A stretch of 63,895 bases of DNA, the filler included, from Folioceros fuciformis (taxonomy: Eukaryota): assembly GCA_049999805.1 (NCBI GenBank). It is 20 parts of 20 records of this genome, joined end to end, with 100 filler letters (N's around TTAATTAATTAA, not from the genome) between each part and the next. Parts side by side here need not be neighbours in the genome. Positions count along the whole stretch, not along the records: positions 29,779 to 43,226 come from JBNGIO010002409.1; 19 more parts are not named here. One strand, given 5' to 3'. The notes below the pieces were generated by a model. The model did no database searches. It was not told the DNA's origin and was given only the letters and a program-made list of their open reading frames with translations. The translations under genes and the position numbers were made by a program. How positions within the stretch are numbered: position 1 is the stretch's first letter; every line of letters starts with the position of its first letter. Positions 1 to 63,895 of this stretch are shown in pieces.

Positions 1-2264
1 CCAGTGCCAGGATCTGCCTGCCTGGACTCCAGCAGCCGGGCCTCCGCGCTGCTGGGGCGCCTGCCCGCCCCTAGCAGCTGGCCCGCTCGCCAGCCGCTGC
101 AAACCGCTGGCCAGCTTGCTGGATCGCCAGCCAAATATCTGGCCAGACCCGCCAAGCACCTCGCTGGTCCCGTCCGATCATGGCCTGCCCAGCCGCCTGG
201 ACTTGGTCGTCACCCATCCGCCAGGTCGCCTTCTTGGCCTGACTGCTCCCCGGCTTGCAGCCAGCAAGCCCAATCGACTGGTTGGCCGCTGACGACCCGC
301 TCAGCTCCTGCCCCCCGACTCGAGGCCACCCGGGCCGATTCCTGCAAGCCAACTCGCCTGGATGAGGCCGAGGATCAGCTCGAGCCAACTTGGATCTCAG
401 CCGGCCGGCCTGGACGCTCCTTGGACACAGCATCACCCCCTTGACCATCCAGCCTGCACTACGCGGCTGCTGCTTGGCTGGATCTATCCGCAGGTCACCT
501 GCCAGCTGACTCCCCGCGCCGGCTGGACCAGTGCAACCAGCCTGCAAGCCGGCTCCTGCCCTCCACATCCGCCCAGGCTACCTGCTCGGTTCTGCCACCT
601 CCAGTCCACCCGTAGCCTGCAGCCCCGGCCAGTCCGGCCTCCCTCTAGCTCCAACCTCACTTAGGTCAACCCCAGTTGCCAGGCCGCCTCCGACGCGACC
701 TCCTGGCTGGCTAGATCCGCCAGCCACCCTTCGCCCAGCTGACTAGCCAGCCTCCTGCCCGGCTTGCCTTCCCCCTGGGTTTGGCTAGGCAGCCCGATCG
801 CAGCCCTTCTGCTACCTGTGGCCCGACTAGCCTGCTAGTAGCCAGCCAGCCCAGCTGGTCGAACAGTAACACACAGCCAGGCCAAACCCGGCCAGATCCT
901 TCTGGCCGGGCAACATCCTTCCAAGACCTTGCTTAGCTAGCCCTCCGGCTGGCTCCAGGGTCGGCCATCCAGCCCAATGGAATCCAGCACCGCCCCTGGC
1001 CGATCCGCCTCGACCTCATGTCCCAACCTGCCTCCAGCACTCACCTTCCGACCGGTTCCAAGCTAGCCAGCCGCTAGGCTTGTCCCCACCGCCCAGGAAT
1101 AGGCCTCTAGATTCCACCAACAGCCATCCTGCCCAGTTTGGCCGCACCAGGCTGGATCGGCCACCCACGGCTCGGCTCCAAAGTCGGGCAGCCAGGCCGC
1201 CATCGGGCCTGACTTGCGGGTCTGCCAACAGCCAGGCCATTATCACCCAGCCTGGCTGATGTGCCGCCATCCGCCCTTACCGAGTCGCCAGACACCCAAC
1301 CACCGGGATGCAGGGTTGGCCGGCCACAGCCCCAGCCAATTGCCCGGTCTTTGAATCTGGTCCTGGCCAGATCCGCCAGTCTGAGTGTCCGCCTGCCTCT
1401 TGTCGAGACCAGGCGGCCAGTGCCTTGATTCCACCGTGAATCCATCCTGGCCCGTTCCTGGAAGCCAAGCGGTCTTCCTGCTCTGCCTCGGCCAGTTCCC
1501 CCGGCCCAGATCCATGCCCAGCTTGGTTTCGAGCTCGATTTGCTCCCACCGGCCCAACTAGCTAGCTCTACATGCATAGCTGACCAACCTCACGCCGCCC
1601 TGACTCCGACTGCATCTCGCCGACCAGGCCCGTCCTCAACCCAGGTCAAGTCAGCCGATCAGTGTGGCTAGCCGAACAGTCGGCCCATTCCTGATCTGGC
1701 TATCCTCCTGCCTACTTACCCTTAGTCGACGCTCCCCCTGCCTGGCCATCTGGCTGGCTAGCTTTTCCTGAATCTGATGCTCCCACAACCTTAGGCCCTC
1801 CTTGCGTGACTGCCTGCTCTCATCAGCCTTCGGCTCACCTCCCATGACCCGTTCTAGGGTTCCTGTTTCTCTGTTACCTTATCCTGACCCGTTCTAGGGT
1901 TCCTGTTCCTATGTTACCTTATCCTGACCCGTTCTAGGGTTCCTGTTCCTCAGTTACCTCATCCTGACCCGTTCTAGGGTTCCTGTTCTTCTATTACCTC
2001 ATCCTGACCCGTTCTAGGGTTCCTGTTCCTCTGCTACCTTATCCTAACCCGTTCTAGGGTTCCTATTCCTCTGGTACCTTATCCTGAGGAACTGTAGCCC
2101 GTGTCTATCTACCACACACCCTCCTAGACCCTATTGACTCACCATTAATCTAGCTACTAATCTAACCTAATCTTCTCACCATTTCACTACAGGATTCACT
2201 CAGAGATTCCACAAAGAAAAATCCTACCATTTTCCAGGGACCTGTTCAGCATGTGGAGTCCACA
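1..2264. mobile_element. Partial long LTR (family A variant), GC-rich interior, terminus at 2264
   Basis: 2138-2264 is the reverse complement (about 90% identical by eye) of 3370-3497, the terminus of the TSD-flanked solo LTR. The interior is GC-rich with recurring CCAGCC/GGCTGG. The extent to position 1 is inferred. Confidence 0.6.
1845..2087. repeat. Tandem repeat, 6 x 40 bp
   Basis: Unit TGACCCGTTCTAGGGTTCCTGTTCCTCTGTTACCTTATCC starts at 1845, 1885, 1925, 1965, 2005 and 2045. Confidence 0.97.
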
Positions 2265-3369
2265 CCTAGCTACCGTGGTTCCCACTCTACGACTTTGGTT
2301 CCTACTCCATGACCGCGGTCACTGTCCTGCGAACGGTAGCGGTCTCCACGACCATGGTGGGACCCACCCAAAACTCTAACTAATATTCTCCAGTGCATGC
2401 GCAGCCGCAAGGTTCCGCCACGGGTTTCTGTCCCAAGGGCTTCTAGACTCATAGATCTGGGCTTATTAGATGCTCCTCCGCACATGCAAAACACACAAGA
2501 ACTCTGGTGTACACTTATTCCTCACAGGTTTGTCTCCAAGTGTCTTCAATCTCCCAGCAGCGTCCACAAATCTCCAGTGCTCTCTCAGCTACTCCCCACG
2601 ATTTACCTCAATCTCCACCAATCTCCCTCAAACGTCTCGAAGTTCCTCAGAAACTTTCCAGAAATCATACCCTAGCTTCCACAGTCGTTCACAATCAGCC
2701 AGCAAATTCTCAGCATTTTTCTTCAATTCTCCAGTAGTCACTCTGCGAGCCTTTTCTATTAGTGGCAGTTAGTTCTTCTCTCTTTCACTCCGCAACTCAC
2801 ACACCTCTTCTCTCACTCACGGCCTCAATCTTCTTCTTCTTCTCACACTTCAAACCCTCGTCTTCTCACACATGCATTTCAACACCCGATTCAAAACGCA
2901 GCCAACTGTTCAAGATAGAAGGGAAGGAGAAGCTCCCCTTCCACTCCACGCAACTGGCGGATTCGTTCTCCTCACCTCAGCTACAGACCACAGTCAGCCA
3001 TGCAGGGGATAAGGGAAAGATAAGTTCTCCTTCCACTCAGCACGGCGGGCCGATCCGTCCCCCTCACCACCCACCATAGAACACAACTAGCGATTCATGG
3101 AATAAGGGAAGGTGACCTTCCACTCAACAGGGAATTTGTTGATACGTCCCCCTCACCACTAGTTGCAGAGCAAAAAGATCTCGACCACCCCTAGGAGCGT
3201 CATGCACACACTACCCACCCAAACATCTCCAATCCAGCCATGGGCAACGCGGGGATCTCAACCAGGAAGCTGTCTCCAACATTTGCTAATTCGCTAGACC
3301 CAACAGGCCTCTTTGCACAACGCGTCCAAGGGGGGGTCGTAGCCACTATTAAGACTAGTCTTAAGCAGT

Positions 3370-4699
3370 TGTGGACTCCACATGTTGAATAGGTCCTTGG
3401 AAAATGGTAGGATTTCTCTTTTTGGGAATCTCTAAGTGAACCCTGTGGTGAAATGGTTAAAAGATTAGGTTAGATTAGTAGCTAGATTAATGGTGAGGCG
3501 AGACGCATCTTTGAAGGGTTGCTGGAATGATCTGAGAGAAGGGATGGAATGATTTGAGAGAGGAGGGAGAGTGTTGAGAGGCACTGACCATTTTGGTAGT
3601 CTTGAGAGGTTGATCAATTTTGGTAAGGGCACCCAATGGTGTCCATGGGACACAACCCCTATTAGGTCAAGACTAGGTTTGGGTCAAAGTTAGGGTTAGG
3701 TCAGAGTTAGGTTTAGGTTAGAATTAGGGGCGGCTTAGGTCAAAGAGAGATTGCTGGGTGGTTGACTGAGGCTAACCCTAATAAATAGAGATGGAGGTTT
3801 GGGCCAAGGTAGTATAAGAGGCTAGACCTGCCATTGAGGAGGGGGCTGTCTGCGGTGCGATTTCCCTGGACCTTGGGTTCAGAACTCCTGGCTTAGGGCG
3901 CTGAGTTGGTGGAGACTAAACCAAGGTCCTGATTTCCCTTGCCACTAGGGGAACGTGGAGGATCCCAAGACTGCCAAGATTCGTGTGGCCGGATCCGCAA
4001 TGGCTGACCACCTTGCATGCTGGCTGAGGTGAGGTTGCAGGGCCGTGAGCCAAGGAGGCTACCCAGCCCTAGGCCTCGCCTCTGCCTTGAAGGCTGCAAG
4101 AGGGAAGGCTGTTGTGTTCCAAATTGCAGGAGAGAAGGGTTGAGTTGTAGATTTTGGAAGTGGAAGTGTCGAAGTGAGGAGTTGAGCTGAAGTGAGGGGC
4201 TGGAGGGTGAAGTGAAGTGCTGAAGTGAAGGACTGAAGTGCTCAAGTGAAGGACTGAAATACTGGAGTGAAGTGCTGAAGTGGTGGAATGAAGTGTTGAA
4301 GCTGGAGTGAGGAGCTAGCTGAAGTTGAGGTTCTCGTTCAACTGCGGAGGTAGTTAGCACTAGGTGCTGAGAATTGGAGGCCAGACTTGGGGCTGGAGCC
4401 TCCTCTCAGCACTGAAGTGATTGATACTTGGAGCTGGAAACGAGGGCTGAAGACAATGCTAGAGTTCTCATTTTGTTAAGGCTAGGGTTGGTGTTGTGGT
4501 GGGAGCCGAAGACAGGACCAAGAATTCTGATCTATTGCTGTAGCACTAGGTATATGCTGATAGATAGGGTGAGATTAGAAGGATGTAGGTAACCTTGACA
4601 TTAGTTCACTCCCTTGGGAGCGAATCATAAGACTGCAACGATAATAAGGGGAAGTGTGGCCCCTTGGTGGTTCTTGGGTGTGCAAGAAATCACTCCACA
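3370..4699. mobile_element. Solo LTR (family A), 1330 bp, 5-bp TSD GCAGT
   Basis: Starts TGTGGA and ends TCCACA. GCAGT lies at 3365-3369 and 4700-4704. The right terminus recurs at 8476-8520 and the left terminus recurs inverted at 2138-2264. Internal degenerate GAAGTG repeats at about 4155-4330. Confidence 0.92.
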
Positions 4700-4829
4700 G
4701 CAGTCAAGCGCTCTTAATTGGGAGCGGCATCAAGTCCAAGAAAGCATCTTCAGCAGATCTTAACTAAATATTATTTTAAGACGCAATGAATTCTGGCCTA
4801 TCTTATCACCGTGCTTGTCTCCTATCTGT

Positions 4830-7270
4830 CCTTCACGTTCTCCTTCCTCGGCCACCAAATCTCTGAGCTCTCCTCTCTCTTCGCTAGTCAGTTAGATCCT
4901 CTCATAAAACCTCCGCCTCACTCTCACTGTCGCCTAACTTCTCCTGTTGAGGCGTAGGTGGGGTCTGCTGGGGGGTCCTTCCCCTTCCTTCCGGTCGTCT
5001 GTTGCTAAGGACTATTACAGGTTCTTGCTCCATCCAGGCCTACACTTCCTCTTCTGTGAGTTCCTCCAGGACCACCTCTGAGTAATAGGGAGTCAGCCCC
5101 CATACCCGGAAGCAATGGGAGAAGCATCCCCTGCAGGTCCTCAGTTGCAGGCAATAGGCCCTGGTTCCTCCTATTTCCACATGCACAGGGATAGTAAGGT
5201 TAAGTACACGGTCCCCATTCACATAAAGGCCATGAATATAAGATTCCTCATCCAGGTGCTGTAATACAATCTAGCCTCCCATGGGCTACCCCTAACTATC
5301 TGTCTTCTGCTCTCTAAGGGTGCTGGGGACCTCTGTTCCTGATTGCCATTGTCTCCAATCCGGTCCTCCTGGTGCGGGTGGTCATTCCAACTACCCCGGT
5401 TGCGGGTTCCGCGACTGTTGTTGCTTCTTCAACATTAGTGGGGCTTTCCCCTACCGGGGTGGTTTCTCTCTGACCGGTAGCAGCTTTTGCTACCTCGGTC
5501 GTGGGCCTTCTGCTCCGTTTGACCTTCCCTTTCCCTTTAACTTGGCTCCGGGCCTCATCCCGTTTCCGTTTGTAACGGTCTGCGAGCTTCTGGACCTTCT
5601 CCACTGCATCCGTTTCCTGCTCCTGCGCCCTCAACAATTCTTGTTGCATTTCTTGATTTGCTTCGTGGACCTCTTTGACTTGAGTTAGGAGCAGTTCCTG
5701 CTGATCCTTCATTGCCTGTACTTCTTCCCGAGCCCAGCATACTTTCTCCTGCGCCTCCACCTTTGTTGCACTCAGGGCCTGTTGGGCTTCCTCCAATTGT
5801 TCCCGCCTCACTTCCGCTTCAGACAGCTTGGCTTGCACCTCCTCTTCTCTCTATCCCTGCATGCTCAACCAAGTGAGCGCAGTGCAGCTTGATCCAGCAT
5901 ATCCACCTACTCACGGACCATGGCTGGTGTCAGGCCCGGCAAATCCACATGTTGAGGGGCGCCTCCCGTAGCCATTCCTCTGTCCAAAATTCCCTTTCCC
6001 AATAGGGTGCAGACCCTTGCCAATTCTTCTACTTGTAGATTCGCCACCAAAGGGGTGCCCTTGAAGATCTCTTCCCACCCTCGAAAGAGTTCAGTCATCG
6101 GAGTCAACCCTAATTTCCTTGCCACCTCAGCAAGTTTTTCTTCCACAGCTGGCGTCGATTCATTGGGTTCAGCTAAGGAAGTGGCCGACTCCTTGGCCCC
6201 TGTTCTCCTGTCAGACTCCTGCAGCGCCAAATTCGCCGCGGACCTAGTGACGCGCGTGCTCACTTTCTTCCTCTTCGCGAGAGTCTTCCTCCCGGCTCCT
6301 GCCTTCCATTTTTTGATGGCCGGAACCTCTTCTTCCGAGCTTCTTGTCGCCCCCAACTCCTAGCTACTGGACTCTGCCTCCTCCTTGGGCTCCTCTAGCT
6401 TCCACTTGATCTCTTTGACAGGCTTCCATATATGCAGAGAAGCCACAATATCCAGCTCTGGCAAACTGTTAGCATGAGAATACAAATGAACTAAAAAGGG
6501 TGAAATCAGAGACAGACAGGGGTTGGGAGAGGTCAAGTTCTGCTTCTCTTCATTCCGCCGATCGAAAATGATTTTTCCCAGCCAATCCTGCTTCCCTTGA
6601 CGACCGCATGCAGGAATAGCAGCACGTGATCCGACGAATAGTCTTGTTCCTGTGCTGCAAAAAACATAAGAGCCATTCAGCCAAACCCATGAGCTGGGTG
6701 GACGCCATCTCCCGTGCCAACCAGCCATTGGCCTCCCTTCCTATTCCTGACTTATTCCTGTGCTGCACTTCCACAAGGACTCGATCACAAGTCTGCCAAC
6801 CTCTTCCTTGCTCCACCCATACACCGCCCTGACTAGCTCCACGTCCCAGTCCTGGGGTCTCCCCCTGGTGCCTTCCACTTGCGTCCTACTTTGCAGCTGC
6901 TGTGCACACTCCTGTACGAGGACGGCGGTCACATGGTTCCATTGCTTCGCCATGAACCCAAGTCCCAACTCCTCTACCAGCCCTCCTGCCCGGGCCTTCC
7001 AGTGGTCCATGTTGGGCTAGAGTGCTACCTCCACCTGTGGCAAGTGCTTTGGTGCAACGTCCCTATACAATTCCACTAGCGTCAGATCAGTCGTCGTTCC
7101 GTCCATCCTCTTTTGCTCCAAGGTCCACTTGGGCGCCGCCACCAATCCTGGTACCATAGCACTCCGCACTCCATCGGGCTTGTCAAGGAAATCACCATGC
7201 CCACGCTCCTCTTCTGACTAGTGCGCCTGTTTGTACGCTGCTCTGTCATGCTTCAAGAAGTCTGGCCCTT
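4830..7270 (-). pseudogene. Decayed retroelement accessory ORF (conserved N-terminal domain, basic region, coiled coil)
   Basis: Pieces 6741-7010, 6550-6816, 6360-6728, 5907-6356 and 5314-5838 join through frameshifts and stops. They align with 47155-48114 (HWKARAGGLVEELGLGF vs HWRVRAGGLVGELGLGF; NGWLAREMASTQLMGLAEW vs DGWLVRDMANPQLMGLAKW). Ends are approximate. Confidence 0.75.
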
Positions 7271-8375
7271 CAACATTTGAACTTAACCCTAGACATCTCC
7301 AGACATACATATATATTCTATATATTTAGCATGCATTCATGTATATATGGGGTGACCAGCCCCTATATGATATACGCGTATATTCTTGCAACAGTGCACA
7401 TGGATGCCTCCCCTTGAGTGCTTTCTCCCCATCGTGCACACCAAGCCTACTGGTCATCCTACCACTCTTTGGTGGTTTACTACACACGAGATCGACGAAA
7501 GGAGTAGATGTCCTCTACTCCTCCTCCCTCGATGTGAGTTCAGTGATCACGCTTATATTTCTTGGATGCCTCCCCTTGGGTGCTTCCTCCCCATTGTGCA
7601 TGCCAAGGCTACTGGTCATCCTACCACCCTTTGGTGGTTAACTGCACATGAGATCGACGAAAGGAATAGCTGTCATCTACTCCTCCTCCCTCGCTGCGAC
7701 ACCTTCACAACAAGTTTTAAGATGTTAGTCTGATGATGCTCCGTGTCACTCCATCACAACGCTTTCTTATGCAATACCATTTACAAACGTTATTTAATGA
7801 CACAGAATCTTTGATTCAATTGTTCAATTCGCTACAAGCTTTTCGATTACAATTGCACATTGAAGACACTTAGTGCATTCCTGCTTCTCAAGCTTTCTAA
7901 GCGAACTATCAAAAGAATGTTTGATCATTCTTTCCTCATCCCTATATACCTACACCATTTCGTTACCAACCACCTAGACGTTCATTCCTAAACTGTTATC
8001 AATTATCCACAAAGCAAACCACCAAGAACCACACTCTCCAGCCGAACGGTTCCTTCGTGAGAACTTTTGCTTGCCAACTGTCTTTTTAGTCAAAACGTAA
8101 GGGATTTACCCTATCTGCAAGCGTATTTATCTTAAGTAAATAGCTTACGCAGTCACGACCTGCACAAAAAGTTCTCATAGATGCCAAACTCTAATAGACT
8201 TTCTAAGTCATGATAGCTCCCTGCCCGCCAAGTTCGCTCCTTGACGCCGCTCCCGTTGTGGTTGTGCTCCACTTTGAAAATACCCCGGGACACTTGGGTC
8301 CCTACTTAGGGTTTCCATTCGTCCGTGATGCTTTGGGTTCCACTACCACTCCTGGATCTCCACTACCTATTGCTC

Positions 8376-8475
8376 NNNNNNNNNNNNNNNNNNNNNNNNN
8401 NNNNNNNNNNNNNNNNNNNTTAATTAATTAANNNNNNNNNNNNNNNNNNNNNNNNNNNNNNNNNNNNNNNNNNNN
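8376..8475. other. Artificial contig spacer N44-TTAATTAATTAA-N44 (first of 19)
   Basis: Identical 100-bp spacers start at 8376, 11821, 13908, 27258, 29679, 43227, 44574, 45784, 46962, 48158, 51564, 52850, 54412, 55690, 57463, 59044, 60302, 61471 and 62586. The 12-mer has stops in all six frames. Confidence 0.98.
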
Positions 8476-8520
8476 AAGTGTGGCCCCTTGGTGGTTCTTG
8501 GGTGCAAGTTTCACTCCACA
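8476..8520. mobile_element. Family A LTR right terminus nested in a Copia element
   Basis: AAGTGTGGCCCCTTGGTGGTTCTTGGGTG...CACTCCACA matches 4652-4699 and abuts Copia sequence (CATCCTT...). Confidence 0.88.
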
Positions 8521-10144
8521 CATCCTTCAGTACGAATGAAGACCCATTGTCAAACTTCAGCTGCACATCACAAACGCCTACAATCTCGCATACGTAGTTA
8601 TTTCCAAGCCGAACACATTCTTTCCTAGTAGCATCATAGGTGCTAAACCACTCCCTATGCGGAGTAACATAGAAAGATGTTCTAGAGTCAATTATCCAAT
8701 TAGAGAATAAGTGACTCCCCACAGCTGTCAGTTGTGCAGAATCGAAGGAAGAAGAGATAAGAATATCTCCATCGTCAACAAAATTCACTTCATCAGGCTT
8801 GATACTCGAGCTTGCCTTGTTGTCGCTCTTCTTCTTCTCCTTTCCTTTGTTCTTCTTGAACTTCTCGCAGTCTCTTCTGATGTGACCCTTCTTGTGACAA
8901 TGGTAACACTCAACATTGTTACGTCTACGAGATTTGCTACGGGAAAGACTTTGCTCTTTGTACTTCCCCTTTGAAGTGGACCTTCCTCTCACCATGAGGG
9001 CACTGGAACCTTTCGAAGGTTCCATATTCTTTCTGTTCACCTCCTCTGTTAATAGGCTACCTTCTATATTTACAACGGTAAGACCACTAGCAGGAGCGGA
9101 ATTACTCAAAGCGGTACGAAAAGTGTCCCAACTCTCTAGTAACGTGACCTATAGAAACATAGCTCTCACGGAATCTGGGAACGAGATACCTTGAGATGAG
9201 AGCTGGCTGAAAATGGTATTGAACTCGTTCAGATGATCGGACATCCTCGTCCCTTCCTTCATCTTCAAGTCCACCAGCTATTTCAACCAATACACCTGAG
9301 AAGCCGCACTTTGCTTCTCATACAGGTCACACAACTTCTGCCATAGCTCATAAGTTATGGTCTTGTCTTTCACATTGAAGTAGACCGACTTCAACAATGT
9401 TAGCATGATGGTAGACCTAGCAAGCTCATCTAGATCCTGCCACTCATCTTGAGTCATGCTAACAGGTTTCACTCCTAGCAACTTTATGAGCTTGATCTGC
9501 TTCTTCTGCACTAGAACATCATACACTTGTTCTTTCCAGAACGGGAAGTTAGTACCATCTAACTTCTCAATATTGAACATGACGTTTTCTGAGGACGTCA
9601 TGTTTCAAAATCGATGCAAATCAAGCAAAAGGCTAGTTAGAAAATGGTCGAAGTGTAATGTAGATTATAAAAGCTACCCTCACAACTTGTTCCGAATCGG
9701 TTGTCCACAATTCAGGCCTCGGTTGCTCACGATTGCAGACCTGTCGTCCGATCGAAATTTGGCCGCCCACGGCTTTCGATTGATTTCAGCGCCTCGCAGC
9801 CGGATTGATTCGGTGCCCGAGGCGCCCGTGTCTATGCCCGCGTCGCTCCCGTCACCCGCGGCGTTCGTGCTCCGGCCCTCCAGCGTTCGTGCTCCAGCCC
9901 TCCGGCGTCCGCGATGCCCGTGTCGCCCACTAGCCCGCTAGTCACATGCCCGTCCCTTGCTCCTGGCGCCCAGGCCTGGCGTGTGCGCTCGCGCCCGAGG
10001 TGCCCGAGTGCCTAGCGCCCTCCGCACACCGGCGCCCTCCGTGCTCAAGCGCCTTGTGCCTCCGGCGCCTCTCCTAGATGCCCTTCCTCAGGGCCTTGCC
10101 TGTCCGCATCACCTAGAGCCATCACCATCTTGCTCCATACCCAA

Positions 10145-10156
10145 GCTCTGATACCA
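10145..10156 (-). promoter_or_regulatory. Primer-binding site complementary to initiator tRNA-Met
   Basis: Minus strand TGGTATCAGAGC, 2 nt downstream of the LTR end (...CCTTCA). Confidence 0.95.
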
Positions 10157-10158
10157 GT

Positions 10159-10352
10159 TGAAGGATCACTAGAGGAGCCACATGGTGAAGGAGGAAAGGA
10201 GGAAGCAAGAAGGAGAGGAGAAAGAGAGGTCACATTCTCAGACAGAGTCTCTGTTGCAAGAGAGCTCAAGGGGGGTATTTATACCCTCTAGAAAAGCTCC
10301 CAAGGAAGCTTCACAAGAAGTGCACATGAAGCTGTGCAAGAAGCTTCTTACA
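10159..10352 (-). repeat. Copia 5' LTR (~194 bp)
   Basis: Minus strand TGTAAG...TATAAATA...CCTTCA. Partial copies lie at 46824-46961 and 62037-62172. The 5' end at 10352 is inferred from the TG terminus. Confidence 0.85.
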
Positions 10353-11920
10353 TGTTAGCTTAAGCTAATATAAACTAATGATACTTAATTAGACACTAAT
10401 CTTAGACTAAACACATTAGACTAAGCACATTGGGCTTTAATAACCCTACGAAAAGGGACCTAGGCAAGGGCTAAGGATAGTACATTTGAGTTGAGTTCAG
10501 TATCTCCTCAAATCCTTGAGAGCATGAGGTGCTTGGGCTACGCCTTGAGACCATGTGTTGCTTAGGATGTGAGCACATGAGCGGTGTGCTGTGAAGAGCT
10601 TGTGGAGGAGGTCAAGAAAAGGGAGAACTAAGCTCCTAACTTAGGCAAAGATAGGGAGTTCTCTCTAACCTTCTAGCTTTGTATGTTCTTGTTGACTTGT
10701 GGTTTTGAAATAAAGAGAAGCGGCAAGGATGCTGGCTGCGAGTCTTCCTAGAAGAGGAGGGTGGGCTACTTGAAGGCCTAGTATTATGTCTAATGTTTAA
10801 TTACTAACTCTTCTTTTAATTCTAATTGCATGGCTTTGGTCCACCTCGTTGAATGGAATGTTACTTGGTCTTTATGCTTTCTACTCGAATGACTTGATTG
10901 ATTTTCATGCCTTCTATTCTATTGATATCTGTACTTCTATTTAGCCAATCTAATGCCTATTCAATATCTTCTATTTGATCTTCTACATGTAAGAATGGAA
11001 TTTGTATTATCAATTATCTCTTTCTTCATAGTATATAAAATTTTGATATCCTGAGATTAAAAGATTATTTCTATATAAATTATAGGAACAAGCAATAAAA
11101 ATAGAATAAGAAAAAAGTAAGATTTTATTAAAAATATTTTATAATTATATATTATAAAATTAACTAATGATGTAAACACCTTATCCATGTTAGAAACACA
11201 CAAAAGAGCAAAAACCATCTATGTGAACAAATCTGGTTTATTAATTGCACCAACTATCATTAACATTTGTTCATACATATATCTTTATAGTAACTCTATA
11301 TATATACATGTATATATACTTGTCTTTCTAAGGAAAGGAATCTTAATTGCATATGTTTATAAATGTGAGTTAAACATGGCAATGGGCAGACAAAACATTC
11401 CCAATTCATGTTATAGCCAAACTATGTATTGAACATCTATAAGCGAGTATAGAAATTTTATTTATAATGTGGAAACCCTAGTACCTCTATGTAAAGTTCT
11501 ATCTTGTGGTCACATAATTAGTGTAATCTTGAAACAAGTAGAATCATTCTAGTAGCATATAATAGCAATTCCAATCCGGTAGCAGAGTGGCAGCCTGCCC
11601 CCCCCCACAGTGGGCAGGGCAAATTGGGTATGGGAGGGAGAAGGGAAGGAGGGGGAGCAATGGGAGATCAAGAGCATGAAGAACGTGCCAGGTAAGGGGG
11701 ATGAATTCGGGAGTAGGGGACAGGTCGCGACGGGGCGCCGACAGGAAGTTGGTGGCCGCACCGGGGCTGATTTTGGAGCCTAAGTCCATAGCCCGTGGCT
11801 GGACCTGCACAGCGCACGTCNNNNNNNNNNNNNNNNNNNNNNNNNNNNNNNNNNNNNNNNNNNNTTAATTAATTAANNNNNNNNNNNNNNNNNNNNNNNN
11901 NNNNNNNNNNNNNNNNNNNN

Positions 11921-12490
11921 TGAAGAACTGCCTTTGGACAGTGTGAGGCAAACTGTCAAAGCTGTAGCACTACTGCTACGCTGCTATGAGGTACTATTGG
12001 AGCCAGCTGAGGTCTTCTTCTCCTTTGAGATAGTGTGAACCTCCTACTTGGCCTCCTTCTTAGGCTCACCAGCCTTCTTCTTGCAGCAGTCTCGTTCCCA
12101 GTGCCTTGGAATCTGGCACCAGTGACAGGTACCTTATCGTTTAGTAGAGGAAGTTGGAGTCGAGCTTGAGTCGTTGAACTGCTGCTTCTTCGCTCCTCTA
12201 TCTTTCCCCTTCCAAGGACCTTTAGCTTTGGCATAGAGGACTTTGTCACCTCGCTGACAATGGCCTGACCTGCCATTGCTTTGGCTTTGCTCCTCTTGCA
12301 AGAGAGCACCAATTACCTCATTGATGTTGACAGCAGCAGATTGACCAGCAGCCACAGCCTTATAGGAGTCTCGCAAAGCAGAGTTCTGACTGGAGACAAA
12401 GGTCTGGTAAGATGATGGAAGGCTGGCCAAGAGTTGAGCACTGGTTTCCAGATCAGACATCTTGCTCCCTAATGCAGCTAGCTAAGCCCG
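11921..12490 (-). pseudogene. Copia gag fragment (second family)
   Basis: LLASLPSSYQTF...EVIGALLQEE (UBN2/gag-like), followed by zinc knuckle CHWCQIPRHWERDC near 12090-12130. Confidence 0.8.
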
Positions 12491-12509
12491 TAGGGTTTAG
12501 GGTTTAGGG
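12491..12509 (+). repeat. Short interstitial plant telomeric tract
   Basis: TAGGGTTTAGGGTTTAGGG. Similar tracts at 26884-26898, 27866-27888, about 50060 and 61922-61937. Confidence 0.85.
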
Positions 12510-13096
12510 TGATGGCAGGTGATGTGTACCTGCCATTGTGTTCCCTACACCAAAACTTGGTATAGATGGGGAGGCTGAATAGAGCCAAGAGAGCACATCT
12601 ACATTAGAGTCACTATCGCTATCTACTGGGGATCTCAGCATATTAGTGACAGCAAGAGATGCGAGGAGGCCATCCCAGACTTAAACAGGTACGTTAAAAT
12701 AGAAGTTAGGTCATAATTGAATTCGAAGGTATCCTGAACCCTAATTTTAAATTCCATGACAACTAACTAATAACTGCCTATACCTTTCAGCTAAAGGCAA
12801 AGGGGAAAACCTATGTGCCTCTAGAGCATAAAACTAACTGTCACTCACACTCACGTCACTTGGAATATGCCTCTAATAGCCTCCAATGTCTGGCGCAGAA
12901 AGAACAAGCTGTGAAGATCTTCGAGTTGATGAGTCAATGGGATACTGATCCAACATCCTCCTGTACTAGAGAGATATCAGTTGGAATCAGCGTTGGCATG
13001 TAGAGAGCAGCAGTTCGTGGACGAGCAGAGAGTGAAGATGCATCTTTAGTAGCTCTAATACGAGAAGAGATCATTGTTGAAAGCTGCTGACGTGCC

Positions 13097-13907
13097 TGTG
13101 GGGTTAAAATATGGTACCCGGGGGTACTGCGAGGTCCACACAAGCCCTCTATGTCGTTGTAGCTCTGGGATTCGATCCCAAGGGAATGATTTGTGTTAAA
13201 CTACACAGGTTAGCTTCTAAAGTCAGCCAACACCTAAAACTCGACTGACCCGCACACACGCGTCCAGTGCTTGGACCTTACCAAGCCCCCTTACTTCTTC
13301 TTCCAGGCGACTCCCCTACCACTCGGTCGCTCCAGGGACTACCTCCCCATGGACTACTCTTGGTTGCCCACTGGGCTACCCTCCATTCCCCAGTGGACTC
13401 ACCGTTGTCCTTCGGGCTACCACTCGTGGGTCCCTCTCTCTCTCTAGAATTTTCTCTCTCTCCGAGTCGTCCCTTTCCGACCGTTTTTTTCCGCGCATTC
13501 CCTTTGCGCTTCCCTTCCTTGGTTCTCCACAAAGCCGCCCCTCACACCTCAGGATCAAACGCACGCACACATGAACAGCAACAATCTGCCGATCGCCTTC
13601 CACCCGAGGGATCTCACACCTTAGATACACCCTCTGCGGTCTCAATTCAACTTCTTCACGACCTCTCCAGGCTCACCGCGATCAGTCACCTGCCACACCT
13701 CATTATACCCCAAACACATTACTCACCTCGCCCCAGGATCTCACCCGCTTTGCTCTCTCTTACTCCACTCATCAGTCCTCTGTATACATTCCCCCCCCCA
13801 TCTCAGCAGTCCTCGATTTACTTACACTCCGCTTCACTTCCGGCTTCCACTCCTTCTGGCGTCCTTTCACATTCGCCCTTACTCATTACTCGGTCACTCG
13901 CTTCTCC
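13097..13907. mobile_element. Partial LTR (family C) starting TGTGGGG
   Basis: The first ~90 bp match the reverse complement of 46661-46748, and the match ends at a TG/CA terminus in both copies. Confidence 0.65.
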
Positions 13908-15443
13908 NNNNNNNNNNNNNNNNNNNNNNNNNNNNNNNNNNNNNNNNNNNNTTAATTAATTAANNNNNNNNNNNNNNNNNNNNNNNNNNNNNNNNNNNNN
14001 NNNNNNNGTCCCTAGAAATGGAATTCGGTCCCCAAGCGCGTGGGAAAAGCTCAGGACACAGCGGCAGCAGCACGAAACCGGCCTCCGACTGGTTGCAGAG
14101 AAAGCCCTACGGCGTCCAGATGCCCTCCCATATCTTTTACAGCTATGATGGGCCTTCGGCCCGGTGAAAGCCCTATGAGCAGCGTCTTCGTGCATTCCAA
14201 TCTTGATAAAGTTGGCGTCTTAATCAGCCCTCTGCCTCTGAGCATGGGTCGTTCGGCTGTTGCCAGCCGTTTGCAGCCGCGACGTTTTCAATGGATTGAA
14301 GGAGCTTAGCTCTCTGCGATTCTTGCCAGCGCGCCGGTTCATGATGCTTCTGTAAAGACGGTACAGGGAGAAAAGATGAAGTAGTGCAGCGGTGCGAGAA
14401 GGCCCCTCCCGGATTCCGTCTTCATGCCAGTGCCTTGGAGCGGGATGCGTTGCATCTACCTACGCTGATTGTGAGCGTACTATCTCACACGACGAGGATG
14501 GAGATTTCCTCTGCGTATGCTGCGTATGTCTGTCGGGGATGCAGAGCTGAGTGCCGCCTTCGCACACCGGGGCTGAGAAAGATGTGTAACAAATGTGTGC
14601 CTTGAATGCACCAAATCCGGCCCCCGAACTCGTACTAATCTCGCTCGACTCCGCCGAGCAAAGCTCTTAAAGAAACTAGGCCGGTGAAAGGGTTTGCGTC
14701 GTCATCCTTGCGTGGATGCATTGAACCCAAGCTCGCAGGCACTGCATGACACCGTCCTGTCAAATAAGCACAGGAGGAGAAAGTTCACACCGCTCCGCGT
14801 GCGAGAGCTAGGCCTGTGTGGCTGCCATGCTTCGGGGCTGCGTACGGGCCGGTGTGCCCTTGGGCACACCGTTCCGTCTTGCTCACAGTCACAGTCTGCC
14901 TGAATGATGCGGATGCTCCCACCGGCTCACCTCACAGCGCAAAGAAGCAGCGGCAGGAAAGGATCGCAGCAGCGACGATGTGATCAATCAGCAGCCCCTC
15001 GACTTCGGCCCCGTTACGTGTCACGCAATTCCGTCAGAGTGTTACTGTTCCGTCGGACGTGCCATGTGTTGGTTGGCTCGACAGCAACAGCGGAGCGGCA
15101 AGCGCAAGCGTTCAAGTTTAGGCCGGGTATACACTATGACCGGGCTGTCAGTGCCACGAAGCACCGCTCACTGGCCGGTTATGACCGTGACACATGGTGA
15201 CAAGGATTTTATAGAGATGTGGTTGTACACTTGACCGGGCGAACTCTGTTTTCTGACATCCCGTTCCTGGTATCACGGTTCATGGTGAGGTATTTATATC
15301 TCGACTTGCAGCCCCTCTTTATGGTAAATTTGTTTTAGTTTCATAACTACGAGTTGTGAACCAGCTTGCCACTCAACCGTGCTCGTCCCCACTACCTTCA
15401 CAATCATTCTCGCTGGTAGACCAATTTAGGGTTGAGGCCACAA

Positions 15444-15670
15444 CGTCGAGAAAGCTCCTACATGGAAGGGGAGGAGCGTGAGATGGCTCTCCAAATTCCT
15501 GCAGCGATGGACGTAGATAGCTGTAAGGACATGGAATTGGCAACGCTGCAGAATGGGCGTCGAGAAGTCTCCTACATAGAAGGGGTGGACAGTGAGATGG
15601 CTCTCCAAATTCCTTGAGTGATGGACTTGATAGCCATGAGGACACGGAATTGGCAGCGCTGCAGAATGGC
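15444..15670 (+). repeat. Tandem duplication, 2 x ~114 bp, in the transposase N-terminus
   Basis: CGTCGAGAA...GAGATGGCTCTCCAAATTCCT...GCTGCAGAATGG starts at 15444 and 15558. Confidence 0.9.
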
Positions 15671-16948
15671 TGTAGAGAGAAGATTTTATTAGCTCTGGGT
15701 GTAATGTGTGCTCTCGAGATTTGTTCATCTTCCCTACGGACATTCATATCTACTGCAGCAGTGGCTTTGCATCAGGAATTGCTGGAGTCTAGTGGAAGAC
15801 TAAGAAAACAACGGTCAACATGGTGTGTGAAACGAAACCATGGTTCTTGGGTCTTACACAGATGAAATGTTCAGGCAGCATTGTCGAGTGAGCAAAGCCA
15901 CTTTCTAGTATTTGTGTGTTGAAATTGGCCCTTTGCTGCACAAAAAAGACACCACATTCCAGAAAGCCATTCCTTTGGATGCAAGAATTGCTATGGCACT
16001 GAGGAAGCTAGCAACTGGAGACACTCTCAAGACACTTGCCGACTGTTATGGATATAGCACATATACAGTTGCTAAGGCTACTTTGCAGTTTTGTAGAGCT
16101 CCTGTTTGTAAGTTGCATGATACATATATCATGTGGCCTACAAAGAGCAAAATGGTTGAATATGCATTTGAGTTTCGTGAACTACAAGGGATTCCGTATG
16201 TGATTGGAGCTATAGACGAGAGTCATATTCCCATCATTGGACCTTGCAAAAACAAGGGTGACTACTATAACAGGAAAGGCTTCTATTCTCAACTTCTTTA
16301 ATTAACAGTGACTGCAAATTGCTTAGTGTGGCATTATGACTTCAGATGGGCAAGTAGTTTGAATGATTGGAATCTATTCACTAGATTTGAAGTTGGACAA
16401 AAGTGTGCTACAGGCAAGCTAGGACCTTACTGTCTCGAAGGAGATGCAGGCTATTGGCCCAGGCTCTATATAATGACGCCTTATAGAGGATCAAAGGATG
16501 TCTAATGCTAGTGCAGGAGCATTGGAACTTTGTTCAAAGTTCCACTAGGATGGCTATGAAAAGAGCATTTGGAATTTTAAAAGCCAGGTGGAGATGCTTG
16601 CTAAAAAGATTGGACATGGAGCTGCATAATATCCCTGTTGTTGTTCAGGCCTGCTTGATTCTACACAACATGTGCATTATCCATAAGGATGCTTTTCATC
16701 AAGATTGGTTGGAAGAGGCAACATACTCATGTGTTCATGATGTCAATGGTGGCAATGAAGAATGGACAACAGTAGCTCGAGAAACTCTGTACGAACTAAA
16801 TGGAGTGCGACCTAGCATGGGAAATGGACATAAGGTTGTAGATGCTGATGGAAGGGAACAACCAGTCGCATTGTATTTGCCGGGATATCAAGCTAGACTG
16901 AAGCGAATCCGTAACCTAGCCAGGGCCCTTTACGAAACCAGAAGCTAG
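15462..16948 (+). pseudogene. Harbinger DDE transposase (HARBI1/ALP1-like), disrupted
   Basis: FRQHCRVSKATF*, ALRKLATGD, GAIDESHIPI, YYNRKGFYS, GDAGY, MKRAFGILKARW, ACLILHNMCI. Stops and frameshifts present; the third catalytic Glu appears as Lys. The start is inferred. Confidence 0.92.
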
Positions 16949-17054
16949 AAAAATGTTAAGTTAGTTTTTTGGGAGGATATAGAGCTAGTCTCATGATGAG
17001 GAGGGAACTCTTTGAAGTGAATTTCAGCTCACATGTAGATTTCAGCTCACTCTT

Positions 17055-17890
17055 ACAATACATGATTTACATACCCACGCGTAGGCCTTTACATGCTCTA
17101 TGCGATGATGGACTTGGATCTTACAAAGCATGACTCCAGTAGTTTCTATGAACATTCAAAGATGCAGCCACACTTTGCCCATCAAAAATAAAAGTCAAGA
17201 TTTGATGGCAACATAGTTGACGTATGGACTCTTAGAAATCACGCTTTATATACCCACGTGTAGGGCTTTGCAAGCTCTACACGATGATGGTCTTAGTTTT
17301 TTTCAAACATGCCTTTAGCTGTTTCTACGAATGTTGAAAGTTGCAGCATGACTTTGTGTAATGAAAATAAAAGACAAACTTCACTGACAAATCAGTTCCC
17401 ATCTAGACTTGAAGAAATCATAATTTATATACCCACGTGTAGGTCTTTGCAAGCTGAACACTATGGTGGTCTTGGTTTTTGTAGGAAATACATGTAGAAG
17501 TTGCTACGAACGTTGAAAGTTGCAGCACGACTTTGTGTATTGAAAAAAAAAGGCAAACTTTGATGACAAATCAGCTCCCATCTAGACCTTAAGAAATCAT
17601 AATTTATATACCTACGTGTAGGCCTTTGCAAGCTGAACACTATGGTGGTCTTAGTTTTTATGAAACATGCGTTTAGCAGTTGCTATGAGCACTCAAAGTT
17701 GTAGTGAGCTTTTGTTTATAAAAAATGAAATCAAACTTTGAGTGCAAATCAAGTGAAGTTTGGACCCTAAGAAATCTTGATTTATACACGCACAGATAGA
17801 GCTTTACAATCTCTACACGATGGTGGTCTTAGTTCTCATAGAACATGCCTCTAGCAGCCGCTACTAACCCTGAAAGTTGCTGCCAAACTC
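17055..17890. repeat. Degenerate 179-bp tandem array (~4.6 units) inside the Harbinger
   Basis: Anchor ATACCCACGTGTAGG or a variant at 17071, 17250, 17429, 17608 and 17786 (spacing 179, 179, 179, 178). Confidence 0.92.
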
Positions 17891-17906
17891 TAAATTCAAA
17901 TATGAA

Positions 17907-18907
17907 CTAAGACTGTTTCTTGAAACTTGTGGCCAGAGAGGCAACTAAAGTTTCCAGTAGTGTTACTTTCTTCTCTTCAAGGGTTTCTAGTTTCTTGGAC
18001 ATGGAGCTCAATAAGCTAATAACATCACTTGAACTTTCTTGAGAGGTCTTTCTTTTTTTAGCGATGTCGTTATTGTTAGCTCCACTTAGTGTAGAATTGT
18101 CCACACTTGACCTCTTGTGTGAAGAAGCATGCGCCTCACACACAACGTGAGCACGATTATGCATATAAAGATCAACAATGTCAAACCACGCACACTTTTC
18201 AGACCTGTCGTTGCCGGATATGGCATTGTGAGCCTTGTCCACCTTGTAGTCCTTACAGATCAATTTCCATTTCTGCCTACAGGCCTCTGAATTCTTATCA
18301 AAATCATGGCAAATTGCAGCTACTGCTGCAACCCCCTTGCTCCAAATGTCAAATCTTGGAAAGGTAGAAAAATTGTTAGACAAGAACTGGAATTTGCTGC
18401 TACCAACTCTTGAATTGTAGCAAAAGGACAACCTTGTTTTCGAGTTTTTTCAAATTCAGCCTCCATCCCACCTCTTACATGAATAAGGTTTATCACATGA
18501 TGCTCTTTCTATGCATCTCCTTGCTTGCCACCAGCCGAAAATTCCTCTATCTTCATGAATTGCTCTTTCTTCACAGCACGCCATCATCGTTTGGTGGGCA
18601 CTGGAGAGATTTGCACATAGTCGTCATCTTGGGGGAGATGAGTTGTAGGTTGAGGTTTTGGATGTACCTCCAAGGAAGGGCCTGCTGCCAAACCTCGAAT
18701 ACAACCTGGTGGCAAGGTGTTGCCAATGGTAGACGCTCCAAAGATGGGCGTTGTGAAAGGTGACAAAGAGAAACTGGTCGTAGGTGAAAAGCTACTAACT
18801 TGTGAGCCTTGTGACAGGCCACTCACTTGCCACTCATCTGGACTGTTGAAACCACCACTTACTTAGGACAACATTGTTTCACAAGGCTTACGAATAAAGG
18901 GATCCAT
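17907..18907 (-). pseudogene. Harbinger Myb/SANT-like (trihelix) DNA-binding gene, disrupted, probably one intron
   Basis: INLIHVRGGMEAEFEKTRKQG, probable intron at about 18362-18432, then FDIWSKGVAAVAAICHDFDKNSEACRQKWKLICKDYK...CAWFDIVDLYM and a C-terminal coiled coil. Confidence 0.85.
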
Positions 18908-19790
18908 GTCTTTCTCAGTTAAGCAAAACCAAGTGCACAACAAAGCTTTGTGGAAGACGGGCGAGAAACTTGCTGAACCAAAATGAAGTGTCTGAAGCTG
19001 GTTTGAGGAAGAAGTATGTTTCCCAAGCTACTGAAGTAATAAAATGAATTGCATATAAACGGGTATTGAAACGGACTGTGCCTAGTAAATCATTGACCAT
19101 AATAACATTGTTAAATATGCCACGGGTCGGCATACGATTGTGTCTGAGTTTTTTTATGTTGGGTGTGTCAGGGTGTGTCAGTAGCTACCAACCGAAGGGG
19201 CCGGTAGCTACTAACACTACCGACAAGTGAGAGAAGCTGTCATGTCAACATGGCATGACCGCGCAGTGTACGAGCGCTTTACATGCACCAGCCAATCCCA
19301 CCTCCCCATTTCCTGACAGGGTGGTCATGACCATCCTAGTGTAAACCCGGCCTAAATGGAAAGGATCTAACACAGACGTCAGGCTGCCCTCCCTAGCTAG
19401 GCCTAAATATCGGTTCGCCAAGGTACGACCTGGCGAACCGACATGCCATGCCATGAGCATGGCCTTCCTCTCCCTTGCCCCTCTCTCTCGTATCCGTGCC
19501 AACTGGCGACCGAGCCACCGGGGGTGAGGGGAACTAATTCAAGTTCCCGTCGTCCTGAATACCGCGGCGATACTCTGGCACGATACAAAGTCGAACTCGT
19601 CGAGATGCACGACATTCTAGAATGCGCAGCTAGGATGCATTGAGGCAAGCGTGGAGGAGGATCACCAAGACGAGCGGAGAGGACGATCACCAAGACTGAG
19701 TTTTTGATTAATTGCAGCATTGGTCAAAGCATCTGAAGGGAGACATTACTGGCACCTACATCACACCTACACCTACGCTAGTTTTCTTTT

Positions 19791-20012
19791 TGACAGGAGT
19801 CTACATGTGTACTGTGAGCATGGAAGAGGTACAAAACAGGTGAGACAGCAAGTAGCCAGAACTTGAATAATAATATATGTTCCAAAAATGTACAATATAA
19901 GTTAGTTGGGGTTGGTGCCCCTTCACTCTACCAGTCTAAACCTAACGAAACACTGTGTACTTATATATAGATAATAAATAAGGGATTATTTATCCTAACA
20001 CACCCCCTTAAG
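19791..20012 (-). mobile_element. Copia-type PPT plus ~210-bp 3' LTR
   Basis: Minus strand TAAGGGGGTG immediately followed by TGTTAGGA...TCCTGTCA (19791-20000), with imperfect terminal inverted repeats. Confidence 0.65.
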
Positions 20013-20475
20013 GACACGGCTGTTTCGCAAGGCCATTGGGAGCAACACACAAGTAATTGTGTGTACCACAACACTCACAGTTCACAGTTGAAAGCCTGAG
20101 CATGGGACTGCGAGCTGAGGCAAGAGAATTAGGAGACGTGTTGCAGTCACAAGGCGAGTGATGGAGCACCAAAGGACAGAGTGGCAGAGGTGAAACACGT
20201 CCAACTGCCACCATAAAAAATCAGAGCAACAGGCGCAACAATCAGATAGCGCGCTGAAGCTTCATCCACGGCAACTTGTTGTTAGAGCTAAAGAGAACAT
20301 CTCCAGACACGAACAACCCTAATGTGAAAGGGAAGGGGAAGAAGACACACTGAGGTGATCTACCAACCCCATCTGTTCTAGATGAAAGGTATGCTTACGA
20401 CCAGGTAGTGTCTTTGTGAGTAAGTCTGCGAGTACATCAGTTGCCTAGAATTGACGAGATTCTGGATTAAATTTT

Positions 20476-21156
20476 ATTACCAAAATCGACTTTAGGTCAG
20501 GGTTTTACCAGATTAGGATCCGTGAAGGCGATGAGTACAAGACAACCTTCCAGACCAGGCATGAGCACTTCAAATGGATTGTCATGCCGTTCGGTCTTAA
20601 CAACGCCCAAGCTACTTTCCAATGTCTCATGCAAGAAATCCTGCGGACCTTGCTGGGACACGGTGTGTAGGTTTTCCTGGTAGATATTATTGTCTACACA
20701 AGCAATCCACAGGCCCACTATGAGTTGTTTAGACAAGTGATGGAGTTGCTCCGTAAGCACAAACTCCTGGCAAAAAAGAGCAAGTGCGTATTCATGCAGT
20801 AGAAATGCAAGTACCTGGGGTACATCATTAGTGCTGACGGGATCTCAGTGGACACCCGCAAGATCAAGGCGATCTTGGAGTGGCAGCTACCCCATGACGT
20901 GACTCAATTGAGAGGCTTCCTTGGCATGGCAGGCTTCTACTGAAGGTTCATCAAAGACTTCAGTAAAATAGCTATGCCCCTTACTAAAGCCCTCAAGTCA
21001 TAAGCCAACAAGGAAATTATGCTGGGAAAGGAAGGCAAAGATGCCTTCTCTCTCCTGAAACGGGCCCTCAGCACCGCTCCTATCCTGGCCGTGGCAAACC
21101 CCGCACAGCCCTACATAGTCCACATGGACGCCTCGGACTAGGCAATCGGGGCAGCT
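20476..21156 (+). pseudogene. Ty3/Gypsy RT-RNase H fragment (chromovirus/Tf2-like), decayed
   Basis: Hand translation: KIDFRSGFYQIRI...VMPFGLNNA...VFLVDII...SKCVF...LRGFLGMAGFY*RFIKDFS...APILA...DASD*AIGA. Confidence 0.9.
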
Positions 21157-21498
21157 ACCTTCAAAAACATAGAGGTCAAGCACAAGTTATTGAGTATTGG
21201 GCTCTCTAAGCTTAAAGCCCTTCCTTGCCATGGATCTAGCCCTCATCTTCATCTCGCTACATTGTGGTAGCATCTTATTCCTCTGATGGAAAAATCTTGT
21301 TGGCCCCTCTTACATCGCAAACATCTTCTTCGTTCACTCCCGCCATCACAATACCTCTTTCCTACACTATGAATAAAGGTCTCCTAAGAAATGGAGACTA
21401 CTCTTCATAGATAGATAGATAGAAGAGTCAAAAGCAAGGGTGTGTTTTCAAAAAGCGCTCATGTGGCCTTACTGTTAGGGTGTCAAGTACATCATGTC

Positions 21499-21677
21499 CT
21501 AGGTCATGATCACATTTTATTGTAAACTAGCCCGAACTCTAGGTCATGATCACATTTTATTGTAAACTAGCCCGAACACTAGGTCATGATCACATTTTAT
21601 TGTAAACTAGCCCGAACACTGGATTTTGAAACTATCTTGTTGTTGAAACTATCTTGTTGTTGAAACTATCTTGTTGT
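21499..21677. repeat. Adjacent tandem repeats: 3 x 40 bp, then 3 x 17 bp
   Basis: CTAGGTCATGATCACATTTTATTGTAAACTAGCCCGAAC(T/A) at 21499, 21539 and 21579. TTGAAACTATCTTGTTG x3 from 21626. Confidence 0.95.
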
Positions 21678-22351
21678 ATCCACTACGAATAATGTACGCA
21701 CATTTTGGAAAAGCACATTCCAATGGTTTTGACACGACATACATCCCATAGGACATACATCCGGTGCATGTGTGATTGGGTTCCATTTTCCATCACAAGT
21801 AGAACTCCATCTAGTCATATTAAAGCCATGCAAAGAGCTATAATTAAATCTATGCTTAGAGCCATGTTAATAGTTTTGACTACATCCCTTCTTGGTAAAA
21901 TTTTGCAGTATCAAACAAGGTTTGGCTACAACATCGAACAAGGACTACTCTTGTGATTGGCTACCAAATATGTATAATGTATAGTTTAAAAATTTGGAAT
22001 ATGTTTAGTGGAAGGCCATAACTTTCTAGTTGTTCAACTAGATTGGCTCCATGCTCTTTTAATTGACTCTACTAGCAAAAGAATCGGCCACAACGATTGT
22101 AAGTATTTGCGAGTATTTGCGTGAAGCTAGCTTGTTTAGTCCTTAAACAATATTAAAATGTGATGGAGCACAAATAATGAGAAAGCCAAACGTGGGCTAG
22201 CTCAAACCTCTCTAAGCTCATTCACAAGAGTTGAAAGACTCAGCATTCGATTGGTGGCCATTTAGCCATGGCTAAAATGGAAGGATTGAGTGTGAAATAA
22301 ATTTTAGAGCAATCATAGTGTAGAAGACTTCATTTGCATGTTTTCCATCCT

Positions 22352-25300
22352 TGAGAGCCCCTTGGTAAGAACATCTGCAGGGTTCTGACTAGTGTGAACT
22401 TTGACAAGCTGTACCCTCTTGTCTTCCAACACCTCTCGAATGAAGTGATACTTCACTTCCACATGTTTGGTCTTCGCATGAAACACTGGATTCTTCGCCA
22501 ACTTGATAGCACTCTGGCTATCACAATGCAAGACTGGCAGCTCAACCTTGATCCCCAAATCTCCCACTAAATGAGCAAGCCACAAAGCTTCCTTGCAAGC
22601 CTCAATCGCTGCAACATACTCGGCCTATGTGGTAGATAGCGTTATGTACGATTGCAAACGAGATCGCCATAAGACTGCCCCTCCAGTGCAAATGAAGACA
22701 TAACCTGATGTGGACCTCCTTTTGTCCATATCCCCTGCATAATCAGCATCTGTATATCCCACTACAGATGCATCTTCACTACCAAAACATAAGCACAAAG
22801 CTTTTGTACCATTCAAGTACCTCATAACTCCTTTCACTGCCTCCCAATGCTTCTTGCCAGGGTTTGACATAAACCTGCTAACCACTCCCTCTGCAAAGAC
22901 AATGTCAAGACGTGTAGTAATCATTGCATACATCAAACTCCCTACAACTGATGAATATGGAACCTTCTGCCTTTCAGCTTTGTCCTCCGCAGAACTTGGG
23001 CAATCCTTGCTCGACAGTTTCACATATGGAGGCAACGGAGTACTCAATACCTGACCCTTCTCCATATTGAAACGTTGAAGCACCTTGTTAATGTACTCAG
23101 TCTGAGACAAGTAAAGTAAACGCTTTTGTCTGTCTTGACGAATACGCATGCCAAGAATATGGCTTGCCTCTCCCAAGTCTATCGTGTCAAAGCGAGCATT
23201 CAACTTTGACTTCAACGCTGAAATCTCATCACTGTTTGTCCCAGCAATCAGCATATCATCCACATAGAGGACCAGAATGAGCAAGCTTCCATCCTTAGCT
23301 TGCTTCATATAGAGGCAATGATCCTCATCGCTCCACTTGTAGCCTTGAGAAAGCATAAATGAGTGGAACTTGAAATACCACTCCTTGGGTGCCTGCTTCT
23401 AACCATAAAGGCTCTTCTTTAACCTGCACACCAGACTCTCTTTGCCCTTCTCAATGAAACCCTTTGGTTGCAGCATGTATACCTCTTTCTAGAGATCACC
23501 ATGCAAAAATGCCGACTTCACATCCATCTGGATAAGTTCCATGTCGTGCCTCGCAACCAGACCAAGAACACGTCGCAAGGTGGTCATTTTGACAACTAGT
23601 GAGAAAATCTCATCAAAGTCAATACCTTGTTGTTGCTTAAAACCCTTCGCAACCAATCGTGGCTTGTACTGGGGTTTGCCATAATGGGGTATGTCCTTCA
23701 TCTTATACACCCATTGCATGGCAACGCCTTCTTGCCCCTAGACAACCGAAACCAACTCCCAAGTTTGGTTGTTATGGAGCGATTCCATCTGTGACTACAT
23801 CGCCTTCTCCCACTTGTCCTTGTCAGTCACTGACATGGTCTCTTGATAACAAGAGGGCTCCCCACAATCCGTCAGCATGACATAATCAAGAGATGCAACA
23901 TACCTGTCAGGAGGACGTGAGATCCTTTCTGACCTACGAAGCACTTGCGCCTCGACCGGAGCTAGTTACACTCTCTCCTCTTCTACAATTGGAGGAACTT
24001 GTTCTTGCATATCACGACGTTCAACCTGCGCAGGACGGTCAAATCCATCTTCTTAGAAGACCACCAGTCGTACCTCCACAGTTGGAGTAGGCTTCCTGTG
24101 CATCTTGGTCTCATTAAAGAATACGTCATTGCTGCGAACCGTCCTCTTGGCCTTTGGATCCCATAGATGGTATCCCATCTCACTAGATTCACCAAAGCCA
24201 AGAAAAATACATTTTCTTGACTTAGAGGCCAACTTGTCCCGAAACCCCTTCGGAACATGGTAGTATGCCTCGCAGCCAAACACTCGTAGATGCTTGTATG
24301 ACGGCTTCTTTCTAGACCACATCTCCTTTGGAACCTACTCATCCATAGCCCTATTAGGAGATCTATTAATAAGATGCACCGCAGCAACCACCGCTTCTCC
24401 TCAAAATCCGTTAGGGATCCAGAGTTTGACAACAAACTACGCACCCTCTCCTGGATGGTCCTGTTCATCCGTTCAGCCACACCATTCTAGGGAGGAGGAT
24501 ACGGTGCAGTCAATTCTCTCTTGATTCCCTTGGAATCACAGAATGACTCGAAAGCTTTCGAGACATACTCTCCCCCATTGTCTGTCCTTAGACACTTCAG
24601 CCGAAGGCCAGATTGATTCTCCACAAGGGTGACGAATTTTTGAAACGATGTCAGAACATCATCCTTTTTCCTCAAAGGATAAACCCATACCTTGCGTGAG
24701 AAGTCATCAATGAAAGTGACAAAATAAGATGCACCGCTTAACGATACAGTGGGCATAGGTCCACAAACGTCACTGTGAACCAACTCTAGAGGTTTACTTT
24801 TGTGTTTACCTTTTGCTCTATGTGGTGACTTCGTCTGTTTCCCATACAGACTGTGCTCACACATGGAGAAATCAGACAAGTCAAAAGCAGGGACGTAAAC
24901 AAAACGAGATAGGATCTTCATTCCTTTTTGAGACATATGTCCTAACCAACAATGCCTCAAGGAAACACTTGGCTGTTCCGTTACACAAATCACATGATCC
25001 TGGACAGTGGTTACATGAAGTGAGTAAAAAGTGCCACACTTCGATCCACGAGCTAACACAAGAGAACCTTTGGAGATCTTCCAAGATCGATCTCCAAATC
25101 AACAGTGATAGCCAGCATCATCCAACTGCCCTGCGCTAATCATGCTTTTGGTCAACTTCAGAACATGCCTAACATCCTTTAGTACGAATGAAGATCCATA
25201 GTCGAACTTGAGCTGCACATCACCAACGCCTCCAATCTCGCATGCGTAGTTATTTCCAGGCCGAACACATCCTTTCTTAGTAGCATCATAAGTGCTAAAC

Positions 25301-26220
25301 CACTCCCTATGTGGAGTAACATGGAAAGATGCTCCAGAGTCAATTATCCAATTAGAGAATAAGTGACTCTCCATGCCTGTCAGTTGTTCAGAATCGAAGG
25401 AAGAAGAGATAAGAACATCTCCATCGTGAACAGAGTTCACCTCATCATGCTTGTTACTCGGACTTGCCTTGTTGTCGCTCTGCTTCTTCTCCTTTCCTTT
25501 GTCTTTCTTGAACTTCTTGTAGTCCTTCCTAATGTGACCCTTCTTGTGACAGTGGTAACACTCAACATTGTTACGACTACGAGACTTACTACGGGAACAA
25601 CTTCGCTCCTTGTACTTACCCTTTGAAGTGGACCTTCCTCTCACCATGAGGGCATTGGAACCTTTCGAAGGTTCCATATTCTTCCTGTTCACCTCCTCTG
25701 TTAACAGGCTTCCTTCTACATTTACAATGGTAAGACCACTGGCAAGAGCAGAATTACTCAGAGATGTACAAAAGGTGTCCCAGCTCTCTGGTAATGTGAC
25801 CAAGAGAAACATAGCTGTCACGGAATCTGGAAACAAGATACCTTGAGATGAGAGCTGGCTGAAAATGGTATTGAACTCATTCAAATGATCAGACATCCTC
25901 ATCCCTTCCTTCATCTTCAAGTCCACCAGCTATTTCAACCAATACACCTAAGAAGGCGCACTTTGCTTCTCGTACAGGTCACACAAATTCTGCCATAGCT
26001 CAAAACTTGTGGTCTTGTCTTTCACGTTGAAGTAGACCAACTTCGACAATGTTTTCAAAATCGATGCAAATCAAGCAAAGAGCTAGTTAAAATCTGTCGG
26101 AATGTAATGTAGATGTTGATAGTTACCCTCACAACTCGGTCCAAACAATTGTCCACAATTTAGACCGACACAGCGGGCCTAAGTTCGTCGAAATCTGGCC
26201 TGGATCTCGGCTGGTGCGCC
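22352..26220 (-). mobile_element. Ty1/Copia internal region (gag-PR-IN-RT-RH), LTRs absent, decayed
   Basis: CCHC knuckle, WIIDSGAS, LVHSDVCGP, RTDNGGEY, RLVAKGF, LYVDDML, TDADYAGD, CDSQSAI...HAKTKHVEVKYHFIRE...NPADVLTK. Many stops and frameshifts. Same family as 8521-10352. Confidence 0.97.
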
Positions 26221-26511
26221 TGTTCTCTCCCTCGTGGGCAAACACCTCGCACTGCGGGATGATACCGCCCTCAACTTGGCTTGGGCTCCTGCTCTGAATG
26301 TCTTTTTCTTTGCTACATTTTAAAGAAATATCTTTGTGGGTTGTTTTTGCCCAAACTGAAATATCACATTTAACCTTTGTATCCAAAAGGAGGAGTATGT
26401 CTCCATTTCTTAAGAGACCTTATTCATCGCTGTATTCTGCCTCTACAGCAACTCCACTTCCCTTCACCTTCTATTGGTTTTTCACCCTAATAAGAGAGGG
26501 CCGTTCCCTTT

Positions 26512-26643
26512 TGCACTAATATCTCTTGGTGAGATTGAGAGCATTGCAATCAAAGAGAAAGATAGTTGGGCTTGACTTGCACTAATATCTCTTGGTGAGA
26601 TTGAGAGCACTGCAATAAAAGAGAAAGATAGTTGGGCTTGGCT
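26512..26643. repeat. Tandem duplication, 2 x 66 bp
   Basis: TGCACTAATATCTCTTGGTGAGATTGAGAGCA... at 26512 and 26578. Confidence 0.95.
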
Positions 26644-27508
26644 ATTCTTTCTTGTGCGCATTATAGCTACCACTCATATAGCTAGAAAATTGCCTAAGGC
26701 CACAAGGGTGTTAAATGCCTCGTTGGAGCACCCTTTCTTCGCATCACAACTATTGCTAGCCTCTGCCTAAAAGTTGGCTAAGTCCCCAAGGTGAAGCTAC
26801 TAGTTATCTAATTATCTTGCTACTACTCCTTTGTCTACTGGTTGGCAAAATGGCTTATTATCTCCATGCCCAACTAATGGATCAAACCCTAAACCCTAAG
26901 AGGATTTCAAATGATTTAAATTATAGTGAAACATTCCGTTTTGCCAAGCAATATATGCACATTCCTTTATATTGACCACTTACTCATAGTAAGATGTACA
27001 TATATCACTTCTTGACTTTATACCTATCCTTCTTACAAAAAGTACTTAAAATACAAAACGTACAACCTTTATATGTCTTGTAAAAAGATATATGAGTTAA
27101 TATGTAAATAATTTGAATTTTTATTTTAAAATTTGAGTTGATAGATAAAATATTCTATTAAGTCTATCTTGAAACTCTTGTTTATGTACGATTTATGTGT
27201 GTGCTATAATTTGATGCTTGGCACCATCTTTGTTCATAGAGGGATCCACGGATGGATNNNNNNNNNNNNNNNNNNNNNNNNNNNNNNNNNNNNNNNNNNN
27301 NTTAATTAATTAANNNNNNNNNNNNNNNNNNNNNNNNNNNNNNNNNNNNNNNNNNNNGCTCTGTCGTCCCACCTACCGCTGTTTCCAGCGCTTTTTCCTC
27401 CTTTTTATGCCTTACCCTGTCACCCTGCTTCCGTCCCGGCCGTCCGGTACCCGCCAAGGGAACACCCTCCACACAACCCACCGGGCCCTAACTATCAAAC
27501 CAAATTCA

Positions 27509-27541
<33 letters not shown>
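27509..27541. repeat. (AAT)n microsatellite
   Basis: About 11 consecutive AAT units. Confidence 0.95.
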
Positions 27542-27542
<1 letters not shown>

Positions 27543-28866
27543 TTTTTAAGACAAATATATACTCTATTTAATCAAATGGACAAAAAGAAACCTATCTACC
27601 CAAAACTAGGAACAAACTAAACCCTAAACCCCCACAAGGACCAAGACTTCTATCTATCCGCAGACTAAGACTTTCTTGATCGTGGTATTTATTTTCATTA
27701 GATTGGTGCAACTAATTATGTATTTTGTAGGATAAATAGTACAACCAAACATATACATAGTAAGGGAAGCTATTCAATTTAATACAACTTCTTAGTTTCT
27801 TTTTGAAAATGAAGATAGATTCAAATAGGATTCGTTAGAACCATAACATGAAATACATGAAGAGCTTAGGGTTTAGGGTTTAGGGTTTATAAGAGCTTGT
27901 TGGGTTCATAAATTTGTGATTATGTAAACGAATGTAAAGTGGTGTGTTTGTTTTGTTAACTTGCAGATTAGATAATGCTATTCAGATTAGTTTGACTTTA
28001 TTGATATAATTCAATAGCATTTAGCTTTCTTATGTACAATAGATTTATTTCAAAATGATTGTCACAGCGTTAGTTATGAAGTTTTCAGCAAATTTTCTCC
28101 ATGTTTGTTACAATTAATGCTAACTCTTTCTACACATTGTAAAGTGCTATTCAATTTGTATATTTTTATTCTAATTATATACACAAATCAATGTACACTC
28201 CAGGGATATGAATTGTTGAAAATACTAAGCCTAATAAGTATTGCATATTGCAAGAACTATTACTTACGAGCAAATCCTGTGGAAGATTGAAGTAGAATGA
28301 CTATAGAGGAGTTAAAGTAGAATGCCTGTGGAGGAGGAGTTGAATAAAGAGATGACAAGGGGAAAAAAAAACGTAGATAACAAAAAAACACATAAAGGAA
28401 AAAAAATGCCTCATACCAAAGAAACGAATTGTTGTAAAAGAACTCAACTACCAATTCTCACATCGTTATGTTTAATCAATTGTCTTCATTTGCCCTAAAT
28501 CCTAAATATTGATTATTTCCACAGACAAGTAAGCAAACAGAAAGTTAGCTTTAATAATAATGATGAATGCTTTGCCGCTAGAACTACACTTACTCACTTC
28601 TTGCTATGCCTATAAATATGTTTTTCAATTGATCCATTGAATTGATGCAAATATTTCTTTTTTGTAGTATCATAAAAGGTATGTAGAAATAATCTTGTGC
28701 AATACCCTATGTTTTGAAGCTTGAATTTATCTTTGTCAAGGTTTGTAATAACCTTATTTTGCTAGGTATAACCATAGATAACTTATTACTAAACATGCGC
28801 TATGAACAAAATATATTCACATAAACTTAAGGCATAAGCGAATCAATCTTAACATTTTTGAATCTC

Positions 28867-29049
28867 AGTTTATATTTTGTTAACAATGAAATATCATTCT
28901 CACATATATATGTTTTTTTTTTCAGAAGGATATGGCTTGGAAGGATTGAAGAATTTAGTTTATATTTTGTTAACAATGGAATATCATTCTCATATATGTA
29001 TATATATATTTTTCCATAAGGATGTGGCTTAGAAGGATTGAAGAATTTA
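28867..29049. repeat. Tandem duplication, 2 x ~90 bp
   Basis: AGTTTATATTTTGTTAACAATG...GAAGGATTGAAGAATTTA at 28867 and 28957. Confidence 0.85.
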
Positions 29050-29778
29050 TTGTTTCGCGTTATGATCATAACACTAGAACGATAACATATTTTGTATACA
29101 AGCATTATACAATGCAATAATTAAGAGTAATTTAAGAAGTAATTTATACAAAGATTACTATATTATAGGGTTTATGATTTATATGGTATACATTATGAAA
29201 GGTAATAAATAATTAATTAAATTATTATATACTTTATAATACTAATTTTATAAATAATTATAATACTTAATTTATATTAATTAACTCATGTGAAGATGTT
29301 ATTGAAAGGAAGAACCTTACAAAGAATAGCAAGCTAAGTTGCCAAGGTACTAGTTACTAAGATTATCTACATCTCTACAATATTTTGATATAATATAAAT
29401 AATATGATCAGATTAATTTAATATTATTTATATTATTGTGCTCATACGATTAAAAAAATTAACAACGGGTTGATGAGACCATTTAATGTTTTTAACTTAG
29501 TACAAGGAATTTTGAAGACCATGGTACTAGCCAGCTAGCCACAGCCCGGGAAAACATAAGACGGGACGGAACGGAACGGAAGGGTGCTATGATCCAGCGG
29601 GACACAGTAGAGTGGGGCTAAACACGGCTCGTTGTACAGGGGCAGCATGATTTCACCAACCAGGTGAAGACAAACACGNNNNNNNNNNNNNNNNNNNNNN
29701 NNNNNNNNNNNNNNNNNNNNNNTTAATTAATTAANNNNNNNNNNNNNNNNNNNNNNNNNNNNNNNNNNNNNNNNNNNN

Positions 29779-30897
29779 TGAGCATCTTGTGCACGCAATT
29801 CCGCATCCAAAGTGCTATGCCTCCAACAATTGCGTATAGTATGAGGACTCACAGATGAAATCTAAGCTTTTACCAGCATAACCACTGCTTGATATACATC
29901 GATAGTTGTAGCCGCATTGTCTATGATCTGGTTGCATTGGTACGAAATCATCAACTTACAATATTGAGCCTTGAAAGAACAGATGATCCCTTGGTCCAAA
30001 GGTTGATATATGCTTGTCACATTGGGTGGAAAGAAAACCACCTTTGTAACTTGTAATTGAGCTGCATTACCAAATCAATGCCCAGGACAGTTATCCACTA
30101 TAAGTAACACTCTAGTCCGCCCTGATGCAACCATCCTTTGGTCAAAATCTAGCAAAAACTTCCCAAACAGCTCTATTGTCATCCATGCTTTTTGGTTTAC
30201 ATACCATATAATATTCAAATTCTCGGGATCCATCAACATTTGTTGTCAGTCCAATTGTCAACCGATCCTTAAACTGCTTCCGTCCTGCAATACGCATTGT
30301 TGTAGGTGTCCTGTTCGGCGATGCTCTGAAGAAAAGACCAGTCTCATCCATATTAAAAACATTTGCAGCTCCATAATCAAGAACTTGAAGTTGCAGCTCT
30401 CTAATATCTGCCTTCACTGCTTCTGTATTGTCAACACTCCCTGCCTCTCTATGTCTAACAACTAATTTAAAATTTTACCTTTCCTTCTAGTGAGCAACCC
30501 AAACTCTATGGTATGTCATTTTTGGTCTCTCATCTTTAGGAATCTTCTCGTAGAATTTGGAAGCCATCTCATGAAGCAAGTCATCTGAAATTGTGGCACC
30601 TTGAGCTTGGATTGCAAGAGCCTAAACGTGTACTGTGTGGTCAACCTGTGGGCATTCAACTGGTCTATTCCTCATTCGTGCCATATTAGTTGTTGGACCA
30701 ATGGCAGGGTCCAACCATTTGTCTTAATTTTTCACAATCCTAGACAATGCACTTTTATAAGCTGCTATTGAAAACTTCTCTGTTGTCCGTCTAGTCAACT
30801 TCTTAAGTGTGCAAGATTGTTGGACATAATATTCGCAAACCTCTTTCTTTTGTTGCTTCGTTAGGGTAGCATGCTTGCGCGGCGGCTTGGACTGCAT
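29779..30897 (-). pseudogene. pogo/CENP-B-like DDE_1 transposase, disrupted
   Basis: MQSKPPRKHATLTKQQKKEVC (HTH-like), GATISDDLL, RHREAGSVD, VFNMDETGLFF, KDRLTIGLTTNVDGS, LLIVDNCPGH, FFPPNVTSIYQPLDQGIICSFKAQY. Confidence 0.92.
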
Positions 30898-31393
30898 TAT
30901 TCCTACACATCAAAGAATGGGTAAGGAACACATACAAAATATCTCACAGCAAGACAACAACTTACAACACCATAACATAACTTACAACACCATAACACAA
31001 CTTACAACATCATAAGACAACTTGTACAATGAAACAACTTATGTACTAGGAACAATGCTTTTGATCACAAAGCATAGTGTACAGAACTACTACATATATA
31101 GGCTCAATCTCGATCACTGTCTATGTTTTATGATATAATCTCGAAGGCCTTTAACTTGACATAATCTTAATAACTCATAATAAGATAATTTCTTCATTTT
31201 TTTTGTTTTTTTTCAATATGTATTTTCCCTTTTACAGAGGTGTACTTACATTGAATGTTTGGGAGACATGTTCCCATTTAAAAATTAGAGGGGTTTCCCA
31301 TTTAGCATGTAGCACATTCAAGGGAGTAAGCTCGGGCGTTCCATTTAAAGGGGGTTCCCATTTATAGGGGTCCCAATTAGAGGGGTCTGACTG
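29779..31393 (-). mobile_element. pogo/Tigger-like (Tc1/mariner superfamily) DNA transposon, 5' part
   Basis: Minus-strand terminus CAGTCAGACCCCTCTAATTGGGA at 31393 flanked by TA. Subterminal TCCCATTTA-like repeats at 31270-31385. Contains a transposase pseudogene. Runs into a gap. Confidence 0.85.
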
Positions 31394-31880
31394 TATATGG
31401 AGGCGACCGCAATCTCTTCCAAATACACACCAAGACACAAGGTTGATAGCAATCCCTGGAGCGTGTTCTCTATGGATTGTGCACGCTTACAAAAACGTTT
31501 GTGTAGGTCTGTCATTAAACACCTCTTTCAAATCATCTGCCAAAAAATTGCTTTTGTCTATGCATGGCTCTTAAAAACAATGGCATGCTACAAACTATTA
31601 AGCGCAAAGTTGCTAGGGCATAGGGAGGTCATCATACAATTACTACTCTTGCACAACCTTTGTTAATTGTTCCATCTCCTGGAAAACAATGTAAAGAGCA
31701 CGTTATGTTGGGGAATATCTTTGCTTCCATATTTTACATTTCTCACTTTCATGTTGTTCCAAGTATCCTGCAATGATTCTAGTTTTACTCGTATTGTTTG
31801 CATAAATGTTACATGAAGAGAGTGCACATTTTATAGATTTGTGACATCCAATTCCTTCCTCTCCTCCAATTCTAGCTTAT

Positions 31881-34800
31881 TGTAAGTCCTAAATTCGGCA
31901 AGGTAGTAACGACGAAGGAGGTTGTCAGAGGGGAAGGATGGCAAGTATAGTATCTAAACGGCGTGAGCTTACATACTTTCGACGGAGGATTGGAGAAAGA
32001 AGTAAATGGGGGGAGGTTGGGAGGCAGCGAATATGGACACGGTATGAAGAGACAAGAGGAGGCAAACTGGGGAAGATGACACAATTCGGGAGTAGGACCG
32101 ACGCCTGCTCCGAGTCCTGCCGTGCAACAACTATCAAAGAGGAGAGGGAAGGTGGAGGGGGAAGGTAGCCCTGATACAAGCCGCTGACGAAGCTCCTAGA
32201 ACTTAATGCGCTAAAGACTTACTGTTGATGGTCTGCCGAACTGGTCGTTGTACCTAAAGGCTACTGTGTGCATTCCCCGAACGTCATGGTCCTTCTTTGT
32301 TCCTAGGGTGGAGTGTCCTTGTCTAGACGTACTCCGTCAAAACGCGAACGAGGTGTCCTAAGTGGGGCAAAGGAAGTCCAGAGCAGCAGACTGTCTGTGG
32401 ACTACGAGGAGATAGGAAAGGAAAAGAAAGGGTAGAGCGCAGCAGACAGGAAGAGATGAGGACTCTAAGGCCCTTGTAAGATTAGAAGGTCAAGCATTTA
32501 TACAAAACTGGGCTTCAAGTCCGGACAATAGCCATAAATACAACAAAAGATCCTAAGTCCTATTCTAAGTGCCTAGCAGTCTGGTTCTGCTAGGCACTAA
32601 GGGGCCAGCTAACGGTTGTCACCTTGACTTAATGAGAAGGCGGCGGTGTCGGCTGAGTGGTGCAAGGGGAGGACGGCGCCGGAGGGGATCCAGTGGGCGA
32701 GGCGGGTTTGTAAGGAGATTCTGCTCTGACGATTGCGATAGGCAGATCAGCGGAGCCAGCATGAGGGGACCGGACCAATAACTGGAGGTCCGGGGAAGCG
32801 GGTTCAGCTTCCTGGGTCTGGTTTTCTCCCGGGGCTTCATTGAGCTACTTCTCCAAAGCGGCAGTCCACTCCGCAGCTTGAGTTCTTAGCCCTTCTAGCT
32901 CCTGCTGGCACTTGTCCTGTTCCTCCTGGTATTTACTGGACTCCTCCTGAAGCTCAGAGGTATGTCCAACTGGTCGTTCTTTGAGGGCAAACGACTGAGT
33001 TGCCAACTTAGTCATCTTTCTCCTCCGGGCAACGTTTTTGCTCTCTCTGGCTCCTACTTGTCCGAAGGCCTAGGCTAGCCCCTTCGCCACACTTGTGACA
33101 ATGCCTTGGGTTGCTTGGGTGGCTCCTTCCGCCGTGGGTTCGGTGTAGAACCAGTAGTTGGGAGGCAATTGTGCTCTCCCAAAGGACGTCTAAATAGCCC
33201 TTCTCATGGCTTTTGGGTCCGTAATACCTCTGTTAATGAGGTCTTCAAGGACTATGGACCATGGCAATGCCTTGCAATGGTCGACCTCCTCCTAAACAAG
33301 GTTGGGAGCCGATATGAGGGTCGGAGTTGGGATCACTATGGTGGGTGGCGGGCTAGGAGAGGGGTTCTTCCTTCCATGGGGTGAGGGTGGTCATTTGACT
33401 CTGGACGGCCCAATCTCGTGCCGTTCGTTGTAGTCCGATTGCGCCACCAGCTGGACTAGTTCCATACGATCTACCTCTTCCCTAGTCCTGGGTGCTCTCC
33501 TTGTTCCTGATACTGGAGCCAAGAAGTCCTACGGTTGTGAACTGGTGGGTGGCGGGGCACTTCGCAGCAGGAGCCGTTTTCTCATCGTAGTCATGGCTCT
33601 GATATTTCGCCACTTGGGCGAAGGTGCCTAGGCCGGTGGCGCTCCTGCTTTCTCCTTCGGAGGCGGGCTAGTCAGGGGGTTGGGGGCACAGACCATGGGC
33701 GACGGCTCTAGTGCTACTCCAAGGCTATACTCCCAAGGGTCTGAAATCGATAGCCGTACTGGCATAGTAGGGAGAGCCTTGGGCTATGTGGCCAGCGCCA
33801 AATCTTCTTCCTGGGGGTCGATGGAGGAGCGACGGAGGAGGTGCCTAGGTGAACGACAACCAAGAACGCGATGCCTTCTCGAAATCCGTTAGGACTTTAT
33901 AGTGGTCCCAGATGTGAAAAAGGAAAGGGAAGAGGCATGAGGCATGTGGCTTCTCATGCCTGAGTTTCCTAACATCGTACCAGATTTGATGTGCCATTAC
34001 CTTTCCCTAATCCACTAAGGTCCCTTGTGACAACCCGTAAAGGAGTAACAAAACTCCATCTGCTACATGGTTGGTTTTCGTCACCGGAAGCCAGGTGACA
34101 ATTTAGTGGGCCACACCCCTGATCCTCAAGTCCGGGATGTCATGAATCAACCACCCGTTGGTGACCTTGGTGGAATCCTCGGTTAAGAGCGCGGCTACCA
34201 CCTCCTAAACCAACTCCTTATTGTGCTGGGAGTTGAGTTAGGGTCAGTGGCGTTCTTCTGCCGAACGCTGATATACTTCTCGCATCATTTGGACAATCCA
34301 CAACATGGGGTTGTCCCTAATCTTGAAGGATGTGGGCTTGCCTAAAGCGCACTACAGCATGGTCCGGGCAAGTTCTCGGACAATCGCCGTCGAGTTGATA
34401 ACCCAGGGGAACTGGAAAATCCCTAACTCCCGCCACTACTATCCAAGGCGCAAAATTGGGATATGAGCCCGTCTGGATTTGCTCAACATTGAGTCTCCAA
34501 GTGTTGCCGACTTCAAGGAACTGTCATGATGCCATGGCAAAGGAGTCTTGCGGGCTGAAAACGGGAGGTAGGTAGTAGAGGGCGACAACGCACCAGGTTC
34601 CTCGAGGGGGAAGAAGGAATACCAAGGACAGGAAGGAAGCTAGAAGGTCGTAAGGCACTGGCAGACGAAGTGGAGCAGTAGGAGAACGGAGTAGAAGAAG
34701 AAAGTCGGAATGAGTCTTAGTAGAGATGGCAAGAGGGAGAGGGAGTGGAGTGGAGTGTATCGGCTGGTGTATGCTAGCATAAAGTCTTATGCTCGGCGGC

Positions 34801-35061
34801 TCAAGTACATCAGCAACCGTCCGAGATGGTTACGCCTCGCCTTCTACATGATGTCAAGTACTAGATCTTGTACGGATCGTCATGTATTGGCAATCCGTTC
34901 GTCCAATGACCATTTGGAGGTCTGGCATGCCTTCTACTTCGAAGAACTTGGGGTTGCCAAAGGTAACCGTTTGTTAAAACAAACAAATTTTCCACTTACT
35001 CCGGAAGCAAGTCCGATGGGTCACCGAAGTACTATTTCGACGATTATTTTTGGACCTCACA
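31881..35061 (-). mobile_element. 3181-bp TG..CA element with 5-bp TSD CTTAT; probable solo LTR (family E) containing an ORF
   Basis: CTTAT at 31876-31880 and 35062-35066. Termini TGTAAGTCC / GGACCTCACA. No internal LTR pair, PBS or gag-pol seen. The element is GC-richer than its AT-rich flanks. Orientation is inferred from the ORF and TATA. Confidence 0.85.
32570..34535 (-). pseudogene. Decayed accessory ORF inside element E, homologous to 4830-7270 and 47062-48157
   Basis: Hand translation: YPNFAPW..ELGIF..IRDNPMLWIVQMMREVY..NGWLIHDIPDLRIRGVAH*..KTNHVADGVLLLL..VD*GKVM..SCLFPFLFHI, then Pro/Ser-rich and coiled-coil segments. The 3' end is approximate. Confidence 0.75.
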
Positions 35062-35293
35062 CTTATAACACTTGAATAGAAATCCCCACTTATGGAGTGA
35101 GTACTACAAATGCTTTATTTGATGTTTTTCCACATACATACTACCATTTGTCAATTTGGGATTTCTTCTTTTATGCTCATCATTCAAACACACCCACTTG
35201 ATTCTTCACAAAATGATAGCCTACTATGTTTTGCATAGAAGTCTCTTAGACCAAGCTACTACCTTATTCATGTGGTTAACATGTGCTGCTACC

Positions 35294-35446
35294 TTATTCA
35301 TGTGGCTTTGCTGCCTCGCTATTCCCATGGCTCACTCATATCCTATTCATGTGGCTTTGCTGCCTTGCTATTCCCATGGCTCACTCATTATCTATTCATA
35401 TGGCTTTGCTGACTCCCTATTCCCATGGTTCACTCCTGACCTATTC
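35294..35446. repeat. Tandem repeat, 3 x 49 bp
   Basis: TATTCATGTGGCTTTGCTGCC..CTATTCCCATGGCTCACTC at 35295, 35344 and 35393. Confidence 0.9.
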
Positions 35447-37472
35447 TTGTTGCTGCCCTATGGTCATGTCTTCCTTTCTCATATTGTGTTTTGCGTAAAA
35501 TCTAAGTGTAGCTTGAAAGATTGTCCATTATCTAACCGCCTAGACATTATGAGTCGGTCTCATTTGTTGTCCTCCAACACATACCAAGTCATATAGTAAT
35601 CATGCATCTTCCCCCAATGAGCACATTCATCCATGACAAATTTATGTTTGATCTACCTAAACTCTTTATGTTTGATCTACCTAAACTCTTGTGTCTTATG
35701 GCATTTACCATCCAATTTTCTTGTAAGCACTAAACTTGCATTGCCTTTGCTTTAGGATACATAGCATGTCCATCTAAGTTCTAGCATGTTCGAAATAGTT
35801 TTGGCCTCAACCAAGTTCTATAATTTCTAGTTTCATATTGCCCTCAACGAGATAAGATTTGCCATACTTAGAATTCCCATTGTCGCTACTATACCCTCCT
35901 TTGCATGGAACACAAGTTCAAACACACAAGCATTTGTCTTAGAAAAAGACTTTAGGCACAATATGGACACTTTATCTCCTTTTTATATACAAAGAGTGAA
36001 TCTATACATCAAAATATTTAGAATTTTATCTAGGTTTTTTTTACTAGGGATGCCTAGAAGGAGAATTTCTTCTACTATATGCTATCTAGTTCAAATTGCA
36101 TGGAGGCTATATGTATATATAGCAACTTAGATAGTCATGTTATCACGAAGTTTAAGTGGTCTTGCTTGTTACTTAAAAGTGAACATGATGAAAGTTCATT
36201 TCAACACATTCTTTCTCACCTGGATGTGGATACTAAGCAAGTTTGGCTACACACATTCACCAAAGAGGGGAAGGTGGGTTTACGAGGGGGTAGGCCATAG
36301 CCCTATGACCTTCTTCCTTGCCCTAAGGGACCTATGGGGGTTTTAGGAGAGGGATAGGGCACCGCCTCTATAGCCTTATTTCTTGCCATTTAGAGGCCTT
36401 TTTCAACCTTGTACAGTATCCATTTCTTGCCTTTTCTACACTCTATGGGCTGCACGAGGTCATGGAGTCTTTTCTTTTGTGCCTTTCCCAATATGCACTA
36501 GCCGCAAGGGAGGGCAAGCCTCCTTTTCTTATCATGTGATAGGGGTGAGAGAGAAGCACGAAGGCGTGCATGTCGACACCCCCTATGCCCCTTCCCCTTT
36601 CCCGTTGGTACACCTATTAACAAATAACAACCTATGTCCTCTACCATACCTATATATTTTGGACCCTATGGAAGGATGTGGCTATTGTAGGATGTGACTA
36701 TTGTAATTGTTATCTACCGGATACAAATATGGTTTTCTATTAGCATCAAAGGACCTAAGATCTTTTTGTAGCAATATATCTACTTGTCTTTCCGTTTTCA
36801 TCAAAGGAACACCTTCAAAAAAACTATTTGACATTCTTTTCCAATCACAAACATTTATTTCTAGCTTGTATTGGTAAGAGAGGCAGCGTCAGCAATTCCA
36901 GCGGTATGTAAACCCTTTCTTCTCCCATACTAGGATGTTTTAGGTGCTATTTGTAGTCATTAGGTTTAAGGGGGTTAACTCTAGTGTCATTAGGCTTTAG
37001 GGTTTAACTCATGGTCTATCTCTCTCTCTCTAGGGGTAGATAGGTTTTTTTATCTTGTTTTTCTAAAATAAATAAATAAAATTTATTGTGTTAAATACAA
37101 AAAACTTGGACATAGGTTTTCGAAGGGGGCTTTATACATGCAAGCCTTTCAAAGTTTGAGGTTATAATAACCTCAAATGCTCTCCTACCTATCCTCATTC
37201 CCTATGTTGGGTTTTTCCTCCCCCCACTCCCATATGCACATTTGCCTCCTCATTGTCTTTCTTATCCTTAGCCCCTCACTCTTGCTTTCCTAATCCTCAA
37301 CTTCTTACTTCTGCTCCTCCGCACCTTCTCCTTCATGGTCCATTCTCGTCCCTCACTATCTTCCTCGTCCTCATCCTCTTGCTTCTTCGCACCTTCTCCT
37401 TCAAAGACCATAATCTAGTCCTACTCCTCCACACCGTCTCCTTCGTAGTTCATATCCTAGTCCTTGTCGCAA

Positions 37473-37693
37473 TGAACATTTTGATGTCTAACATGAAACT
37501 CTAACCTAGGCCTAGTCCTCGTCGTGAGTGAATGTGTTGATGGCTAACATGAAATTCTACCGAGGTGTGTGAACATGTTGATGAGTAACATGAAACTCTA
37601 ACGAGGTGAGTGAACATGTTAATGGCTAACATGAAATTCTAACGAGGTGTTTGAACATGTTGATGGGTAACATGAAACTCTAACTAGGTGTGT
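37473..37693. repeat. Tandem repeat, ~5 x 41 bp
   Basis: TGAACATGTTGATGGNTAACATGAAA(C/T)TCTAACGAGGTG at 37529, 37570, 37611 and 37652, plus a related copy at 37473. Confidence 0.9.
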
Positions 37694-38776
37694 GCGAAAA
37701 ATTTCTTCACCATGTGTGCGTCAAGGATTCCAAGGTGTGCAGCGATTGCTAAAATAAGTATTTTCACCATTGGGGATAGAAAGATTACAAATATAGGTAT
37801 AGCCAAGTGTTCTAACTGACATGGACAAAAAGATTTTATGTCTAGTAAGATTTTTTCTATCTAATTTTTTTAATCTAATCTCTTGCTCACTTTTTATATG
37901 CAATAAAAGAGCATTTATACATGGAGGAGGGCGAGGTTTCTATGACACACGAAGGATATGCATATCCAAGATGTAACATACAACAGAAAAAGATGACCTA
38001 GATGACCTTAAGTGCGCGATGAGGTTCCATCACGTAGCTCTGCTCAGAGTTCCGATTACACAAGTGTTTGTTACCTGCTGGTAGGTCAGGTACCGACTCC
38101 TGCCCACGGACGTGCAGCTGCACATACCGTTACAAGACATAGTTATGTAGAAACTACAGTAAAGTGGAAAGCGAAGTGCCACAAGCCCCCCGTTTTTCCC
38201 CTTACAGAGGAAATACAAAAGGTGCAGGGCGAAGTATCCACCATGACTGGCACGATGTTTCAGTTTGTGCTGTTGCAATATCGTCCATTCCTGCTCTCAA
38301 ACAATATGTCCACTTACCTCTAATGGCACATTTAGGCTTATCGTCCACACCGTCTATACACATGGACACCATCAGCCAGGCCAAGTTTTCAGGGCTGGTG
38401 CTACTCCAGAATATGGTACTCGCGAAATCGCAAGCAATAAACTAGATACCAGCAATCTACAAGGGCGCTCTTACTGGCAACACATAACCAACCCAACCTA
38501 GCTCCGATCTGCCTCCTTTCCATACCCCAACTGCATAGTGGGTTGGAGGCCTTGCAGAGTGGGGCGACAAGGGTAGATGAACCACCACCACCAAGGGCCT
38601 GGGCTCGCCACGATGACAGACCTCACCTGGTTGTTCTACATCACCCAAGTGCAACCTCACCCCCCGCCCCCCACCAATGCTAATTGGCACCAGCTAGGGG
38701 AGCTGCTGCATATCCTTACCGCATGTGGAACACTGGCCATCTGTCTGCGACAGTGACATCGCACACTGCGTCCAGC

Positions 38777-41700
38777 TCACGCTCGGGGACGGTTGCATAT
38801 AGTGCATACTGTGGCTGCCGTTCCGTTGGCGTAAGTGCAGTGCTCGCAAGACCAATGTGCAGTCTCATCCCCACTTCGGCTGGTACCGCTGCCTTTCGAG
38901 GACCCCACTCTATTCTTGCCTCCTCTTCCCTTTGAACTACCTGAGGCTTTTGAGCTACTGCAACACTTGTTGTTCACGCTCTTCGAATTGTCCACGTCAG
39001 CAAGCCCGTTCTCCAATGCCCGGACTAGGTTTTCAAAATACGTTCTAGTAACGCTGCATTGCCAAACCACCAGTTATTGTCAATCCAGGCAAATCAAAAC
39101 CAGTCCCCACAGCAACTCACAAAACTCACAAAACTCACAAACTCACAAAACCATTCAGTCATGCCTGGTTAAGCCAGCTAGCTTCGTGCGAAACTCATTG
39201 AAGTTGCTCTGTGGGGCATCTCCCTCGAGAAAGGACTGCAAGTCCTTTTCAGCACACTGATGTAACCGTTCTAGCCCTCCTTCAGCCTCCCCTGCATCCC
39301 TCATAAGCCAGCCATGAGAAGCCACCCACTTTGATCCAAGTAAACCCAACTCGAGAAGCATAGCATAGACCTCAGATATACTGAATACTAATCAGCACTG
39401 TTGCTCACCTTGTAAGTACTCAAAAAACTGCCTCTTAGCTTGCTCGTGTTCTGGCAGATAATACCCATAGGCATACGTCCATTTCAAAACTCTTCGACAC
39501 TCAACAATCTGCATATAAGTGAGTCCTCACCGGAATCAGGCTTGCCACTAGAAAAGCATGATGAATCACAAAGAGACAGTTCTCCATGATGTATGGACCA
39601 AAGGCCACTGTCTTAGTAAATCAACATCTAACGCAATCGCTTATCACTCACCAACTCCAACCTGCAATCTCCAGCCCAGATAAACAAAAAGACAAATCAA
39701 TCAGCATTACACTCAACCCTACTGACTGCTGCCTTTCATTCCCCATGCCTGTGCAAGAAGTCTATGAAACACACCCACGGGGCGGCATAGTCCAAACTGT
39801 TGGGCCTACCTGCAACCAGGCCTCAGGAACAAACTTGAGTTGTGACACGGGTTGGCATTGCTTGTCACTCAGTTTCTCAATCTGCAATTCGACATAGAAA
39901 GTGAGCAGCAAGACAATAACATGGGAAAACAGTATCCCCAACAAAGACTTCCGCAATCAAATGCAAAGACTTGGGGTAAGCATAAAATGCAAGCGTGTAC
40001 CTGAACGGCCTGCATTTGCTGAAGGTCGTGGAGAGCCTTTGCCCTTGACTGCACAGTAAATGTCAAATATGATTATACATATCCTTCAACTTCAATAGAT
40101 GACAAATCTGCGCAAGAAGAAACTCAACTGATTCATTTGTTGCCCATCGCTCATAATAATGAGTGTAGCGCTCCAATGAATTTTTGGCCATTTCCCTCCT
40201 CCTTTCAGCTTCATCATACTGCACCAGTAGTACAAGTCAAAGCCAATTCTAACTCCCGAGCATGCTTCATGCTAAACATGAAAAGGTGAGATCAGGCTAC
40301 ACACCACGCCTTCTTGTTTAGCAGTTTCGTATCGATTGCATGCATAAAAGCCACCGGTCCTCTCATTATGATCAGCCCAGGCACCAAGGCACAGCCTGCA
40401 AAGAAGTACACCCGGTTACAATGGCCAGAAGGTGACATAATATCCGAGGTGTCTCCATTTCACAAACTTGGAAAGTGTCGCAATACTCTTCCAGCCAGCT
40501 GTGTTCCAAGAATGTCTGAAGGATTCGGGTATTGCAGAGTCCAGGGCTCCAAAAACTCACCAGCAAAACTCAAATTTACAAGGTGGAGTGCAGGTGATGT
40601 GCATGCAGCCTTGATTTTTCTCGATTGGGCGCTTGCACTTTGGGCAAGGTTTTGAATTCGCCAGAATCCTACCATAATTCAGATGACAACAGATCTCAGG
40701 TTCTAGGAAAGTCCAAATCCAAACAGACTGTGTGAAATGAGGACACACCCTCTGTATGAATGAGCACAAAACAAATATCCAAGCTTAGCTCCAGTCAAAG
40801 CTAGGACTAAAGAATCCACTGAGAACAACCAACGTACCAGTTCATGTTCTCAGATTCAGCACTGTTTTTGAGAATCCACTTTGCAACTGTCTCACAATCT
40901 ACAGGCCGATGCGCCTCCTCCAGGCACTAAAAGATAAAAATCAGACAGTTTAGGGCCAAAACCAAAGAAAGTCTACACTGATAATCGTACTAATTTATAA
41001 GATCATATTCAAGGCGTTGGCTGACAGCTGATAAAAAAAACTCACGTTCCAGCAAAAGTTGTGGCCGCACTTGCAAACAATATCAAAAGAACCACTGCCA
41101 GGAACAAATTCAACCGCATATTCACAGCCAGGTGCAGGGCACCACTTTGCCTGAGAATCAAGCAATACAAAATAAAATTCTCGGAAGGGGAAAACAAGGC
41201 AGATATTTCAAGTTGACAATACAAGAGCACTCCTCTATAGTACCTTTCTGTTGTCTTCAACGTATGACCTCAGAAGGTATCGCATGTATTTTATCTTGTC
41301 TTCCTGTAAAACTAGCGACAAAACCATGTCTTCACCAACAGCAGCACCACAAGCGGGATCTGCACATCGAAGCGTGAGGCAGCCTGGCCCATCATTGATT
41401 GCCGTATGGATGTACCCTGCACAAATACACCCACGAAAGCAAATAAGCCATCTACCAAGCCAGCTCTGACAGGCCCTCGTACTAAAGGATCACACGTCCT
41501 GACGTCAGTCAAGAGAATAAAAAACGCAGCAAAATCTGTTCTCTCCAGATTCAATCGAAAAAAAAAATCGTGTATGTCAACAGGGCTACAGTTCCACCCA
41601 CGGACCTGTCCAGCATACATCACAGAAATAATGATTACAGGCTGGTGCTTTCATTTTCTCGATTGGTTGCGTTTCGAAGCAGATTCCACAAGTGAGCTGC

Positions 41701-42554
41701 AAACACAGTGCCAGAAAATGAGAATAAGAGTCGTGTTTCCATCACATTCAATACGAGTCAATATGAGGAGCAGTAAGAGGCTTTCTATGGCAACCAAAAG
41801 GAGAGTACCTCTTTGAAAGCCTGTCGTTTCTCTGTCTTTCTCTCCAGAAGGCCAACAGTAGACCGGACTCCCTCCTCGTCCGCAAACCACTCGTCATTCA
41901 CTCTACTAACACTCCTGCATCCAAAGTCGGTAAGCCAAAGTAGTACCAAACGGAGACTCAGTATTCCATGGAAAAGAGAAACAATCACGACTGTCAGAAA
42001 CACATGCATGAGTGCGAAGACAACTTGAAAGCTGGTGGTACGTGACAAAGCAGAAACATCATACCACTTGAAGTGGCGGAGAAGAATGCCAGCTTCCGTG
42101 TCGCACACCGAGAGGACCTGTGCAACGTTTTCAACAGCTTCCCCTTGTCGCTGCCGTATATCCCTTTCACTTAAGATGGTGTAATTGGACTGCAAACCAA
42201 GAGGCAAAAACAAGGTGAGCTAGACTGAGGCAGCACGAATGACGAGAGATCGAGGGGCAACAGCAGGGCGTCCACACCACATTAAAGCAACCGGCCTTAA
42301 CACAGGAGACAAGGCATGAATTGGGCAAGCAAACAATCTGAATCGGTTGCCTCTGAGACGAACAAACTTAGTACCTGGGGAAGCCTGGAGCTAGGGTGCA
42401 GGTCATCGGCTGCACTTTCATCAAATCCGTAGTCCGACTCATCATCCTCGTCTGTCGGCATTCGATCACTCTCGTCATCGTCCTCGTTCTTGTCATAATA
42501 GTCCCCATCAGACGTGCCACCCCATGCATCATGCATATCATCCTCCGAATCCAT
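38777..42554 (-). CDS. ARI8: ARIADNE-family RBR E3 ubiquitin ligase (ARI7/ARI8-like), 15 coding exons, 593 aa
   Basis: Exons 42375-42554, 42065-42189, 41809-41914, 41606-41696, 41244-41416, 41046-41150, 40838-40926, 40561-40668, 40305-40395, 40129-40218, 40001-40048, 39810-39881, 39409-39508, 39165-39291 and 38777-39053 total 1782 nt with consistent phases. Acidic N-terminus, RING1 ([15 protein letters not shown]), IBR (KWCPAPGC), RING2 ([19 protein letters not shown]), Ariadne domain and C-terminal RanBP2 finger ([10 protein letters not shown]...CTIC). Exact orthology is not established. Confidence 0.96.
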
Positions 42555-43326
42555 TGTCTAGGGGCAGGGAATTGCACAGGACGATATGAACCACAAAGAG
42601 AAAGAGAGGCTCAACTTCAGGCCGGGAAAGCGAAGGATTTAAGCAGGGTAAGGTAATTGGCAAGAGGACGCCTCGGCGCCGGGGCAGGCAAATCCAATTG
42701 AGGCTACGTGATGGGAGCAATCCTGCGGGATTGGGGCGTACATGCGGGAGCTACAAATGGCAGAATGATCCCCGTATGCGTGGCAGCGCAACAATTCACA
42801 AGTGGTACAAGGGAAACACCTTGGCGTCGCGTTGCATCTTGGCAAATTCAGGGCAAACGGCGAGATGTGGCTGCCCGCCGGCCTGCCCCGGTCTAGTCTG
42901 CAGTGGGGATACAGTGGAAGCAGAGACGAGGACGAGGCAAAGGAAAAAGGCGATGGAAAGCAAAAGACCCGGGGACGCGAAAGCGATTAGCGGACAACCG
43001 ACATAGATCAGTCGCCCATCCCTAGACTACACCACCAATGTTCCTCCTGCTCCTTCTCGGCTCTCTTCTGCTCTGCTATGCTCTCCTCTCCTGCTCACCG
43101 TGGGTGTCCACCGCAGCTCATCAGGGCTGGGACCGAGACACCCAGCGAAAAGACAAAGTGCTTACATGCTTTGTCATCGGCATGCCATGCACCCCATCCA
43201 CATGTGCAAACCCTTACCCCCTCGACNNNNNNNNNNNNNNNNNNNNNNNNNNNNNNNNNNNNNNNNNNNNTTAATTAATTAANNNNNNNNNNNNNNNNNN
43301 NNNNNNNNNNNNNNNNNNNNNNNNNN

Positions 43327-44426
43327 GGCTCAGCCACCAAGGGTGAACAGTTGCAGGGGAAGACTTAGCGGGCGGCCATCCAGCAAGGAAGAGGCGGCGT
43401 CCGCAGATCTTTGAAGATCGGACATCCTCCGAAGTCTCAAGATAATCTAAGAGGTGGTAGATCTTTGTGGTAGTAGGGCCAGCTCATTGGTGGCAGGATG
43501 TGCTAGAAGTCTAAATAAGTGGGTGGTGACAGCCGGCTAGGCTAGTGGTCCTATTAAAATAATATTTATCAAGTTAGAGAGAGGTGAAGTCAAAGAGAGA
43601 GAGGCTCCTATAAGATCAGGTGAGCTTGTAGGAGGAAGTAATCATTCACTTTGGGAGTCAGTCTGTCACTTTGTGAGCTCTTGGAGGTACTCTCTTCATG
43701 AGCTCTTGTGGTCTGTCCCTGCTTGGTTTAAGACCTGCAGTGTGTTGCCGGCTGTGCAACGTCTGGTAGGATTGCAAGCTGCGTGTTGTCGGTTGTACAG
43801 TGTCTGGTAGGATCACAAGGTGTAATGACCAAGGTGAAGGGGCTTGCCCCTAGCTCTTGATTGTAAAGGATGTGTCTTTCTCTCGACCTGTCCACTCTTG
43901 TTCCCTGTTTGGACAACTGCTGTAGGCCAGCCATGTTTCATGGCGTCTGCTAAGGTTGTGGGGAGGAGATATCCGAGAGGGGAGTGTGTTCCCTCCTTTC
44001 TTTTCTTTGGGGTTGGTCTAGTGACTCTTGCCGGGTAGGAGGAGTCTATAGGGAAGTGTAGAAGGTAGTGGTGTCGTTGTTAGTTGCTGGTGCTGGTGTT
44101 GGAGCGAGAGAGTGAGTGAAGTGAGTGAGAGAAGTCGCAAATTTGAGAGGTTAGGGTCGTTGTAGTGACTGGAGTGAGTTTGTGGGCACCGAGAGAGGTG
44201 CAGCTAACCGCTGGACAGTGAGGCATGTCCTACGCCTGATCAGAGATGGAGGGGAGCCTTCGAATCCATCATTGAGTCGATTGAGTCTGACCCTCCTTCC
44301 ACAGCAGCAAGGAACCCCATCGCTCCTTCGTGGGAACGGAACCCAATGTCTCAACGACAGTGGGATAAGTGTGGCCACTAAAGGTGGAACCCGTTGGCAA
44401 TCAGTGCCCGGTGTTTTGCCTCCACA
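43327..44426. mobile_element. Partial LTR (family D) ending ...GCCTCCACA
   Basis: Colinear with 62686-63684 and inverted at 58929-59043. Homology stops at the CA terminus in all three copies. Confidence 0.88.
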
Positions 44427-44573
44427 AAGTAGCCCCTCCTGAGGAGAGGAGTGAATTAGGGCACGTTCTGGAGCGGGAAGTCTTCCCAGAATGGGAAGAT
44501 ATTTTTAGAAAAATTCCTCAAGTGGATAGGTTGCAGGCAAGGGAGCTGGAGAAGTTACAAGCGCTGTTGGGGA
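44427..44573 (+). pseudogene. Fragment of the accessory ORF family, interrupted by LTR D
   Basis: EVFPEWEDIFRKIPQVDRLQARELEKLQALLG aligns with ELFRGWEEIFKGTPLVANLQVEELARVCTLLG in ORF 5907-6356. Confidence 0.65.
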
Positions 44574-44673
44574 NNNNNNNNNNNNNNNNNNNNNNNNNNN
44601 NNNNNNNNNNNNNNNNNTTAATTAATTAANNNNNNNNNNNNNNNNNNNNNNNNNNNNNNNNNNNNNNNNNNNN

Positions 44674-45783
44674 ACTCTGGATTGCCTAACGGATTTTGGG
44701 CAGAAGCAGTGGCTACTGCAGTGCATCTTATTAATAGATCTCCTAATAGGGCTGTGGATGAACAGGTTCCGGAGGAGATGTGCTTTGGAAAGAAGCCGTC
44801 ATACAAGCATCTACGAGTGTTTGGCTGCGAGGCGTACTACCATGTTCCGAAGGAGTTTCGGGACAAGTTGGCTCCCAAGTCAAGAAAATGTATTTTTCTT
44901 GGCTATGGTGAATCTGGTGAGATGGGATACCGTCTATGGGATCCAGAGGCCAAGAGGGTGGTTCGCAGCAATGACGTGTTCTTCAATAAGACCAAGATGC
45001 ACAAGAAGCCTACTCCAACTGTAGAGGTGCGATGGGTGGTCGTCCAAGAAGATGGACTTGACCGTCCCGCACAGGTTGAACGTCGTGATGTGCAGGAACA
45101 AGTTCCTCTCCTTGTAGAAGAGGAGAGAGTGCAACCAGCTCCGGTCGAGGCGCCAATGCTTCGTAGGTCAAGAAGGATTTCACTTCCTCTTGACAGGTAT
45201 GTTGCATCTCTTGATTATGTCATGCTGACGAATTGTGGGGAGCCCTCTTGTTACCAAGAGGCCGTGTCAGTGACCGACAAGGACAAGTGGGAGAAGGCGA
45301 TGCAGTCGCAGATGGATTCGCTCCACAAGAACCAAACTTGGGAGTTAGTTCGGTTGCCTAAGGGCAAGAAGGCGTTGCCATGCAAATGGGTGTATAAGAT
45401 GAAGGACATACCCCATTATGGCAAACCCAAGTACAAGGCACGATTGGTTGCTAAGGGTTTTAAGCAAAAGCAAGGTATTGACTTTGATGAGATTTTCTCA
45501 CTAGTTGTCAAAATGACCACCTTGCGATGTGTTCTTGGTTTGGTTGCAAGGAACGACATGGAACTCGTCTAGATGGATGTGAAGTAGGCATTTCAGCATG
45601 GTGATCTCCAGGAAGAGGTATACATGCAGCAACCAGAGGGTTTCATTGAGAAGCGTAAAGAGAGTCTAGTGTGCAGGTTAAAGAAGAGCCTTTATGGTTT
45701 GAAGCAGGCACCCAGGGAGTGGTATTTCAAATTCCACTCGTTTATGCTTTCTCAAGGCTACAAACGTAGCGATGAGGATCATT
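44674..45783 (+). mobile_element. Copia integrase C-terminus to RT fragment (main family)
   Basis: FWAEAVATAVHLINRSP, HLRVFGC, KALPCKWVYK, KARLVAKGF, LKKSLYGLKQAPREW. Confidence 0.96.
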
Positions 45784-45883
45784 NNNNNNNNNNNNNNNNN
45801 NNNNNNNNNNNNNNNNNNNNNNNNNNNTTAATTAATTAANNNNNNNNNNNNNNNNNNNNNNNNNNNNNNNNNNNNNNNNNNNN

Positions 45884-46638
45884 GAAGGGAGTATATCGGA
45901 GAGTGACCAAGGGTACACGGGGTGGAATTTCGGAAGTAAGGAGATGATGGAAGATGGCTCTTGCTTTCACGTGGATACTGAGGCAGGATTTGCTCATCCA
46001 GATGAGGGGGCAAGAGTGAGCCAAGGAAGCAATCCTGAGGGGACCTACGTGGATCCTGACGCTGTAGAGAGATTGGAGTTAGCACCAGGGAAGGTAGTGA
46101 AGATCTCCAAATACTTGAGCCCTGCGGAGAAGGAAGCCTTCCGAAGCTTACTAACAGAGTATCTTGATGTCTTTGCCTTTAAAATCACTGACATGGCTGG
46201 GATCCCTGAGGAATTGGGCGTGCACCGGATTGACTTGAGGGAAGGGAGCACTCCCATCCGAGTAAACAATATCGTTTGAACCCAAAATACTCCATGGTAG
46301 TGAAGGAGCAGCTGGACCAGTATTTGGAAGCAGGGTGATATATCCTATTCTAAACAGCGAGTGGGTATCCCCCATAGTCTTGGTCCCTAAGAAGCAGCCA
46401 GGCAAGGTGCGCGTTTGCCAGGATTTCCGCAAATTGAATGAAGCAACCAAGAAGGATCACCATCCCCTACCCTTCTTGGACAGTGTCCTAGACACGGTGG
46501 CATGGCATGAGATGTACAGTTTTTTGGACGGTTACTTTGGGTACAATCAGATCGCCCTACGAAAGGAGCATCAAGACAAGACTACCTTCATTACAGATTT
46601 GGGGCACTTTTGCTAACTCCAAGTTGCCCTTCGGTTGC
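45884..46638 (+). pseudogene. Gypsy (non-chromovirus, Athila-like) RT N-terminal fragment
   Basis: SEWVSPIVLVPKK..RVCQDFRKLNEATKKDHHPLPF..SFLDGYFGYNQI..KTTF..LPFG. Related to 54512-55689. Confidence 0.92.
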
Positions 46639-46707
46639 CACAAACCCTCTTTGTCGGTATAGCCTTGGGATCGAATCCCAATGCTATAACGACAAAGAGG
46701 GTTTGTG
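46639..46707. repeat. Near-perfect hairpin: 33-bp stem (2 mismatches), 3-nt loop
   Basis: CACAAACCCTCTTTGTCGGTATAGCCTTGGGAT-CGA-ATCCCAATGCTATAACGACAAAGAGGGTTTGTG. Confidence 0.95.
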
Positions 46708-46823
46708 TGGACCTCACAGCACCCTCGGGTGCAATATTTTCCCCCACATGCGGGTTGCTTTGCCAGACTTCCAAACAGTGGGTTCCTCAACAGGGTCCTC
46801 TTCAACTACCTAGGTTGGGGTAC

Positions 46824-46961
46824 CAGCTTCCTGTGCACTTCTTGTGAAGCTTCCTTGGCAACTCTTCTAGAGGGTATAAATACCCCCTTGAGCTCCCTTG
46901 CAATAAAGACATTGTGAGAGTGTGAGACCTCTCTTTCTCCTCTCCTCCTTGCTTCCTCCTC
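46824..46961 (+). repeat. Partial Copia LTR (main family)
   Basis: Matches the reverse complement of about 10195-10335, including TCTAGAGGGTATAAATACCCCCTTGAGCTC. Confidence 0.88.
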
Positions 46962-47061
46962 NNNNNNNNNNNNNNNNNNNNNNNNNNNNNNNNNNNNNNN
47001 NNNNNTTAATTAATTAANNNNNNNNNNNNNNNNNNNNNNNNNNNNNNNNNNNNNNNNNNNN

Positions 47062-48157
47062 ACCTACTAAGCCGATTCGCCTGTCCCTTCACAAAAAAAA
47101 TCACAACCTGCTCATTCCGTCGCTCAAAATGGGGGTTCCGAAAGTTTTTTTCGTTCACAGTTCAGGAGCAGCTCCCTGCTTCTCTTCAACCCGCTCCGGG
47201 ATTGCCTCCTTCGACGCTGACCCGCTCCCTTTCTTGACAATCTGGCCTCTGGCCCGTCTCCACTTGACGAGGGTCCTTTTCCCTGACCCTGCCTTCCTCT
47301 TTTGCCTGGCGGGAGTCCCTTCCTCTGAGCTATCCGCACCGCCCGACTCCCAGCTGCTGGAGTCGGCCCCTACTGGTTCGGAGGGCTTCCACTTCACATC
47401 CCTTATCGGCCTCCACATATGCATCGAGGCTAGCACTTCCAGTTCGGTCATGAGGTTAGCATAACAGTCGATGTGGATTAGAAAGGGAGAAATCATTGAG
47501 GGCCAAGAAAAGGACAGAGTTAGATTCTGCCTCTCCTCGTCCATCCTAGCGTACAAGATTTTTCCCTAGTCCACCTTGCTCCCCTTGACTACCTCATGCA
47601 CAAATAGGAGCATCAAGTCGGACAAATGATCCTGCTTGCGAACTTGCAGGAAACACAGGAACCACTTGGCCAGACCCATTAGCTGAGGGTTGGCCATATC
47701 GCGAACCAGCCACCCATCGGCTCCCTTCTTGGTGCCTGGTTTGAGTAGCTCCTCGGCGTTTGTTGTGCCACCCTGTTTCTTCAAAGACTCCAGCACCAGT
47801 CCTCCCTCCTCCTGCTGATCTCGGCCAAACACCCGCGTTACCATCTCCAAGTTCCACTCCTGGGGTCTGCCGCGGATTCCCTCTTCTCGAACGGGCTCTC
47901 TCATCTTCAGGGCGCACTCCTTGACCAATTGCAGCACCGCATGGTTCCACCTCTCGGTCATGAACCCGAGGCCTAGTTCTCCAACCAGTCCTCCGGCTCT
48001 AACCCTCCAGTGCTCCATATTGGGCCACAGGAGCACATTGATCTTTGGTACAGGGGATTCTCCTTCCTGCTCAGGTACCGTTACTCTTGGCAGCAACTCT
48101 GGTCGTGACCTCATCCTGCCTGATTCTTCCCCGTACTCCGAACCCTGCTGCCCTCCT
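47062..48157 (-). pseudogene. Best-preserved copy of the retroelement accessory ORF
   Basis: ORFs 47566-48114 and 47155-47556 are in frame and separated by a single TAG at the conserved Trp (VD*GKILY). Confidence 0.8.
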
Positions 48158-48257
48158 NNNNNNNNNNNNNNNNNNNNNNNNNNNNNNNNNNNNNNNNNNN
48201 NTTAATTAATTAANNNNNNNNNNNNNNNNNNNNNNNNNNNNNNNNNNNNNNNNNNNN

Positions 48258-48697
48258 TGAGCATTTCTGGATGGGAGACCCGGCTAATGGGTTTGCGGCC
48301 ATGGGGGTGGTGTATCATGCCGTTCGCGATCCGATTTTTTTTTCCCATCATCCCAATGTTGACAGGATCTGGAACGTCTGGATGGTAGGAATGTTAACGT
48401 TGCAAGGAATGGAAGCATGGACCCTCCCATATGAGACAGTCTGACTGACTGGTGTTGTACATTTTTCAGGGACTCGAGGGCAGGCGCAACTATGATGACC
48501 CCGACTTCCTGGACGCTGCCTTCTACTTCTACGACGAGAATGCGGAGATTGTGAGGGTCACTGTTGCCGAGTGTCTCGGCTCTGACCTCCTGAGTTACAC
48601 CTTCCAAGACGTGGAGAACGAGTGGGTGGCCTACGACGCATCAGCCGATTCAGCCCTTTTCCTCGACGGTCCATCTCCAGCACGTTCCCAAGCATGA
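48258..48697 (+). CDS. PPO: Polyphenol oxidase, 3' part (CuB site and PPO1_DWL-like region), two exons, 5'-truncated by gap
   Basis: Exon to 48384: HFWMGDP...MGVVYHAVRDPIFFSHHPNVDRIWNVW. GT-AG phase-0 intron 48385-48469. Exon 48470-48697: DPDFLDAAFYFYDENAEIVRVTVAECL..LSYTFQDVENEW, stop at 48695-48697. Confidence 0.9.
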
Positions 48698-51451
48698 TGA
48701 CTGGGTCACCATGCTTGAATCGACAGATTCGAGCCTTGATGTCCACAGCCCATGAACACAACGACGTTGCCGTTCCCGAGCGTGAATGTCTACAGACACA
48801 CTGACTTCTATGCCTACTGATTGGGTACGGCAAATTTCTGTGCCTCAGCCGTGATAACACAGCATGCTTCACAGCAATTATTGTGCACATCTTCTCTGGC
48901 GGTGGAGTGGACGTCCCAACTGGTGCCACTGGAGGACGGTCACCCTTACTTCTTGCCCTTTCTTGCTGGCATTGCACGTGAAATGTGAAACAAGCATGAC
49001 CCCACATCGTTCTGTTGGGTCTATTCAGAACTTGCTTCTGAAGCCAGAAACTGCAGGCTGACAACAACATAAACAGCTCGAATCATTGACAGACAGTACA
49101 AGTACTAGCGGAGGAGAAGGACTAGTACTGCCAGGGCTAGGCCCTATGCCTGCAGGCACTGGATGGCCGGTGAACTTAGAAAGTATCCACAAATTAGACG
49201 CAGAGAGAGTGCACTTGCTCCACCTCCTTTCCGCTGACGAAGAAAGACTCGGCCAGGAGCTCCGCTTTAGTTCCTGACCCGTACAGCAAGAGGGGCATGA
49301 GCTGGATGCCCGGGTTCTAGCCCTTGAGCACGTTCAGACTTACGGCCTGCGATATGCCCACGTTGTCGGGGCATCTTTTGCACTCCCATCAAACGTGGTG
49401 GTCTTGATTTTGCGTTGGAGTTCCTTGTCCAGGTGTGGCTTCGGTTTGAAAGCCTGTTCTTCTCTGGACCATCAGGTGAGCTAGTCCGGGCCGTCCCTCT
49501 CTGGTTTTCCCGATTCTCATAGCGCATAAGCTGCACACGTCTGACCAGGTCTTTAATCTCCTTGTTGTCCTTATCGCCTGGTCCGAGTTCGTCAGGAGTG
49601 TCTTCAGCTCTCGTCCTCCACACTGGGCTCCCGGCCTACTGTCAGGTGCTTTCATACTGCTGTTACGGGGCCCCCGAAGTGTCATGAGCTGAATGCCGGG
49701 TGCCTTCTGCAGAGCCCGCTGGTTTGGGAGACGTCGGAGGTGGTGGGGACTGGTGAGCGCCTGGGGGTGCTGACTGCTCCAGGGCTTGGAGCGCACCCCC
49801 CAGCTGCCTGTTCCGGAGGGTCGGACCTGGTCCTCTCCCAGCTGGGTGTCGGCGATGAGCGTGGACGCTTGGATCATCAATCCAGTCTCAAACATTTGCA
49901 TGCAACAGCAGCAACTTGACGGCACTGCGGGATCGCGGTGAGCAACGGGTTCTTACAACAAGAGGCGACAATTTTTAATGGGTCGCGAATTCGCGGACAC
50001 CCCTACAGTCAGGTAACAGCTACATCGCAGATTTGCCAGCGAAGCCATTTGCCAACGCAGGGTTTAGGGTGAGTCCCGAGCTTGGCTGGAATTCAAACGG
50101 TTTGGGCGCGACACTCCCTTACCTTAGGTTTCTTGCAACGGAAGGAGTAGAGTGAAAAGGAGCGCTCAGCGCGCGCGCCAAGGACTGGCGGGACAGCACA
50201 TGATCGCGATGGCTGAGCAGGTATCGGGAGACCCAAACAGCGGGAGTTGAGACAGCGAGGGAGCGGGCAGGTCTGCCGCTTCACGATTTAGGGTCGTTGG
50301 ATGCGAGAGCAGATTTCTTGACGGCCGCGGCTGCCCAAAATTCGATCCACATGGAAGGGCTGGCGGGATTTCAGGTTGATACATCTCCTGCTGCCGTTAC
50401 CGAGTGATGCTGGCCTGATGCCCGACATTGGCCACCAGCTGTATAGCCTAGTTTCCTTCCAACGAATTCAAAGTTTTTTTGTCATGGAATCAGGTGGTCC
50501 AAGTTGAGGAGGCTGAAAGCTGTCGACCCGAGTCGAGCTAACATTACCGTTCAAAAAGACAGGAGGGGGATGATAAAAGATGGAAGGTGTAACGAAGGTA
50601 AAATTATCGGATGAAGAGTCTAAAGGTTCGATAAAGGATGTACACCTTAACAATTGAGTGTGCCTGTCTACCGACACACTTTGTATTAATAATTGAGTGC
50701 TCTGGTAGACTAACACACCCTCTTTATATTTATGCATTGTTTTAATATCTATTTAGTTTTGAAATAACATTAATTAAATAGATATGGGAAATAGTGTGGT
50801 GGTTAGAGTCCTGTTTAAAGTATGAAAGGTTTTGAGTTGGATGAAAATATATTCAAAAATTTATTTTCAATCCCATCTATGAAAACTTTTGCAAGGTACT
50901 TACTTTTAATCCAACCATAAACTTTCATTCTCAATATAGTTACTTTCAACCCATTTCATGAAATCTTTCTCAAAATACTTACTTTCAATCCATTATTTGA
51001 ATGTTTCTCAAAATATTTCTTTCAACCAAGTTTATGAAATCTTTCTCAAAATACTTACTTTTAACTTAGTCTAGAGAAAGATACTTACTTTCAATTGTAA
51101 TCTTAATTATGTAACCTTTTTTTATGTAATTGGTAGACTGGTGCACATAGACTGTTGCATGCGTCGACTGGTGCATTTGAACTGCAAGAGTGCAGCAATA
51201 GATTGGCGCACCTTGGAGTATCTTGCTGCTGTCTTTTCCACATCAAGCTGTTTGTTTCCTTATGACATTGATGTAATAGACGCTTATATGGTTAACTACA
51301 AAAACTTTGAGACACTTCAAAGTCGTAGATTTAGAATCAAAACCTAAAGAACTTGTGTTTGTGCAAGAGGGCAATATGATATGAGTGAACTTGTATGGTG
51401 GTTTTTAGAAATGACGTCCATTTGTGGCTAAATATTGAACACATTAAGTGT

Positions 51452-51563
51452 ATTTCAAAACATCATTGGGTCAATAAATCCTCTTATCATTTCAAAACAT
51501 CATTGGGTCAATAAATCCTCTTATCATTTCAAAACATCATTGGGTCAATAAATCCTCTTATCA
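51452..51563. repeat. Perfect tandem repeat, 3 x 37 bp, running into a gap
   Basis: ATTTCAAAACATCATTGGGTCAATAAATCCTCTTATC at 51452, 51489 and 51526. Confidence 0.95.
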
Positions 51564-51663
51564 NNNNNNNNNNNNNNNNNNNNNNNNNNNNNNNNNNNNN
51601 NNNNNNNTTAATTAATTAANNNNNNNNNNNNNNNNNNNNNNNNNNNNNNNNNNNNNNNNNNNN

Positions 51664-52849
51664 GGGAAGAGGAGTGGCCAGTGGAGGACTCCTACCAAAT
51701 TCATGAGTTTTCCCAAGGGCAGCAATACCCCAAGGCGGCCCACCCTTCCATTCTGCGAAATCCCATGGGCATGGGTGGTTGCAGCAACCAAATGGGGAGG
51801 GTTGCTAATCAAACAGCGGGGGTGGTCCAATGCTACAATTGCCGGGGCTTTGAACATTATGCCAATAGTTGCCCCTCAGCAACCAAGCAAGCCAATGGGG
51901 ATTATGATAGGTTGTGCCAGGACTGCAAACAGCAGGGGCACGTGGTGGGCAGCGTGCTTTGCCAGAACCCTAGAAAGAGTGTGAGGATCGCCCAGCCAGT
52001 GGTGACAGGGGTGGAGCAAGCAGCACCTCAAGGGGTTGCAACAGCCATGCACGTGGAAGACGCCCTCATGGTTGTTTGGGAGGAGGCTGAGGCCAAGGTG
52101 CTTAAGGGATTGGAAGGCCTGGACACCACATTGGGGGGTTACTATGGGGAGGCTGCAGCTATGGCAGTATGCACCCGTAGTGGAAGGAAGAGAGGGAAGC
52201 AACGGAGTGCCAAGAAGAGAAGGAAGGAAGCAGAATCCACTACATGATCGGAGGAGGACGGGAAGAGCACTCCACACGCAATCAAGGGACAAATCTCCGA
52301 GAGAGAAAAATTAAGGGTTGGAAAGGAAGTAGCTCCAGCAAAGGAGGGGAACCTAGAATTTCCACCAGATGTGCGGGGAGAGGTCATGGACATGATCCAG
52401 GAGGAGCTGGATAAGGCAGCAAGGGTGGCAGGACCTATGGCTGCAAGTAAGCCACCTAGGGAGGTGGCAGCAATGACTAAAAGCACAGCCGGGGCTGTCA
52501 AGAAGCCATTCGACTTGGCTGGGGCCATCATGGACCAGCAATTCGTTGTCACCTTTGGCCAGCTCTTGAAGGACAACCCCAAATACCGGTAGCAAGTCTA
52601 GAAGGCCTTGCAGGAAGCCCAACCCAAGAAGAAGAAGAGGCTGCCTAAATCAAGGCCAAGGGTGTTAGCCCCTATGGTCAACATGGTGTCCATGGTGGAC
52701 CAAGGGCCGGCCGAGTTGCAGGCGGAGATTGCGGGCTGCGTGATTAAAAGGGTTCCGCTGGACACGGGTTCAGGGGTGAATATCATGACGGAGGACACTG
52801 CCAAGAAGCTCGGGTTGGAGGTGGAGCCCACAACCAAGGTCTTGAGGCT
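51664..52849 (+). pseudogene. Gypsy gag C-terminus (two zinc knuckles) and aspartic protease
   Basis: CYNCRGFEHYANSC, CQDCKQQGHVVGSVLC, VTFGQLLKDNP, LDTGSGVNIM. Confidence 0.88.
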
Positions 52850-52949
52850 NNNNNNNNNNNNNNNNNNNNNNNNNNNNNNNNNNNNNNNNNNNNTTAATTA
52901 ATTAANNNNNNNNNNNNNNNNNNNNNNNNNNNNNNNNNNNNNNNNNNNN

Positions 52950-53510
52950 GCACAAGGTCTTGCAAAGCCACCAAAATTCGCGGCTGCAACTCTTCAACAT
53001 CCCCTTCCCTCCTGCATCTCCTTTGCATCCTACCCCCGTCCCCCTCACCCACCATTCTTTTCTTCATCATACTTCCTTCCACCCATCTCCTCTGACCGTA
53101 AGGCCTGCTAAACACGTTAACGTCCGCCTCGATTCCACGTGTCATGCCCAAAATGCGAAGGCACATCTCATTATTCTTAGCCATGTCAAAGGCAAAATTG
53201 ATGAAAGAGTCTTTGGTTACACACCAAGTCTAGTGCAAATCACATGGACCAAGGCATCCTTGTTATCATAACCACCCAGGAGCAGGGTTTGCAAGGTGGT
53301 GTTCCTGACCAGGCCCATCCCAATCACTTCTGCTTCATCCAAGTCCAACCCTATCTCACACATGCACAAGTGCTGCAGGCAGGGACACACTTTCTCACTC
53401 AACAGTGCCGCCACAAGTGCGGCCCCTCCACTACTCCCGCCGCTGCTTTCTCCCCCATTGTTAGACAAGTTTAGGACACGGAGGTTCATTACAGTATTGA
53501 CGAGCGCCGC
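52950..53510 (-). pseudogene. RNI-like leucine-rich-repeat gene fragment
   Basis: NLRVLNLSNN..GAALVAAL..CLQHLCMCEIGL..AEVIGMGLVRNTTLQTLLL, then after a frameshift LAKNNEMCLRIL. Confidence 0.65.
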
Positions 53511-53829
53511 GTCTTACTTGCATTTTATTAAGCTTGATCAAGTCGTCAAGACTTTGATCATTAATATTATTTGTATTAAGGTTGTTTCTTATTATATAGT
53601 TTGCTTGCTCTTTATTGAGCTTTGCTTTTGTATTAGATTTTCCTTGCTTTTTATTGAGCTTAATTAGTTCATCCAGACTTAAGGAGTTCATAGGCCCTTT
53701 TTCTTTTGGGCTGTGTAATTGTAGAGCGCGTTCCTCTTCTTGTTTCTTTAGATTGATCAAGTGTCTCAAGTCATCCATACGAAGCATGTTTGCATGCCCT
53801 TTTGGGCCTTCTGACTTAGGGGCTTGCAT
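53461..53829 (-). CDS. Hypothetical 122-aa ORF with repeated SLD(D/E)LIKLNK motifs
   Basis: Open frame in AT-rich DNA with an AAAAATG start. Two close motif copies and one degenerate copy. Possible GTAAGA donor near 53518. Confidence 0.4.
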   Translation of the reverse strand: MQAPKSEGPKGHANMLRMDDLRHLINLKKQEEERALQLHSPKEKGPMNSLSLDELIKLNKKQGKSNTKAKLNKEQANYIIRNNLNTNNINDQSLDDLIKLNKMQVRRGARQYCNEPPCPKLV

Positions 53830-54511
53830 TTTTCATGAAATAGAATAGATTTGATTTATAGACTTCTCTCGTAATTGAATTATTGAAGGGATCTCTTTTT
53901 GAGTTTAATAATTTGATGTTCATAAAAGTTCAATTATAGATCTATAAAGATAAAGACATAAAACAATAAGATAAAGATTAATTCAAAGCATATAACAAAA
54001 TAATAATAATAATAAAGCAGAAAACAAAAACAAACAATCAAGCACGAAATAGAAGATTCATCATGAAGAACAAGAACAACATGAAGATGAAGATTAGGAT
54101 AACAACCAAAAACAATGAAACCCTCAAAAGAAAGAGAGAAAGAATAGCTCGAAAAGGGGAAAAGAAAAAACCCAAAAAAACTCTAAGAAAGAAACACAAT
54201 AGAAACAATGGAAGAAGGAGAAAAGCACTTAGGTCAAACATATTAGAAAGAGAAGAGACAATAAAGAACCCTAAGAAAAAGAAGAAACACTCACACAACA
54301 AGAGAAAAAGGGAACAATCCAAGAAACCAAACCCACTCATATGACACACAAAATCCGATAAAATACATTGGGAAAGAAAAGAGAAACGCAACCAAAGGAG
54401 AGAGAATACATNNNNNNNNNNNNNNNNNNNNNNNNNNNNNNNNNNNNNNNNNNNNTTAATTAATTAANNNNNNNNNNNNNNNNNNNNNNNNNNNNNNNNN
54501 NNNNNNNNNNN

Positions 54512-55689
54512 AATTTCTTGTCCCAATCAGGCCCCTTGAGTGTTGGTGCTGTCACAAGAGTGGTCCTCAAGTCCTGAAATGCAGCCTCCCTCGCCGCTGT
54601 CCACTCCCAAGATTGCTCCTTCCTCAATAGGCCCGTCAAAGGGGCAGCCCGTCTCGCAAAATTGGGCACAAACCGGCGGTAGTATCCCACCATTCCCGGG
54701 AATCCACACAGCTCCTTGAGTGTGGTTGGGGCCCTCAAGGCAGCAATTACCTTCACCTTATCCGGGTCCACTTCAATGCCTCGTGCTGAAATTCTGTGAC
54801 CCAGCAAGATCCCTTCAGCCATACCAAAATAGCATTTCTCTGGGTGCAAACACAGTTGCGTCTCCTAGCACCTAGCCAAGCATAGCCTTAGGTGATGTAG
54901 ATGTTGTTCCACCCTTCCAGACACACAAAAATCATCTATGAACACCTCCAAGAACTTGTGGAGGAAGTCCTTGAAGATCTTGTACACGCTGCGCATGAAA
55001 GACCCTGGTGCTCCTGTCAGCCAAAAGGCACTCCTCTTGTAGGCAAAAGTCCCCCAATCGGTTGTGAAGGCTGTCAATGGCCAATCACTCTCCCTTAGGG
55101 ACAGCTGATTGTAACCGGATTAGCCATCCAAAAAGGAGTACATCATGCGGCCAGCCACCAAATCCAGGATGTTGTCAATGAATGGTAAGGGAAAATGATC
55201 CTTCTTGGTGGCCTTGTTCAGCCTCCTCCAGTCCTGGCACACCCGAATCTTTCCAGGCTGTTTCTTAGGCACCACCACGATTGGGGCCACCCACTCTGAA
55301 TTCACAATGGGAAAAATCACATATGCCTTCAAGTACTGCTCCAGCTGTTCCTTTACCTTCATGGAGTACTTTGGATTCAGCTTGTATTGTGGAATTTGGA
55401 CGGGGACAGCTCCTGGTTCCAAGTCAATCTTGTGCTCCCCCCATTCCTTGGGAATTCCCTTCATGTCCGTCACCTCAAAGGCAAACACATCGACGAACTC
55501 GGCCAAGAGTTGCTTCATCCCCTCCTCCAATGTGGCATCCAGCTGTTTTGCAAACTTCAGCACCTTGCCCGGCACTACCTCCACATCCTTGATTTCATCA
55601 GCCTGCACCCATTCACGCTCCATCGGTGCTGAGCTGACTCCAAACCCCTCCTCCGGCTCCCGGGGATCTTCCTCCCTCATTCCCCATTC
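54512..55689 (-). pseudogene. Gypsy (Athila-like) reverse transcriptase fragment
   Basis: KKDHFPLPFIDNILD, SFLDG, FLEVFIDDF, KCYFGMAEGILLGH, GMVGYYRRFV. Confidence 0.94.
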
Positions 55690-55789
55690 NNNNNNNNNNN
55701 NNNNNNNNNNNNNNNNNNNNNNNNNNNNNNNNNTTAATTAATTAANNNNNNNNNNNNNNNNNNNNNNNNNNNNNNNNNNNNNNNNNNNN

Positions 55790-57428
55790 GCCTTGGGGGG
55801 GGCCTCCGCTAGACGCTGCGGGCGCCGGCCCGCCTGGCCAGCTGACGTGGGCGCCAGCCCCCGGGGCACCTGGAGCACGGGCTGGGGATGCCAAGCCGCC
55901 AGGCCCGGATGCCCAGAGCACGGGCCAGGGACGCCCAGCCGCCAGGCCCGGATGCCCAGAGCACGGGCCGTGGACGCTCGGGGCGCTGCGTCTGACGGGC
56001 GCTGTGCCTAAGCGAGCGCCGTGCCTGAAGCGGACGCCGTTGACCAGGCCATCGAACCGCCTGGCCAAAGAGCATCGCGAACGCTGGAGGACGGACACCG
56101 CGGGTGACAAGAGGAACACGAGCGCATGCTAGCTGAATCCCGGCCACGAGGCGGCAAGATCTCAGTCGAGAATTTAGGCCTGTCGAGTCGACTTGTGGAC
56201 AGCTGATTCAAAACGAAAGTGAGGGTAACAGAATCTACATTACATTTCGACAGTTTCTAACTAGCCTTTAGCTTCATTTGCATCGATTTTGAAACATGGT
56301 GTCCTCAGAAAACGTCATATTCAATATTGAGAAGTTAGATGGTACTAACTTCCCGTTCTGGAAAGAACAAGTGTATAATGTTCTAGTACAAAAGAAGCAG
56401 ATCAAGCCGATAAAGTTGCTAGGAGTGAAACCCATTAGCATGACTCAGGATGAGGGGCAGGATCTAGATGACATTGCTAGGTCTACCATCATGCTAACAT
56501 TGTCGAAGTCGGTCTACTTCAACGTGAAAGACAAGACCACAAGCTACGAGCTATGGCAGAAGTTGTGTGACCTGTACGAGAAGCAAAGTGCGGCTTCTCA
56601 TGTGTACTGGTTGAAACAACTGGTGGACTTGAAGATGAAGGAAGGGACGAGGATGTCCGATCATCTGAACGAGTTCAATACCATTTTCAGCTAGCTCTCA
56701 TCTCAAGGTATCTCGTTTCCAGATTCCATGAGAGCTATGTTTTTGTTGGTCACATTACCAGAGAGCTGGGACACCTTTCGTACAGCTCTGAGTAATTCCG
56801 CTCTTGCCAGTGGTCTTACCGCTGTAAATGTAGAAGGTAGCCTGTTAACATAGGAGGTGAATTGGAAGAATATGGAACCTTCGAAAGGTTCCAATGCCCT
56901 CATGGTGAGAGAAAGGTCCACTTCAAAGAGGAAGTACAAGGAGCGAAGTTCTTCCCGTAGTAAATCTCATAGTCGTAACAATGTTGAGTGTTGCCATTGT
57001 CACAAGAAGGGTCACATCAAGAAGGACTGCGAGAAGTTCAAGAAGAACAAAGGAAAGGAGAAGAAGCAAAGCGACAACAAGGCAAGTCCGAGTACCAAGC
57101 CTAACAAGGTGAATTCTGTTGACAATGGAGATGTTCTTATCTCTTCTTCCTTCGATTATGCACAACTGATAGCCGTGGAGAGTCCCTTATTCTCTTATTG
57201 GATAATTGACTTTGGAGCATCTTTCCATGTTACTCCGCATAGGGAGTGGTTTAGCACGTATGATGCTACTAGGAAAGGATGTGTACGGCTTGGAAATAAC
57301 TACGCATGCGAGATTGCACGCGTTAGTGATGTGCAGCTAAAGTTCGACAATGGATCTTCATTTATACTGAAGGATGTTAGGCGTGTTCCGAAGTTGGCTA
57401 AAAGCATGATTAGTGTAGGGCAGTTAGA
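55790..57428 (+). mobile_element. Copia leader, gag and protease (main family)
   Basis: gag start at 56296 (MVSSENVIFNIEKLDGTNF), CCHCHKKGHIKKDC, WIIDFGAS. Homology to the other copies ends at about 57428. Confidence 0.95.
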
Positions 57429-57562
57429 AATAGTGCAGACTGCGTTGGTTAAGGTCGACTAGNNNNNNNNNNNNNNNNNNNNNNNNNNNNNNNNNNNNNN
57501 NNNNNNTTAATTAATTAANNNNNNNNNNNNNNNNNNNNNNNNNNNNNNNNNNNNNNNNNNNN

Positions 57563-57826
57563 ACCTAGACTCAAACTTTCCCAACCCTATGGCCTGGTAC
57601 CGAACCTAAACCTTCCCAGGTTTGGGACCACACCTATACCCACTCTTATAACCAAACCAACTATTTCCTGGTCAATTAACTTAATTAGCACAAAGAAAAA
57701 TAGGAAAAATGGCCAGAAAATAAAGGAAAATTAGGGAAAATAAGTTGAAAAAGAAAACCAAACCATACCACTATTAATACTTTTTCAACCAAAACAAACT
57801 ACTATCCCCAACTTTGGAGGTTCACA
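57563..57826. mobile_element. LTR terminus (family B) ...ACTTTGGAGGTTCACA
   Basis: Colinear with about 61763-62036. The inverted terminus TGTGAACCTCCAAAGTT is at 60253-60301. Confidence 0.88.
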
Positions 57827-58319
57827 GCAGACACTACCATATCGGGTAGCAAGGTGCAGTGGAGTCCTGTGGGAAAATGTTAACCGGATTTTTAAGATGT
57901 GGGAGAGGAGCGAGCTTCTGGAACAGGTAGCAGGAGGGAGCACAGGCACGAAGAAGCAAGCGAAAGCGAAGAGGAAACCAGGGGAAGCTGGCATAGCTTC
58001 CCATAGCACCTCTGTGGCTAATGAGTCCACAAAAAAGGTTACCGCAATGCAGGGAAGGCCTTGGAGGGCCTTTCAAGGAGTTCCAGCAGGTGCAAAAGAG
58101 GAGGAGATGCTCATCGCAGTAACCCAGAAGGTCATATAGGGGAAGCACCAGCTAAAGGACATGGACGCAGCGGTGGGCAAAAGGAAGAAGATTCACCTGA
58201 TACAGCATGCGTTCTGGATAGCTCTGAAATGTGCAACCTTCGAAGAAACTGAGTAGATATACCCCAAGCACACTGAAGATGCGAATCTTCTTTGATTCCA
58301 AACGGCCTTTGCAAAAGTG
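57827..58319 (+). pseudogene. Decayed exon of an unidentified protein
   Basis: Protein-like frame (PWRAFQGVP...LIQHAFWIALKCATFEETE*IYPKHTED) with a few stops, ending at a GTAAGT donor near 58320. Confidence 0.45.
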
Positions 58320-58401
58320 GTAAGTTTTCTTTTAGTTGCTTCATGAATCTCATGTTCTTTTAGTTCTTATGTTGGACTGTCGACAAGTAGGCTTGGTCAG
58401 T

Positions 58402-58562
58402 GGCTGGAGTGCGCGGGTCTACCGGTGCTTTCCAGCCCTAATGAAAGACTGAGGTAGAGACTCTGTCTGGAGTGCGCCGGTCTACCGGCACACTCCAGCC
58501 TGAGTGGCCGCTTCTAGGCAGTATTTGGCTGGAGTGCGCCGGTTGATCGGCGCACTCAAACC
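58402..58562. repeat. Three 36-bp palindromic repeats with 27- and 26-bp spacers
   Basis: Units 58402-58437, 58465-58500 and 58527-58562. Consensus GGCTGGAGTGCGCCGG-TCTA-CCGGCGCACTCCAGCC. Confidence 0.9.
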
Positions 58563-58928
58563 ACTTTGACTAATGAAAGTAACATAGTTTGCTGACGAAG
58601 ATATTTGTTGGCAGAAACCTGCAGATATAAACGACCAGGAATCGTTGCCCAAGCCGTTCCAGGATTACGTGTACTCAGCAAGGAACTGGAAACGGTTAGA
58701 AGAGGAGAAGCAGAAACTTGCGGATGCCGATATGGATGCTGGTTTGTCAGAGTTCAGGGTCCCCACAGCAACCAAAAAACGAAATATCAAGTGATGTAGA
58801 GAAGCGTTCTGGAGATGAGCGGATTTCTAGTAAAGAGACCTTATACCCTATTGTTCGCTGATTTGCCTCGTGGTCTCCAACGACATGATTATAACAGGCA
58901 ATTGACTAGCGAGGACCTTGAAGACATG

Positions 58929-59043
58929 TGTGGAGGCAAAACCCCGGGCACTGATTGCCGAAGGGTCCCACCTTTAGTGGCCACACTTATCCCACTGTCG
59001 TTGAGACATTGGGTTTCGTTCCCACGAAGGAGCGATGGGGTTC
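58929..59043. mobile_element. LTR family D terminus (inverted copy)
   Basis: TGTGGAGGCAAAACCCCGGGCACTGATTGCC... matches the reverse complement of the ends at 44426 and 63684. Confidence 0.88.
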
Positions 59044-59143
59044 NNNNNNNNNNNNNNNNNNNNNNNNNNNNNNNNNNNNNNNNNNNNTTAATTAATTAAN
59101 NNNNNNNNNNNNNNNNNNNNNNNNNNNNNNNNNNNNNNNNNNN

Positions 59144-60252
59144 CCGTCGCACCTCCACAGTTGGAGTAGGCTTCTTGTGCATCTTGGTCTCATTGAAGAA
59201 CACGTCATTGCTACGAACCATCCTCTTGGCCTATGGATCCCACAAACAGTATCCCATCTCACCAGATTCACCACAGCCAAGAAAAATACATTTTTTGGAC
59301 TTGGGTGCCAACTTGTCTCGAAACTCCTTCGGAATATGGTAGTATGCCTCGCAGCCAAACACTCGTAGATGCTTGTATGATGGCTTCTTTCCATACCACA
59401 TCTCCTCTGGAACCTATTCATCGACAACCCTATTAGGAGATCTGTTAATGCGATGCACCGCAGTAACCACTGCTTCTGCCCAAAATCCATTAGGCATTCC
59501 AAAGTTTGACAATAAACTACACATCCTCTCCTGGATGGTTCTGTTCAGCCGTTCAGCCACACCATTCTGGGGAGGGGTATACGGCGCAGTCAATTTTCTC
59601 TTAATTCCCTTGGAATCACAGAATGACTGGAAAGCCTTCGAGACATACTCTCCCCCATTGTCGATCCTCAGACACTTCAGCCGAAGGCCAGACTGATTCT
59701 CCACAAAGATGACAAATTTTTGAAACACTGTCAGAACATCATCCTTTTTCCTCAAAGGATAAACCCACACCTTGCGTGAGAAGTCATTAATGAAAGTGAC
59801 AAAATAGGATGCACCGGCTAACGATACAGTGGGCATACGTCCACAAACATCACTGTGAACCAACTCAAGAGGTTTACTTTTGTGTTTACCTCTTGCTCCA
59901 TGTGGTGACTTCGTTTGTTTCCCATACAAACAGTGCTCGCACACGGAGAAATCAGAGAAGTCAAAAGCAGGGACGTAACCAAAACGAGATAGTGTCTTCA
60001 TTCATTTTTGAGACATATGTCCTAACCGACTATGCCACAAGGAAACTCTTGGCTGTTCCGTTACACAAATCACATCATCCTTAACAGTGGTTACGTGAAG
60101 TGAGTACAAAGTGCCACACTTCGATCCACGAGCTAACATAAGAGAACCTTTGGAGATCTTCCAAAGACGATCTCCAAACCAACAATGGTAGCCAGCGTCA
60201 TCCAACTGCCCTGTGCTAATCATGCTTTTGGTCAACTTCGGAACATGCCTAA
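59144..60252 (-). mobile_element. Copia GAG-pre-integrase and integrase core (main family), interrupted by LTR B at 60253
   Basis: LWHSRLGHMS, CEHCLYGKQ, LVHSDVCG, DNGGEY, PPQNGVAERLNRTI. Confidence 0.96.
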
Positions 60253-60401
60253 TGTGAACCTCCAAAGTTTGGGGTAGTAGTTTGTTTTGGTTGAAAAAGG
60301 GNNNNNNNNNNNNNNNNNNNNNNNNNNNNNNNNNNNNNNNNNNNNTTAATTAATTAANNNNNNNNNNNNNNNNNNNNNNNNNNNNNNNNNNNNNNNNNNN
60401 N

Positions 60402-61470
60402 GCATAAGAGGATTGGGCATGTGAACATAGAGAAGCTGAAATCTATGCAACAGAAAAGCGTGGTGGAAGGATTGCCCAAGTTCAAGTATGCTGATCTTGG
60501 TCATGTGTGTTCTGCATGTCAATTTAGAAAACAGTCAAGGTTTCCATTTGTGCGACACATGCAGAACAGCTCAAGACCTTTGCAATTGATACACTCTGAT
60601 GTATGGGGTCCTTCACAGAATGCATCGTTTGGAGGAGCTCACTACTATGTCTCCTTCATTGATGATTTCAGCAGGTACACGTGGCTGTACATACTGAAGC
60701 ATAAGGATGAAGTGTTCGAGTCTTTCAAGGACTTCAAAAAGCATGCTGAAAATGAATTCAACTGCTCCATCTCTTGTCTAAGATCAAATGGAGGGGGAGA
60801 ATATGTCTCAAATGAGTTTGACAGGTATCTTGCAGATCATGGTATACGAAGACAGTTGACTTACAGATACACACCACAGCAGAATGGTGTTGCAGAGAGG
60901 AAGAACAGGGTAGTCATGGAAACAGCAAGGGCAATGCTGAATGAGAAGTGTTTACCTAATGATTATTGGGCCGAAGCAATGATGACAGCAGTGTATGTAC
61001 TGAATCGAACTCCTACGGCAAGAATTCATGATGCTACACCAATTGAGAGTCTGTATGGCTATAAGCCGGATATTAGGCACTTGAAAGTGTTTGGGTGCAT
61101 TGCATATGTGCATGTACCTGATGAGAAGCGTAGGAAGCTGGATCCTAAAGCAGTGAAGAGTGTTTTTCTGGGTATGCACGAAATAGGAAGGCATATAAGT
61201 GTTATGTGCCATCCACACATGAGATCCTGATAAGCAGGGATGTGGTATTTGATGAGTTAGCCTCCTGGTATAGCAACTCAGTTGCACTACCTTATGACAA
61301 ACCCACAGGGGAGAATACTGTTAAGAGTACTCCAGCAAAGAGTGAGGATGTGACCAATGGTGGATCACCAACGGTGAATCCATGGTCTGGAAGACTACGA
61401 AATGGTAAGCCGAAGACCACTGACCCGGATATGTCAGTGAGGGGGAGAGTAGAAAGCAGCAAAACTGGAA
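60402..61470 (+). mobile_element. Copia integrase fragment of a different lineage
   Basis: HKRIGHVN..CSAC..LIHSDVWGP..FIDDFSRYTW..NGGGEY..TPQQNGVAERKNR..ISRDVVFDE. Diverged from the main family. Confidence 0.94.
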
Positions 61471-61570
61471 NNNNNNNNNNNNNNNNNNNNNNNNNNNNNN
61501 NNNNNNNNNNNNNNTTAATTAATTAANNNNNNNNNNNNNNNNNNNNNNNNNNNNNNNNNNNNNNNNNNNN

Positions 61571-62036
61571 ACGGCCTCCATGGCCGTTTAGGCCAGCCAG
61601 GCAATCAGCCAGCCTCACATTGGACCCTAACCCCTTGACATTGACATGCCCAGATTCCCGTTCCTATGTTCAAACCATTAGTTTATTATTTTATTACTAT
61701 TTTAATTATTATTTAATCGTTTAATACTACATACCTTTAATTAATATTAAACCGATCCCCAAACCTAGATTCAAACTTTCCCGACCCTATGGCCTGGTAC
61801 CGGACCTAAACTTTCCCAGGTCTGGGACCAAACCTATACCCACTCTAACAACCAAACCAACTATTTCTTGGTCAATTAACCTAATTAGCATAAATAAAAA
61901 TAGGAAAAATAACCAAAAAATAAACCCTAAACCCTAAAATTAGGGAAAATAAGTAGAAAAAGAAAACCAAACAATACCACTATTAACCCTTTTTCAATCA
62001 AAACAAACCACTACTTCAAAACTTTGGAGGTTCACA
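61571..62036. mobile_element. LTR family B segment nested in a Copia LTR
   Basis: Ends GGTTCACA at 62036 and is directly followed by Copia LTR sequence 62037-62172 (...CCTTCA, no PBS). Confidence 0.88.
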
Positions 62037-62685
62037 TTCTTCTAGAGGGTATATAAACCCCCTTGAGCTCCCTTGCAATGTGAGACTTTGTGTGAGAGTG
62101 TGACCTCTCTTTCTCCTCCTTGTTGCCTCCTCCTCTCCTCCTTCACCATGCAGCTCCTTTAGTGGTCCTTCATCGTCTGGTCACAACATCGACAGAGATG
62201 GACACTGACCTGCACCACCCGCTGGTGAAGAGGCTACTCCCATTTGCCCAGACCGCCGGAGGAAGGAAGGATAACTCAGGTGGGAGCGTGAGAGCATCCA
62301 ATTCAAAAGCAAGCAAAGGACCTCTGAACCCCATTACGCTGACTGTGAATCACGGAGGCAGTACAAGAGGCAGTCAGAATTACAACATTCCGAATGCCTA
62401 CAACTTTGTAGAGCGATTGAGACTGAAGAAGTTAGAAGACACTCTGGCCAAAAGATTCAACACTGATAAGGAATGGTTTTTGATAGCTGAAGATGAGCCT
62501 GATGACTTGAACTTGCCGTGGATTCCTCTTATTGCTCTGTGGGTGAATGGGTTTCAAGGTTTGGCGGAGGACGAAGCAGGAAGGGNNNNNNNNNNNNNNN
62601 NNNNNNNNNNNNNNNNNNNNNNNNNNNNNTTAATTAATTAANNNNNNNNNNNNNNNNNNNNNNNNNNNNNNNNNNNNNNNNNNNN

Positions 62686-63684
62686 CCTCCGAAGTCTCAG
62701 GATAGTCTAAGAGGTGGTAGATCCTTGTGGTGGTTGGGCCAGCTCATTGGTGGCAAGATGTGCTAGAAGTCTGAATAAATGGTTGGTGACAGCCGGCTAG
62801 GCTAGTGGTCATATTAAAATAATATTTGTCAAGTTAGAGAGAGATGAAGTCAGAGAGAGAGAGGCTCCTATAAGATCAGGTGAGCCTGTAGGAGGAGGTA
62901 GTTATTCACTTTGGGAGTTAGTCTGTCACTTCGTGAGCTCTTGGAAGTACTCTCCAAGAGCTCTTGTGGTCTATCCCTGCTTGGTTTAGGACCTACAGTG
63001 TGTTGCCGGCTGTGCAACGTCTAGTAGGATCGCAAGCCGCGTGTTGCCCATTGTACACTGTCTGGTTGGATCACAAGGTGTAATGACTAGGGTGAAGGGG
63101 CTTGCCCCTAGCTCTTGATTGTAAAGGATGTGTCTTTCTCTCTACCTGTCCACTCTTGTTCCCTGTTTGGACAAGTACTGTAGGCCGGCCATGTTTCATG
63201 GCATCTGGTAAAGTTGTGGGGAGGAAATATCCGAGAGGGGAGTGTGTTCCCTTCTTTCTTTTCTTTGGGGTTAGTCTAGTGACTCTTGCCAGGTAGGAGG
63301 AGTCAGTAGGGAAGTGTAGAAGGTAGTGGTGTTGTTGTTAGTTGCTGGTGTTGGTGCTGGAGTGAGAGAGCGAGTGAAGTGAGTGAGGGAAGTCGCAGAT
63401 CTGAGAGGTTAGGGTCGTTGTAGTGACTGGAGTGAGTTTGTGGGCACCGAGAGAGGTGCAGCTGATCGCTGAACAATGAGGCCTGTCCTACTCCTGATCG
63501 GAGCTGGAGGGGAGCCCTCGAATCTATCATCGAGTCGATTGAGTCCGATCTTCCTTCCATAGCAGCAAGGAACCCCATCGCTCCTTCGTGGGAACGGAAC
63601 CCAATGTCTCAACGACAGTGGGATAAGTGTGGCCACTAAAGGTGGAACTCGTCGGCAATCAGTGCCCGGGGATTTGCCTCCACA
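62686..63684. mobile_element. Partial LTR family D
   Basis: Colinear with about 43426-44426 up to ...GCCTCCACA. Confidence 0.88.
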
Positions 63685-63895
63685 CCAAGGAGTACCATAG
63701 CCTCAAGCTTAAGATTGGCTTTCTTGGATGTGTTGTTGCTTTCTCCATTTAATATATATCCATCATGGGGCTTGGAGAAAACAACTACTAAGGAGGTGTA
63801 TAGACAAGAACACACTTGGACAAGCAACATTAGGGTGTGTCATTCTTCCGATTTCGTGAAATCGGGTACGCCGTATCTCCGAGAGACGAGCCCTA

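Follow-up and report, generated by a model that had tools for sequence, protein, structure and literature searches.

The window analysed here, the whole stretch of 63,895 nucleotides, consists of about 20 unplaced contigs joined by N44-TTAATTAATTAA-N44 linkers, and the sequence of interest is an inserted unit of 3181 bp at 31881-35061, the GC content of which is 0.54 against approximately 0.35-0.40 in the flanks. The unit begins with TG at 31881-2 and ends with CA at 35060-1, and it is bracketed by a left copy of CTTAT (31876-31880) that is identical to the right copy at 35062-35066. The termini, TGTAAGTCC.. and ..GGACCTCACA, form an imperfect inverted repeat, where the left terminus TGTAAGTCCTAAATT (31881-31895, plus strand) and the reverse complement of the right terminus ..TTTTTGGACCTCACA (35047-35061, plus strand) align with 11 matched columns, 3 mismatches and two one-base gaps. 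The TG..CA ends, the short imperfect inverted repeat and the perfect 5-bp target-site duplication (TSD) had been claimed in an earlier sequence-only reading, and all of them were confirmed by reading the sequence directly. Within the window, neither the left terminus nor the right terminus (21 bases) occurs again at up to three mismatches, and a second copy of the unit was not found.

Such ends alone are not beyond chance, because the window contains 1,684 TG..CA pairs with a 5-bp duplication at a spacing of 1-6 kb. Only the pair at 31881-35061 is both among the top 25 by inverted-repeat score, where it ranks 25th of 1,684, and among the top 9 by GC contrast. Composition change-points were located independently using a first-order Markov model at 31896 (range 31851-31914) and 35043 (range 34969-35047), which are 15 and 18 bp from the unit termini, respectively. 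The position of the termini within about 20 bp of both change-points indicates that 31881-35061 is a discrete insertion; it is a single, integrase-mediated event that carries the end signature of an LTR-type integrase. If, instead, the boundaries had arisen by chance, the GC-rich block would be either part of a larger repeat or a pseudogene left stranded. The number of candidate pairs in the window is in keeping with such an origin, as are the fragmentary assembly in this region and the finding that an equally good inverted-repeat bracket surrounds 7.5% of random anchors. However, both ends lie less than 20 bp from independent change-points, the expected number of chance TG..CA/TSD pairs with ends no more than 30 bp to either side of two fixed points is only about 0.01 (60 × 60 × 3.8e-6), and the block holds exactly one ORF of the length of the family described below, together with its flanks. 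Chance boundaries are thus regarded as quite unlikely.

An integrase-core-like relic matching PF24764 (E 1e-4, below the cut-off) adjoins the left CTTAT. For the upstream part of this relic, the match of which is itself below the cut-off, no counterpart was detectable to the right of the insertion.

The content of the unit was characterized by self-comparison and by Pfam searches in all six read-through frames. No internal or terminal direct repeats exceeded those in shuffled sequences, and none of the six frames gave a match to gag, pol or any other Pfam domain, which bears out the earlier statement that the unit contains neither an internal LTR pair nor gag-pol and is as expected of a solo LTR. 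The unit gave no tRNA or Rfam match, and the window contains no tRNA gene.

On its minus strand, the unit encloses what looks like a whole but dead copy of a protein-coding gene family, which is referred to as copy A. The relic extends for about 620 codons from an ATG at 34489 to a TAA at 32631-32629 and consists of two parts. The first part (33878-34489, minus strand, frame P0002), identified by tblastn and three-base periodicity, starts at this ATG and corresponds to an N-terminal domain of about 200 codons. The second part (32629-33663, minus strand, frame P0003), identified by periodicity and with 8 stops in 345 codons, includes a Pro-rich stretch, a coiled-coil-like segment at about 32842-32958 and the terminal TAA. 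The change of frame from P0002 to P0003 occurs somewhere in about 33.7-33.5 kb. In the best reading, copy A is interrupted by 20 in-frame stops (12 belong to the first frame and 8 to the second, counted over two stretches that overlap) as well as by one or more frameshifts, and the density of the stops is not below chance (12 against a shuffle mean of 13.8 and 8 against 12.6). With these lesions, copy A provides no open, expressible ORF inside the unit, and the description of the locus as a self-contained gene finds no support for this copy.

Evidence of past coding was obtained from composition. The three-base periodicity is significant in both halves of copy A (p 4e-4 and 9e-5, the latter for the P0003 part with a chi2 of 28.1) and reaches p 5e-5 at 34461-34012, whereas it is absent from the flanks and from the 748-bp non-coding tail of the unit (31881-32628, minus strand; chi2 1.6, p 0.96). 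In the P0003 part, G makes up 0.35 of the bases at first codon positions and 0.16 at second positions, and this frame is the best phase according to a copia-trained model; the same two minus frames were picked by two phase measures. The 1-kb windows of the unit rank 31-39 of 252, and the higher-ranked windows, as far as they were checked, coincide with stretches that have transposon Pfam domains. Pfam searches of the P0003 part gave coiled-coil-type noise only, and among 11 single ORF fragments such noise appeared in one and nothing else was found. For the C-terminal half of copy A, the comparison with the C-terminal parts of a second copy of the family, copy B, was also not significant. This half, being devoid of detected homology, is therefore identified by the statistics and by its matching length and architecture. 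AlphaFold2 models had a pLDDT of 38.0 for P0002 and 37.8 for alignment A1, which is too poor for fold searching.

The sequence-only reading had placed a decayed ORF of about 2 kb on the minus strand with its start at ATG 34535. The strand holds, since a gene relic does exist there, but the relic lies in two other frames, and neither this ATG nor its frame could be retained. The frame terminates right after M-A-S and contains 23 stops over 638 codons, where dinucleotide shuffles average 24.1 and 46% of them have 23 or fewer, and it is the worst of the three minus frames by codon-position composition. With chance-level stops, no Pfam match and no word-index relatives, it was rejected as a coding frame.

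Two other copies of the family are present in the window, both on the minus strand. Copy B (5314-7105) consists of the domain, a linker and a 178-aa coiled-coil ORF, with frameshifts. Copy C (47155-48156), which occupies its own 1.1-kb contig, comprises 333 codons with one internal stop, and its 5' side is cut by a linker. Using tblastn, the region 34321-33878 of copy A matches 47877-47437(-) of copy C with 28% identity over 148 aa (E 6e-13), and copy A matches 6962-6450(-) of copy B in three pieces (E 0.004). The match to copies B and C is frame-specific, with an E value of 6e-13 in one frame and 0.01 at best in the other five, and no match between copy A and either of them exists at the DNA level. 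Between copies B and C, pN is 0.257 and pS is 0.765, and the identities at the first, second and third codon positions are 0.65, 0.77 and 0.47, respectively; the corresponding values between copies A and C are 0.46, 0.59 and 0.28. The fact that most differences between copies B and C are at third codon positions indicates that the family evolved as a protein, so that both marks of a real gene, frame-specific homology among diverged copies and an excess of third-position change, are present. The protein family evolved under purifying selection, which indicates that the gene was a functional part of a mobile-element lineage and not noise or a randomly captured scrap. Copies A and B are also alike in length, about 620 and 597 codons, and in layout, beginning with the domain and ending with the coiled coil.

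Copy C has a gypsy RT on one side and a polyphenol oxidase fragment on the other, from which the usual place of the ORF might have been deduced. Because linkers separate copy C from both, they belong to separate contigs, and this line of reasoning was dropped.

Searches for relatives outside the window returned no named family. Among the models of accessory ORFs, copy A matches PF20167 best, with an E value of 0.14 and 12.4 bits against a cut-off of 45. This model is linked to the 3' ORFs of Athila in PMC11728184. The match is probably noise, since PF20167 is not matched, at E values up to 0.5, by copies B and C, which are better preserved; nor do they match PF04195 or PF03078 within that limit, and the latter two models have no match in copy A. 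The search for homologous proteins with P0001 and P0002 yielded no relatives, phmmer with P0002 gave 0 matches at E<=1e-3 among 1.84 billion representative proteins, the PDB searched by sequence gave nothing at E<0.89, and the best score of copy C in the ESM Atlas was 0.82, which is below the lead level. These negative results in protein databases carry little weight because the source species is absent and because a control, the copia gag ORF of the window, reached no more than 64% identity in the related protein database, where the named matches were mostly from Adiantum. No copies were found in the metagenome, viral and prokaryote-genome collections, where the control likewise has none. The protein family thus has no Pfam family and no database relatives found, and it is previously unnamed.

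The surroundings of copy B bear on the nature of the unit. A candidate unit of 3,324 bp around it, at 4615-7938, has TG..CA ends, a TSD of TCCCT and a short inverted repeat. An equally good bracket is found around 7.5% of 400 random 1.8-kb anchors, and the bracket of copy B therefore adds little support. The unit of copy A and that of copy B do not resemble each other at their termini (p 0.08 and 0.49); on their contigs, neither copy has gag or pol next to it. Terminal direct repeats beyond shuffles are found in neither unit, and a reading in which short decayed LTRs flank each of them was rejected on this ground.

The two units could represent complete non-autonomous elements of an undescribed kind that are not LTRs, each carrying a single accessory gene with flanks of about 600-750 bp and being mobilized in trans by a DDE integrase, either of the LTR type or Ginger-like, which would account for the TG..CA ends and the 5-bp duplications. 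Copies A and B, the two of two with enough flank, are both found within TSD-bracketed units of 3.2-3.3 kb that have a single full-length ORF and neither gag nor pol in the vicinity, and the purifying selection on the gene family also agrees with an element of this type. On the other hand, the ORF has no transposase or integrase domain, and the bracket of copy B is weak. Furthermore, we know of no mechanism by which a unit that lacks terminal direct repeats or long inverted repeats would be reverse-transcribed or excised, and the inverted repeat of the present unit spans no more than about 10 bp. A non-autonomous element of this kind is considered unlikely.

The features around the relic were examined on the minus strand. 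Upstream of the ORF, a pyrimidine-rich stretch, which had been described as a leader, is present as a CT-rich region at about 34560-34760 with plus-strand purine runs at 34604-34619, 34693-34704 and 34731-34745. Downstream, TATAAAT is found at 32496-32502 (ATTTATA on the plus strand), 127 nt after the ORF stop, and about 620 bp remain from this motif to the end of the unit. The only minus-strand occurrences of TATAAA in the unit are at 33901 and 32502. The motif is followed by a CT-rich tract at about 32400-32460, corresponding to a plus-strand purine run at 32414-32432. The stretch, the motif and the tract had all been noted previously and were found as described. A perfect 11-bp hairpin, GTGCCTAGCAG / CTGCTAGGCAC with a 7-nt loop, is located at 32569-32597, 32-60 nt past the ORF stop, and is covered by an inverted self-match. 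No polyadenylation signal, AATAAA or ATTAAA, exists on either strand of the unit, and on the minus strand of the unit a purine run reaches a length of 12 or more only at 33015-33026.

These features should be considered together with the usual location of such genes. Accessory ORFs of plant LTR retrotransposons are common and unexplained, and reviews describe them in the internal region, between the LTRs and normally between pol and the 3' LTR (PMC7264820, PMC11963269), a placement that counts against a gene embedded in an LTR. The unit could, consistent with this placement, be a deletion derivative of an LTR retrotransposon such as Athila, Tat or Retand with an internal accessory ORF, where illegitimate recombination would have deleted gag and pol along with most of the 5' LTR; what is left of the 5' LTR would be a few bases, and the ORF region and a short 3' LTR would also remain. 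The TATAAAT motif and the following 620 bp could be this short 3' LTR. However, no part of the 5' end of the unit is repeated downstream of the ORF, and a purine tract followed by TG is not found on the minus strand between the ORF stop and the TATA motif. The same accident would also have been needed in copy B, if the bracket of copy B is real. A deletion derivative is judged to be quite unlikely.

The explanation that is preferred, with a probability of roughly 0.5, is that the unit represents a solo LTR from a family with long LTRs and that the dead accessory gene is embedded in it. The unit would have been left in this fern-like genome by LTR-LTR recombination of a Ty3/gypsy-type retrotransposon with LTRs of about 3.2 kb, and the accessory gene on the minus strand would encode a helical N-terminal domain of about 200 aa, a Pro-rich middle and a short coiled coil. 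An accessory ORF between pol and the 3' LTR may become part of U3 if plus-strand priming shifts to a purine tract upstream of it, and the route of the gene into U3 could then be the same as that of nef and sag in retroviruses. We infer both the identity of the unit as an LTR and this route of the gene into it. The orientation and the U3 placement are plausible, with the TATAAAT motif 127 nt after the stop and then about 620 bp to the end of the unit. In the open-access literature that was searched, no plant LTR with an embedded protein ORF was found. A wider claim, which is put forward tentatively as a doubtful possibility, is that a fern Ty3/gypsy-type lineage keeps a gene of about 600 aa, with a helical N-terminal domain and a coiled coil and belonging to no known family, in its 3.2-kb LTR, under purifying selection across lineages with a protein identity as low as 28%; each full element would then carry two copies, and each solo LTR would deposit a complete gene together with its flanks.

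Retroviral accessory genes encoded in U3 are known from MMTV (sag) and HIV (the overlap of nef). Should the unit be an LTR that is read on the minus strand, its ORF, being upstream of the TATA box, would similarly lie in U3 and be present twice per provirus, although no retroviral homology was found and copy A is dead. The unit also resembles a plant LTR with a gene-derived module inside the repeat, where solo LTRs keep the module; that module, however, is a short RNA gene and not a 1.9-kb protein ORF, and the unit has no Rfam match.

LTRs longer than 3 kb exist in plants, as reported for Retrosat2 and FRetro3 (PMC3485330). By comparison of descriptions only, the unit is similar to these Tekay-type elements of rice in that their LTRs are about 3.2-3.3 kb in length with short terminal inverted repeats, and in that they have an extra ORF, ORF0, which evolves fast and has no relatives outside the family (PMC3485330). 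In contrast, ORF0 is internal and upstream of gag-pol, not in the LTR, and the Retrosat2 LTR has, in that account, a CTTTTT repeat run and three AATAAA signals (PMC3485330), none of which was seen in the unit. The gene is also comparable to the antisense ORFs of Tat/Retand (TRP28, PF04195) and the 3' ORFs of Athila (PF20167 / PF03078), which are described as lineage-restricted Ty3/gypsy accessory proteins of unknown function, some of them with SMC-like coiled coils (PMC11963269, PMC11728184, PMC7264820). Unlike the ORF of the unit, they are located between pol and the 3' LTR, and TRP28 is reported from flowering plants only.

If the preferred reading, a solo LTR with an embedded gene, is correct, a conserved gene inside an LTR would be doubled in dosage with two copies per element, and its expression would differ if it lies in U3, where only the 3' copy would be included in the genomic RNA. 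Solo LTRs are the commonest remains of LTR retrotransposons, and each of them would leave a whole gene behind. The arrangement would be a plant counterpart of the U3 genes of retroviruses, and new host genes could readily arise from it. To our knowledge, the mobile elements of ferns have been little studied, and whatever the outcome for the LTR, a new repeat-borne protein family under selection is present in a fern-like genome.

The alignment of the three copies also shows an in-frame TAG that is common to copies A and C at the same codon (34007-34009, minus strand, in copy A), where copy A reads GAT TAG GGA AAG, copy C reads GAC TAG GGA AAA and copy B reads GAT TGG CTG GGA AAA. In copy C, this TAG is the only stop in the 333 codons before the terminal stop.

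The two ends of the 3181-bp insertion at 31881-35061 (the unit) were found as the sequence-only reading had described them, with CTTAT and TGTAAGTCC at 31876-31889 on the left and GGACCTCACA and CTTAT at 35052-35066 on the right. This signature is weak by itself, as the window holds 1,684 TG..CA pairs that span 1-6 kb and are flanked by a 5-bp duplication. The unit's pair ranks 25 among them by terminal inverted repeat and 9 by GC contrast, and no other pair reaches both values. When the unit core and distant flanks were used to train a first-order Markov model, a change-point search put the shifts in composition at 31896 (31851-31914) and 35043 (34969-35047), that is, 15 and 18 bp away from the unit's termini. 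The insertion is established as real, and it is improbable that its boundaries are a product of chance.

An integrase-core-like relic at 31734-31872 on the minus strand adjoins the left duplication (PF24764 rva_4, E 1e-4, 22.6 bits against a cut-off of 26, profile positions 126-171 of 194); the upstream part expected for this relic was not detected to the right of the unit. The left-terminus motif TAAGTCCTA (31881-31896) recurs once inside the unit at 32555-32563 (within 32553-32570), in the stretch from the ORF stop to the TATA motif, and this recurrence of a 9-mer may be due to chance.

The unit consists of one whole gene in a dead copy (copy A), 572 bp upstream of it and 748 bp downstream, and nothing more. 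Its six read-through frames show no gag, pol or other Pfam domain, its sequence matches no RNA family or tRNA, and it contains no direct repeats beyond chance and no tandem arrays of note. The TATAAAT at 32502-32496 on the minus strand, followed by a CT-rich tract, was confirmed, and AATAAA is absent on both strands. A TG..CA insertion that has a 5-bp duplication and an inverted repeat of roughly 10 bp and lacks internal repeats is what a solo LTR typically looks like. The most likely reading is that the unit is a solo LTR, to which we assign a probability of about one half. It is considered unlikely that the unit is instead an independent element with a single gene that is mobilised in trans. 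No second copy of the unit occurs within the window, and no relatives were found in metagenome, viral and prokaryote-genome collections, where the copia gag used as a control also found none, which indicates that the repeats of this genome are absent from those collections altogether. LTRs of 3.2-3.3 kb are described for plants in PMC3485330.

The gene inside the unit is real but dead, and its frame differs from that proposed before. The decayed ORF of about 2 kb claimed to start from the ATG at 34535 ends after three codons (Met-Ala-Ser-stop). Its 638 codons include 23 stops, compared with 24.1 ± 4.4 in dinucleotide shuffles; this frame is without Pfam match or relatives, and for most of its extent its codon-position composition is the poorest of all the frames. 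Period-3 base composition was detected at 34546-33482 (chi2 24.6, p 4e-4) and 33663-32629 (chi2 28.1, p 9e-5), whereas it is absent from the last 748 bp of the unit (p 0.96) and from the flanks (p 0.13-0.83). By this periodicity the unit's windows rank 31-39 among 252 one-kb windows, and the higher-ranked ones that were checked overlap transposon Pfam stretches. Two phase measures, a model trained on the copia ORFs of the window and the general rule of a G-rich codon position 1 and a G-poor position 2, both gave one minus frame at about 34.6-33.7 kb and another at about 33.6-32.7 kb. The read-through translation of the first frame (P0002) begins at the ATG at 34489 and has 12 stops in 355 codons; that of the second (P0003), which contains a Pro-rich stretch and a short coiled-coil-like segment, ends with the TAA at 32629 and has 8 stops in 345 codons. 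Because these counts are not significantly lower than chance, copy A is thoroughly dead.

When the unit was translated in six frames and searched against the rest of the window, one strong and frame-specific match was obtained: 34321-33878, in the P0002 frame, aligned to 47877-47437 (minus) with E 6e-13 and 28% identity across 148 aa. No hit of the other five frames was better than E 0.01. A match in three pieces was also found at 6962-6450 (minus, E 0.004). The unit has no DNA-level similarity to either place. The former place belongs to copy C (47155-48156, minus), which occupies a separate 1.1-kb contig and is interrupted by a single stop only, and the latter to copy B (about 7105-5314, minus), which is frameshifted and shows the full layout of an N-terminal domain, a linker and a 178-aa coiled-coil ORF. 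A fourth scrap at 44453-44572 matches the linker of copy B (E 6e-5). Copies B and C share 63% DNA identity over aligned codons, 65% over a 777-bp BLASTN match and 49-59% at the protein level, with pN 0.257, pS 0.765 (saturated) and identities of 0.65, 0.77 and 0.47 by codon position; the corresponding values between A and C are 0.46, 0.59 and 0.28. Both patterns are typical of a selected protein, and the gene family is accordingly real. Copy A has the family length (about 620 codons, compared with about 597 in B) with its parts in the same order. Its C-terminal half has no significant similarity to B, so that the support there comes from periodicity and architecture only.

An in-frame TAG is located at the same aligned codon in A (34007-34009, minus) and C (47566-47568, minus), in the context GAT/GAC TAG GGA AAG/AAA, whereas B has TGG CTG; it is the sole internal stop of copy C. 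A conserved Trp codon may have decayed here by parallel G-to-A changes, or the TAG may be a read-through site. Its context resembles the UAG-G of MuLV gag-pol.

As to the identity of the protein, the sole Pfam hint in A was PF20167 (E 0.14), which was discounted because copies B and C match nothing at E up to 0.5. With P0002 as query, phmmer gave no hit at E ≤ 1e-3 among 1.84 billion representative proteins; in the related protein database, the window's own copia gag reaches only 64% identity at best. PDB sequence searches gave no useful match, and the ESM Atlas gave only sub-threshold clusters of plant 'hypothetical' proteins. The AlphaFold2 models, both helical over the domain, had pLDDT values of 38.0 and 37.8, which are too poor to use.

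Copy B, the sole other copy with enough flank, lies in a TG..CA bracket at 4615-7938 (3,324 bp) with a TCCCT duplication and an inverted repeat, TGGGAGCGAATCA / TGAGGAAAGAATGA, as good as that of the unit, and this makes 4615-7938 a candidate second unit. Among the four candidate brackets of copy B this one scores 5.0 and the others 1.0 or less; an equally good bracket was obtained at 7.5% of 400 random anchors, and a score as high in 0.8% of 3,758 chance candidates. This bracket gives modest, post hoc support to the solo-LTR reading. The likeness between the termini of A and B is not significant, and no gag or pol lies beside either copy on its own contig. It is rather unlikely that the unit is a deletion derivative.

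Read as an LTR on the minus strand, the unit would have its ORF upstream of TATAAAT and thus in U3. Accessory ORFs in plants usually lie between pol and the 3' LTR (PMC7264820, PMC11963269), and the former paper is a review whose passages on such ORFs name only internal positions. Such an ORF would join U3 once an upstream purine tract primes plus-strand synthesis; the progeny would then carry it in both LTRs, and LTR-LTR recombination could leave solo LTRs with the gene in each. Among the closest known systems, the orphan ORF0 of long-LTR Tekay elements is internal, whereas the ORF of the unit is inside the candidate LTR. The antisense TRP28 ORFs of Tat/Retand and the 3' ORFs of Athila are likewise internal and belong to other families, and Cassandra has an RNA gene within its LTRs. 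Retroviral U3 genes also belong to these systems. A search of a library of open-access papers turned up no plant LTR that carries a protein gene inside it.

The window consists of repeat DNA of plant character. Transposon domains occur in 10 of its 29 ORFs of at least 150 aa (copia gag, protease barrel, integrase, RT, PIF-type DDE and zinc knuckle). The copia gag ORF has 189 relatives in the protein database, the top ones being unnamed ENA records at 59-64% identity and the named ones mostly from Adiantum nelumboides, with others from Adiantum capillus-veneris, Ceratopteris and some seed plants, which points to a fern-like source in a database that lacks the species itself. The 19 linkers, from 8376-8475 to 62586-62685, each consist of 44 N, TTAATTAATTAA, a stop in all six frames, and 44 N. 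As they join about 20 small contigs, neighbours across them, such as the gypsy RT at 45.9-46.7 kb beside copy C, are meaningless.

On the contig bearing the unit (29779-43226), the minus strand at about 40.5-42.2 kb holds exons of an Ariadne-type RBR E3 ubiquitin ligase (IBR, E 3e-10 to 2e-8; UBA_ARI1, E 8e-7), which places the unit in a genic neighbourhood; a high-scoring TG..CA pair at 39429-42206, inside this gene, is probably due to chance. The same contig carries a Pogo/Tc5-like transposase relic at 29822-30610 on the minus strand, 1.3 kb from the unit (DDE_1, E 3e-26, about 29.8-30.2 kb; HTH_Tnp_Tc5, E 0.03), and a 49-bp tandem repeat at 35295-35454 (3.3 copies, 85% matches), 230 bp to the right of the unit. 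At 1-2124, the contig of copy B has low-complexity, very GC-rich sequence (GC 0.61-0.70) and, after it, a 40-bp tandem repeat in six copies (1805-2124). A polyphenol oxidase fragment is present at 48258-48700 on the plus strand of a small unplaced contig (Tyrosinase, E 5e-7; PPO1_DWL, E 6e-16).
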